The notes: generated by a model from the sequence alone, not told the origin. Positions 1-63,201 are shown, counted from the first letter of the whole stretch. The stretch is DNA of 63,201 nt, filler included, from Aduncisulcus paluster (GCA_024181965.1; 6 parts of 6 records of this genome joined end to end with filler, not necessarily neighbours in it), one strand, 5' to 3'. A program made the numbers and translations.

Positions 1-309
1 CAGATAATAACTTGATATTTGTCCATATCAGGGAAGTCTTACCTGAGGTGGAGTCTGCCCAAAATGGGTCAAAAATACATTTATTTCAGAATGTTCTGAA
101 GAACTGAAGATTAAATTGCTCAAATATGAGGCAAAACGAGAAAAAAAATTTTTTAAAAAAAATGACGAAAGGAAGAGAATCCAACGGTCGGAAGGAGCTG
201 AGATTCTGAGAACCAAAGCTGGATAAAAAAATAAAAAAAAATTACATAAATAAAACATAAAATAACGGAAGAACATGGGACAGTGAATGATATCAACGTT
301 GCTAATGGA

Positions 310-1002
310 TTATGGAAATTCGAGAGTCATTTGAAGAGAAGAATGAGAGAACTGGGAAGAAAGGCTAGAAAATTGTGATTCCCGTGAAAGAGAAGGGTGA
401 GAAGAAGAAGATCCATATTGAATTGGCTGTGGAGGGAAACACGGGTGTCTAATTGCAGGTGGTGCTTGTGATATTGATGGAATTGAAGGAGTGGAAGGTT
501 GATAGCTTCGAGAAACAGAATATGACGGAATGAGGGGAGGAGGAGAGGAGTATTCCGCTCGAAGATATCGGTTGACTTTTAGATGATCGCCAAGATTTTG
601 TAAAATCTCCATTTGTCCTTCAATAGGAAGTTCCAATATTCTTTTGAAAACAAATTGCATTGAATGAGATGATAGATACGATTGAAATTGTGGATTTGAC
701 AAATCTGAATGAGTTTTTGATTCTAATAAAACTGGCTTAGACGTATGATGAGATTTTTTACGATGTTGAATCTTATAGAGTGGATGTTTGGCGGGTTCTG
801 CGCGAATAATCTTTCCTTTCAGTGAAGAACGATCTATATAGCGAATAGCCTTGGCCTCTTGAAATTCATCGGAATATTCGACAAAACAGAAGGCACTTCC
901 TTCTTTTTTGGAAATACGAATTATTGTTCCACCGAAAGATTGACAGTGAGCAAAAACTTCCTTTTCACAGACATCTGGCAGACCGTGAAGAAATATAACC
1001 AT
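310..1002 (-). CDS. RRM-domain RNA-binding protein with Ser/Pro-rich C-terminus
   Basis: RNP2-like IFLHGL and RNP1-like SAFCFVEY motifs. First ATG at 1002 (the ORF track starts at a TTG at 1011). Confidence 0.8.
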   Translation of the reverse strand: MVIFLHGLPDVCEKEVFAHCQSFGGTIIRISKKEGSAFCFVEYSDEFQEAKAIRYIDRSSLKGKIIRAEPAKHPLYKIQHRKKSHHTSKPVLLESKTHSDLSNPQFQSYLSSHSMQFVFKRILELPIEGQMEILQNLGDHLKVNRYLRAEYSSPPPLIPSYSVSRSYQPSTPSIPSISQAPPAIRHPCFPPQPIQYGSSSSHPSLSRESQFSSLSSQFSHSSLQMTLEFP

Positions 1003-1208
1003 ATGAAACAAAAAAAATAAATAAATAGTTTAATGAAAACCGAAAAGACTCGGTTGAAAAGAGTCTTTGAATTGGCAAAACGGGACCGTCATCGCCCGTT
1101 TGATCTTTAAACACCTCAAGAAAATGAATTTAATTCTGATACATGGATAATTGAATATTTTTTGATCTCAATTGTATTTTGGGTGGATTATTTCATTTTT
1201 TTTTCCGT

Positions 1209-2582
1209 TTATTTGCCCTTCTTTTTCTTGCCAGTTCTTCTTCTACTTTCATTCGGATTCTTTTTCAGGAAATAGGGAGTGCTAAATTCACCACTACCAC
1301 TGCTAACGCCTGAAACATCCTTTAAAAAGAAGGAAGCAGCAACCTCTTGTTGTTCTTGAACATCGATTCCTTTGGCTTTGGCTTTGTGCATTCTTGCAAT
1401 TCTTTTCCTTTCAGCTTCTCGAAATTCACTTCCAGTGTCTTCACTTAATCTTATTTTTGGAGCATGGCGATCTACTCCCTTTTTATGGGCCTGTGGATCA
1501 GGGAGACTGAATTTCTTCCCACGGGTTGATGGATCGAATCTTATAATTCCTATATGCTCAGTCCCATCAGCATTGATCGTAACTGGAACTCTAGTCATGG
1601 AATCATGCCCACACTCCGGGCAGAACCTTCTGGCACCACCTCTCCATGGAGTGTTGCATGCATGGCAACGATAGGCATATTTTCGAAGGGTGGATATACG
1701 GTGAGAATTGGGAGAAAAGGTCGGAATCCCCATCTGGAGCATCACATTTTGCATGGCATAATCTCCAGTCATAACAGAAACAAGAGGAAGGGACTTGATT
1801 GGTGGAATATCTTGTGGTTGACTCAGAATAGGATTGGGTGAGGGAGATAGTTTGGTATCTTCTTCTTTTTTATGGGTCGATTCTGTGGAATCTCCTTCTA
1901 GAATCGTTTCTCCCTTCTCTTTCTCAGAAATTAGAGCATGATCAGGAACAGAGGGTCCTGAAGTCTTTTTCCCATCCAATTCTGAATCTTTATCTTTTAA
2001 ACTATACAAAGCAGAAATGTTATCATTTGTAATCCATATATCTTCATCTGGTCTGACAGAAAATGTTTTTTCACGACGCCGACTTGATTTTTTGCTTTTA
2101 ACAATGCCCCAACCATCATCCTTCTCCTCTTCAGTGAGTTTAAGATCTGATGCATCTTCTTCTTTATCTTTTTGAGGAGGGCTCTCTCCACGCCTCTTTC
2201 TTCCACGATTCTTTTTCTTCTTTGGCTTGGCTTCTTCAGGCTTTGTACGTAAATGACTGACGGTCCCTTTAAGTTTTTTCTCAAGCATGTAACCAAGTGC
2301 AAGAACACCCAAATCAGTATCGCTGAGAACTCCAGCTTCACCACAGAGTTTAGAAAATTCTAGAATAGCATCCATTGATTCTTTGTCAGGAGAAAGAACT
2401 TCAATGTTAATCATTCCAGAATGAAGGGCTTCTCGGGCCTTTTTGTCTTTAACTTCCTTCACAACTGCAGGAGTAACATAAAAGTAGTTACTCAATGGAA
2501 ATAAAGAGACAAAATTAATAAAAGCTCCAGTATCAAGAACTAAATGTTCAGTTATCTGACCTGACTTCTTTGGAGGGTCCAT
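1209..2582 (-). CDS. NOB1: 20S pre-rRNA D-site endonuclease NOB1
   Basis: PIN domain (LVLDTGAFI..VVKEVKD..LSDTDL), WIT and TGDYAMQNVMLQMG motifs, Zn ribbon RCHAC...FCPECG. First ATG at 2582. Confidence 0.93.
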   Translation of the reverse strand: MDPPKKSGQITEHLVLDTGAFINFVSLFPLSNYFYVTPAVVKEVKDKKAREALHSGMINIEVLSPDKESMDAILEFSKLCGEAGVLSDTDLGVLALGYMLEKKLKGTVSHLRTKPEEAKPKKKKNRGRKRRGESPPQKDKEEDASDLKLTEEEKDDGWGIVKSKKSSRRREKTFSVRPDEDIWITNDNISALYSLKDKDSELDGKKTSGPSVPDHALISEKEKGETILEGDSTESTHKKEEDTKLSPSPNPILSQPQDIPPIKSLPLVSVMTGDYAMQNVMLQMGIPTFSPNSHRISTLRKYAYRCHACNTPWRGGARRFCPECGHDSMTRVPVTINADGTEHIGIIRFDPSTRGKKFSLPDPQAHKKGVDRHAPKIRLSEDTGSEFREAERKRIARMHKAKAKGIDVQEQQEVAASFFLKDVSGVSSGSGEFSTPYFLKKNPNESRRRTGKKKKGK

Positions 2583-2925
2583 ATTTCGAACAATATCACT
2601 GATTTTTGTCTGAGTTCCAACTGCAAGCAAAAAACGAGATATCTAATATAATAATTAGACATAAAGTTTCCTTAAAATTATGATATTTATTTTATTCTCT
2701 GAATAAGGCTTCGATTCCAACAACAATGCCAGTGATGATCTCTTGATGATCCGATCTAATAGATCTTGTACGTTCTTCAATAAACAAAGAAAAAGACGAT
2801 GTGGAAATTATATTTAATTTCTGTTTTCTTTTGTTTTTGAAAGTTTCAAAACGTTTTTCAAGAATGTCTCTTTTCTCTGTATCTTAATATTTTCAACACG
2901 ATTAATTATTGGTTAATCACATCTA

Positions 2926-5900
2926 ATGAAACTTAAGAATGTATTAGAACAATTAAAACGACGCTCTATATCTTCTCCTTCTGCCATCGCTCTGTTTTCA
3001 GAATCAAGACAACCATTAAGAGTTAATGAGGATTTAGACAAAGCGCCATGTATGCAAGATCGTACTATTCACTGCTTATATCATCGAATTACTGTTAAAT
3101 ATTTATGGGAAGAAATAGAAGTATTGTCATCTGGTTTGTCGAGTTTAGGCCTATCTCCTGGGAGAAAATTTGCTGTTATATCTCCTATTTGTGAAGGTGC
3201 TTTAATATTTGCGCTTGCAGCCTCTCATATTGGGAGTGATGTTAATTTTATTGATCCAAGAGATGGACCTGCTATAATATCTTCTGTTCTTTCGTCTTTT
3301 TCGCCATCTATTCTTTTAATTCATAAAGAATTGGTTCCTGTTGTTATTAAGGCTCTTAATTTTACAGAACCCATGTCGATTCCATCATTAAGAGTGTGTG
3401 TTGTATTTGATGAAGAAAGGAAGGATTGGAGGGATTTTTCTCGCTCGGTTGGATCCAGTTTTATTCAATTTGACAAGCGTTCAGAGTCTGTTCCATATAA
3501 AAAACCTTCCATGAAAGCTTCCAAATCTATGTCCATATTACTTTCTCCCAAGCATGTATCTGGGGATAAATTATGCGATTTGTCCCATAAAAGTTCATTA
3601 CACCTCAGTGTGAAACCTTCATCTCAAAGATTTATGAATGATGATCTTGCGAACCCCCCTTCTTCTTCCAGACTTCTTGAGATCCTTAGAGGATGTATTT
3701 CCCGATCAAGTGGGACATCTACTGTTCGTAGAGCTTCTGTTGTTGAGCATTACTCTCATTCTCCCACAAAGACCTCCGTTTCTCCTGATACTCTTCCATT
3801 CACACATTCTCCGCATTCTCCTTCCTCGGAATCTGGATATGGGCACGATTGTATATGTATTAGTCCAGAGGTTCGAAGGCTTGGACAGGAAAAACAGAAA
3901 CGAGATAGTAGTCAAGTGATGATGAAAATTTTAGAGAAGAAATTATTGCATCCTTCAAAGCTGCACTCCAGTATGAATTCCTCGAAGCATTCTGGGCCAA
4001 CCATTCGATTTAATGGTTCACATATTCTGAATGACGATGATGATTCAATACTCTTTTCTAAAAAACGGGATAAGCATGATATTTCCACAGGTCATGATGT
4101 ATCTCCGATGATGGTTGACGATCTATCTGGAAGCTCTCTGGGAACCAAAACTTCCCATAAAGGAATTAAAGACAGTCAAGGAATGCCGTCTCATCGAATG
4201 ACCGATTCATCTCAACATGACCTGGACCAATCAATGAGATCAATTGAAGATCTCTCCACCCCATCACCACCGTCCCCATTCGTGTGTGGAGCAGCAGTAT
4301 GGGGTGGAGAAGAAGAGAGGGAGGAACGTGCTAGGGTTGGACGAGAGAAAGAGTCCAAACAACACTATTCTCTTTCTATAATGAAGGAATCTTCTGCCAC
4401 TCCGTCTATTGTTAAGGATGCATCTGATATCTTCTCTCCATCGCATGGAATTATTATGATTGGAAGTGAATCTGAGGAATATATCGAGGTTATCGGGGGG
4501 GCAAGCCCTGATCCTGAGGGATTCAATTATCACGGGCAGGTTCACCATGACTCTCCTGAGGTAGAAGAAGATATTGAGGACGACGATTCATTTTATTTCT
4601 CTGCTTCTGCATCATGTCCGCTTGCCACCCCCTTTTCATCTCCTCCTCCGNNNNNNNNNNNNNNNNNNNNAAGAAGAGAGGGAGGAACGTGCTAGGGTTG
4701 GACGAGAGAAAGAGTCCAAACAACACTATTCTCTTTCTATAATGAAGGAATCTTCTGCCACTCCGTCTATTGTTAAGGATGCATCTGATATCTTCTCTCC
4801 ATCGCATGGAATTATTATGATTGGAAGTGAATCTTAGGAATATATCGAGGTTATCGGGGGGGCAAGCCCTGATCCTGAGGGATTCAATTATCACGGGCAG
4901 GTTCACCATGACTCTCCTGAGGTAGAAGAAGATATTGAGGACGACGATTCATTTTATTTCTCTGCTTCTGCATCATGTCCGCTTGCCACCCCCTTTTCAT
5001 CTCCTCCTCCGCCCTTGTCATTGCCTCCATCCACTTCCCTCCTTGTGATCTCTTCGCCGCATTTTACAGTCATGGCTCGATCTCTTCTACTGAATTGTCT
5101 GTTCCATGGGATATGTTTCGTCTGTGTTTGTCAGACTCGTCACGAGATCGATAAACGTGATTCTATGCCCACTGCTCGTTTGGAGCATTCTGATGATATC
5201 GTTCGATGCGTTGCGCAATGTATGGATTCTTTGCGCAAAACTAAACGTGAGGATGTCCTCATCAGAGATGTATCTGTGTGTGTTGAACGCGAGGTTGCTC
5301 TTCCATTGTGCGAAAGCATTAATAAGATTATGGCACATCCAACTGGAATTAGGAAGTTTCTCAAGAATTGTGGGAACAAATTGGATAGATTCAATGTTCT
5401 TCCGGCATTGTCAAGGAAACTTAAGAGCTTTTGCCCGACATTGATATCACCCATTCGTTATATTATTGTTAATGAGCGTCGTCGGGAAGAGAGGGGGCAA
5501 TATGAAGAGGAGATGGAGGAAAAGAGGAATTTAGAGATTGCAAGAAAGAACCGGCTTTGGAGGAAAAAGCATCAATCGGATAAAGATGGACATTCGGATG
5601 GCTGGTATATTGATGAAGGCGTAATCGATTTGTTGGATCCAAGATTTGTCACAAATATGTTTTATCCTGTCTCAAAGAGCGTGATCATGACCTCATTTGA
5701 TAAGCGTGAGTTTCCTCCATGTGGCTCTGAGTCTCTTCAACAAGATGGGATTGATCAATCTTCCTCATCCCCAAATCTTACAATTAAACAAATACTTCCT
5801 ATTCCTCCCAATATTTCGATTCTTTTCCATCCATCTCCCTGTTTACCACTTTCAATGCTCTATTTTCATTACTCTTCTTTCTCACATGAGTCAATGTCTA

Positions 5901-6688
5901 TCAGACACTTAATATGGCGAGAAGTGCAACGAGAAGGTTTCGGAGGGCATAAAATGAAATTAACTGAACGAAATGATATTATGATTCGTCCTTCGAGTTC
6001 TTCTAGTTACAACTGGGATACTTTATTCAACACTGCCGGACAAGCCGATCCATCGATTACTTTCCCTCATAGTGTATCATATTCAGGGTCATCTTCATCC
6101 CAACTCTCTTCGTATGTGGCTAACTCAGTGTCTTCTCTAGAGGGTAGAGATGGTAAAGATACCATAAAGACGGCAAATCCTTCATTTCTGCCACCAATAT
6201 CTCTCTCTTCAAAGTTTGGTCTTTGTGCAGTGGTGTCTGTTCCGTTAGAGTTCTATGTTTCTATGTGTGGAAAAGAGGGAGAAGAGGAAGAAGGAGAGAA
6301 GGAAGAATGTGATGAAGAGGAAAAGGAAGAAGAAGGAGAGGAAGATCAATCGGATGGAAAGAAGAGTCCAGAATTGATTGAAGGACAGCTTACTCCTAAA
6401 CTATCTGATGAAGAATATGAAAAATCCGATGAAAAAGAAGATTTTCTTGAAAAATGTGATCTTTCTGAGAAATGTGGTGAATTAAAATTAAATACTGAGG
6501 ATGGGGAAACAATCATGAATGATGAGTTCGTAGATAAAGAGGCTTCTCTCGATGTTGGCTCTGAAAAACATTCCCACGCTGAATTTGAAATGTATGTCCT
6601 TTGTGTTTTGTGCTCTTGGGCTGAAGAAAAAGGGTTTGGAGAATGGATGAAACCCAAAGAAGTTGAATTGGTTATTGAAAGAGAATAA
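2926..6688 (+). CDS. Large protein with degenerate AMP-binding (acyl-CoA synthetase-like) N-terminus; split by an assembly gap
   Basis: N-terminal LSSGLSSLGLSPGRKFAVISP...AASHIG...IDPR resembles ANL-family starts. 4310-4650 is repeated at 4671-5011; removing one copy joins ORFs 2926 and 5015 in frame (..SPPP-PLSLPP..). Confidence 0.7.
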
Positions 6689-6859
6689 CTTATTTATTTG
6701 GATATATATAAATATATTAAGCATATACATCTCCTTTTAAAATGAATTTTTTGTGTTGATAATAAATATTCTATTTATATTCAAAGTTATAAGAATGGCG
6801 GAATTTCCTTTGTTTTGAAGGAACTTCGCTCATGGAGAGTTCTTTTTGTACCCGAATAG

Positions 6860-9800
6860 ATGTTATTAGGAAGGAATATCAATTCTAAAAAATTACTTTC
6901 CCTTATTGATTCTGATTCATTGGAAGAACAAAATGAATTGTCCATTTCCGAATTAGAGACTAGCTTGGCTGAGCTGTGGAAAAAAAAGCAAGCTCCTGAA
7001 AATCAAATTGTTATTTTAAAGGAGATTACGGAATTCATTTATAAATTTCCCGAAGATATTCATCATGTTTTTCGTGAATTGTTCTCTTCAATTATCCTGG
7101 GATTACAATCTATTAATCATGCAATTTCAGTTAAAAAATCAAGTGGTAAAGGAATTTTAAATGATATTTGTGACATTTTCCACATTCTCGTGAAATTATT
7201 CTTAGCTCTTTATTCAAGATATAATTTGACATTTTATCAAGAAATACAATTGAAAGATACTTCTATTCGAAAAGATGAAGGAAAACTGAAGGATAATGAT
7301 ACCTTCTCAGATGTTTCTCGCCAATATGAGATTATCCTACTTTTTCTTCAATCGAGTGAATTAATTCTACGGTCTTTTGCAGATTTAAATCCCTCCATTG
7401 ATGATTCATTACGGGAATTTGAGGAAAAAGATGATCAAAATGATGATTTTTTTCTTCAGGCTCCTGAAGAACTCTCCTCTCATCGAATTACTGATGTTAT
7501 GTCAAACATTAATTCCATTTTTTGTGATTTTGAGATTCCACGGTTCCATCAGATTGCTTCAGCTTCATCCATACGGTCTGATCTATTTGAATCTATCTCA
7601 ACTATCATTTCGATAACATTTTCACTGTTTTCTTCCATTTCAATCTCTATTCCTCCATATTATAAGGATAAAAAGGTAAGAAAATTGAAGAAAAGGGTTG
7701 ATGGTCGAAGCAGGAGTGGTCTTTATCTCCCATTTTCCGAAGAAACTATTTCTTCGTGGAGACACCTCGAAGATGAGAATATACCTGACTTTGATGATAT
7801 TATCGGCAATATCTTATCCCTTTTAACTCAGCCTGTGTCATTTTTGCTTTTTTCTGTCGTACATCGCCTCATTCTCTTTTGTTTCTCTCTGGGCAGCTCC
7901 CCCACTTATCTATTGGGTTCGAAGCATTCAATCGTATCAATTACGCCGAATATTAGCAGAGTAATCCTTATTCTTGGAAATTCAAGACTTCTGAATTACG
8001 ATTGGACAGTTTTATTGAAGTCTAAGTCGAAAGAAAAGAAACTGTATAGTGCATTCATGTCTCAAAAGGAACTAAAACGAAGCCTATTCATTTCTAGGGG
8101 TTCCATTTTCTTGTCATCACCAATGTTCCTTGTATTGTCGGTTGTTGAAGCGATTAGCTCGCTGGAATCGTTTCAATTCTCAGAAATGGTTTGCAATTTT
8201 ATTATTCATGCGATTTCACAGTATTGTTTCAGCAATATTGATGCTATTCACTCTCTGGCCAAACAAAAAGGAAAGAAGTCGATATATTTACCATGTGTAT
8301 CTCCAATATTTCTTGATTTTATGTCTTTTCTTGTGGCTATTATGGATATTTTTGGGAAATTATTTTCAGAATTTGTCGATCAAAAATATCAAAATGTGGA
8401 TATTCCTTCGTTTTCCTTGAGATATTTATATTCTTCGACATATTCCCTTTTGTCTCATCTTTCCCAAGGATTTGGACAAGTATTATATGAAATATTGTTT
8501 CACGGAGATTATTCCCTCACGTTCTCTCACAAAAGGAGATTGGTTGGATTAGTACTACATTTGCATTGTTTATGTATTCATAACCTGTCGTTATGTTTCA
8601 AAAACAATGTTAACATTTCAATTGGAAATGAAGAAGAGGAGGAAGAGGAGGAAGGGGAAGAAGAGCAACATAGGGCCATAGAATCTAACAATAAGTCTCA
8701 GCAAACCCAGAGCTCTCTGTCTCTCTCTGAGCTTTTTTCCTTCCTCTCTTTCTCTATTCAATCTCTTGAAACGTGTCTTGATCATGTGCTGGCTTCTTCC
8801 ATCCAATTTCGGAAAGATTCTCTGGGGATATGTGCCTGCCTTGGAGGAATCATTGAATCATTGTGCTGTACTTCCATGAGGGATGTCCAAGGTAAATCTT
8901 CGAGGTATTTTGGTACATTCTTGAAATATCATGAAAATTCCCAGTTGTCACTATCTATGATATCAATGTATGCTTTCTCTGGGATCATGCAATACCTTTC
9001 CATTGGTTCTTTACAAACACTTAATGCATGTGACCTTGATGTTACTTTCCCTTCCAAATCTCTTATCAGTCTCTTGGGCCCTGTGATTTCACACCTCAAT
9101 GCTTATTTTCGTGGTTGTGGCATTGCACCTCTTTCTCCTTCTATAACTTGGGATGAATTGTGCAGGATGTTGAACAATGACATCTCCCAAATATTGGGCT
9201 GGGAGAAAGACTATAAATCACCTCTCGATGGAACCCTTTCAAAGGAATCTTATGGTGAATATCTCACACAAAACGAACTTTCTTCAAGATCTATCCTATT
9301 GATTTCTTCATGGGCAAGCCAATTATTACATGGAGACAAACATAAATCTGTGGTATCATCTAGAAATATGGGTAATATTGGTGATTTAAATCATATAAAG
9401 CATATTTTGACCTGTCTTATAATTTGTGTTGATTTTACTTTGAAATCTTCTGAAAATCCTTCCGGATCGATTTCAAAGGAGAAAATTCGGGAAGTAATTT
9501 CATCATTTGGGTCTTCTTCCTTATCTCTTCCCTCTTGTGTTAATTTGAAGGAACTGATTAGTTCCTCACATTCTTGCCTTTTGAAGGAGTCTTCTTTTGA
9601 CATTTCTTTGATATTTCCACCAAATATAACGCACTACTTCCTTGTCAAGGTGATTGTTTCCCTTTCATGGGCAATGTATTATCAAATCGTCTCCAATTCT
9701 CCTGTTTCTCGTTCAATACAAATTCTTGATGATTTGTCTCGACGCGTACCTTCAAAGTCAAAGCATTTCTCAAATGGATTGTTTGCTTCATTTGGTAATC

Positions 9801-12289
9801 AGATTCTTCCATTTCATCTTCCCTCTCTTCCTCTTCTCTCTCCATGCCCTTCTATCTCCTCCTTTCTCACTCCTCTTTCTTTCAACAGTTCTCCTGGGGG
9901 AATCTCTATCTCGTCTGGGCCTGTTATTCATATGCTCAACCATCTTTCGGATTATATCATGTGTGATGATAGTGAAGAACATTCCATCACATTTGCCATG
10001 ACATTGAATCAAATATTATCGTTGCACAATAGAGAATCTCCAAGAGATATATTTATCGTATCAATGTCCCTCTCTCTGATTGAGTGTATCAAACAACTGA
10101 ATGAAGCCTATCATATGTCCCCTGCCTTGTTCTATTCATTCTCTCAGGTGTCGTATCTTCACGCATTGGCATCTTCAAAACATGAGGGGATAGCAAAGGG
10201 AAACGGGAAAGAAGAGGAGGAAACGAAAGGAGGAAAGAATGATATCCTATGTCAGTGGGATTTTAGTAATCATCCTCTAAAATGTATCCAATTCTTGAAT
10301 CAATCTCATTTCCATGCCCTGGTTCATTTCTCTTTGTTACCACATTATATTCCTCTTGCTTTCTTGTTAATTCATGCAAGATCTTCGTCACTTGCCCCCT
10401 CTCGACGTTTAATGTCATGTGTGATTGATATCCTTATTAAAACTATTGTTCCTGTTACTTCTATGGTTTCTTCGGGTGTTTCACAATGGAAACAAGCATC
10501 AAGCGCCTCTTGGAAAACAGATCGCACATCAGTTGATTCGGATCTTCCTTATTTTCTGGAAGACGAAGGAAAAGTTATTCACATCAAGGAAAGCGACATT
10601 ATGAAATATCATTTCTTCTTGCCTTCTTTGTCGTCATTCATCTCTATTTCCTCCAATCTTCTTGAATCTTGTTCAGACAATCTCTTTTCCCTCGCTTTAT
10701 TGGCTCTCTCTTTCCAGCTAACCGATCATCTGCTCCCAACCCTCTCCTTGGCTTGTTCTTCTATACTTTCCTCTGTCATTTATGCGATTTCTATACGCGA
10801 CTGGGATTGGATTGTCAGAACAAAGAGCTATTGTTGTGCTCTTCTGACAACTATTGCTCTATGTGTTCGAATAAGACTGGGAAAACGAAAGAATTTCTTT
10901 CTTTCTAAAGCACAGGCTGGCTGTGGTGAGCAATTCTCAAGAGAGAGGGGAGCTATTCAAGCAAGATGTTTCCCTTGTTTTTGGTCTGAAAAGGTGTATC
11001 AAATCGTTTGCAAAGCTTTTATTTTTTCAAATTCACCAGAAATTGCTTATTCTCTTTCTCTTCTTCATTATTCTCTCGACCCTCCATCTCCTCTCTCTTT
11101 TCGAGGTGCAGCTCTATCGAATTCTATTTCCCAAGCTCTTCTGAGTATCATGAAATTGAGTTCTGGGTCAGAATTTGACTTGGAGATAAGAAAGGATATG
11201 AAATTATCTTCCGATTGTCTTTCTCAAATGTCTATTTTGGGAATATTTCACTCTCAGGTATGTGCATTTGTGTGGGAATGTTCCAATGTTGAACTGGTCG
11301 TGCTCAGAAATGTTCAACACTTCTTGAAGGGGAAATGCTTGCCTGGCTCCTCTTCTTCTCAACCTATTGATCCCTCGGGTATCTCCAAGGATGGCTCAAA
11401 AAAAGAAGGAAAGAATCAGTCGAGAGATATTATGGATGCTGATAGTGAGAGGATTGTCAGGTTAACTATTAAGGATGTGACCATGGCTTCTCCTCTCTTT
11501 TCTATCGTTTTAAAAGGTCTTCCGAGATGTGTTCACATTGCGTCTTCAACCAATGGTATATTTTCTCAAAAAGCATTCAATATATTGTACACTCTGTTAT
11601 CAAGCTCTGCGAGGCATATATTCGAAAAAAACATTCAAATAGAAATCGAATCGTTCCTTCTTCATGAGAGATTCCATGGGAAAATAGATAGATCAAACTC
11701 TTTTCTTTGTTTTTCTCCCAATATGCTTATTTTATTGTTGATATGCATGGAGATATGCCCTCGAAAAGAGACTATTGTGACCATTCACACTGCAATGAGG
11801 ATTTTTGTGGAGAAATTACTCTGTAATGTCGAGGAAAGTGAAGAAATTCAACCAAAAATGGATGAATATTGCCGAATGTTTGGGTTATTTTTCTATAAAT
11901 CCTTTATTTCTCTCAACCATCACATATTCTTGCTCCTCTTTTCTGTGATATGTATCCTTAATGATATGGCTCCTTATGTTTCTTCTCTCTTACGAACTCT
12001 TTCGAGTACTAAAACACTGTCTTATCGTGAAGGAATTGTCATTGGGACAATCAGGGAATTTGATGTGTCAAGATCACACGAACAACACACCGAAGAAGAA
12101 TTACAAGACATGTCTCCAGATCTGCTTCAGAATCCATTTGTTAGACATCAGATTTCTGATACGTTGTTAGCTTCTGTGATAAAAACTATCTGCGTTGGAT
12201 TTAATGTTAATCCAAAGAAGATACTGAAATCTCTGCACTTGCGAAAAGATCGACCGAGAGTATGGAAAGAGGTTGGGAAAATATTATAG
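6860..12289 (+). CDS. Hypothetical 1809-aa Leu/Ser-rich, probably helical-repeat protein
   Basis: Uninterrupted 5.4-kb ORF; no motif recognised. Confidence 0.8.
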   Translation: MLLGRNINSKKLLSLIDSDSLEEQNELSISELETSLAELWKKKQAPENQIVILKEITEFIYKFPEDIHHVFRELFSSIILGLQSINHAISVKKSSGKGILNDICDIFHILVKLFLALYSRYNLTFYQEIQLKDTSIRKDEGKLKDNDTFSDVSRQYEIILLFLQSSELILRSFADLNPSIDDSLREFEEKDDQNDDFFLQAPEELSSHRITDVMSNINSIFCDFEIPRFHQIASASSIRSDLFESISTIISITFSLFSSISISIPPYYKDKKVRKLKKRVDGRSRSGLYLPFSEETISSWRHLEDENIPDFDDIIGNILSLLTQPVSFLLFSVVHRLILFCFSLGSSPTYLLGSKHSIVSITPNISRVILILGNSRLLNYDWTVLLKSKSKEKKLYSAFMSQKELKRSLFISRGSIFLSSPMFLVLSVVEAISSLESFQFSEMVCNFIIHAISQYCFSNIDAIHSLAKQKGKKSIYLPCVSPIFLDFMSFLVAIMDIFGKLFSEFVDQKYQNVDIPSFSLRYLYSSTYSLLSHLSQGFGQVLYEILFHGDYSLTFSHKRRLVGLVLHLHCLCIHNLSLCFKNNVNISIGNEEEEEEEEGEEEQHRAIESNNKSQQTQSSLSLSELFSFLSFSIQSLETCLDHVLASSIQFRKDSLGICACLGGIIESLCCTSMRDVQGKSSRYFGTFLKYHENSQLSLSMISMYAFSGIMQYLSIGSLQTLNACDLDVTFPSKSLISLLGPVISHLNAYFRGCGIAPLSPSITWDELCRMLNNDISQILGWEKDYKSPLDGTLSKESYGEYLTQNELSSRSILLISSWASQLLHGDKHKSVVSSRNMGNIGDLNHIKHILTCLIICVDFTLKSSENPSGSISKEKIREVISSFGSSSLSLPSCVNLKELISSSHSCLLKESSFDISLIFPPNITHYFLVKVIVSLSWAMYYQIVSNSPVSRSIQILDDLSRRVPSKSKHFSNGLFASFGNQILPFHLPSLPLLSPCPSISSFLTPLSFNSSPGGISISSGPVIHMLNHLSDYIMCDDSEEHSITFAMTLNQILSLHNRESPRDIFIVSMSLSLIECIKQLNEAYHMSPALFYSFSQVSYLHALASSKHEGIAKGNGKEEEETKGGKNDILCQWDFSNHPLKCIQFLNQSHFHALVHFSLLPHYIPLAFLLIHARSSSLAPSRRLMSCVIDILIKTIVPVTSMVSSGVSQWKQASSASWKTDRTSVDSDLPYFLEDEGKVIHIKESDIMKYHFFLPSLSSFISISSNLLESCSDNLFSLALLALSFQLTDHLLPTLSLACSSILSSVIYAISIRDWDWIVRTKSYCCALLTTIALCVRIRLGKRKNFFLSKAQAGCGEQFSRERGAIQARCFPCFWSEKVYQIVCKAFIFSNSPEIAYSLSLLHYSLDPPSPLSFRGAALSNSISQALLSIMKLSSGSEFDLEIRKDMKLSSDCLSQMSILGIFHSQVCAFVWECSNVELVVLRNVQHFLKGKCLPGSSSSQPIDPSGISKDGSKKEGKNQSRDIMDADSERIVRLTIKDVTMASPLFSIVLKGLPRCVHIASSTNGIFSQKAFNILYTLLSSSARHIFEKNIQIEIESFLLHERFHGKIDRSNSFLCFSPNMLILLLICMEICPRKETIVTIHTAMRIFVEKLLCNVEESEEIQPKMDEYCRMFGLFFYKSFISLNHHIFLLLFSVICILNDMAPYVSSLLRTLSSTKTLSYREGIVIGTIREFDVSRSHEQHTEEELQDMSPDLLQNPFVRHQISDTLLASVIKTICVGFNVNPKKILKSLHLRKDRPRVWKEVGKIL

Positions 12290-12314
12290 ATGGCTATATA
12301 AAACAAATATTGGT

Positions 12315-12869
12315 TTATTCCTCGGTAATCCTTGAAATATATTGATCAATTTCGTCAAATTTGGCTTTTAGTTCCTCAATGGAAACTGGATCTGCATGAG
12401 AAAAAGAGAATATTTCTTCATTCGAAAACATTTTCCCTTCCTCTTCTTCCTCTTCTTCCTCTTCCATTTCTTCCTCTTCCTCCTCTTCTTCCTCCTCCTC
12501 TTCTTCTTTTTGAGCCGAATCTTTCCTTAACATCCAAGGACTAATTTCGATAATCTTTGAATCTTTTGATTCTGGTTCCGAGGCAGAAATCATTGGATAT
12601 TCAATATCTTTCTTAGGCTTTGTATCAATATTTCTTGGCTTTAAGGGCGATTTAATTCCCTTTTTTACACATACTTCAATAAACTTGATTCCGACGCAGA
12701 CTTTCCCACTCTCAACATTCAATTTGCTTCCAAAAGGCTTTAGAGTTGACACGATATTTACACCAGATTTCATAAATCCGCGTACTTTTCCACTTGATAA
12801 GACCAAGTTTTGACATAATTTCTTCACAGCAGTGCCAACATTGAGAACACTCCATACAAGATTCTCCCC
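12315..12869 (-). CDS. Hypothetical protein with acidic C-terminus, 5'-truncated at scaffold end
   Basis: Frame is open from the scaffold edge to TAA at 12315; poly-Glu tract. Confidence 0.65.
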   Translation of the reverse strand, partial: GENLVWSVLNVGTAVKKLCQNLVLSSGKVRGFMKSGVNIVSTLKPFGSKLNVESGKVCVGIKFIEVCVKKGIKSPLKPRNIDTKPKKDIEYPMISASEPESKDSKIIEISPWMLRKDSAQKEEEEEEEEEEEEEMEEEEEEEEEGKMFSNEEIFSFSHADPVSIEELKAKFDEIDQYISRITEE

Positions 12870-12969
12870 NNNNNNNNNNNNNNNNNNNNNNNNNNNNNNN
12901 NNNNNNNNNNNNNTTAATTAATTAANNNNNNNNNNNNNNNNNNNNNNNNNNNNNNNNNNNNNNNNNNNN
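12870..12969. other. Synthetic scaffold linker (N44-TTAATTAATTAA-N44)
   Basis: Exactly 100 nt with a six-frame stop cassette; five identical copies in the window. Confidence 0.97.
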
Positions 12970-14448
12970 TTCAGTTAACTCAACACCCATAGCACAACCA
13001 ACAAAGGCAGCACACTCGGGAGATAAAGGAGCACTTCCACTGACAATCTGTTTACATCTGTTCCCAAGAAGGTTACGAACATCTTTGAAAAGAAAATCAT
13101 ATTTGGTTGGTATCTTCAGACGTTGTTGGACATATTTCCAGTGTTTCACACGAGACAATCCATGAAGGAATAACCAACGGATTAAACCAGGCTTCTTCTT
13201 AACTTTCTTCATGACACTGTCAAAAATCTTCTGTAAAACACGAGGAACAGCACACAAAACAGTGGGCCGAGCAATGAAAATGTCATCAATGAGATATTTA
13301 GTATTCCCACGGTAGAAACACATAACTCCACCAAATTGTACAACAACCATGCTGACAACACGTTGGAAGACATGGGCAGAGGGCAAGAAGGACATAAATA
13401 CGTGTTGTTTCTGATAGCCTTTGTAGAGAGCAGGCTGGAATAGGTACACGGCCTTCACAATGTTGTAATGGGACAATTCTACACCCTTGGGGTTTCCAGT
13501 TGTCCCACTTGTGTATACATATGAGACAAGCTCGTCTTTGTGAATGCCAGGTGGGACTCTAGGTAATGTCAGATCACCGCCTTCAGAGATGAGGAAATTG
13601 GCTCCAAGGACCATGAGAGAGGAGAATAGACCAGTGATATGGCTAAATATCTCTTTATCTGGGAAAGATATCGTTGGCAATACATGAGAAGGTGGAGAAT
13701 ATGGGAATTTTACATTACGGGGGGACATGGGGATTTCTGGGTTGGCTTCCTTGCAATCTTTCAATTTTTCATAGAATTCTTTCCCAGGAGGAACATTTAA
13801 AAACATGGAATCGAGAAGAGCGTGAGATTCAGCTTCGGTAATGGTACGGTGGAAAATATAATCGGGAGTGAGTTCGGGGATATATTTTTTGAACATGGCG
13901 CGGTCGTCAGGGCGATAATCGAATAAGTAAACGTTGGAAAGACACTCTGGCATGTCGGATTCGATTTTAAGAAACTTGGGAAGGATATCAGCGGTCATAA
14001 ATAGACATTTGATCTGAGAATCATTAGCAACATATTTACAATCTTGAATACCTTGACTATCGTAAAGTGGAACAAGAATAAATCCTTCACAATTGCATGC
14101 AAGGTCGAGAACATGCCATTCATATCTGTTATAGCTCCAAATACCAATGGCATCTCCTTTTTCCAATCCAATGGAGCGTAATCCAGCGGCTATTTTAGCA
14201 ATATGAGAAGAAAAATGCTCATACGTGTAATATTCATAAGCTCCACGTGGATTCTTTTCTTTTTCATTGGGAAGGCAATATGACCGATAAGCACCAAAGG
14301 CTGGGCGTTTCCAATGAACTTTAAGGTGGTGTCGAATAAATTGGGGCAAGGTTTCCATGTCATCTGGAACTTGATCCCAAGTGCGTTGAATTGGGAAGTG
14401 CGCAGCACCATCTCGAATTATAGGTTTTGTTGGAGGAACGTATTCCAT
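12970..14448 (-). CDS. Long-chain fatty acyl-CoA synthetase, 3'-truncated
   Basis: AMP-binding motif YTSGTTGNPKGVELSH, plus SFLPSAHVFQR, PTVLCAVPRV and SGSAPLS; runs into the linker. Confidence 0.93.
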
Positions 14449-14811
14449 TTTTTTCCGTAAAAATCAAATCGAATTTGTGATCCAGAACCAAACGAAAAAA
14501 AAAGATCGAGATGGGCAGGAAAAATGGCGCAATCCAAAATGATACAATATCATAAATTCATAAAAAAATTATTATTTTCATTAAATCCTGGTCAAAACAT
14601 TTTCTATAAATCCTTGCATTCCAGCCAGAACTTCTGGCCCAGAAGCTTGGGCTTAAATCGAAATATATTCTTGATTTTAGAGTAATAAATTGCTTTAATA
14701 TAAGTAAATAAATTCGATTTAGAGGTAGAGTGTTCGTTTTATTATGCCAACAAGTTGCAAACGTAAACTTTCGTTTTTCGTCTAGAATAGTTTTGTCAAA
14801 GATACATTAAT

Positions 14812-17800
14812 ATGGATTCCGACCATATTTTGTTACAAATTAATAGGTGTTCCAAAGAAAAAGAGTTAACAACCTTTATTCAGCTTCTTGAAATAGAAGT
14901 TTCAAAAGAGCAGCTTAGAAAAGAATCCCTGAAAAAAGAAATAGATGAATTATCCAAAAAAATTCAATATAAATCAACAATGAATCTTTATGATAAACAT
15001 AAACCCTTAGAATTTCGTGAATTTGATAATCTTCCTGAAGATCATGAATCTGAACCTGATGATGGAAAATTTATTGATACTAAAACATTTTTAGAAGCCC
15101 ATAAACCCCCACCAAATATTGAAGAGCACGAATATGAAATTCCACAACGTAATTCCATGATAATGCCCAGGACTGCAGAAGGTTCCGTTATTCATGTAGT
15201 TCCACAAGAAATACGTGTTCAAACGCCACCTAAACCACAATCAGTTCCCGCATCAACAACTTCTCCCAAAAGAAAGTCTTCTAGGGTATCAACTTCCAAA
15301 TCCAGTTCAAAATCGAGATCTTATTCTCCATCTTACATGAGACCAACGAAATCGGCCCAAGCAAAAGGTAAATCTTCAACCTCTGCCAATGAACATCATA
15401 AATCTCGAAAATTTACATCAAGTTCCTCCAAACCTACATCTATGATTAAGCACACATCAAGAACAAAACAAACAGTCAAACAGACACATCAGCCACATCA
15501 GATACATCAACCAAAGCAAACAACGAATATAACAAACAGCAATAACAACACAACTGATAATCCACAGTCAACAGCTCAAAAACAGCCAAGAAGTCGAAGT
15601 GCTGGTCCATCTGTCTTTGCGCGTCTTTCAAAAACTACCACAAAGAGTCTTAGGGCCAAACAAAAGGAAGCAGAAGATACGAAGAAATATATCCAAGCCA
15701 GAGAGCGAGCAAGGACACCCCCTGTTGCTACTAGGATCTCTAAATCCCTTCCCAGTGTTGCTCAACGNNNNNNNNNNNNNNNNNNNNCTCAAAAACAGCC
15801 AAGAAGTCGAAGTGCTGGTCCATCTGTCTTTGCGCGTCTTTCAAAAACTACACAAAGAGTCTTAGGGCCAAACAAAAGGAAGCAGAAGATACGAAGAAAT
15901 ATATCCAAGCCAGAGAGCGAGCAAGGACACCCCCTGTTGCTACTAGGATCTCTAAATCCCTTCCCAGTGTTGCTCAACGCACTGCAATTGGTGCCAGAAA
16001 AAGACATCCTAGAAACATCCACTCTTCCTCTTCTTCTTCTTCTTCTTCTTCTTCTTCTTCTTCCTCTTTATCATTGGGTGTTAAGTTAGGACGTTCCAAT
16101 AGTGCAGGTTCCACGAGAATAAGCAGCTCTACTCTTCACAACAAACATAACCACGATGATCACTTGATTACGTCTTCATCAACTCCTAATGTTATCATGA
16201 TGGGTCGTGGTATCGGCACCACAGGCATGGATATGGGAGCTGTGGGAGAGGCTATAATTGGATCTTTTGAGAAATACACAAATAACAACACTCAGCAACC
16301 TGTATTACATCATTCAGGTCCATCGCATCCTTATCTCTCTCCTCTATCACATACTTCCTCACATATGAGCCATGTGACACAAGGAATGCTTCATGAGAGG
16401 CTTAGAGAGAGAAAGAAGGAAGCTTTCATAGCAGCACAACAACAGCAAGCACAAGCACAAAGTCAAAGTCAAGCTCAAGGTCAACAGCAAGGTCAAGGTC
16501 AAGTGCAGCATGGGTCAAGGATTTCTACAACTCCTAAGAGGGATTTGTCTGGGGCTTGTGCTGGAGGAACAATGGGAACTATGGGAACTATGGGAACTAT
16601 GGGAGCTTCACAGAATCAAGAGTATGGTGCATTGACACCTGGAAAGATGCAATATATGATGTCATCAAGACCACCTTTCAATACTCACTCTTCGTTTTCT
16701 CCTACAATTAAATTGAAAGAAACATCATCAAGAAAGAAGAAAGGAGGAATAATATCATCATCTTTCTCTTCTTCTTCTTCTTCCTCTTCCTCCTCTTCCT
16801 CTTCCTCTTCTTCTNNNNNNNNNNNNNNNNNNNNGGTCAAGTGCAGCATGGGTCAAGGATTTCTACAAATCCTAAGAGGGATTTGTCTGGGGCTTGTGCT
16901 GGAGGAACAATGGGAACTATGGGAACTATGGGAACTATGGGAGCTTCACAGAATCAAGAGTATGGTGCATTGACACCTGGAAAGATGCAATATATGATGT
17001 CATCAAGACCACCTTTCAATACTCACTCTTCGTTTTCTCCTACAATTAAATTGAAAGAAACATCATCAAGAAAGAAGAAAGGAGGAATAATATCATCATC
17101 TTTCTCTTCTTCTTCTTCCTCTTCCTCCTCTTCCTCTTCCTCTTCTTCTTCCTCGCCATCAAGTAGTGTTCTTTCAATGCAAAAACATCAACCGAAAAGT
17201 ACCGGTTATAGACGGTCCGGATCCTCATCTGCTTCGGCCAAAACCGGTAGTTCTTCATCATCATCACATGACCTTTCCCATTCTAGTGATTTAGAGTCTT
17301 TTGCTCAGCTATATTTGAGTACATTACCAAGAGAAAATCATTTAGGAGGTCTTGGAGTCAGAAAAAGAACAGGATTTGCAGCAGAAAGTGTAGAGCCTTT
17401 CGTTCATCACCTCCATGGTCGAAATGGTACAGGTACAGGTCCAGATTCTTCAGCTACTTCAACTTCTAGAGATTCTGCAAGAGATTCTTCAAGAGATTCT
17501 GGCTCAGAGCAGCAGAGAAGGAGGAGATATTCTGATGAAAGGGATGCGATGGATGAACAAGAAGCATTGGAAACTATGAAAGCAATGGAATTAGAAGAGG
17601 CGAGAAGAGAAGAGTTTGAAAGATTACAGCAAGAAGAGATGAAAGAAAGAATACGAGCAAGAAAATTATTGACCAGACAAAACAGTGATCCATCAACGTT
17701 TTTCTTGTCAAGATTGGACGATGGAACAAAAAAGAATAAGAAAAACTCACAAGATGACAGAGTTTCAAATGGTACCTTTCATAGGACATATTATGAAGAA

Positions 17801-18523
17801 GGAAGAAGAAGAACAAGAAGAAGTGAGAGAGAAGAAGAGAGAGAAGAAGAGGTAGATACTACTCGATCTACAGCTAATGCTGCTACTGCTCCGATGAGAA
17901 CGTCTTCATCAGAAGCTTCCATGTCTATAAATAGATATGATTATGAGAAACAACGTGGCATAGGTGGTGGTGTTGATGATGATGGTGTTGATGGTGACAG
18001 TGGGTATGATCTTCATGGGGGATTAAAAGAGCGAGTACAGAGAGAGATTGAAGAAAAGAAAAGAATTCAAATGCGAGAAAAAAGAAGAAAACAACAGGAG
18101 AAAAAGAAAGGATCATCATCTCCAAAATCTCCAAAATCTCCAAAATCTTCGTCATCAAAGTCGNNNNNNNNNNNNNNNNNNNNAAATAGATATGATTATG
18201 AGAAACAACGTGACATAGGTGGTGGTGTTGATGATGATGGTGTTGATGGTGACAGTGGGTATGATCTTCATGGGGGATTAAAAGAGCGAGTACAGAGAGA
18301 GATTGAAGAAAAGAAAAGAATTCAAATGCGAGAAAAAAGAAGAAAACAACAGGAGAAAAAGAAAGGATCATCATCTCCAAAATCTCCAAAATCTCCAAAA
18401 TCTTCGTCATCAAAGTCGAAATACCAAAAATATGGTCCATCTATGAGTCCAAGCCCAAGAAGTGGGATTTTAGGTGGTGACGAGGCTGACATTAGAAAAT
18501 CTATTCAAAGTTTATTTATGTGA
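14812..18523 (+). CDS. Low-complexity Ser/Gln/charged protein with N-terminal coiled coil; one gene split by three assembly gaps
   Basis: Gaps at 15768-15787, 16815-16834 and 18164-18183 each have duplicated flanks. De-duplication joins ORFs 14812, 16074 and 16841 in frame. Confidence 0.75.
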
Positions 18524-18769
18524 TTTAAACAAAAGATATATAACCCATTTTCAACATGATTAATAAATTATTATCGGTTTTTTTACCCAATGAATCATTT
18601 CATCTCGTCACGTCTTACAACTTTCTTTTTTCAAAATAATATACTTGAAATAATATTTACAAACAACTTAAAGTCGTAATAATCAGTTAATTGTTTTGAA
18701 GAAATCTCTGTCCCACGAAATATAAAAATCATCTCGATTTGCTTCACTTGTTGACACAATTTAATTAAA

Positions 18770-20791
18770 ATGGATGAAAATTATTACATCGAAGACATTG
18801 AAAAAATAATGTCGGTATTACGTGCCACGGAAGCGTCTTCCCTAACTTTTCCAGCTCTAAAAAAAGAAATTGAATTTAGCTTAGAGTTACGTGCTATAAA
18901 CTTAGCTAGTTCGAAATCTATTCCCCTTTTTAAAGCTTCCAAAGAGATAATTACTGAATTATTATCTTCGAAACATGATATGAAAGATGATAGTCCAACT
19001 CCAAGGAAAGTGAAGGCCTATTCGAGAAAATTTGGAATTCATGCATCTCACCCTGCATTTTTAGCCAGATATAATATCATTTCAGCAGTCCATTCTCTTA
19101 GAAAGAAGCATAAAGAACCTATCTCCACTGTATCTGTACGAATTATTGCGGCAATTGTTTCTCAAATGATTAATCTTGCCGATAAACGTGATAAAATCGA
19201 TAGTATTAACCCCAAAAAGCCTTCTCCGATCTGTATTTCCCAAAGATATATTCTAACCCAAGCCAAACAGCTTGTCAAGTCCACCATTTTTAAACAATTC
19301 CAGATATCCCCGCTAATTTACCATGAAGATCCTTCTAAATCTTCTCTCAGTGGCTCTGTTTCTCAGCTGGACTCTATTTCGAGTCTTGCTTCACCCCCCA
19401 GTTCTTCTACCTTGCCTCATTCTTTATCTCTCTCTGCATTGCCTACAAAGAGGGCTGGATCACCGTCTAAGAGTACTCCTTTGCTCCTTTCCGATCCCCT
19501 TACACTTGATCTGACAAACGTTGCCCAATGGAGAAGGAAATTGAAGCATACGGCAAGAGTACTACAAGCTTCATCAAGTGCACTTGAAAGGAGCAAGTCT
19601 CAGGCCTCTATTGGTAACTCTCAGTGCCAATCTCATTCTGCATGGACAGCCTCAGCCTCACGGACAGCCTCTTCCTCTTCCTCTTCCTCAGCCTCTCCTT
19701 CTCCTTATGCTTCTGCTTCTTCTGCACAGTATAAAGCAGAGATAATGGTTGATGGTGGTGGAGATGGATATGAGGATTCCCTTGACACTGAATGTCTGAG
19801 TGATGTAGGTAAATGCATACAACTAAAACAGATAGAATCTAAACGTAAACCTTCAACCAATCCAAGTAATATACTTTCCTCACTCACTCGGCATCCCATT
19901 GATATTGAGACCATGAGTCCTAGTCTTATATCTTCTACCTGCTCTTCTTCTACTCGTTTAGAAGGCAGAGGGCAAGGAGATGTATTTAGTCCACATCATG
20001 GAGAGGAGGAGGATCAACAACAACAACTTGATTCACGTATTGAGAGCATTGCACACTCACGTGACATTGCACACAAACACAAATTGGCACAATCTCCACC
20101 ACTTCTTGTCCCCTTGTCTCCTTTTGCACCTTCCCCAGTGATCTCTGACTCTGAAAGACAACGTATGATCAGTTTACAGAAAGAGAAAGAAGATAATTTA
20201 CGTTTAAAGCAAGAAATTGTTCCCATAAAGCCCCATAGGTCTCATATTCTTGATGATATTGAAGAAGATGAAGAAAATAGTTACACTGGGCGGTTTATTA
20301 CAGCTGTCCAACGTAAGGAAACTATTAAGATGGAAAAACAAGGATGGATTGCATGTAATGGATCTGATGTATTTAGCCCAATCTCATTGTTATCTTCAAC
20401 TGGAGCTATTGCTTCTCGAGGTATTGCTTCTCGTGCTGCTCCGATTGCATTGACACCTGGAGGAACAGAAACATCTATACAAAAGAATGTTAAATCTTCT
20501 CCATCATATAGACACACCTCTTCTTCCTCTTCCTCTTCCTCTTCCTCTTCCTCTTCTTCCTCTTCTTCTTCCTCTTCAAATGTTGATGGAGATAATTCGA
20601 TTGTTTGTGAATATATTTGTAGACATCATACTATTAATCATGGAATTACAGCATTGGAAACGGTTAGAAAACAGAGTCCAAGTTCATACAGAGATATTGA
20701 AGAAGTAAGAAGGATGTTTAGGACTTTCTCAGGGAGACTATGTAAAGACGAAGTGGTCCAACTTGTTCAACAACTGGAAGAAAAGGTTTGA
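18770..20791 (+). CDS. Hypothetical Ser-rich protein (673 aa)
   Basis: Long ATG-initiated ORF flanked by AT-rich intergenic DNA. Confidence 0.8.
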   Translation: MDENYYIEDIEKIMSVLRATEASSLTFPALKKEIEFSLELRAINLASSKSIPLFKASKEIITELLSSKHDMKDDSPTPRKVKAYSRKFGIHASHPAFLARYNIISAVHSLRKKHKEPISTVSVRIIAAIVSQMINLADKRDKIDSINPKKPSPICISQRYILTQAKQLVKSTIFKQFQISPLIYHEDPSKSSLSGSVSQLDSISSLASPPSSSTLPHSLSLSALPTKRAGSPSKSTPLLLSDPLTLDLTNVAQWRRKLKHTARVLQASSSALERSKSQASIGNSQCQSHSAWTASASRTASSSSSSSASPSPYASASSAQYKAEIMVDGGGDGYEDSLDTECLSDVGKCIQLKQIESKRKPSTNPSNILSSLTRHPIDIETMSPSLISSTCSSSTRLEGRGQGDVFSPHHGEEEDQQQQLDSRIESIAHSRDIAHKHKLAQSPPLLVPLSPFAPSPVISDSERQRMISLQKEKEDNLRLKQEIVPIKPHRSHILDDIEEDEENSYTGRFITAVQRKETIKMEKQGWIACNGSDVFSPISLLSSTGAIASRGIASRAAPIALTPGGTETSIQKNVKSSPSYRHTSSSSSSSSSSSSSSSSSSSSNVDGDNSIVCEYICRHHTINHGITALETVRKQSPSSYRDIEEVRRMFRTFSGRLCKDEVVQLVQQLEEKV

Positions 20792-21106
20792 CTTTTGACT
20801 CATGACTTTTGACTTTTGTTGACCACAACAGGCTGAAACAGAGAACATGAAAGGAGAGAAGTGGATTATAAATATCAATATTTATAATATATTGTACAAT
20901 AATTGGTAGAAAATTTATTGTGTGTTGTGTATTGATTGATATTTATATAGTCACCTTCACTTTACTTTCATTTTACGTGTATTATTATCTTATCATATAA
21001 ATATTATTTCTCTTAAGATCCAAGATTTTATTATTTTATTATTTTATATCTTTATTAGTGCTTTTTATATCAATTTCCTTTAACCTAATATTATGATATA
21101 TTATTC

Positions 21107-21154
21107 ATGATGTTCTATTTTTAGAATATGATGTTCTATTTTTAGAATATGATG
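21107..21154. repeat. Tandem repeat, 21-bp unit x2.3
   Basis: ATGATGTTCTATTTTTAGAAT twice, followed by ATGATG. Confidence 0.85.
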
Positions 21155-21766
21155 ATAATTAGGTTATTTAGAATAGATTTTGGAAATCAACAATACAAAA
21201 CGGACTATGAATAATTATATATTCATATTTGCTAGCTTAATAACTCTATATTTTATACTTTTTTGTCGTTTCTACCATCTTTTTTTTCTTTTTTCTTTTT
21301 CTTTTTTGTTTTGTTAGTTCAAAATTTCCGTGGATTTTTTTTTTTCTTTCGTTATCTCTCTATGATTTCAATTTGAAATAGTAGTGTTATGTTATACTTT
21401 AACACATAAATAAATTGATGTAATATATTCAAAAAAACAATAATATTTGGAGATAATGCAAGATATCACCGAATTTTTAAAAAACAATTTGAGATTCCCA
21501 TAAAAGGAGGATTTTCCGCATGGAAATTTGAACTCTCGTCTATTTATCTCAGCAAAATGTGCATATCAAAGCCAAACATAAATTAGAGTAACCATTTGAG
21601 AGCAAAAAAGTGATTGACGCTTAATGGAAAGTTTATCATATAAAATAAAGCAAAAATTTTAATTAACATATGCATTCCATGGAAATTTATTTGGTTATAA
21701 GGCTAATTTTTTTCCCAACTTTGTCCCATAGCGAAATTAGGTTTTTCTCGTAAATTACAATATCTT

Positions 21767-22546
21767 ATGCAATACCAAATGGCATCTGATCATACTACGA
21801 TGTCAAATTATAGTTTTAATCCCTCCCGAATATTAGAAAGGATGAGATCATCGAATCCTGCCATGCCAGAGTTAAGAATGCACTTAGAATCACAAATGCT
21901 CCCATCCTCATCGACTATTGGTGATCTTAGACAAAGAATTGGTCATTTAGAAGCGGAGAACTCATTATTAAAATCTGAAAATTCATTATTGAAGTCTGAG
22001 AGTGCCAGATTGAAATCTGAACATGAAAAAGAAACTCAACAACTTTTAGATGCTTTACATAAGACTCAAGAAATGCTATATTCCCTTATTCCGTCACAAA
22101 GACACTCTGATGCTGCATTTTCCCCTACAGCTTCCAAAACACTTCGTCTTGTCTCCGGTGTTGCTTCAGGTGTTGCTGATTCGTTAACTCAATATCCACA
22201 TGCCCCCCATAAGGCCAAGATACAATTAAACCCCCAATCACACCCGTCTGATCCCACTATTTCGAAAGAATTCATTCCAGACCCGAGTTCAACCCATTAT
22301 CCTCGATCTTTCCCACGATCTGTTGAATCTCCCCGTCAATATGACCAAGGTGGGTTCGGCGGAGACTTTTCATATCCTCAACGTCCGACATATCCAAGCC
22401 ATCCTCCTTCTCATCCTTATGACCATCAAGGAGGGGACTTCTCATCACATCACCGTCAACCTCAGTCTCAAGCATACCCACAGCCATCATATGGGCCACC
22501 TCCTCAACAATATCCTCCCTCATACACTCAACATCAACATCCATCA
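21767..22546 (+). CDS. Coiled-coil (leucine heptad) protein with Pro/Gln/Tyr-rich tail, 3'-truncated
   Basis: LEAENSLLKSENSLLKSESARLKSE heptads; runs into the linker. Confidence 0.75.
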
Positions 22547-22646
22547 NNNNNNNNNNNNNNNNNNNNNNNNNNNNNNNNNNNNNNNNNNNNTTAATTAATT
22601 AANNNNNNNNNNNNNNNNNNNNNNNNNNNNNNNNNNNNNNNNNNNN
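22547..22646. other. Synthetic scaffold linker
   Basis: N44-TTAATTAATTAA-N44. Confidence 0.97.
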
Positions 22647-24594
22647 GAGAGATTACTTGGCGACGATCTTCACTCAAACTCCTTCTAGTTCTTCTTCCTT
22701 TCCCCTTTTCTACAGTCTTTTCTATAGTCTTTTCTTCTTTAAGAAGAATAATTGAAGCTGCTATGGATGCCAATTCAACACTCACTGTGGTATCAGTGTC
22801 ACTGGCTTTACATAAGTCGTATTCCCAATCTCTCCATTCAATTATAGTCTCTACAAAGGAACAGATATCCCAGTCCTCAACAAGAGTGGACTCAATATGG
22901 GGGGGGTCTTCTTTCTCACAAGGAGTGCTAAAAATAGAACGAATGAGATGAGTGCACAATACCAACAAACGAGTGGCTACAATTGCATGATACACGCCAC
23001 TAGATATCTTTGAATGATCTGTATTCTTGTTTTCGCTTTCTTCTTCACCCTCACTTCTCTTCTTTTCTATTCTCGGGATATTACAAGATCCAAGTGGAGT
23101 TTTATCAAAGTCTTTACCAAGTTTATCAAAGGCTGTTTCTGATGTAGTTTCTAATATTAGGGCATTTCTACAGGCACGAATGACAAGATTTAGGAGATAG
23201 ATAGTTTTTGAGTGCTTGGATTGCATAGAAATCGAAATAATGGCTGAAATATCAGGAAATAACGATGGTTTGGCATTTAAAACAGTGAATACAAACTCAA
23301 TAAGCAAATAAATTGAATCATTTTTTTCAATGTCGTGTGGAATTGTTATATCTCCAACCCAAAGGCTGGATAGAACAGAATAAACGGAAGGAAGAAGAGA
23401 GAATGATTTGGTTTTCAACTCATTAAGTGTTTTTTTGTGTTCTTTCTTGGTTTTAGAAACAGATTCAACCAATTTTTCCTGGTCTTCTTCTTTCTCTTCT
23501 TTCTCTTCTTTCTCTTCTTTCTCAAGCTTTGCAAGGGATTCTCGAATGGTTTCCATGGAGGATGATAAATCTTTGACAGAACTAATAACATCACGAAGCT
23601 TCACAATTCCATCGTTTTCAGCTTCTATCAAGGAAATACAATCTCCTTCGTCACCAAGAGTTTCCGTAGACACTGAAAGATCACTCACATTAATAATGCT
23701 ATCTCTTGGCTTATCACTACTCTCTTCCTTCGCTTTCTCATGTTGCTTGACTCTTTGTTTCAGCTCTTTGAGACTGATTTGACAGATAGAAAGTAAATTA
23801 GAGGCTGTGGATGAACTTTCTCCGCCACTACCTCCGGCTGTGAGACCAATCATAAGGCCATCGTGATCATCAAGGATCTTCTCAGCGAGGTCAACGTCAC
23901 CGCAGAGGATCGCTACATCCATCATCATTGTGGATATCTCTTGGAGCAGAGATGGGAGGCTATCTTCATCCGAACAAGGTAAATCGGTCACAAATGGGGA
24001 TAACGGTGATTTGGGAAGGGTTGAGGAACTCGAGGTACGGGAAGGGGCTGGAAGAACGCAGCGAGAGAGCATGAGTTTGGCCATTTTAAGAGGTTTGTCA
24101 GTGTTTAAGAATTGGATTAGCTCTTCATCGCTCTGGAAAACTGATTCTATCTTTTGGCGGAGGAGAGGGAAAAACAAATAACATAATTTAACAAACATTT
24201 TATGCTTTTTATCGAGGCTGGAGGTTAATTTGGTAAGATGGCGGTAAACTGTTTGAATATCGGTAGAAGAGCCAGAAATAAAGACTGCTCCAAAGGAAAA
24301 ATGTTTGATTGTCTCTTCTGGGATGTTAGTAAGGAAAATAATCTGAATTTCAGCCAATTCTTTGATAAGACCTACAGAACAGAAACTAACCGAATATATA
24401 CGAATATACCGGACTAATTCATTCCCATATGAGCGCAGAAATTCATCAGAAACGGCTATGATCTTCCTATATGTTTGACTACATAAAGAAAAGAGTTTTC
24501 CTAACTCCCTTCCCCGTAAGCAGTCTGACATGCTATTGACGGAGTTCCAAAAGAATTTCATATCACTTTCAAAGTCTTTCTTTTGTCTAGACAT
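22647..24594 (-). CDS. Hypothetical helical/coiled-coil protein, 3'-truncated
   Basis: About 650-codon ORF from ATG 24594 into the linker. Confidence 0.78.
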
Positions 24595-24811
24595 ATCTTT
24601 ATCGAAATAGTAACGGATACGGTAGCAAACTAATCAATTTTTTCATAAATGGGCAATATAGCATAAAAGGGCAAATATATGAACAAAATTTACTGTGATA
24701 TGTGGATGTTATAGATTAGATAAATTATTGGGAGATGATTTCCCACAAGCTTGACAGAAAAGATGATTGAAAGAAAAATCCTTATGGGGTTATTAAAATG
24801 GACGGATTACA

Positions 24812-24976
24812 TCAAAAAGGAACAGTACGCTTCATTTGTTTAATCGTAGAATGAACTTCTTTGAGAGTGTCGCTGGTGTCCCTCGAATGGTTGTATATCG
24901 CATAACTGCCAAGAGCTGCAGCAATAAGAGCGAAAACTAGAATAATTCCAAACCAAAAATGTTGATTTTGAGCCAT
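24812..24976 (-). CDS. Small (54 aa) single-pass membrane or secreted protein, absent from the ORF track
   Basis: MAQNQHFWFGIILVFALIAAALGSYAIYNHSRDTSDTLKEVHSTIKQMKRTVPF-TGA; forms a higher-GC island after an AT-rich upstream region. Confidence 0.6.
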   Translation of the reverse strand: MAQNQHFWFGIILVFALIAAALGSYAIYNHSRDTSDTLKEVHSTIKQMKRTVPF

Positions 24977-25375
24977 TATATAATATTAATAATTCTTGTG
25001 TCGAGAAAAACAATAAAATTCGGCGTTTATTATTTTAGAATCGATAAATAGTGATTATGATTGCATATATTTAGATAAACAGGTATAGTCATAATAATAC
25101 ATTGCAATAAACTTTAGTATTAGAAGAAATTAAGGAGTTATTGTCAATTGTTGCTATCCTGTTTATTTAAGCATTTTGTTAAATAATCGGTCCTTTTTTC
25201 TCGATAAAATAATTTTTAAATTGAAAAATTCTTTATAGGATTTTTATTGATTGGGAAACAGTCGTTCTGGATGATGATGTTTTTTTGTTTCCTATTTTTG
25301 ACAACCCAAAAAGAAAAAAAATGTTTTCCTTTGCCGTTGATCTTTTCGTTCGGAGTATTACAAAGAACAGATATT

Positions 25376-26048
25376 ATGAGCATGAATGGAATGAAGTATG
25401 TACCTCTTTTCCTCCTTATTATGATTTGTTATTTTTGTTTTTATTTTGATGACATTCTAATCCAAAATCCATCTTAGTCCGATATTATCTTATTCCCTTG
25501 AAGATAGTGAAGATCACAGAACTCTATCCACAAAACGTCAGTGTTCAGTCGTATCTTCTTTGACAGAGCTGTCCTTAACCTCTGAAGGTGGAAACGCACT
25601 TGAAAACTTCTCATTAACAACAATCTGCACTCCTACTACCGAATCCTTCGTTATTTACGATGAATGTTCTTCCTTAGCCCAACCTGAGGAATTTATCTCT
25701 GAGTTTGGAACTAGATCCAGAAAAAGAAGACATTCACCGATATATTTTAAACCTATCCAACCCCCACGTGCCCTTTTCTTGGGGTCAAGTACGAATCCTT
25801 TCCTTGACGATGCCTATGGTTATGACGAAACTACATTTGGGGAAGAGCTTGAAGATACCGTTTCTTCTGAACGCGATATTTTTATTCGGAATCGACTTGA
25901 AGACGATTCGTCCCTCGTGGATACGAGAGAAAAACTTTCAGAACAATCTCTAAAACTTCTCATTCAAGAAGAAACCCCTCTGGCCCAATCTGCCTCTATA
26001 TCGCACGATACTGGCAGAATTCCAGGATCTCTGGTCTATCTTTTGTGA
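25376..26048 (+). CDS. Hypothetical acidic protein, two exons (25376-25395, 25478-26048)
   Basis: Intron 25396-25477 (GTATGT...TTCTAAT...TAG) fuses MSMNGMN in frame to PILSYSLEDSED... and ORF 25560. Confidence 0.72.
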
Positions 26049-27292
26049 TATTATGTATAATTAAGTATAAATATGGTCATAATATTGCGGAGTTTAGATA
26101 ATTAATCGTTATTTTATTTATATAAATATATATATTCTATTTCCAACCATTTGTTGTTATTAATGTGGTATTTTGTTGATGGAATGGTTGTATTTGGCGT
26201 TGAATTGTAATAATAATAATAATTTTTGGTATATTTAATTAATTTTTTTTTTTGTGGTGTGGTATAAAGGCCTTTTATGGTAGAGGTCAATACCACAGTG
26301 GTGTTTGTTTCTGTTGTTTAAATCAATATATTCAGGATTACTTTCACTAATTCTGTCTTTGGTTTTTCGAAGTTTGATCATTTTCGGTTTCTTCGGTTTT
26401 TAGAGTTTCTTTGTTTGTTTTTCCTTGTATCTGTCTTATTTTTATCCAGTAATATTTATATCTATTCTTATAATATAAATATTTTAGATAATAATTTACC
26501 ATTTACACACCAATTTGATGAGTATTGTCAATTTTTTTTCCTTTAAATTTTCCCATACTTCATGGATCGAGGTTCGGATCCAGGTTTTAATTTTCGTGGC
26601 TATATATATATATCTAAAGTTGTCACAATATGGTTGTTTGTCGATGACAGGTTGTCATCGACTAAAGAATAAAATAGTTTTGTGTAATCAGCAGATATAT
26701 CATAATCTCCTGGGGTATATCCAGGCAAAATTCTTCCAACTTGAAAGCTTTCATGGATAAAACCAGAGTCTAATAATGTGTCTTTGATGGTCTGCGATAG
26801 CAACTTGCGCGCAAATTGAATCTTTCGATGCGAGGGTAATTTGTGGTAACAAATAAGCTTTGAAAATGAAGGAAAGTTTCAAAAGGATGTGGGATCTAAT
26901 TTAAGACCTAAATATGATATTAAAAGAAGACTCACCTCGAGAGAGATTAATCTCATAGAAATTGATGTCGTTGGGTGATTGAAAAAGCCTAGATAACCTT
27001 AGAACTAAGTTAGGTCGTGATAATTTACTAATTTCAAAGATTCTGAAGAGAAAAGTTTGATTTTAACCACCGAGAGATGAGAGATGAAAATAATGGAAAA
27101 ATAACGGCACTACAGAAATGTCATTTCTATTTTTAGAAAATCTATTTTTAGAATTACATTTTCCAAATGTCACAGAAATAGCTTAATTTGGAAGAATAAA
27201 TGCTCTACAAAGTTCAATTAATGTTCTAATAGTTATGGATATGATTTTTCTGTTAGAAAGACATCACTATTTGCTTGTGCAATGAATACATG

Positions 27293-27323
<31 letters not shown>

Positions 27324-27421
27324 GGTGTATAGAACCTAATTTTTGAAAAAAAGTTGGGAAGTCATCATAATCCAATCTATTGAATCATCCTCTCTTGTGG
27401 TTCATTCTTCAAATTTATAAT

Positions 27422-30400
27422 TCAAGGAAACTCATGTGGATTAGTTGTGGGTTTTTGAATTTCTAAAGAACCACTAAAAATTTTCCCAGTAGATCCAAAA
27501 TGTTTACATTTTTGTTCCTTAATAATATCCTCAATGGATGGACATTCAAATCCTTCTCCAATCTCTGGCAGTAAATGTTTGATGGGTCGTACCTTCTCAC
27601 GAGCTTCATGCACACTCATACGCTCGTCAATGTTAATTTTAGTTAAACCCTCATATATTTCATTCAAACATGCATGAACAGGTTGGAATTTATCCCCTTC
27701 AAAGGTCTTCAATTTTTTGAAAAGGTCAGAATCAGTTAGTTTTGTCAGTCTGTTCGTTTCCATTATCTTCAAAAGTAGATCGGTGAATGATGCCGTGTCA
27801 TCAATCCCTGACAAAAGAGGCATTTGAAGTATAGGATTATAACCAAAGAATAGTGCAAGGATAGATATTCCCAATGAATAAGCATCATTTTTTTGACAAT
27901 GAATTCCTTGAAGAGCTTGATACGAGTTGTAAACCAAAGTTCCACATTTAGATGTTGGATTAATTGAAGAAATATCTGACCATATCTGAGAAGGAGATAC
28001 ACCAGTGTAACTATTGGAAGAGGTCGAGGACGATATAGAATTTTGGATCTGTGCCAATCCAAGATCAGAGAGAACAACAGAACATTTCTTTGAAGCATCT
28101 ACTCGAACAAGGAAGTTGTCAGGTTTAATATCACGATGGATAAGACTTTTCTTTGCCTGGAAAACATCATCAAGACATTCAATCATTCCAACACATAAGA
28201 CACTCACTTTCACAGGGTTCAATGTCATGGGGTCATAATAGGTGGAATTATCAGTTTCGCTTCCTCCTGAAGAATATTCAGCAGCTTCTTTTCCATCTTC
28301 TTGGGCTTCAGACTTCTCAACAACACACCATTTCTTGGCAAAGGAACTCACACTGCCTCCAATACAAAACTCCATAAGGAATCCATAAACTCCCTTCAAA
28401 TCTGCATCAAGAAGATCAAGAATATACAAAGGACGAGGGATACGATTGAAACATTTGGGGTTGTTAAATAACTTTTGTTGCACCTTANNNNNNNNNNNNN
28501 NNNNNNNTAAGACACTCACTTTCACAGGGTTCAATGTCATGGGGTCATAATAGGTGGAATTATCAGTTTCGCTTCCTCCTGAAGAATATTCAGCAGCTTC
28601 TTTTCCATCTTCTTGGGCTTCAGACTTCTCAACAACACACCATTTCTTGGCAAAGGAACTCACACTGCCTCCAATACAAAACTCCATAAGGAATCCATAA
28701 ACTCCCTTCAAATCTGCATCAAGAAGATCAAGAATATACAAAGGACGAGGGATACGATTGAAACATTTGGGGTTGTTAAATAACTTTTGTTGCACCTTAA
28801 ACTCCTTGCGACATGTCTTGACAACTTTTTCATCAGCTTTCCGAAGCATCTTCTTCAGAACACAGGGAATGGGAATACCTTCAACCTCGACAAGAAGAAC
28901 TTCACCAAATCCGCCCTGACCAATGATGCACTGAGGAGAAATGGTTGCAGAGGAAGTGAGAGTGAAGGAGTCATGTTTGACAAGTTTGGAAGAATCGGAA
29001 GGAAGAGGAGGAATATCATCACCTGTAATGAAAATAAGGGAGACCATTTTAAAAGAACGACTGTTTTTCTCTCTCCACTTTCCTTTCCCTTGAATCTCAC
29101 ATAAAATAACATTTGGCAAATCAATAGGAAGGAAGTGACATTCATAGCCATGTTTAGGTCTTGTGAATTCATACTTTTTGGAAATCTTCTTACCATTAGA
29201 AAGAGTGAAAGTGAAGAGAAGTTGAGGTGAACTCCAATCTTCTTCCACACAGATATAAGCCCCTTTCATAGGACTTGGTGACGGAAAAGGAATGGAAAGA
29301 TGGGATGAGATGACACCATCATCTTCCCCTATTAACATTTCCTGTGCATCGGAACTCACATCATAATCCTCATGTTCTCCCTTTAACATTTTTTGTGCGT
29401 TTGAACTCATATCATATTCCTTTGATTCCTTACTTCTTGAATCATCCTTTCCCTTTACCAATTCAAATGAAGGATTGATAACAAGTGGATCATCTCTAGG
29501 AATTGGAGGGGAATCATCATCTCCTTCTGCAATAAACTCAGGTATTATAGTTGACTAAATAAATCGAAACAATTTGGATAAATATATTGTTATCAATAAA
29601 CATAAAGAAATAAAGAACAAAGATAAAAACAAAGAAAAATAAACGTACAGCTTCAGTCCACATTTTTGATATTAGAAATTCAGTCGATTTTCGGGTATGC
29701 TCTTCTTCAACTGTTTCTTCTCGAACAAAAGCAAGAGATTTAAGATAAATAATAGAATATTCAATCTTTTTCTCTCCTTTTTGTTTAAATTCTCCTTCAA
29801 TCTCACACAAAACAACATCGGAAAGATCAATTGGGAGGAAATACCATCTTTCCATTGCAAAGGAAGGAAATTCATACTTGATGGATTGTATCTTCCCTAT
29901 AGAAGAAGTGAAAGTGAAGATAAGATGTTCTGGAAATGCACGAGCACTTGAACTTGGCAAACATATATAAGCACCTTTAATGGGGGTGGAAGGAGAGAAA
30001 GGGATAGAAATATGAGTAAAATAATCTTGTGAATCATTCCCTTTGATCATTCTTTTGGCAAAGTCCCTCCTATCCCTCCCTGAACCTCGAGTTTCATTCC
30101 TTGCCTCAATACCTCCAAATGCAGGATCAATAATATTTGGGGCATCTCTTGGGATCGGAATACATGAATAATCTCCTTCTTGAACAAAAGTAACTTCTTT
30201 TATGTATATGTGTCTTTTGAGGAACACAAGAGAATTGATATAAAAATATCGACTATTCTTCTTTTCCCATGTTCCTTTCCCTTCAATTTCACACAAAACA
30301 ACATTTTCTAAATCAATAGGAAGGAAGTGCCATTCATGCCAATATTCAGGCCATTTGAATTCATATTTCTTGGATATTTTCTTGCCATCAGAAAGAGTGA

Positions 30401-32079
30401 AAGTGAAGAGAAGCTGAGGCGAACTATAATCCTTATAAACACAGATATAAGCACCTTTCATAGGACTTGGTGTTGGGAAAGGTATGGAAAGATGGGATAA
30501 GTAAACATAATCTTCTCCTTTTAACATTTTCTGTGCTCTAGAACTCTGATCATAATCTTCAGATTCCTTCCTATTTAAATCATCCTTGGCCATTACCAGT
30601 TCAAATGAAGGAATAATAATATCTGGATCGTCACGAGGAATAGGAATAAAACTGGAATTTCCCGGGTTCATGAATTCTGGCTTTGAAATGGTCTTAAATA
30701 CGTAACAACGATCATTGAAATAAAATATAGCAAATAAAAAAATCACAAGAATCATAAGATTGGTAAATAAATTAAAGGTTTCACTTCAATAAAACAAACA
30801 AATAATTACAAACATACAGCTTCTGCCCAACAATGTTCATGCACTTCACGAGCATTACGTTCCTCGGAGGTTTCTTCTCGGATGAAAACGAGAGATTCTA
30901 TGGTAAATACTCGACTATTCTTATGTTCCCATGTACCTATTCCATCAATATCACATAAAATAACATTTGATAAATCAATTGGAAGAAAGTGCCATTCATA
31001 TCCATGTTTGGGTCGTTTTAATTCATACTTCTTGAATGTCTTTGTACCATCAAAAAGAGTGAAAGTGAAGAGAAGAGAAGGTGAACTGGTATATTCATGC
31101 ATATATGACTTTTTACCCACACAGATATAAGCACCTTTCATTGAGCTTGGTGAGAGAAAAGGTATGGAAATATGGGATAATGTGACATCCCCTCCCCCCT
31201 TTAACATTCTTTGTGCTCTTGAACTCTTATCATATTCATGTAATTCCTTACTATATGAATAGTCACTTCCATTCACCATTTCATATGCAGGATCAATGAG
31301 TGTTGGATCATCACGAGGAATAGGAATAGAATATCTATCTACTTCATTCATAAACTTAGGTGTCACAATTGTAGCTTCAGACCAGAATTTCTCAAGAGCT
31401 GTTTCTCTGTATTTACGAAAAGTTGATTCTTCGGGTGTTTCTTCTCGAACGAAAGCGAGGTATTGGATTAAAACTGTCTTTTTTTTAGAATCTACCACAA
31501 GCGCCTCAAAACTAACAATATTAGGGATCTCGATTGGAAGATAGAACCATTGATGTCTTCGAAATCTAGGAAATGTATACTGATTGCTTATTTTTCCCCC
31601 TGAAGAAGAAGTGAACTTGACGATAAGCTGGCGAGAAGACAAATCATCACTTATCCAAATATAAGCCCCTTTTGTGGAGGATGGTTTTGGAAAAGGGAAT
31701 TCCACAGGTTTGGCATGTTCCAATTCCATATATTTGAACCAAGCAAAAACAAGGGTCGGATCATCCCGAGGGATAGGAATAATATCAGGTAGTGCTCGAT
31801 CAATTGGTTGAGCCTTAATTGTATCGGTAGAAATATCAATCTTCAAAAAAAATTATCAGAGAGAATTGAAATTAGAATGACAAAAAAAAAGTAACATACA
31901 GTGATTGATCTACAACTTGAACTTAAATGTGGTGCCAATTCTTCGGTATTTTCATCTTCACTACTCTCATTCCTGGAAGAGTCTTCTGAAACTCTATGGA
32001 TTCCAGCATAGTCATCCGAAAATCTCGATGTTGTTTCAATGAATTCCCTGATTTTGAGTCTAAAAGATCCAGATAGTGT
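27422..32079 (-). CDS. Multi-exon protein kinase with five ~150-aa N-terminal repeats, 5'-truncated
   Basis: Kinase motifs IGQGGFGEV, VLKK, HRDIKPDN, DLG, GTLVY. Phase-0 introns at 31841-31899, 30693-30817 and 29555-29648 join ORFs 30806, 29538 and 27422. The internal duplication around gap 28488-28507 is an assembly artefact. Confidence 0.85.
29555..29648 (-). other. Spliceosomal intron (94 nt, phase 0)
   Basis: GTACGT...TTTAG; splicing gives WTEA|STIIPEF and restores the repeat pattern. Confidence 0.85.
30693..30817 (-). other. Spliceosomal intron (125 nt, phase 0)
   Basis: GTATGT...TTAAG; splicing gives WAEA|TISKPEF, matching the unspliced WSEATIVTPKF. Confidence 0.8.
31841..31899 (-). 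other. Spliceosomal intron (59 nt; alternative in-frame acceptor at 31814)
   Basis: GTATGT...TTCTAAT...AAG; the upstream exon is open to the scaffold edge. Confidence 0.65.
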
Positions 32080-32179
32080 NNNNNNNNNNNNNNNNNNNNN
32101 NNNNNNNNNNNNNNNNNNNNNNNTTAATTAATTAANNNNNNNNNNNNNNNNNNNNNNNNNNNNNNNNNNNNNNNNNNNN
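32080..32179. other. Synthetic scaffold linker
   Basis: N44-TTAATTAATTAA-N44. Confidence 0.97.
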
Positions 32180-32221
32180 CATAAAAGAAATTTTGTTCAT
32201 CATTCATTCCAGACTATATCC

Positions 32222-33844
32222 ATGGAACAAGATGCTGATTCCATGCCATTGACTCCTCTTCTTCATCAAAATGATCAAAATAATTTTTCTAATTTTGGGA
32301 TTGATGCCACTCCCACCGAGATATCTGATATTGTTGACCATTCTCATGACATTAGTGATGTTTCTGAGATCATCGTTGATCGGCATGATGAAGAACCAAT
32401 GCATGACGAATGGGATGACAGTGTTTCAATTGATGGGACTTCAGTTTCCCATATTGATGGAGGTTTTTTACCAACAATGAGACGTTCTTCGACTGCGACC
32501 GATTTGACTCCTTTTGTTCGAATCGATGAAACAACTCATGATAAGGAGTCTCGGCATCACCGTTCCTCTTCATTTCCTTCCCCAAGATCCCAGATCTATG
32601 AAGAACAAATTCATATTTTACATAACCATCTTATGGAAAAAACGCCAAAACTCAAAAAATCTCTTTCTGGTTACTTTAACAGCCCATTTCAATTGAAAAG
32701 CAAGAAACCAAAGAAAGTTCATGTGAAATCTGTTCCCACTACCGACATATATGTTGCTCCAGAGAGGGTCAAAGTGGCAGAACGGGTATTTTCTCGTCTC
32801 CCATATATTGGTGTTCCTTGTTATGGCGAAGAAAGGAGGCGAATAATAATGAATCAAGCTACAAGTCCAATTGGGAAAGTTACTTATGATGAAAGTGATG
32901 AAAAATCCACTGTTGTTCGATCTCCATTTGACCAACAGGCTTATCTTGCTTGGGAAGAAATATTCAAGAATTTATTTGCAAAACCAAGTATATATGAGGA
33001 AAAAGAAGTTAAAGAATTTGAACGAACTCGAACCCATCTTTTGAGTAATCGTTTTCAATTACTTCGACTTCGTATGCTCTCGATTGCGTCTTTCCACGCC
33101 TCTCTATTATATTGGCAAATGTATTACATGACATCCAAGCCCTCTGCTCAGGATCAGAAGCTTACTGACGATGACAAAGCAAAAGCCAGGGATGCTTTGG
33201 CTCGGAATCAAGATCCTTCAACTATTCATACTTACGTTGACACATGTTGCAAAGAACGGTCGGATGATATCACAGATTCTCACTTGTCCATTGGTCTCAC
33301 TTTCCTGAAGATTGTCATGAAGAATCTCATCTGTTTGCTCGATATTGTTGAGGATGATAAACGGGAAGGCGATGGGATGACACGTGATTTGAAACGTGAT
33401 ATTGTTGAGGTTTTATATGAATGTTTATACCTTAGTTATCACATACCGTTTCGTGTTGGAATGAGAAAGTCAGCAGATATTATTGAAATTCGAGAAATGG
33501 TTTTTGGTTCTTTCAAAAATCACAAATCATTGAGAGAATCCTTGAAAGAAGTTGAATTTCGGAAGCATTTAGGTGTTTTAAAACAAATTCTTGAGAACAA
33601 AGAGGATAATTATGAAAGGATGAATAGTTTTTATTCTGAATTTTTACCTGATTTATATGCTCGGTTAAGTGTTACAAGGAAGTCTACGGTAACTTCGAGA
33701 GACGAGAGAATCACCGAACAAGACAAAAAACTGATAAGTATAGATATTGAGAGAGTTATTGATGGTCGTGATGACATTAAGAGCTTTCTTACTTGGATTG
33801 TTATCCTTGAAGAATTATTGGGTATTTCATTCGATCAAAGTTAA
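32222..33844 (+). CDS. Hypothetical protein (540 aa)
   Basis: Long ORF with an acidic disordered N-terminus and helical C-terminus. Confidence 0.8.
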   Translation: MEQDADSMPLTPLLHQNDQNNFSNFGIDATPTEISDIVDHSHDISDVSEIIVDRHDEEPMHDEWDDSVSIDGTSVSHIDGGFLPTMRRSSTATDLTPFVRIDETTHDKESRHHRSSSFPSPRSQIYEEQIHILHNHLMEKTPKLKKSLSGYFNSPFQLKSKKPKKVHVKSVPTTDIYVAPERVKVAERVFSRLPYIGVPCYGEERRRIIMNQATSPIGKVTYDESDEKSTVVRSPFDQQAYLAWEEIFKNLFAKPSIYEEKEVKEFERTRTHLLSNRFQLLRLRMLSIASFHASLLYWQMYYMTSKPSAQDQKLTDDDKAKARDALARNQDPSTIHTYVDTCCKERSDDITDSHLSIGLTFLKIVMKNLICLLDIVEDDKREGDGMTRDLKRDIVEVLYECLYLSYHIPFRVGMRKSADIIEIREMVFGSFKNHKSLRESLKEVEFRKHLGVLKQILENKEDNYERMNSFYSEFLPDLYARLSVTRKSTVTSRDERITEQDKKLISIDIERVIDGRDDIKSFLTWIVILEELLGISFDQS

Positions 33845-34275
33845 TATATGTCAATAAATCATTGACAATGATGATTATATTTTAATCTTATGAATCATAT
33901 ATGATTCAATCATAAGTTATGAGAATTATTCTCAGATAATAAATCAATCGTTATAGTATAACGTTATACTGAAAAATGGATCAGAATAGTATAGATCTTT
34001 CTAGCTCCTAGTTTAATATAATATAACTCCAAGAAATATCAGCCATCCCATTTACGGGGGTTATCAAATAGTCATATTTATTGTCTAAAACTTCTTTATC
34101 CTCATTTCGAACAGTGAGGAAAGACATTACATAGAAAACTGACACAAAAAAGATGAAAAGATAAGATGAATAGAAATCGAGCCATGAATTATTTTCTTAT
34201 AATTTACCTAACAACGATAAGAAATGGTCTCGAAGTTATAACTGATATAAAATAAAATCAATTAAACAACAACCA

Positions 34276-34375
<100 letters not shown>

Positions 34376-34481
34376 AAAATTGAAATAATATAGAAATCGA
34401 ATAACGTAGAAAAATAAATAATACTCGATAATAAGAAAAGATAGATTAAACAAATACAATTTAAGCTCCAATTACACAAAT

Positions 34482-37400
34482 TTACCAAATATCATCAGAA
34501 GTGCTCATTCGCACACTTCCGACTGTACTTGGTCGTCTGAATTGCATCGCCGATGATTTCAACAGAGCCATTCGAAGTTCGAATGCAGAACCTGAATTGG
34601 GTGATCCAGAAGGGTTACTACTATCCTTTCTTGGGGATATTTTCTTAACATCAATCGCTGACGAATCTGTATCATCAGTGTCAACATCAATCACAATGTC
34701 ATTTCCCATCTTGTGTGAATACATTTCATCATAAAACTTTGGAGATTTCTTCTTCTTCCCCAAGATTTGTCCAGAGCTTGAGGAACCATCTTCCACAACA
34801 TCTGAAAGCTCACCACCACTCAGAACAGATGCCATCCCACCACGTCTTGGAAGTTGTTTCTTCGATCCTTTCTCAATGGTCATGCTATAATGTCCAAGCC
34901 CGGACAAGACATCCCGACTATTTCTTCTTGGTTGTTTTTGCATAAATACAGGAGGAGATGAAATTCCTGAGCGTTTTATGCTACTAAACTCAGTATTGTC
35001 ACTGAATGCTGACACAAAGGGAAGTCCGTCGCCTCTCTTGGATCCCACACCTGTCTTTGCTCTAGGTAAGGTTCCAAACGTTCGACTTCTCTTCAATTTG
35101 TTCCCATCTCGAGAATTAGGAACCGCCGACACGGACACAAAGGATGATGCTTCCTGTAATTCACTCTTCGTGAAGACATCATTCAACGAGGGAGGTGCAA
35201 GACCGCAGCAACAACACCACAATTGCTTGCATGAAGCCTTGCATTCACATCCATAACCTTTACATTGGACACAGCAGCAAGATATCAGGAAGCAGAGCAG
35301 GAGCATGATAGAGAATGGAATCAAGGTCAGACAAAGACTTTCCGATACAACTGGAATGTAAGAAGAAAAGGAGATGGAGAAAGAAGAAGAATGTGAGATA
35401 GAAGAAACCCCAGATCCGGACGAATCTGTGAAGGAAATAGTCGCAGAAACAGACACGGGATCAAATTCAAAGGAAGAATCAATTCCTGAGACAGAACATG
35501 ATAGTTTCTCAAGAAAATCACTATTTATAGATTCAATTGAAGTTGCTGAGAAAGATATACCTTCCTGAACTGACATTCCATCGTAAGTATATTCTACTGT
35601 CGGTGCTAAGAAGAGCGAAATGGGAGAGGGAAGTGATGAAGGGATGTTAGAGGGGAGTGGAATATCTATATGATAAGAGACATCAAGGACTGAATTTGTA
35701 TTATTCGTGACGAACAAAGGGAAAGAAGAATCCCTATTCCTGATATCCACCTCCGTTGAATCGGAACTAACCGCGGAAAGCTCAATCGAATCCCCAGATG
35801 AGGTCAGAGCAAAGACGCTCTGAGGTCTGCTTAGAAGATCCTTCCGAATTGAACTAATCTCTTCAATTCCGATATAGGCATCTCCAGAGATACACACGGG
35901 AATGATTTCAAAAGACTCATCATCAAGAGAAGAGGAAAATGTACTAGATTTAGAAGAGGTCAAACACAATGCACCATCCAAATCAAGAATTAATACACTC
36001 ATGAATATTGAATTAGATGACGAATCAAAATAGGAGGACACGATGTATTCTTCCCCCACGTATGTGTTGGAAGTCCGAGGAGAAGCAGCAAGACTTTCGG
36101 TGACAGAAGAACCCATAGAGATGTCAAGATAATCATTCAATGACTCAAACGAAGCAGAGTTTGTCGATAAATTCCCAAATTGATCATACCACCGGGCTTT
36201 GAGTCGAATTTCATTCACAACAAGCGAATAAAGAGGAAACGAAGAGTAGAGGAGGAGAGAAGATGGGAGAAGTGAAGGAGACGAATCCGCCCCAAGTGGC
36301 ACAAGGAGAACTTGTGCCGATGATCCACTAGCTACGGTGAATACGGTAGATATCGTGAATGAAGTGAAGATTTCCTCATCCCGACACTCCAGAGGCGATG
36401 ACATANNNNNNNNNNNNNNNNNNNNCAAGACTTTCGGTGACAGAAGAACCCATAGAGATGTCAAGATAATCATTCAATGACACAAACGAAGCAGAGTTTG
36501 TCGATAAATTCCCAAATTGATCATACCACCGGGCTTTGAGTCGAATTTCATTCACAACAAGCGAATAAAGAGGAAACGAAGAGTAGAGGAGGAGAGAAGA
36601 TGGGAGAAGTGAAGGAGACGAATCCGCCCCAAGTGGCACAAGGAGAACTTGTGCCGATGATCCACTAGCTACGGTGAATACGGTAGATATCGTGAATGAA
36701 GTGAAGATTTCCTCATCCCGACACTCCAGAGGCGATGACATACACGTCGGATTGGGAGAAACAGTCGTAGTGAGAGAATATGTGCCACTAATTGTTGGGG
36801 AAAATAGAAAAGAGGAGGAAACTTCGGGGTCAGAGACAGAAGAAACATCGGGAATGGAATAGACGGTCGACATTGTTGTCACGACTCCAGAACAGAAAGC
36901 AGACGAAGGATAAGTGGATCCAGAATAATTGGCGAGAGCATTCGAATCACAAGAACTTATTGAAACAGAAGAAGAGAGGAGAGGAGCTTTTGTATCCCCA
37001 TTAATCACTGGATTGCTATACAAATCTCTTAGGGTAGTGGAAATATAAATATCTTCATCAACAGTCCGCGGAGAGGTCCCACTAAGATGGTTTATATATA
37101 TGATGGTCTTAGATTTGCTTGGAGCTGTTGGGAAAACAGTGATTGCAGCAGGAGACTCTGGGAAAGGATAATCTCCCATTCTTACGTGTAAATACATGTA
37201 TTCTCCAGAAGAAAGCTGCGAATACGTATATGTTCCTGTAGAAATGTCATAATCATCATATGAAAGAGCGTAAATCGTATTTAGAGTTGTACTTGAAAAA
37301 GACGATGTCTGAGTGAATTTAATTGTCGGTAAATTAGTCGATCTGATCTTTGTTACATTGTTATATTCATCGAAAACTTGAATTGAAAAGGAAACAGAAT

Positions 37401-37872
37401 CTCCAGCAGTTACAGAATCAGGAACTGAAAGAAAACTATTTGAATAATTAATATAACCCGAATTAGTTGAATATAGGCTCGAAAAAGTATCATTGCACGT
37501 ATCAGTTCCATCAAAGATCGAATATTTGATTGATACCGATCCAGGAACGGTACATCTTGCCGTAGCGACGATTCTTTCACAATTATTATTAAGAACAAAC
37601 GATGGATCTTCAACAACAATTTCAGAAGAATCTCCACAGACAAAAGTAATGGAGGCAGATGAAGGTGCTTCGGTAGCACAGGTTTCGATATTATTTTCAA
37701 CAATATAATAAGGAATAGAAATTGAAACTAGGGTAGAAGTGAGAATTTCACTTCCTGTATAGTCAGGGGCCAAACTATAAGTTCGAATCCGACTACAATC
37801 GATAGAAGAGGAAAAAATCGGGTAAAAAATCGAAAAGACAATTAGAAAAAATAAATTGAAATATGGAATCAT
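34482..37872 (-). CDS. Type I membrane protein with Ser/Thr-rich, filamin/Ig-like ectodomain; split by an assembly gap
   Basis: Signal peptide; repeated VTAGDSVSFSIQVFDEYNN / TLRDLYSNP / RWYDQFGN motifs; TM segment followed by a Cys cluster. De-duplication at gap 36406-36425 joins the two ORFs (SVTESL-AASP). Confidence 0.75.
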
Positions 37873-38132
37873 TTTTGAACAATAAAATATCGAGGTATAC
37901 TAGGAAATTGCCGAGAAAACACTAATATCATGAAATGATGCTTCTGGATTAAGTTGATCTGTCTTGAAAGTTCAAAATACAACCATGAAGAGTGCAAGCA
38001 ACTCACCGGATTTATTTTTATTGGAAAACAAATGATAAACGCTGTTAGTTTCCGATCAGTCACTGATTCAGGAAATCTAAGTAAAAGAGACAAAATACTG
38101 TCTAGTTTATAAAATAAATTGGATAATAATTA

Positions 38133-38705
38133 TTAATATTTTTTGCCTTTGCTCAATTTCCAGGGTTTAATGGCAGTTTTTTCAAATTTTTTGGAAGCTT
38201 TCTCCTTTCTATCCTCATCTCCCATCAATAGCCTTCTTTCCCTCGCTGTAATAGATGTAAAATCGAGAACTTTCAATGTTGGAAGCTTATATACAAGTTT
38301 CGCCCTTAATCCTGGTGATTTAGCGATTGGATTTGCATGAAGTGTAAGAGAATAAAGGTTAAGGGCTGTAAGCGATGTCAGAGCGAATCTTTTTTCAATC
38401 TTATTGTCGTGTAAATACAATGATTTGAGCCCAGGAAGCGATAATACTTCTTTGGGAATTGAAGAAAAAAGGTTAGATGAAATATCCAAAATCTTAACGT
38501 CTAATATGTTAACAACAATTACATCAAGAACCTCAAGCAATCCATCAAGTGAAATTAAATCATTTGAACAGAGTTTAATTGTCGTTGGACCTTGTTGTTC
38601 TCGGGTTATATCTTGTCGGGCAACTATCCCACTATGAGGGTGTAGTGTAAGTAATTCACGAATATTTTTAATTCCCATGTCTGAATAATCGACAATATTT
38701 GACAT
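38133..38705 (-). CDS. Leucine-rich repeat protein, LRRC51-like
   Basis: LDISSN, LKSLYLHDNKI, LTLHANPI repeats and LRR cap LPTLKVLDFTSITARER; 190 aa. Confidence 0.8.
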   Translation of the reverse strand: MSNIVDYSDMGIKNIRELLTLHPHSGIVARQDITREQQGPTTIKLCSNDLISLDGLLEVLDVIVVNILDVKILDISSNLFSSIPKEVLSLPGLKSLYLHDNKIEKRFALTSLTALNLYSLTLHANPIAKSPGLRAKLVYKLPTLKVLDFTSITARERRLLMGDEDRKEKASKKFEKTAIKPWKLSKGKKY

Positions 38706-38966
38706 TTAATCTCAATTTTCTACTATATTGTTGCCAAAATCTAACGTTCTACTTTCATTTTGCCGTCAATTGGCAATTGCAGGATTTAAAGTGGAATGAA
38801 GTGCGATAAATCATAAGTAAATATGATTACAAATATATTTTTACCAAACAATTTTATTGATAAACTTAAATTTCGGCAAAACTAAACATCCATATGAATG
38901 ACCAGGTAGGATATTGTTATTAAATATTTAATATCATAGGATGTGTTTATGATTATTAATAATTGA

Positions 38967-40889
38967 CTATAAATCAAGAATAGTGATGATATCTCCGTCG
39001 GTGACCGCAATTTGACTTTTGGAGATGATTTCAATTCTTGTTATTGGTTGAGCTAACTTGCAGATTTCATTTGATTCTGAATATAAATATCCAGATGATG
39101 TTCCAAATAATATTTTCCCTGAGCTATCCGTGGTACATGAAAAGACATCCTTTGAACAAATAATATTACATGATTTGAGTGAAGAACTATCATAAGAATA
39201 AATCCCTGTTCTTCCAAATGCATATATTATTCCCTTGTCAATGTACATTCCCCTTACAGGGTGTTCAAGCTTCCTCTTTGTCAAAATATTTCCAGAAGAG
39301 ATAGAATGCCGGATTAAGAGTCCTCCAACGCTCAAACTAATCAATATTCCATCTCGAATAAATATTCCACAAATCCTTGAATGATGTCCTCGCAATGTTC
39401 TGATGGGTTTTGCAGCTGAAATGGTGTCAAACACATATATAACACTTTCATCAGCTCGACCGATGGAACCCACAGTTGCAATAAAAGGAGACTCTTGGGC
39501 AATCTGCATTACATCAGTAAAATGCCCTCCAAGGCTTGCAAAATCAGCCCAAACACTATCATATAATTCACTTTCTTTTTCAATATCAGTAGATTTAATC
39601 TTCCCTTCAAATGCAGGAACAGAGGAGAGACGAAGAGGTTCAGATCTTGAATATACAGGAAGTTTCTCAACATTTGGAATTTTAATATCCATTCCAAGAT
39701 GTTTCAATGTTGCCACAAAAGATTGAGTTGGTTGCAAAACCCTGGCACAAGTTTCTTCTGTTCCGACAATGAGTTTCCAATCCTCACAAAAGGACAAACA
39801 TAATATTGGAAGACCATGTTTCATGATTCTCGACCTTTCACGACCCTTATACCACAATCTAACAGTATGGTCTTCTCCACAACTGGCAATGATCCCATCT
39901 TTGACACAGATATCATATATTGTGTCATGATGACCTGTAGAGATGCTTGGAAGTTCAACCACATCATTAGATTCATCGTTAAATAAATACACACAGACAA
40001 GACCATCAGTACGAACAGAAACTGCCCGATTATTTGTAATACCTATCGAGAGACACTCACTTCCTTGCTCGGGCGGACTTCCAAAACTCGACAAAAATTC
40101 TCCAACCTCGGAGAGGACACAAATTCTATCCCCAGCAACGAATAATTTTCTTGATTTATAACAAGGAAAAATACAATGAAGCCTCCCATTATGTAATAAA
40201 ATTGTTGAAATTGGCTTTAGAGAATTTCCATCTAGCTGTAAAATTCGAATTGAACCATCTAAACTAGCAGTAAAAATCTTCCCGTTTAGAGAAACGATTG
40301 CAGATATCCAATTTGAATGTAACATGTGGATACTTTGTGAAATAAGTCCCTTTTCCTCATTGAGAATCATTGCAGTCCCATTACTCATACCTACTATAAG
40401 ACTACTATCATTGATGTTATATAGACAAGTTGGAGAGTGTCGGGGAAAAGAATATGTAAATACCAATCTCGGGGAAAGAGAAGATACTTCTGTATCTAAA
40501 TTAAAGTATGAAACATCATTATACCCTGCAATTGATATCAATATTGAATTATTTGATGATTTTGAAACACACGAAGAAACAATAATTCCTTTTTTATACA
40601 AAGGTAGAGAGGTAAGAACTTTAAGGCTGAGATCAAGAACAAATAGATATCCTTTTGTTGTAAAACCAAAAATATGATCATCAACAACTTCAATACTTCT
40701 AATTAGTTCCCCAATACACGTGGCATTTGACACGCACCCCTCAATGAATGAATATTCAGCTATGTATGATCTATAAAAAAATATTACAGTATTATCAAGG
40801 ACTATGATACTATTTTTTGATGCTTGGGGTTTAACAATCCACCATCTCCTTCCTTCCATGATCAAGAAATGGAAGTATTGGATGACCAT
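38967..40889 (-). CDS. ELP2: WD40-repeat protein, divergent Elongator subunit ELP2-like
   Basis: Multiple WD40 repeats. TGH..IASCGEDHTVRLW..ERSRIMKHG..GTEE..ARV..SFVATL follows ELP2's conserved central block. The start may be 40859. Confidence 0.65.
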   Translation of the reverse strand: MVIQYFHFLIMEGRRWWIVKPQASKNSIIVLDNTVIFFYRSYIAEYSFIEGCVSNATCIGELIRSIEVVDDHIFGFTTKGYLFVLDLSLKVLTSLPLYKKGIIVSSCVSKSSNNSILISIAGYNDVSYFNLDTEVSSLSPRLVFTYSFPRHSPTCLYNINDSSLIVGMSNGTAMILNEEKGLISQSIHMLHSNWISAIVSLNGKIFTASLDGSIRILQLDGNSLKPISTILLHNGRLHCIFPCYKSRKLFVAGDRICVLSEVGEFLSSFGSPPEQGSECLSIGITNNRAVSVRTDGLVCVYLFNDESNDVVELPSISTGHHDTIYDICVKDGIIASCGEDHTVRLWYKGRERSRIMKHGLPILCLSFCEDWKLIVGTEETCARVLQPTQSFVATLKHLGMDIKIPNVEKLPVYSRSEPLRLSSVPAFEGKIKSTDIEKESELYDSVWADFASLGGHFTDVMQIAQESPFIATVGSIGRADESVIYVFDTISAAKPIRTLRGHHSRICGIFIRDGILISLSVGGLLIRHSISSGNILTKRKLEHPVRGMYIDKGIIYAFGRTGIYSYDSSSLKSCNIICSKDVFSCTTDSSGKILFGTSSGYLYSESNEICKLAQPITRIEIISKSQIAVTDGDIITILDL

Positions 40890-41070
40890 AAATGACTAAA
40901 AATAGAACATTAAAAATAGTATTTATAAAATAATTTAATTTATATAAAAATAGTATTTCTATAAAATAATTTAATAAAACAATTATTCGATATCTAAATT
41001 TAGATAATTTTTTTATCCTATTTTCTCAACACATCTCTACCAATGCAAAAATAGCGTAAATAGTTTTTCT

Positions 41071-41760
41071 TTATTTTTTCTTCTTCTTAACCAACATTTC
41101 TTCAACCCTTCGTTTCAACCATCTCACTTGAGAAGGTTTTAGTGCATCTAATTGCATACGAATTTTTCCATGGCTCTTTTCCAAAGGAATGTCCCGAAAT
41201 CTACAATATATACAAACTATCTTTGCCAGATTTTCTTTTGAGAGAAGAGAAATTTGATAAGCAAGAACTCCAAATTCAGCTTCGGACAAAGGCACAACTA
41301 GACTTGGATCAGCTTTTTTAAATTCTCCTTTTAATATCTTTTCGTGGTTTTCAACCGTTAAACCCAAATCTAATTGATAAAGCATATCGTCAAATTCATT
41401 TCTTACTTCTAAGGCAAACTTAAAGAAATCATGATCTTTTCCATTGAATCTCATGCAGTTTGTCCAAATCAAATCAGCTGCCTCAAGGAATTCATATAAT
41501 AATTTGTATTCACCCGATTTAAGATTCTTTTTCAGAGTGCTTAAATCCATAGGGTATTTAACAATTGTTAGATAATGGGGAAGCTTTAACTTAAGATAAT
41601 CAACTGGTTGAGAAAATACTGAGCCATGTTTTTTACGTTTTGTTGCTTCTATAACTTTTATAAGGCGAGCGCGGATAGGTTCAGACAATTCCAAATTGGC
41701 TATTTCATCAACTTGGATTGTAGGAGATATTTTAACAACTTTTTGGGAATCGGCACACAT
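41071..41760 (-). CDS. Bromodomain protein with C-terminal ET-like domain (BET/GTE-like)
   Basis: VFSQPVD..LPHY..IVKYPMDLSTL..LIWTNCMRFN; C-terminal PLSEAEF..LAYQISLL..LDAL pattern. Confidence 0.88.
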   Translation of the reverse strand: MCADSQKVVKISPTIQVDEIANLELSEPIRARLIKVIEATKRKKHGSVFSQPVDYLKLKLPHYLTIVKYPMDLSTLKKNLKSGEYKLLYEFLEAADLIWTNCMRFNGKDHDFFKFALEVRNEFDDMLYQLDLGLTVENHEKILKGEFKKADPSLVVPLSEAEFGVLAYQISLLSKENLAKIVCIYCRFRDIPLEKSHGKIRMQLDALKPSQVRWLKRRVEEMLVKKKKK

Positions 41761-42150
41761 TTTTATCGATAAAATACAAATTATCTACTTTTCAAATTGT
41801 GATTTGAGCCCAAACTCACAACTTGAAAAGTGGAGTGAACAAAATCTTACATCACCCCAGATTCCCACTGGAATTTAATTAGTTCAATCGTAAAATAATT
41901 GATATCATATTATTCCTCTGATTTCTTACTTCATTGATTTCTGGCTTTATGTGATCTGGCCATGATTCTTGTGTCTGTCAACGCATGTCCAGGTGAACTC
42001 CTTTCACAATTACAATACACTCAAAAATTAAAATATATTACTGGAAGATTTTTTGTGAAGAAGGAGGAAGGTTGATGTTTGTCATCATTTCATGAATTTT
42101 GTATTTTTTCGGTTGGTTCGTTGTCTTTTTCTTTTCGTTCATAGATAAAT

Positions 42151-43742
42151 ATGGTTGAATTTGAGTATGATTTAGCCATCATTGGGGGTATGTTGTAATA
42201 TTGTTGTTTTTTCCCTCCTTTTTTATGTTTTTTCTTCTAATATTCTTTGGTTTAGGTGGTTCTGGAGGTCTTGCTGCTGCCAGTAAAGCGGCTAGTTATG
42301 GCGCAAAAGTTCTTATTTTTGATTATGTTGATCCTACTCCTCGTGGAATTACATGGGGTGTTGGAGGAACATGTGTTAATGTTGGGTGTGTTCCCAAGAA
42401 ACTTTTTCATCGTGCAGCCGTCATGAAACATGATATGGAGGCTTCAGCTGAAGCTTATGGACTTGGTGTTCACGAGCCAACTCTCGATTGGCCTACTCTC
42501 CAAGGAAATGTAACCATGCATATTCGTTCTGTCAATTTTGGATACAGAATGAAATTCACCCGTGAGTCAATTACCTACAAAAATGAAAGGGCCAAATTCA
42601 TCGATGCTCACACATTGGAGGGAACTGATAGAGAGGGAAACAAGGCCACATACACTGCCGACAAAGTCCTTGTTGCTGTGGGTTGTAGACCAAAATATTC
42701 CGGTGTTCCTGGGGAAAAGGAATTATGTATCACTTCTGATGATCTTTTTAAAATCACTGAAGCTCCTGGAACGGTTCTTGTTGTTGGTGCTTCTTACGTT
42801 GCTCTTGAGTGTGCTGGTTTCCTCAAAGAACTTGGATTCCCTGTTACTGTAATGATTCGTTCCATTCCTCTCCGTGGATTTGACAGAGAATTTGCTGAAG
42901 CCGTTGTTACTGATCTTGAGAAACGTGGAATTCTCTTCATCCGTGGTATGACCCCCAAAAGTTATGAAAAGGTTACTTCTGACAAAGAAGAAGAGCCGAA
43001 AGAACAAGTTAAGGTTCATTTTGGTCCTTCTGCCTCCTCTGAGCCTGATGCTGAAGGAGTCTTCGATAATGTTCTTGTCGCCATTGGTCGTACTCCCCTT
43101 ACCTCTTCAATTGGTTTGGATAAGGTCGGAGTCACTGTTCATGAGAGATCCAAGAAGATTCTTACCGACGATTATGAGAAGACATGTGTTGACAATATTT
43201 ATGCCATTGGTGATTGTCGCCACGGTGTTCTTGAACTCACTCCTGTTGCCATTAGAGCTGGTCATGTTGTTTCTGAGAATCTCTTTTCCCGCATTCCAAT
43301 GGGAAAGGAGTTGTTGAAAGTTGATTACAAAGACATCAGTACGACAGTCTTCACTCCTCTCGAATATTCCTCCGTTGGTCTTTCTGAAGAGGCAGCCATT
43401 GCCAAGTATGGAGAAGATAAAGTTGAGGTCTTCAGAACTCAGTTCACTCCTCTAGAACACACTGTTCCTCATCTTGACGAGGTTTCCACCGTTAAGATCG
43501 TTGTTATGCGTACCGACGAATCTATTCCCTTTGAAAAATCCAAGATTGTTGGGTTGCATTATTCTGGGATTAACGCTGGTGAAATCATGCAAGGTTATGG
43601 TGTGAGTATTCGCAGAGGAATCACAAAGGACCAACTCGATGAAACCATTGGTATCCATCCCACAACTGCTGAGGGTCTCTTGGATGCTACAATGGCTGGA
43701 AGAGTGGGCGGTTCCTTCTCCAAGACTTCTTGCTGAGGTTAA
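42151..43742 (+). CDS. TXNRD: High-molecular-weight thioredoxin reductase, selenoprotein (C-terminal Ser-Cys-Sec-Gly); exons 42151-42187 and 42256-43742
   Basis: Splicing restores YDLAIIGGGSGG; CVNVGC redox centre, GASYVALEC, GIHPTTAE; ends TGC TGA GGT TAA. Confidence 0.92.
42188..42255 (+). other. Spliceosomal intron (68 nt, phase 1)
   Basis: GTATGT...TTCTAAT...TTAG inside the FAD-binding GxGxxG motif. Confidence 0.92.
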
Positions 43743-43773
43743 GGGGGCTAATTTAGAAATTAGCTCCCTAATC
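43737..43773 (+). promoter_or_regulatory. UGA-adjacent stem-loop, candidate Sec recoding element
   Basis: GGGGGCUAAUU-UAGA-AAUUAGCUCCC (11 bp, one G-U), extendable by GGUUA/UAAUC with one bulged A; starts right after the in-frame UGA. Confidence 0.55.
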
Positions 43774-43916
43774 CATCGTTGTAATTTTTTTTCATATCTT
43801 TATGTATGAATTATTTATTACTCTATTTAATTCAAGGATGTTTGAACCTTCCAATTTCAGATAATCTGTGAAAAATGAAAATAGAACCCTTGTGGATATT
43901 TTTATTTGAGATTTTC

Positions 43917-44175
43917 TGAGGTTTTTAGCACCGAACATTCATTCTACGATGTCCAATAAACTAGAACATGTTTTTATAACGCTGGACGAAGTCTTGTTCT
44001 AGTTTATTGCAGCCGTGTGCCATTTGGGACAGGAAACGAATAAATCGCATATACTCTTCCCCTCGAAAAGAAGATACTGTCCAAAACAACACTGCTGTTC
44101 ATAGATTGGCCTCAACATTATCGAGGATAATGGAAGGACGAAAAGTTCTATCTTCAAGATAAAACAAAAACCTCA
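43917..44175 (-). ncRNA. Unidentified multi-helix structured RNA candidate (~260 nt)
   Basis: 10-bp closing stem, a perfect 15-bp stem and at least five more helices; G-U pairs work on the minus strand; no ORF. Confidence 0.5.
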
Positions 44176-44258
44176 AATTTAAGGGAAAAGATTCTCCACG
44201 AATTTTTTTTTTTTAAAATTTTTTTTATTTTGCTCCAAATAAATGCCATTTATAATTT

Positions 44259-45419
44259 ATGGCCAGTGGTCAGTGGCCTGGCAGGCGTTTATACATGATA
44301 TTTGCCGCACACTATTCATTCATGACGAACAAAAATGACAGTATTCGTCCAGAATTCATTCATAACCCCCTTGTTTACCGGCTTAATATTAATAGCTCAC
44401 CTTCTATCTTGAAGAAACATGCAAGTGTCTCCCAGATGGAATTACTTGATCGACTTTTTTCTGCTCAACCAAATAATGCTCTTCGTATGATGTATACAAT
44501 TGCTATTATGGGATTCTTCATCCTTTTACACACTTGTTTGTCGCACCCTCAAATATTTCCCTATCTCGGGGTGTTTGCATGGATAATCGCTATGATTTCC
44601 AGATTATTTGATTATTGGTCTCGAAATGAAGAGTTATATCTCATTGATTTTTGTTATTTCGTGGATATACTATCTTTTTGTGCTGCTTTCTTCTTCTCTG
44701 ATGCAACCCTCAGCGAAATTTGTGATAATTCCAGTTTTAGATCCATTCCATATGCTTTAGAGTTAATTAAAGTTATTTTTGCATGTGCAGCAGGACCTGT
44801 CACAGTTGCTATTGTATTCTGGAAGAATGCGCTTGTATTTCACTCTCCTCAACGTATTGTAAGTATTTTGATTCATTGTCTTCCATTTTTAATGGTCGGT
44901 CGGATGTCTATTAATGTTGGAAATATTGAAAGGGCTGAGGAAGTTTCACATATTTCTAATATTGTTTTGAATTATAAAATCATGATTCCTGGCGTTGCAA
45001 TTGTGTATATATGTTGGCAATTGCTTTACATGTTCTTAATTTTCGGTATTTTTCACTTCTATCGCAAGAAGCACCCGTACGTTCATTGTTCACTCGGCGA
45101 TCTATGTTCTAAGTTCGCTGATCCAAAAAGCTCAATATGGCTCCTTCGTGCTATTGCACGTCATAATCCCGTCGGTGCGTTTTCTTGTCTCGCTATGCTC
45201 ATTGTTCAGGGAGGCTATACTATCTTGACTTCCCTTCTTACCCCAATACTCTGGGAATTCCCTTCCTTGTTTATTGCAGTTGAAATATTTGCTGCTGCTT
45301 ATTTTTTGTGGAATGGTGCTAAGGATTATTATCAAGATTCAACCGGTTTTTTGGTTCAGGAAGCTAGAGAATATCTTGTCTCCAATGAGGTGTCTCAATC
45401 AAAAGAAATTGAACAATAA
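44259..45419 (+). CDS. GPC1: Glycerophosphocholine acyltransferase Gpc1 (DUF2838) family membrane protein
   Basis: YLIDFCYFV, GP..AIVFWKNALVFHS..SILIH..P, WQLLY and WNGA motifs; multiple TM segments. Confidence 0.85.
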   Translation: MASGQWPGRRLYMIFAAHYSFMTNKNDSIRPEFIHNPLVYRLNINSSPSILKKHASVSQMELLDRLFSAQPNNALRMMYTIAIMGFFILLHTCLSHPQIFPYLGVFAWIIAMISRLFDYWSRNEELYLIDFCYFVDILSFCAAFFFSDATLSEICDNSSFRSIPYALELIKVIFACAAGPVTVAIVFWKNALVFHSPQRIVSILIHCLPFLMVGRMSINVGNIERAEEVSHISNIVLNYKIMIPGVAIVYICWQLLYMFLIFGIFHFYRKKHPYVHCSLGDLCSKFADPKSSIWLLRAIARHNPVGAFSCLAMLIVQGGYTILTSLLTPILWEFPSLFIAVEIFAAAYFLWNGAKDYYQDSTGFLVQEAREYLVSNEVSQSKEIEQ

Positions 45420-45749
45420 TTGGTCAAAATTGATACAACGATAATGATGAATTCATTCTACGAATAAATAAACCTTTATCTCAACGTGAACTTCATCAAT
45501 ACAGAAACGATTTTCTCATGATCCTTCGAGCATATTATCACAAAAATGAATACATTTTTGATTAAGAAATAATCTTTACAATAAATTTAATCAAAACAAA
45601 TACACAAATTAGTCTGAGATCTGGAGATCAGAAAGGATTTCCTGTTTTACTTTTTTGGACCATTTCCGAAAATTTATTTTAAATATCTATTTGCATTTCA
45701 TTGATTATATTGGGTTTATTTTACTTTTCTTGAAGTGTATCCGAATTTC

Positions 45750-47696
45750 ATGGTCGCAATAGCCTCATATATAATTGGTTCCCCTGGAGCTGGGACCACG
45801 AGTTTTTTTAATAAGGTCATGTCAGATAAGACAATGAAAAATGTTGTAAAAATTGATGAATCATCTTTTTCTGCTGATGTAAAAGGAAAAGAGTTTTCAA
45901 TGGTTGATATGTCAAATTCTCACCAACCATTATTATCTGCTGCGTCAGTTGATCGTTGGCTTTCAACTGTTGATTCTCAAATTCCAATTATTATTATATT
46001 ATGCTATGATATTACGAAATTGGCTTCTTGGGAAAGAATAGTACCCATTCTCTCTTTTTTATCGGAAAATCAGAAGAAATCGAATGAATACTTTCGAGAC
46101 CCATCGATACATCTTTCTCATCCGCCAATATGTCGTATTTATGTTGTAGGAACTCATTTTGACTTACAGAAACAACGATCTGTGTCAACCGATCTTGTCA
46201 AGGATGAATGTGTTGAAAAAGATGTTTCATTTATGGAAATATCAAGTGTTTCAGGGCAAAATATTGAGTTATTTGTGACTTTGTTCATGATTAAGACCAA
46301 AGGAATTGTCCGTGGCCTTGAGAAGTTGGCACAAAGCAGCCAAAAACAGAAAGATGATGATGAAAAAAGGAAAGAGGAAGAAAAAAGAGAAGAGGAGAAG
46401 AGGAGAGAAGAAGAGAAGAGGAGAGAAGAAGAGAAGAGGAGAGAAGATGAAAGGAGAAGAGAAGAGGAGAAGAGAAGAGAAGATGAAAGGAGAAGAGAAG
46501 AGGAGAAGAGAAGAGAAGATGAAAGGAGAAGAGAAGAGGAGAAGAGAAGAGAAGATGAAAGGAGAGAAGATGAAAGAAGAAGAGAAGAATATGAAGAGAG
46601 AAGAAAAGAGGAGGAGGAGGAGGGAAGATTTAGATTTGATGAAAGAAGAAGAGAGGAAGAAGAAAGGAGGAGAGAAGATGAAAGGAGAAGAGAGGAAGAA
46701 GAAAGAAGGAGAGAAGATGAAAGAAGAAGAGAAGAAGAAGAAAGAAAAAGGAAAGAGAAAAGAAGGAAAGAGGAGAAACGGAGAGCAGCAAAACAAAAAG
46801 AACGAATTGCTGAATTGTCTGATGCCGATGAACGTCTAAAACGTCTAGAAAAGAGATTATCACAAAGAAAGTCTTCCCCAAAACAACCCTTCATTGATTC
46901 TTCCCTCTTTGGAGAAGCCCGACCACCCATGAAAACCTCGCCTTCTCTCTTCGATGTTGACCCTCAAATCGGCACATCAGGCGACCCTACCCTGGATAGA
47001 GAAGCCATTGGGCAATATGATCCATCAATCAATCTTTTAGGCGAAGGAAGTGAATTGCATCATGGCTCGCTTTCTTCCCTCACAACTCATGTGGGTGGAA
47101 CCTCTGCAATGAAGCGTCCCATTTATTTGTCGCCGCAACCAAAGCCTACCGCCGCCCCCACTCACCGTATTCCTCCTCCCCTCTCTTCTGCTTCCTTCTC
47201 TCCTCTTCCCCCGTTAACCATCTCAATCGATCTCCCAAACGGATATACGCATGAGATTGTTGTCCATTACACTGACAATTCATATGATCATGCGATTGAG
47301 GTGTGTGATCAATGTGGCCTAAATCGTGATGAATATGCTGAAGTTCTGGCTCTTCACATCCAAGAACGGTTGTCAGAGCATGTTTCTTTGGAGATGGATC
47401 GAAGGAAGAAGTTAAAGGAGAGACACATAAAGCAATCAACTGCTTTCGCACCCGGAGTCGCTTGTAGGAAGCTATCAAAGAGTGGAAGGCGAAGAGAAAA
47501 AAAAGTGGTTCTGAGTGTTCCCGTCGATGTTGGGGAAAAGAAGTTTTATTTATTTGTCAGAGAAGGAGATGACCCTAACGATGTGGTAGATGGGTTTTGT
47601 AGGGTGTTTAAGCTGAAAGAGGACCAACGAATTCAGTTAATAACCTATGTTCAAAGAGAACTGACTAAAATGAAAATTCGAGGGAAAATATCATGA
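45750..47696 (+). CDS. Degenerate Rab-like small GTPase domain + ER/K single alpha-helix + two C-terminal ~60-aa repeats
   Basis: GSPGAGTT, ILCYDIT..SW, VVGTHFDL..R.VS, FMEISS..GQNIE.F; (EEKRR)n tract. ATG at 45750. Confidence 0.8.
   Translation: MVAIASYIIGSPGAGTTSFFNKVMSDKTMKNVVKIDESSFSADVKGKEFSMVDMSNSHQPLLSAASVDRWLSTVDSQIPIIIILCYDITKLASWERIVPILSFLSENQKKSNEYFRDPSIHLSHPPICRIYVVGTHFDLQKQRSVSTDLVKDECVEKDVSFMEISSVSGQNIELFVTLFMIKTKGIVRGLEKLAQSSQKQKDDDEKRKEEEKREEEKRREEEKRREEEKRREDERRREEEKRREDERRREEEKRREDERRREEEKRREDERREDERRREEYEERRKEEEEEGRFRFDERRREEEERRREDERRREEEERRREDERRREEEERKRKEKRRKEEKRRAAKQKERIAELSDADERLKRLEKRLSQRKSSPKQPFIDSSLFGEARPPMKTSPSLFDVDPQIGTSGDPTLDREAIGQYDPSINLLGEGSELHHGSLSSLTTHVGGTSAMKRPIYLSPQPKPTAAPTHRIPPPLSSASFSPLPPLTISIDLPNGYTHEIVVHYTDNSYDHAIEVCDQCGLNRDEYAEVLALHIQERLSEHVSLEMDRRKKLKERHIKQSTAFAPGVACRKLSKSGRRREKKVVLSVPVDVGEKKFYLFVREGDDPNDVVDGFCRVFKLKEDQRIQLITYVQRELTKMKIRGKIS
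46360..46790 (+). repeat. Purine-rich coding tandem repeat (18/36-nt units encoding EEEKRR/EDERRR)
   Basis: Almost pure A/G tract; explains the overlapping spurious ORFs. Confidence 0.85.
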
Positions 47697-48093
47697 TATC
47701 ATATCCTCGAATTAGTATTAGCCCCGAATTTCTACTGAAATTAATATATAAAATAGTAGTTCTCAAATATAATATATTATTGTAATAAATATCGCACTTT
47801 TCATTCTTAATTATTACTGATAATTATCAGCATTTTGGAATCTACCAAGATGTCATTTTTGTTCGTGCATTAGATCCACAAATAATAGCGATTAGTTATC
47901 AGTGATATGATATCACTGATATCATTTGCTTCAAATTCACCGAAAATCTATTCTCAGAAATTTTCTGAGAAAATGAGCAATGATAAGCATCCTTGTACAA
48001 TGATTAAGCTGAACTCCATTCGGAGCAAGCGTCGGCAGGAAATTTTACTTACATTTCGTTTAAACTTTAAACTTTAAAGTTTAACCATCACTT

Positions 48094-51000
48094 TTAGAAA
48101 TCGAAAGATGAAGAAGATTCATCTGCGTCTGTCAGACCGCCACGCTCTCTGAAATAATCCGATGAAACGTTCAATACTTTGAATCCTCTCCCATAAATCT
48201 TCTTTGAGTTGCTCATCGATTCCTCTGCACAAGAAGGATGATGAGCATGTGGAAGATTTGGAAGAACAGAACAATCTGTGACAACTTTCTTCTTCTTTTT
48301 TAGCTCCCTTTGCTGCTGAAGCGATACTCTAGTTTGTTCAGCTTGAGCCGCAGAATATTCCCCAATGCCTCCAGTGGCATAAGAATCGAAGGAATCCTGG
48401 GAACTATAAGAATCAGCAAAGGCCGTTGTTGATTCTTCAGTCGATTCGACCTCTTCCTCTTCTTCACCATCCTTTCTCTTTGGATTGCAAACAAGATCTC
48501 CACAAGCATGACATTTCGTACGTTTATCCATTTCAATCTTTCCACGCTTCAAGTAACCCAACTTGAGTTCCGTATCAATCTCTCGACCTCGAAGAAGAGA
48601 AGCAACGGTTTGAAGCCTTCGCAATTCTTTCACTTTCTCGCCAAGAATAAAAGACAAAAACGGTGAGAACACACCAAGATCAACACTGTCATATACTTCT
48701 GGAAGTTCAGATAGAATCTTTGAGGAACGGGTCACAAGAGCAGAACCCCAAAGCTCATGAGGATTAAGCACAAGGGCCAAGAGTGAAGATAAAGTGGCTG
48801 TCGATGCGGATAGAGGTACATTAACCTGAAGAGTGTGAGAAGATTGAATATGTTTTTGTCTGGAATCAAGACGATCAGAATTGCTAATCACACTGGTTTT
48901 GATCCCTTCTCTTCTTCGCCCCATCACAACAAATAAGGCCCTAAAGGTTTCAGCAATATCATCATCGAAGGCCGCACGGAATATTTCACGATGATTGAAC
49001 TCTTTCTCATCCTCAATTTCATTTTGCCACTCTTCAAGATCATCTTGAATTGTTGTCACCTTGCTTTCCCGCTTAATTTCACCCTCCTTAAGCTCAGATC
49101 CACTTTCACTCTCACTGTGTCCTTGCTCAGAGTATGAATTTGAATGATATCCTTCACTGTCTCCATCATCACCAACCGATGATCGCCTGTGATGGTGAGA
49201 CGATTGCTTTGCTTCGTCACGGGAAGCTGATGTATCCTGCGCTTTCACAAGTGATGATCCGTATTCCTTTGCATTGGATAGAGCTCTTCTTCTCTCTTCT
49301 TTCTTTTTCTTCATCCAAATCTTCTTCTGTTTTCTTACCTCATTGTCAGCTCTCCTCCTTGATGTACTCACACAATACTCGACACACAAATCAACATAAT
49401 CGGTATCATCCCCATCAGTGGACATAGGTTTGATTTGGGTTTGGGATCCTTGTCGCCCGTGTCCCCATCCACCTTCACAGATACACTCAATGGCCTCTTC
49501 ATCCATGTGACACACTGACAACGAGGATATAAGAGCTAAGCATTTCTCTGAAGGCTTTGGATATAAAGTATTCATTATCTGACCAGGGACAAAAGAAGAT
49601 CGTTGTCCTTTCTTGGCTTGAGCTCTGCGACGTTCTTCATAGGAATGTTGCGTATGGGACAACAAATGAGGTAATATGGAACGAACATCCTTGGCATCAA
49701 GCTTGAGGATGAGTTCACTCAATAGTTCATCGATTACACCACTCACAGACCATATATACATCACTCTATCAGCAGGTGTGAGCATGGAAATTGAATGTGG
49801 AAGGAATGGGAGGTAAGGGACATACGGAGATAGATAGGTTGACAAGTTAAGAAGTAAGTTGGGGGCAAATATTTTAGTTGGGGAAGATCCTAGTATGCCT
49901 GGATATTTCAATTTGTGCAATTGAGCTGAAACATAGTTGATACCAGATACATTAAGAAGATTCAAGGCATCGCGAGGAATAGCAAATCCTCTCCATTCAC
50001 ACAGCGATAAGGGATTACAAGAATCCACAATTTCAGAAAGGTCAGAAAAAATTGAAATAATGCGAGATATGGATGTATTTTGAATACCTTCTTCATTAAT
50101 CACTTTATCTTGGAGTGTTGGCTGACCACTCAGTGAGAGTCCAGACTCAGAAGATTCCTTGCCTTTTTCTTTATGGGCCCACCAGAATCCTCTTGATTCG
50201 CCCAATTCGACAGCGCTTCGATCAACTTTTTCGCCAACACTTATCCAAACCTCCAGAAGAGCATGGGCAAGGGCAAGTGCGTGGGTTGAATCATTCCGAA
50301 TTCCATTTGACACCTTACTTTTGTCGCGCAATTTGAGTTTCAGACGTTCTTTTTCAGCTTGATGATACCACTCGCGAATAATAATAGGAGTTGTAAAACC
50401 CAGAATATGTGGCAAATCAGCTGGAGAGAGCATTTGTTCACCTCCATTCCCGGTATTCAAACGGCCATCCAAGCCCTTCTCCTTCTTCACTGTTAGTGAT
50501 GTAGTCAAGGAAGACAACAGGGAGAGAGCATGTTCTGGGGAGTATAGGGAGATAACAGGAAGGCATATGGAAAGAAGGGAATCAAGAATGGGAGGTAATG
50601 AAGCAATGGGTCGAGAGGCTCCGGATCTGGAGGGTACTCTTGACGAACCATGCTCAATGCCCTCATCTTGATCAAGGAATCTATCCCCACGCCGATGCCT
50701 GTCACTTGGAGTTGCACGACCATCACCTGGAGCATCTTCTTCTTCGGTAGTTCCTTGCGATCCTCTGACACTTCCACACACCTTTTTACATACCCACAGC
50801 ATTCGTTTCCACCCCGTGCGGGGAATATGGGAGAGACACATCACACCCTCTCGCCATCTACGGAGAGAGAGAAGGATATTCGAGAGAGCTGGATATGATC
50901 TCATAGATGATAAAGTATTCAGAAAATTATGTTGTGCAAATGGAGCGGGTGGGGTGAATGGAGAATCAGATGTCTCTCCTGCATGATCATGACCCCATTC

Positions 51001-51221
51001 TCCATCTCCCTCACTATCACTCAATTCATTTGAGACATCTTTCGAAGCACTGTCATTCTCATCGCCCCATCCACTGACCCACACACCTTCACAGAGTTCA
51101 GAAACATCCATCCCCGCAAACAGCATCGAGAGGAATAAAGCCTGTGATAAGATGGTGTGAAAACGGGCAGACAAAAGTGAATTTGGCGGGTGGGAACTGA
51201 GAGGAGGTTCAGAGGTGCAAC
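48094..51221 (-). CDS. Large protein with C-terminal Zn-finger, Vps39/Vps3/Vps8/Vps41-like tethering subunit; 5'-truncated
   Basis: KRGKIEMDKRTKCHACGDLV...VLP..HAHHPSC after a helical LSELPE..DL..FL segment; frame open to the scaffold edge. Confidence 0.55.
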
Positions 51222-51321
51222 NNNNNNNNNNNNNNNNNNNNNNNNNNNNNNNNNNNNNNNNNNNNTTAATTAATTAANNNNNNNNNNNNNNNNNNNNNNN
51301 NNNNNNNNNNNNNNNNNNNNN
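51222..51321. other. Synthetic scaffold linker
   Basis: N44-TTAATTAATTAA-N44. Confidence 0.97.
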
Positions 51322-51560
51322 ATTCCAGTCCAGTCCAAAAGATGAGTAATTTCCCATACTATTCCTTTCCTATCTCCAAATGAATCAATTCCCATATCAA
51401 GTAAATCATCTTCAGTACAATATAGAAGTTCTTTACCAGAGATATTGTTATCTTTAAATATTTGAATATACTGACTATATTTGATACACTCTAACCAGAC
51501 TGAAACATCATCTTCAGTCCACATCCTTGCTGCACATAGTACTTGTGCTTGTTCATTCAT
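51322..51560 (-). CDS. SAM-domain protein, 3'-truncated
   Basis: WTEDDVSVWL..I..SQY...F..NNISGKELL..TEDDLLDMGI.SFGDRK.I is a canonical SAM pattern. Confidence 0.88.
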
Positions 51561-51753
51561 GTGAATTCAGGAGAAAAAACCAAAATCAGTCAACCACCAA
51601 ATAATTGAATTTGGAACCCAAAAACAATCAATAAATTGAATTCTATCTTCAATTTAAATAACTGATTCATCAAGGATATTTGTGAGAAATACATGGATTC
51701 CAAGATAAAAAAAAACTGTTTGACCAGGTAATATTCCAATTTATTGGCTCCAA

Positions 51754-52953
51754 CTATTTAGATTCCAGAGTTTCGTTAGATGGAGATCCTTCTTTTATGC
51801 TCGTACCAGCAGCAACATCAATAATTCCAATCAAAACCCCAAAAGACAGAATAACAATCAATATCCATCGCCACCAAATGCATGAAACCCTTCCAAACAT
51901 TGCATCGAACAACAGAGATGATACCACCGTGAATCCCATTCCAGCTGAGAAGAATAGAGGAGAATAGAATGAAATGAGAACAAGCATCAATATATTCACA
52001 ATTAAAGCGACAAATGATGATAACATGAGGGTATAAAGACAACTTCCAGTCGGAAATTCAAAAGTTTCAATTCCTAGAGCATTGAGAATGGGTATTGGAA
52101 TCATACATACAACAAGAGTCCAGAATCCAAACTCTCCAAGAAATTCAATGGACCATAAAACACTCCTACTCGGGTACCAATAATCATAAATGACCCGAAA
52201 TAGGGTGTTGAGAATGAGGGAAAGAACACAGAACATGACACCGAGAAGCTGCGACTCAATGGGGCTTTCAGAAGCATCTACATTGGGCTGGGGAACTAAA
52301 ACAACAAGTAGAATGGTGGCAACAGTCATGATAACACTGCCTCGAATCTCTCCAGTACCAATATTCTGATCTTTAATTATAAATCGATATATCAAGATTA
52401 AAACAGGTGATAATTGAGTAATAGCTGAACATAAAGTTGTCGAAAGGTGCGGGAGCGCAAGAACATAGGAATAATTGGCCGAGGTATAAATTATGGATAG
52501 AAGACAAACTCGAAGAATATGATGGATATCAGTGAATGATGATAATATATAAAATGAGGGTTTATCATCCGATTTAGAGATAATAATTTGTTTTGATTCG
52601 GATACGATTGATACAATTTCTGATTCAGGTCTTGAGTTATCAGTAGAGTCAGGAATATTGTCTGAAGGTTGGGGATCATGATCCAAAAGAGAGCATTTTT
52701 CATCAATTTCAGAGTTAGATTCTTGAGAAGTATCTCCAACGCAATATTGACGTAATCGAATGAAAGAAACACGAAAAACATCAACAAATAGAGCAATAAT
52801 ACCAAAACAATGCATAAAATATGCAATAAAATATGGTTTAGAATAATTATCAGCATCTAATTTTTGCATAATTTCTCCATTCAATGAGTATAGTGAATCA
52901 CTGATTAAAGTCAGAATAACTCCAATAAATGTATGTCCAGCTGCATTTTCCAT
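51754..52953 (-). CDS. Drug/metabolite transporter superfamily, SLC35F-like
   Basis: About 10 TM segments; YSKPYFIAY, ANYSYVLAL..LS and LGIETFEFP motifs. Confidence 0.8.
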   Translation of the reverse strand: MENAAGHTFIGVILTLISDSLYSLNGEIMQKLDADNYSKPYFIAYFMHCFGIIALFVDVFRVSFIRLRQYCVGDTSQESNSEIDEKCSLLDHDPQPSDNIPDSTDNSRPESEIVSIVSESKQIIISKSDDKPSFYILSSFTDIHHILRVCLLSIIYTSANYSYVLALPHLSTTLCSAITQLSPVLILIYRFIIKDQNIGTGEIRGSVIMTVATILLVVLVPQPNVDASESPIESQLLGVMFCVLSLILNTLFRVIYDYWYPSRSVLWSIEFLGEFGFWTLVVCMIPIPILNALGIETFEFPTGSCLYTLMLSSFVALIVNILMLVLISFYSPLFFSAGMGFTVVSSLLFDAMFGRVSCIWWRWILIVILSFGVLIGIIDVAAGTSIKEGSPSNETLESK

Positions 52954-53214
52954 AATTAATAATTTAAAGGTTTTTATATGATAGATGTAAATCTGTTATA
53001 GTATATTGAATATAACTTAAAGATTGATAGAATTTATAACGCTTATAGAAACACTAAAACAGAAAGAAATAAGTTAAAATTGTATATAATACAAATAATT
53101 GATCTAATTTATGTCAAAGAATACTTATGATCTTTTTCAAAACACAGCTAATTTTAATCTTTCAATATTTTGTATTCTATTTCGCTTGATGATCCTAAAA
53201 TTCACATTCCATAA

Positions 53215-53794
53215 TTTCCAATTAAGAGATGATAGAATATGGATTTATAAAAAGAATTTATTTTGAATTCTTTTACATCTCTTTTCACGACATCGAAATG
53301 ATTTTTAATATTGAAGCACCTATTTTTATTTCTTACCTAATTCAAAAAAAATTCAACATAACATATCTTGTACAAAGAAGAACATTGTCATTCTTATTCG
53401 AGGACTCTCTTATTCAGACATAATATTATTCAACTCATTTATATGGTTTTTGCCACATTGTATAATCCAAAATCTTGAGGATTAATCGAAAAAANNNNNN
53501 NNNNNNNNNNNNNNTTTCCAATTAAGAGATGATAGAATATGGATTTATAAAAAGAATTTATTTTGAATTCTTTTACATCTCTTTTCACGACATCGAAATG
53601 ATTTTTAATATTTAAGCACCTATTTTTATTTCTTACCTAATTCAAAAAAAATTCAACATAACATATCTTGTACAAAGAAGAACATTGTCATTCTTATTCG
53701 AGGACTCTCTTATTCAGACATAATATTATTCAACTCATTTATATGGTTTTTGCCACATTGTATAATCCAAAATCTTGAGGATTAATCGAAAAAA
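53215..53794. repeat. 280-nt direct duplication around a 20-N gap (uncollapsed contig overlap)
   Basis: 53215-53494 matches 53515-53794 with one mismatch noticed. Confidence 0.85.
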
Positions 53795-54619
53795 ATGCCA
53801 CCAGAGAGATTGACCCTTGAAAGATTCAAAGAACTCGTCGAATCAGAAAACCCTGGCACTCACACCTCTGACATCGAATCTCTCTTTCACAAGGTGAAAC
53901 CATATGAGAAACTCGCATATAAACCTGTTGTTGGCGATGAAATTCCGTATGATGTTGATTCAGATACACTTGTTTCCAAATATGGTGGAAAACCGTACAT
54001 CTCAGCGAGTAATCCTTGGCCAAGATGTTCTGAAGATAATTGTTTCTTCTTCTTTTTATTTCAACTTCGTGTGAGTGATATTCCAAAGGATCAACTTCCT
54101 GAAGGAGTCGATATTCCTGAAGGTTCCATGATTCAATTGTTCCGGTGTTGTTCTGAGGATGGAGAGGATGAGTGCGCATGCGACGATCAAGAAGGTGGAC
54201 ATGACGATCAAAGCTGGGTGTGTAGAATGATTTCTACCACCGAACCCCCTCTAATTTCTTCCGAATACCCAACTCCTTCTGCCGAGTTTCCTTGTAAACT
54301 TTTGTTACGATTCGAACCATATTATGCTTTTCCAGCATTACATTCAATCCCTGAGCCTGCACCAACCTTTTCTGCGATTGAAATGCAAATGGAATCCCTC
54401 GAGATATTCAACCCCCATGGAGATCATGTAGGTGGTTATGGATATTGGTTAAACCTTACAGATCTTAGACCTTGTTATGAATGTGATACGCCTTCAATTC
54501 TTTTGTATCAGATCGTTGCTTATGAGAATACTGATTATGATTTTGGGGACGGTGGCTGTTGCCAGATATTGATGTGTCCTAAGCATCCAGAATGTGTCCA
54601 AGTTGTATGGGCCATGTAA
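53795..54619 (+). CDS. DUF1963/YwqG-like protein
   Basis: SKYGGKPY..WP.C, FLFQL, G.IQLF, HVGGYGYW, LLYQI, DFGDGG, CPKH motifs. Confidence 0.72.
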   Translation: MPPERLTLERFKELVESENPGTHTSDIESLFHKVKPYEKLAYKPVVGDEIPYDVDSDTLVSKYGGKPYISASNPWPRCSEDNCFFFFLFQLRVSDIPKDQLPEGVDIPEGSMIQLFRCCSEDGEDECACDDQEGGHDDQSWVCRMISTTEPPLISSEYPTPSAEFPCKLLLRFEPYYAFPALHSIPEPAPTFSAIEMQMESLEIFNPHGDHVGGYGYWLNLTDLRPCYECDTPSILLYQIVAYENTDYDFGDGGCCQILMCPKHPECVQVVWAM

Positions 54620-55098
54620 TTTTACATCCTGTTACATCATCAATAATTATATAAATTTATTTTTCCTCGAACTTATGCTATTCTCTCAGTTTTTGTTAAA
54701 ATAAATCATTATCACAACTTTTTGGACATCTTTTGTAAATAAATAACAATTTAATCTATCATCTATCAGTTTGGATATATATTTCTCCCTCTGTTCGATT
54801 TTCTTCCGTGAGTGCATTATTAGGATGATTGGGGAAGATATATTCATTGTTTATTAAATAACTAGAGTAATAATTTTAAAATATTATTTCAAATCTTCAT
54901 TTGTTATTTTCTTTGAAGTTCTTCCAGCACTCCATTTGTATTCTCTTTGAAAGACACAGTTAATATGATCCATATTCAAAATAGGTGTTACCTGAATACT
55001 AAATCATATTTTTTCGAAAATAATATCATGCTCCACTATTTTTGTCACTTCAAAATTGACAAGCTTGGTGTTTTTGTTTCATTTTTGTAGAAACAACG

Positions 55099-56616
55099 AT
55101 GGTATCACATGTTGCTGTTATTGGGTTGGGAGTAATGGGAGGTGCATTGGCTCGTAATCTCGCCAGAAAAGGTTATCATGTCGTGATATATAACCGAACT
55201 CATTCGAAAGCTGAAAATTTCCTCCGCCACTATGGCCACGAAGGTAAATTTACACGTGCATCAACTCTTAATGATGTTCTTTGCAAACTTCCAACAACAA
55301 AAATTGTATTTCTTATGCTTAGTGCCGGAAAAGCTATTGATATTGTGAGTGATGAACTTGTTGCCGAGGCTCACAAAAGACTTGAAGGTGATCAATTATC
55401 GATTATTGATGGTGGAAATAGTTTCTATAAGGATACTATGGAAAGATGCAAGAGATATGATGAGAAGGGTGTTGAATTTATCGGTCTTGGTGTTTCTGGA
55501 GGGAAAGAGGGTGCTCTCTTGGGGCCATCATTGATGTTTGGAGGTTCTGAACGGGGTTGGGAGTGGACTCATGAAGTTCTTGAAAAAATTGCCGCGAAAG
55601 ATTTCCATGGAAAACCATGTGTTACTCGACTTGGACCCAACGCTGCTGGTCATTTTGTAAAAATGGTTCACAACGGAATTGAATACGCAATTATGGGAAT
55701 GATCGCTGAAATATTTAATCTCTTACGAGCAACTATTGGTGATCGTGGCCTTGGAATATCTTCAGATTCATTGCTAGAACACCCTGATCTTGGAGGATTT
55801 TTGCTTGAGCTGATGAGACATGTTGTTCGGAAGAGAGAACTTGGCTCAGGACATCCACTGGTGCTTGATAAAATCAAGGACATTGCTGGTCACAAAGGAA
55901 CAGGGTTGTGGACATGTCAATCTGCCCTTGAGCTTGGATGTCCTATCCCATCAATTCAAGCTGCTTTTGAAGAGCGTGCAATGAGTGCACAGTATGCGGT
56001 TAGATCTGTTTATTCTGATGCCATGAAACCCTCTGGATTAAAGACTACTGTTTCTGCTGAAGGCCTGATGAACCGTGTTTATGGAGCTTTGAGTCTCGCT
56101 ATTCGTCAAGCCTTTTCGCAAGGTCTGATATTGATTCGTGTCGCTTCGAAGAAATATGAATGGGATATTGATGTTCAACAATGCACAAGAGTCTGGGAAG
56201 GAGGGTGTATCATAAGAATGCCTTTGCTCCGTGAGTTTGAAACAAGGCCAAAAGAGACATTGGATAAGAAAACAAAGGGTCTGATCCCCGCCAAAGAAGA
56301 TCCCGATGAGCCTCCTACAGCTGATGAAATAACCAGAGAAGTATGGTGGGCATTCTCTCCTGAGTTCAGAAAGATCGCATTTGACAAGAAGAGACATCAT
56401 CAATTACAAGAACTTATCCATACATTCGTTGACGCTGGTATTCCTTGCCATGTATTGAGTAGCACGTTGAACTATGTGACTCAGATGTGCCACGAGAGAA
56501 TGGAAACTATTCCATACATCCAGGCAATGCGTGATGGATTCGGAGGACATGGGTTTGAGAGGATTGATCTTGATGGAAGATATAACCTCGAATGGACAAT
56601 TCATGCCGAAGAATAA
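55099..56616 (+). CDS. gnd: 6-phosphogluconate dehydrogenase, NADP-dependent, decarboxylating
   Basis: GLGVMG, YNRT, IDGGNS, VSGGKEGA, GHFVKMVHNGIEY, KGTG.WT, GCIIR, QAMRDGFGGH. Confidence 0.96.
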   Translation: MVSHVAVIGLGVMGGALARNLARKGYHVVIYNRTHSKAENFLRHYGHEGKFTRASTLNDVLCKLPTTKIVFLMLSAGKAIDIVSDELVAEAHKRLEGDQLSIIDGGNSFYKDTMERCKRYDEKGVEFIGLGVSGGKEGALLGPSLMFGGSERGWEWTHEVLEKIAAKDFHGKPCVTRLGPNAAGHFVKMVHNGIEYAIMGMIAEIFNLLRATIGDRGLGISSDSLLEHPDLGGFLLELMRHVVRKRELGSGHPLVLDKIKDIAGHKGTGLWTCQSALELGCPIPSIQAAFEERAMSAQYAVRSVYSDAMKPSGLKTTVSAEGLMNRVYGALSLAIRQAFSQGLILIRVASKKYEWDIDVQQCTRVWEGGCIIRMPLLREFETRPKETLDKKTKGLIPAKEDPDEPPTADEITREVWWAFSPEFRKIAFDKKRHHQLQELIHTFVDAGIPCHVLSSTLNYVTQMCHERMETIPYIQAMRDGFGGHGFERIDLDGRYNLEWTIHAEE

Positions 56617-57372
56617 TCTCCACTTGTGTCGTATCTCAACTCCAGAAAGTAAGGCATGTGCTTATTCTTATCCATATGGTATTTTAAACCAAGACTTAAT
56701 TTATTCTTGTCAATGTTCATTTGTCAAGATGGTTGCTATTCAGACAGATCTATTGATACCACTGAAATAATTATTTATCCAAAATCCGCTATTTTTCGCG
56801 TATTGACCAATATCAATGAATTATAGTAAAGAACAAAATAAAATTTTGTCCCATATTATAAATGAATATCATATTGATCATGATGATCTCAGATATAAAA
56901 AAAAGAAATGAGATAAAACATCAAAATATTAAATAAATTTCACTTTAGACAAGAAAAGCAAATTCAAAAAGGCAAAGTAAATACACATTTAGCGTTGAAA
57001 ATAATTTGAATGTCACCAAAACCTTGAAAAGTTAGTTTATTCGGTAAATCCCGGTTTAGCCGGTAATTGGGCAAGACATGCTCCAAACAGGAAAAAATAA
57101 AGGCAAAAAGAAAATAGTGGGCAAAAAACATATAGTCAACAACAAATCATATAGAGTAGAGATTAAAAACATTCTAATAGGGATTATCAATATATAGGAG
57201 TTGGCAAGCTTAAAGTACCAATCAATAGCTGATATAGATTGTTTAATGATAGGTAAAGAAAGTCTTAGTGGAGGAAATGTTATTGAGATAGAAAGAATAT
57301 CATTGGAGGGATAGAAAACTGTGTGGGAAGCCTTAGGAGTTATCTTAGGAAACTATTCTAGGGATAAGCATA

Positions 57373-57695
57373 CTAGAGAAACGCCATCGAAGCTCTGGCT
57401 CTCTTGGTAAAGCCAGCTCTGTCGAGAAGTTTGGATATGGCCTTGTCAGCCGATCCAAATGCTCTCATGAGCACAGCTTGTCCGATGCGTCTCCGAAGTA
57501 GCCTCAGCCTCGTCATATAGACAGCTTTGTCACCTTCTTTGGAGGAGATGCGTTGTTTCGGATTTCCATACCAAGCAACAATCTTTTTCAAGAAAGAGAG
57601 AGCCTCGGATCCGACGGTACCAATGGAGTCAACAGCAAAAGGTATAAATGTAATAGAACTGTTGGCAATTTGGACCATCTCACCGAGGGAGCTTA
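57373..57695 (-). mobile_element. 3' end of a non-LTR retrotransposon ORF (restriction-like endonuclease tail, CRE/R2-like), truncated at scaffold end
   Basis: FIPFAVDSIGTVGSEALSFLKKI...RRIGQAVLMR matches the F.P.A.E..G..G..A..FL RLE tail; GC-richer than its neighbours; the assembly breaks here. Confidence 0.6.
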
Positions 57696-57795
57696 NNNNN
57701 NNNNNNNNNNNNNNNNNNNNNNNNNNNNNNNNNNNNNNNTTAATTAATTAANNNNNNNNNNNNNNNNNNNNNNNNNNNNNNNNNNNNNNNNNNNN
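57696..57795. other. Synthetic scaffold linker
   Basis: N44-TTAATTAATTAA-N44. Confidence 0.97.
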
Positions 57796-58265
57796 AATAG
57801 ATGACTGGCTGTCAATTGTTGGACTGAAAATACTGAATTTTCGGAAACCAAAACAAGTTATTGACTATAAGAGTATTAAGTTCACCTGAAAAAATAGTCC
57901 TGGTTGATACCCCATTTTCTAAAATGGGTTATTATCTTTTCTTACTTCAACCCCCCCCTTATGATCCATTTTCCTCATAAAAATTTCCAGGTTATTAATT
58001 TATTTAAGCTGTTGTACAGAATTGTTCGACTATCTTCAAGTATAGTCTCTGTAATACAGAGATCTCTGTAAAATTTGATACATGCAAAAGTGAAATCGAA
58101 AAATGTCGAGATCCACTTCATTTCACTATCCATAATTGTCCATGAATGGATTTTGAATGTAGATCGATAATAATAATATAAAAAATAATAACACCACACC
58201 AGCTACTCGGTTCAAAGTTTAACATCAGCTTTATAGACATTGAAGCAAGGAAAAAAGCATCTACG

Positions 58266-58997
58266 TTACACATGTGAACTATGGACAAGTGGATTTGGAT
58301 AATATTGAATCTCCCCCTCGAGTATCTCATTAGAAGCATTGTCAATAGGCACCAGTGAATCGGTTGGTCCCGACTGTGCTGAATCGACAGCAATAACTGC
58401 CAACACGCTATATCCACCAGCCAGTTGTTGCTGAGGAACAACTGGTGGCTGTGCGTATACTTGGGTTTGAGGAGAAGTCATTGGCATAGAAGCTGATTTC
58501 TTAGGTTTCTTGGAAGCGCAGCATGCAGCAAAAAAGAGGGAAAGAATACCCCAAAAATAAAAGAATGATGCCCATGCAATCCATACTATGGAGTAAATAG
58601 CATAAATCGAGTCAGAGAATGCCTCATCATCTCCTTCTTCAGAGGAAATCAGCCACAACAGCCAGTAATAATATGTTAAACAAATTCCAATGAATCCAAT
58701 CTTATTAAAAATAGAAACCGCCATAAAAGAACAACATCCTTCTTGAATGTGCTCTTTTCGAACTTTTTGGGCTTTCGACAAGATAACTGAAAAAAGGACC
58801 CCAATCGCTGCGCAAATTATAATTCTCAACCAAAAATGGTTGCTACTAAAATAAGGAATATAAAAATCTTCACCAATATATTCATAAAACGAATTCACTA
58901 ATCGATATAGACAAATCATTTCAAGGACAATACCATAACACAAAGTCATAATTTGATCATATATATAAAGAAAAGGTAACGTTGCAAATATATTCAT
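58266..58997 (-). CDS. Hypothetical four-TM membrane protein
   Basis: Four hydrophobic segments, a juxtamembrane CC and a Pro/Gln-rich tail. Confidence 0.75.
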   Translation of the reverse strand: MNIFATLPFLYIYDQIMTLCYGIVLEMICLYRLVNSFYEYIGEDFYIPYFSSNHFWLRIIICAAIGVLFSVILSKAQKVRKEHIQEGCCSFMAVSIFNKIGFIGICLTYYYWLLWLISSEEGDDEAFSDSIYAIYSIVWIAWASFFYFWGILSLFFAACCASKKPKKSASMPMTSPQTQVYAQPPVVPQQQLAGGYSVLAVIAVDSAQSGPTDSLVPIDNASNEILEGEIQYYPNPLVHSSHV

Positions 58998-59192
58998 GAT
59001 ATAATTTGTGGGTTATTATTGCTATCTCGAAAAAACAACCAAAATCTTAAAATCTCTTTTCGTTCCTCAAGCGGTTTTCTTCGGCGGGACAGGCCAAGAG
59101 GAATCAAAAAGAACAAAAATCGTCAAAAATGACATTAATAAAATATTACATCGATAAGTTTACAAAAATAAAATAAATATAACATAATAACC

Positions 59193-59722
59193 TCAAGGAA
59201 GCTTGGGAGGCTTGAGCTTTCGAATAAACTCTCCAAAAGTTTTAGCAACAGCAATCTTGTGGCAGAAATATAGTGGATAATAAACATAAACAACACGAGG
59301 TTCCTCTCCAATTTGACAACCTTCATAATCTAACATGAACGATTCACTTATATAAACTCCTGTTGCGGGATATCTGCTTTCATGAATCAAATACTTGTTT
59401 TTTGGAACAAGAGAATTACTTTTGGAATCGTTAATACCGAAAAAGGTACCTACAGTAAAAGGAGCTTCAAGATAGAATCGAGAGATTTGTCGAGCAGTCT
59501 CAGTGAAAAATGAGAGGTCGATATCATCCAAATAAAAGCAATCACGGATTGGAATACCACCATTGTGAAGTTTCATAAACTCGATATACGATGCGGGAAG
59601 TCTAAAACCAAGCTGAGCTTCAGTTCGTTTTATAAGCTCATCAGAAAGGGAAATATCGCCAGAATCCTTCGATGACGGTTTCCAGAAGCCATCAAAACTA
59701 AAATCAGAAAAAAGCTTGCCAT
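59193..59722 (-). CDS. SMI1/KNR4 (SUKH) family protein, bacterial-type; 1-nt homopolymer frameshift just after the ATG in this copy
   Basis: SDELIKRTEAQLGFRLPASYIEFMKLHNGG..LDY..GEEPRVV..AKTFGEFIRKL; the second copy gives the in-frame start MAIFFSDFSFDGFW. Confidence 0.85.
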
Positions 59723-59964
59723 GGTATTGTTCCAATTGACACGAAAACAAGGAATTTTGTTGGTGCTGAAAAAACCAATTTGTGGAGGTGAGGAATCTGC
59801 ACACACAAAATAATAAAGGGGGGGAAAAACATCTTGAAAAAAGAAGAACATGACACATGAGGAAGATGGAAAGGTGTTTATTATTGATATTTCTTGCGAA
59901 TAAAAAATCAGAAGAATCCTAGTATAATATCTCACTGTTGAAGANNNNNNNNNNNNNNNNNNNN

Positions 59965-60285
59965 GGAACAAGAGAATTACTTTTGGAATCGTTAATACCG
60001 AAAAAAGGTACCTACAGTAAAAGGAGCTTCAAGATAGAATCGAGAGATTTGTCGAGCAGTCTCAGTGAAAAATGAGAGGTCGATATCATCCAAATAAAAG
60101 CAATCACGGATTGGAATACCACCATTGTGAAGTTTCATAAACTCGATATACGATGCGGGAAGTCTAAAACCAAGCTGAGCTTCAGTTCGTTTTATAAGCT
60201 CATCAGAAAGGGAAATATCGCCAGAATCCTTCGATGACGGTTTCCAGAAGCCATCAAAACTAAAATCAGAAAAAAAGATTGCCAT
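59965..60285 (-). CDS. Second, partial copy of the SMI1/KNR4 gene
   Basis: 59965-60404 is nearly identical to 59403-59840; ATG at 60285; truncated by the gap and carries one extra T near it. Confidence 0.6.
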
Positions 60286-60561
60286 GGTATTGTTCCAATT
60301 GACACGAAAACAAGGAATTTTGTTGGTGCTGAAAAAACCAATTTGTGGAGGTGAGGAATCTGCACACACAAAATAATAAAGGGGGGGCAAAACATCTTGA
60401 AAAAGTCACCATCATCCTCGAAATTCGAGAAGAACTTCGGCTAAGAACGAGCTAACTCACATAATAAAAACAAATTTTAAAATTGCGTGTTTACTTGTAA
60501 ACGAGCAGACTAATATGATAAACAGATATTAAAACGTGAAATTACACAATGTCGCATAAGT

Positions 60562-62202
60562 TTAGCTTGACTCTTCCATGAATTCTTGCCTGATAAACTC
60601 AACTAATCTATCGACATCATTCTTTGTGGATGCAAATCCGAAGCTGACTCGTACACTGCCGAGAGGCATCCCGTTAACCATGTCAATGTCATCCCCACAG
60701 CTTTCTTTCTCTGCAGCCATCTCACACACAAGCGTCTCATCGAGTCCTAACAAAGAGTAACAGGCACCAGGATTGCATACCATTCCTGTACGTAGATGGA
60801 TTCGATGCTGGGCTGATTTTTCCTGGACAGTGTAATAACCAACGAAAGATCCATCAGGACGGTGAACACTGAGACTCAAAATGCCACCTTGAACACCATA
60901 TTCCCCATTGATCCATTGTTTTTCATGGTTACCATAAATTTCAACGACATTGTTACCATTCTCATGCTTCAGAGAAGAAAGCCTCTCAAAAGCATACTGA
61001 GTGACAGCAGAAACATGCTGTTCAATGTTTTCAATACCCCCAAGGGTTTCATTAATCAGTTTAAATCCCTCTTTGAGAGCTATAATATTCAAAAACCCCA
61101 CAGTTCCATCTTCCAAACGATCACTGGGACGTGGTTTCTCCTGACAAAAATCTTCACGACAGCCAACAATGCTGACTGACCCACCGCCAAAGTAAGGTTT
61201 TTGTAGACGCTCGGCAACATCATGACGAACTAGAAGAGCTCCAAGACCAGTGGGGAATCCAAACATCTTATAAAACGACATTACAACGAAATCAGCAGGA
61301 GTAAGGGAGAGATCGAGACGATTTGTGGGCACAAAAGCGGCAGCATCGAGAGCAACGAACCATTCCCCATCAGAGCGGTCAATACCATCGTATTGGGCCA
61401 GCTTAGCATTCAAAGCAGCACCCATATCTCCCCGTTTAATCTCATTAATCCAGTCTAGAGGGTATTTGATGCCAGAGAAGTTACATTCAGCTGGGAAAGC
61501 AAACAAATGAGCAGGGTTTTCGCCTTTATCACCCCATGTCCAAGTATTGCCAGAAAACCCAGAGAATCCACCGAAATCCCCACCAAAAGGATCAACTTCT
61601 TCAGTATTAATCTGCACAGAGTCTTGGTATTCAGATAAGATTTCCTCGAGCTCAGATTGTTCAAATGCCTTGAATATTCCACCCGCACGCTTAGCATACT
61701 TCCTCATTCCCAGTACACTGTTATGATTATGTGTTGTGTACACGAAAGCACTCTCCTCAGTCCAAGGGAAGTACTCTCCAATCATTTTAAGGCCTTGGGT
61801 GGCACCACTCGTGAAAACAACAGAATATTCGGAGGAAGATGTATTAAAGAAAGATAATATGAGATCACGGGCCTCATTAACCTCCTTTTCAGTTCGAATA
61901 GAGCACGGGGCACGAGAGTGGGCATTACAATAAAGATTGCTTTGCAAAAGGGAATAAAACGCATCAATTTGAGCTTGAGTATATAATCCACTTCCGGTAT
62001 AATCTAAATAAGTCTCATTGTTAAGATGAGGCATCTCTTTTTCACGCAACTCATCAATATAGCCATCATAGCCATAATCAAAAGTAATACCCTCATCAAT
62101 CGAACTACAATAGGCCAATGAGATGATTAATGCCGAAAAGAATAAAAAATTTAGAAGAATAACACACGTGGAGACATTTTTGAAAGATTGGGAAAATAAC
62201 AT
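60562..62202 (-). CDS. Molybdenum cofactor sulfurase-like PLP enzyme (class V aminotransferase fold), no MOSC domain, N-terminal signal/anchor
   Basis: YLDYTG, FTSGAT, NHNSVLG, FPAECNFSG, LDAA, SFYKMFGFPTGLG (PLP Lys), RTGMVCNPGAC, VRVSFG. Confidence 0.88.
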   Translation of the reverse strand: MLFSQSFKNVSTCVILLNFLFFSALIISLAYCSSIDEGITFDYGYDGYIDELREKEMPHLNNETYLDYTGSGLYTQAQIDAFYSLLQSNLYCNAHSRAPCSIRTEKEVNEARDLILSFFNTSSSEYSVVFTSGATQGLKMIGEYFPWTEESAFVYTTHNHNSVLGMRKYAKRAGGIFKAFEQSELEEILSEYQDSVQINTEEVDPFGGDFGGFSGFSGNTWTWGDKGENPAHLFAFPAECNFSGIKYPLDWINEIKRGDMGAALNAKLAQYDGIDRSDGEWFVALDAAAFVPTNRLDLSLTPADFVVMSFYKMFGFPTGLGALLVRHDVAERLQKPYFGGGSVSIVGCREDFCQEKPRPSDRLEDGTVGFLNIIALKEGFKLINETLGGIENIEQHVSAVTQYAFERLSSLKHENGNNVVEIYGNHEKQWINGEYGVQGGILSLSVHRPDGSFVGYYTVQEKSAQHRIHLRTGMVCNPGACYSLLGLDETLVCEMAAEKESCGDDIDMVNGMPLGSVRVSFGFASTKNDVDRLVEFIRQEFMEESS

Positions 62203-62751
62203 GGTATATATTCGTGAGTACTATTTCAAACGAATTGAAGGTGATAAAAAAATCAAAAATCCAATTCCAATTTGTTATGTTACTGGAACAAAACTGGTTT
62301 CCCTGCAATATTTGGAACCGAGAAGATAAATCTCTCGTCAGAATTGATTTGAGTTGAATACAGAAATTATAAATACAGAAACATAAATAATTAATCCAAT
62401 CTAATAAAATAAAAATGTGTCTTTATTTAAAATATGTCACATCCCGTTTCTAGACCAAATCGCTTTTTGTCGTGAATCTATTTATTAAAGCAAATTTCAT
62501 ATTTTGAATTTTTTATATTGAGAATTAATACTCAGCTTTTCATTCACAAAAAGGCAATATATGCTATACATGAAATCTTAGGGTCGAAATTCAGTAAAAT
62601 TGAATATGATGCATAATATTTTAGATACAATTGATAATATTCAAATAAATTTTATATGCAATAACTTTTCCACGTAAAATAGTAATTTTATGCACATCTA
62701 AGATTTCCCGCATTATCATCTACCTTTTTCCGACTATTTAAGTGTTGCAAC

Positions 62752-63201
62752 ATGCCGCAACCCCGCAAAAAACTCGAATACGAGAAGAAATCGTTATCTG
62801 AACATATTCTTTTACGTCCAGATACGTATATTGGATCCATTGAGCCTTCAACCGAAATGCAATTTGTCATGGACAGTAGTTGGAACCTAATTCGAAAGAG
62901 CGTGACAATTGTTCCTGGTCTTTTGAAGATTTTTGATGAGATATTAGTGAATGCTTCCGATAATAAGCAGAGAGATCCCAATATGGGTAAGATAGAAGTT
63001 GAAATCAATGAAGAGGAAGGATATATCACTGTGAAGAATGATGGACGTGGTGTTCCTGTTGAAATCCATGAAGTAGAAGGAATTTATACACCAGAGCTTG
63101 TTTTTGGACATCTTCTTACTGGTAATAATTTTGATGACACTGCCGAGAAGGTTGTAGGAGGTAGAAACGGTTATGGTGCCAAACTTACGAATTTATTTAG
63201 C
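62752..63201 (+). CDS. TOP2: DNA topoisomerase II, N-terminal GHKL ATPase domain; runs off the window (not in the ORF track)
   Basis: EHILLRPDTYIGS, PGLLKIFDEILVNASDN, NDGRGVPV, PELVFGHLLT, GGRNGYGAKLTN. Confidence 0.96.
   Translation, partial: MPQPRKKLEYEKKSLSEHILLRPDTYIGSIEPSTEMQFVMDSSWNLIRKSVTIVPGLLKIFDEILVNASDNKQRDPNMGKIEVEINEEEGYITVKNDGRGVPVEIHEVEGIYTPELVFGHLLTGNNFDDTAEKVVGGRNGYGAKLTNLFS

Follow-up and report, generated by a model that had tools for sequence, protein, structure and literature searches.

A stable RNA hairpin that starts directly after the penultimate, in-frame UGA codon in the gene for thioredoxin reductase of Aduncisulcus paluster most likely aids an ordinary SECIS further downstream and is not its substitute. 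The reading that we prefer, and to which we give a probability of about 0.6, has two elements: a kink-turn-type SECIS with a GUGA core, 134 nt after the UGA, and an accessory hairpin at the UGA itself that is similar to the SREs and to the stem-loop of SELENOS. The gene, the hairpin, and the SECIS-form candidate were analyzed in the window, i.e., the whole 63,201-nt stretch of DNA, and comparisons were made with thioredoxin reductase loci from metagenome contigs.

The gene and its penultimate UGA

Judged by its sequence, the gene at 42151-43742 (+ strand) is a selenoprotein thioredoxin reductase of the large, animal type, ending in Cys-UGA-Gly-UAA (TGC TGA GGT TAA at the 3' end of the coding sequence; Table 1). 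Its host is a free-living fornicate metamonad, whose draft genome is in print (PMC9933649). The gene product is identical (100%) to a 505-aa database protein, P0001, which is entered as 'Thioredoxin reductase SEP1 [Aduncisulcus paluster]'; the second-best database protein is only 49% identical, and the databases contain no close relative. Both the fold and the dimerization domain were recovered with Pfam (Pyr_redox_2, PF07992, 6e-49, and Pyr_redox_dim, PF02852, 1e-22), and a search of the PDB gave rat TrxR1 (1h6v, 2e-134) in a full-length alignment that runs through the C-terminal Cys-Sec-Gly. The translation contains both this C-terminal motif and the N-terminal redox centre CVNVGC. In a quick tree with the control-locus proteins, for which the careful search was incomplete, the Aduncisulcus protein forms a long branch without supported kin.

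The 31 long ORFs of the window end in TAA (17), TAG (5), or TGA (9). With 9 of 31 ending in TGA, UGA is also an ordinary stop codon here, and Sec decoding therefore needs a discriminating signal. None of the other ORFs with an in-frame TGA in the window is selenoprotein-like, the tRNA search of the window returned no tRNA, and no component of the Sec machinery was found among the 10 ORFs sent to Pfam. Our literature search returned no paper on the selenoproteins of Aduncisulcus, nor one on the selenoproteome of the Metamonada.

Table 1. Coordinates of the thioredoxin reductase gene and of the RNA structures in its 3' region
Feature	Position	Strand	Basis
Exon 1 (Met1 to first base of codon 13)	42151-42187	+	P0001 mapped on the DNA; ATG at 42151
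Intron, 68 nt, GT...AG	42188-42255	+	P0001 mapped on the DNA; GT start at 42188
Exon 2, through Cys-TGA(Sec)-Gly-TAA	42256-43742	+	Pfam; alignment with PDB 1h6v
Sec codon UGA, penultimate	43734-43736	+	aligned with Sec of mammalian TrxR1; TGA there in 20 of 20 control loci
Gly codon GGT	43737-43739	+	sequence
Stop codon TAA	43740-43742	+	sequence
UGA-proximal hairpin	43737-43773	+	folding, shuffles, census; z -4.0 to -4.6
SECIS-form candidate, GUGA-N13-AA...GA	43853-43923	+	descriptor, folding, shuffles; without Rfam match
Second hairpin, 15-bp perfect stem, 26-nt loop	43954-44009	+	-20.7 kcal/mol, z -2.69

The UGA-proximal hairpin and its recurrence

The core of the UGA-proximal hairpin is a GC-clamped stem of 12 bp (43742-43753 with 43758-43769), which includes one G-U pair, closes a 4-nt loop (43754-43757), and has its first pair at +6 after the UGA. 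An outer helix of 5 bp (43737-43741 with 43769-43773) spans the Gly and UAA codons and represents an alternative register with A43742 bulged, which brings the total to about 16 bp. Folding of 43731-43780 yielded -20.2 kcal/mol (z -3.98), a stability reached by none of 200 dinucleotide shuffles, and the 48 nt after the UGA gave a z of -4.56. When 43734-43775 was folded on either strand, the + strand reached -19.3 (z -4.20) vs -15.1 for the - strand; the structure thus forms better on the mRNA strand.

To place these values within the genome, hairpins with stems of at least 11 bp and loops of 3-12 nt were listed for both strands of the window. The energy minimum of this census is the UGA-proximal hairpin itself (-16.1), followed by two hairpins at -14.4 and -14.0, and it lies 6 nt from the sole Sec codon of the window. 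A 26-mer taken from it, searched for with up to 3 mismatches allowed, has no second copy in the window, i.e., it is not a repeat. We also folded the 48 nt after the stop codons of the 31 other ORFs of at least 200 aa, of which 3 run into N: none of the 28 evaluable stretches reached z <= -3, with a minimum of -1.98. As the most stable structure of the census and without a like after 28 other stops, the hairpin is real, stands out in this genome, and is probably functional. The sequence-only reading of this DNA had described a hairpin of about 16 bp directly after the in-frame UGA, favoring the mRNA strand, sequestering the UAA stop, and lacking a counterpart after the few other stop codons inspected, a description that the folding, the shuffles, and the survey of stops uphold on each point.

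A functionless origin of the hairpin, as a palindrome that arose by chance or as a small insertion of an inverted repeat, is extremely unlikely. Such an origin would fit with the abundance of short inverted repeats in AT-rich genomes (28 rows of the census are on the + strand, 25 on the - strand) and with the fact that the finding was selected after the event, but it would leave to coincidence that the most stable hairpin of the census stands beside the window's only Sec codon, is not repeated, and folds better on the sense strand, and that other thioredoxin reductase genes have counterparts in the same place.

These counterparts were sought in 20 control loci from metagenome contigs that encode thioredoxin reductases 36-47% identical to the query (tblastn); all 20 end in Cys-TGA-(Gly/Ser/Ala)-stop. 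In each locus the 48 nt after the UGA were folded and scored against dinucleotide shuffles at a threshold of z <= -3, and 48-nt windows inside coding regions served as the control. A significant fold was present in 7 of the 20 loci (L001, L002, L005, L008, L011, L017, and L028) vs 1 of 126 coding windows. The element is not universal, since no significant hairpin was found within 48 nt in the other 13 control loci. Nevertheless, among thioredoxin reductase mRNAs a hairpin recurs just behind the penultimate Sec codon and is not peculiar to this organism; with these frequencies in loci and coding windows, it is not special to the Aduncisulcus lineage either.

In the window and the five strongest loci, pairing begins at +5 to +7 after the UGA, which places the first pair on the final base of the stop codon or immediately past it; the stems have 12-16 bp and the loops 3-7 nt. 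A stem that starts 5-7 nt past the recoded codon has the usual spacing of recoding stimulators. L010 and L013 form structures of longer range with the same starting point. The types of pairs diverge past the first 3-4 pairs; apart from a short G+C clamp, the stems have different sequences. Across the loci, a structure is thus found at a shared position while its sequence varies, as in elements of the SRE or SELENOS type, in a comparison of loci at 36-47% identity to the query. The loci with a hairpin are dispersed over the quick tree and have sisters that stay below the 48-nt threshold.

The 3' region of the gene is rich in structure as a whole (z -5.29 for 43725-44060). The second hairpin (Table 1) holds in its 5' arm the first AATAAA after the stop codon (43955-43960) and may be related to 3'-end formation. 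Considered as a SECIS, it was rejected on sequence and fold, because its flanks cannot form the GA/AG core. The distance from the stop codon to the first AATAAA ranges from 8 to 539 nt in 16 ORFs, a spread too wide for a usable signal. From three sequencing runs, none recorded as RNA, contigs of unrecorded kind cover 43757-43940 (X2) and 43833-44035 (X1) and cannot show the transcript end. In X1 the summed depth over the gene greatly exceeds that over its neighbor downstream; these being contigs of unrecorded kind, no conclusion rests on depth.

This setting bears on the possibility that the hairpin, as a conserved RNA structure, serves another job, such as mRNA stability, 3'-end formation, efficient termination at the UAA, or the binding of a regulatory protein, and has no direct effect on recoding. 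The structure is real and recurrent and is tied to recoding by its position alone; it covers the true stop codon, and it is followed, within a structure-rich region, by the second strong hairpin. However, six independent sequences have the start of the stem at +5 to +7 after the UGA, which is the usual spacing of recoding stimulators, and a general 3'-end signal is contradicted by the lack of post-stop hairpins in the 28 evaluable other genes. We therefore regard another job as an unlikely explanation of the hairpin.

A SECIS-form candidate downstream

Between the UGA-proximal hairpin and the next ORF lies a SECIS-form candidate (Table 1), at a distance from the UGA that falls within the range of the control loci (54-184 nt). 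It consists of a helix I of 9 bp (43853-43861 with 43915-43923), a GUGA core (43868-43871) that faces a GA on the 3' strand (43908-43909), as an RUGA/GA core does, a helix II of 11 bp (43873-43883 with 43897-43907), which is within the range of about 9-13 bp of kink-turn SECIS elements, and an unpaired AA (43885-43886) 13 nt past the core. The candidate is enclosed in a longer hairpin of 105 nt (43836-43940) with a z of -3.29 on the + strand vs -1.69 on the - strand. It is imperfect in two respects: A43872 is bulged between the core and helix II, and RNAfold favors pairing its 3' GA within a 5-bp helix (43863-43867 with 43909-43913).

The descriptor used for these searches combined an RUGA core with a GA on the 3' strand and with an unpaired AA that follows the core at a distance of 10-16 nt; its further terms were a helix II spanning most of that distance and the duplex energy of helix I. 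Its limits were fixed after the controls and the candidate had been inspected; two earlier, stricter versions missed obvious SECIS elements in the controls. In its loose form, the descriptor detected a canonical-form element in 14 of the 20 controls, with a GUGA core in 6 of these 14, and the spacing in the SECIS of control thioredoxin reductases was N12-N15. The same loose form matched 75 cores on both strands of the window, among which the candidate ranks 11th by energy. A compact form, in which the inner part could not exceed 52 nt, following the controls, recovers only 8 of the 20 controls; it gave 14 matches in 126 kb, the best of which is the candidate (-18.0). When the 478-nt 3' region was shuffled 1000 times with its dinucleotides preserved, 23 of the shuffles had any compact match and none had an equally good one.

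Searches with Rfam at 43600-44500 and 43830-43945 returned no SECIS family at E <= 10. This negative carries no weight, as Rfam at the gathering score gives no SECIS match in any of the 20 control loci either; in the window it gave weak C/D-box snoRNA matches far below the gathering score. Of two covariance models, R1, built on one control SECIS, matched itself only, and R2, which is weak, ranks the candidate 7th of 15 (14.0 bits, E = 3). R2 was derived from 13 sequences, aligned with MAFFT and annotated with 6 pairs; it recovers 12 of these 13 and misses every control SECIS element outside the training set. On the 13-sequence alignment RNAalifold detected no pairs, and MAFFT misaligned the elements when applied to subsets.

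With form 2 of the eukaryotic kink-turn SECIS, the candidate shares the RUGA opposite GA, the length of helix II, the unpaired AA, and a helix I below the internal loop, and it lies 134 nt past the UGA, as SECIS elements do in the control thioredoxin reductase loci. It differs from the eukaryotic element in its GUGA core in place of AUGA (a variant that the controls also have), in the one bulged A, and in the missing Rfam match. We consider it likely that 43853-43923 is the working SECIS. The statement of the sequence-only reading that no canonical SECIS lies downstream is not confirmed, given this candidate; the N11-12 spacing on which it relied was too narrow for an N13 element and for the controls.

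The hairpin and a distal SECIS also occur together in the control loci. Among the seven hairpin-bearing loci, five have a canonical-form SECIS by descriptor (L005, L008, and L028 with the loose form, L001 with a version of the descriptor that has no 3'-flank requirement, and L011 with both), and L002 has one by eye. Since hairpin-bearing controls also have a distal SECIS and the window has a candidate of its own, replacement of the SECIS by the hairpin is not supported.

A probable accessory stem-loop in Sec insertion

Bacterial SECIS elements have in common with the Aduncisulcus hairpin the location directly 3' of the UGA and a loop about 17 nt downstream, and the sequence-only reading had raised the possibility that the hairpin itself is the Sec insertion signal, with the Sec elongation factor or some other factor as its binding partner, in which case the kink-turn candidate would be a chance match. 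Besides the geometry, such a signal would be in line with the lack of a SECIS by Rfam, with the imperfections of the candidate (the bulged A, the paired GA, and its ranks of 11th of 75 with the loose descriptor and 7th of 15 with R2), and with the diplomonad relative Spironucleus, for which the account in PMC2874811 reports tRNA-Sec, SelB, a bacterial-like SelD, and SelW genes that contain UGA, along with no canonical SECIS detected with ERPIN and a distinction between Sec and stop described there as unknown. However, bacterial SECIS elements act as the sole signal, whereas the window has a distal SECIS-form candidate, unmatched by 1000 shuffles, and similar hairpins are found in 7 of 20 thioredoxin reductase loci, 5 of these 7 with a canonical-form SECIS by descriptor. 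The Rfam negative is weightless, with 0 of 20 controls detected. Moreover, the host is a eukaryote, and for its relatives Spironucleus and Monocercomonoides a eukaryotic/archaeal-type pathway has been reported, including PSTK, SepSecS, and an elongation factor specific for Sec (PMC3916229, PMC6759080).

A bacterial-like role of the hairpin is thus very unlikely. From the sequence-only proposal of a non-canonical signal, the part that fits is an SRE-like accessory hairpin, in agreement with its geometry, strand asymmetry, and recurrence, and the part that is not supported is a bacterial-type sole signal, given the candidate SECIS and the controls that have both elements. The further suggestion that this lineage decodes Sec through a UGA-proximal element finds no support either, with a SECIS-form candidate 134 nt downstream and the hairpin and SECIS side by side in mRNAs of other eukaryotes. 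We regard it as highly improbable that in Aduncisulcus, and perhaps in Fornicata generally, a factor-bound hairpin adjacent to the UGA is required for Sec insertion and the kink-turn candidate dispensable; if true, this would account for the canonical SECIS not having been found in Spironucleus (PMC2874811).

A new decoding mechanism is not shown by these data, and the hairpin is best classed with the known UGA-proximal accessory stem-loops. Stem-loops of this kind near the UGA are described for mammalian SELENON and SELENOT (SREs), and the stems, loops, and spacers of SREs modulate Sec insertion according to a review (PMC8704476). The hairpin has in common with these SREs that it is a stable stem-loop a few nucleotides 3' of the UGA that encodes Sec, accessory to a distal SECIS, and that its structure is conserved more than its sequence. 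They differ in that the SELENON SRE lies inside the coding sequence, whereas the Aduncisulcus hairpin lies almost wholly in the 3'UTR, as a single codon follows Sec. Closer in this respect is SELENOS, in which a conserved proximal stem-loop is reported to stimulate the insertion of Sec, and to do so only if it lies close to the UGA (Bubenik et al. 2013, PMC3628699): there as here, Sec is penultimate, a stem-loop occupies the proximal 3'UTR near the UGA, and a distal SECIS follows (a candidate in Aduncisulcus). SELENOS nevertheless belongs to another gene family, the Aduncisulcus stem includes the stop codon itself, and the likeness is one of position and form.

According to the proposed mechanism, the distal GUGA-core element would recruit the eukaryotic Sec machinery. 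With the UGA in the A site, the stem would stand at the ribosome's mRNA entrance, where it may slow the ribosome or disfavor the action of release factors, by analogy with the SELENON SRE and the SELENOS stem-loop. This delay would give the SECIS-bound machinery time for the delivery of Sec-tRNA. Such aid would matter for the enzyme, as the alternative product is a truncated thioredoxin reductase without its active-site Sec.

In the literature on SREs and thioredoxin reductase that our search covered, no such hairpin was found described; the lists and supplements of the original SRE papers, reportedly those of Howard et al. from 2005 and 2007, were outside its scope and may include thioredoxin reductase. 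We see about even odds that a thioredoxin-reductase-specific recoding hairpin after the UGA is widespread among eukaryotes and has been overlooked so far. For metamonads, the GUGA-type candidate provides a concrete search pattern. If the hairpin works as proposed, it would be an ancient device, widely distributed, that modulates how Sec is inserted at C-terminal UGA codons.

Composition of the window and its other genes

The window was assembled artificially from contigs and is no single natural stretch, with each join consisting of 44 N, a 12-base linker carrying stop codons in all frames and another 44 N. Gaps of 20 N also occur within the contigs themselves (nine such runs). Open reading frames (ORFs) across the window were assigned with Pfam at a cut-off of 1e-5, which identified four neighboring genes in the window; at the same cut-off, no Pfam match was obtained for four more long ORFs of 500–1059 amino acids or for a TGA-readthrough ORF of 199 amino acids.

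Positions of hairpins, genes and contig joins in the window
Feature	Position	Strand	Basis or remark
WD40 protein, neighboring gene	38967-40895	-	Pfam
Bromodomain protein, neighboring gene	41071-41784	-	Pfam
DUF2838 membrane protein, neighboring gene	44334-45419	+	Pfam
6-Phosphogluconate dehydrogenase, neighboring gene	55060-56616	+	Pfam
Hairpin with the thioredoxin reductase start codon in its 5' arm	42151-42179		11 bp, 7-nt loop
Second strong hairpin, thioredoxin reductase 3' region	43954-44009		212 nt past the stop codon
Contig with the thioredoxin reductase gene	32180-51221		19,042 bases
Contig joins	12870-12969, 22547-22646, 32080-32179, 51222-51321, 57696-57795		filler between contigs

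Further hairpins and possible repeats

The second strong hairpin has a perfect 15-bp stem and a loop of 26 nt (-20.7 kcal/mol, z -2.69 by folding). As its arms bear AATAAA on the plus strand and the identical hexamer on the minus strand, it looks like a possible bidirectional 3'-end signal; a role as a SECIS was ruled out, as the SECIS core cannot form. At the other end of the gene, the start-codon hairpin (-9.6 kcal/mol in the window hairpin census) is reminiscent, by analogy, of the initiation stem-loop that has been described for SELENOP. Further downstream, positions 44027-44120 and 44129-44197 were matched by sequencing-run contigs, with five differences in the latter segment. Since these contigs run into unrelated sequence on both sides, the organism appears to carry further copies of both segments; an Rfam search over the two returned no meaningful match.

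SECIS detection in control loci and possible earlier omission of the enzyme

The controls were 20 thioredoxin reductase loci of eukaryotes on metagenome contigs (L001-L028), and the Rfam SECIS models at their gathering score detected not a single one. By the simple descriptor, a search pattern for the canonical form, a SECIS was found in 14 of these same loci, and GUGA cores were common among the matches (6/14). The large, glutathione-reductase-family selenoenzyme encoded at 42151-43742 may have been overlooked in earlier published analysis, perhaps because of its UGA.
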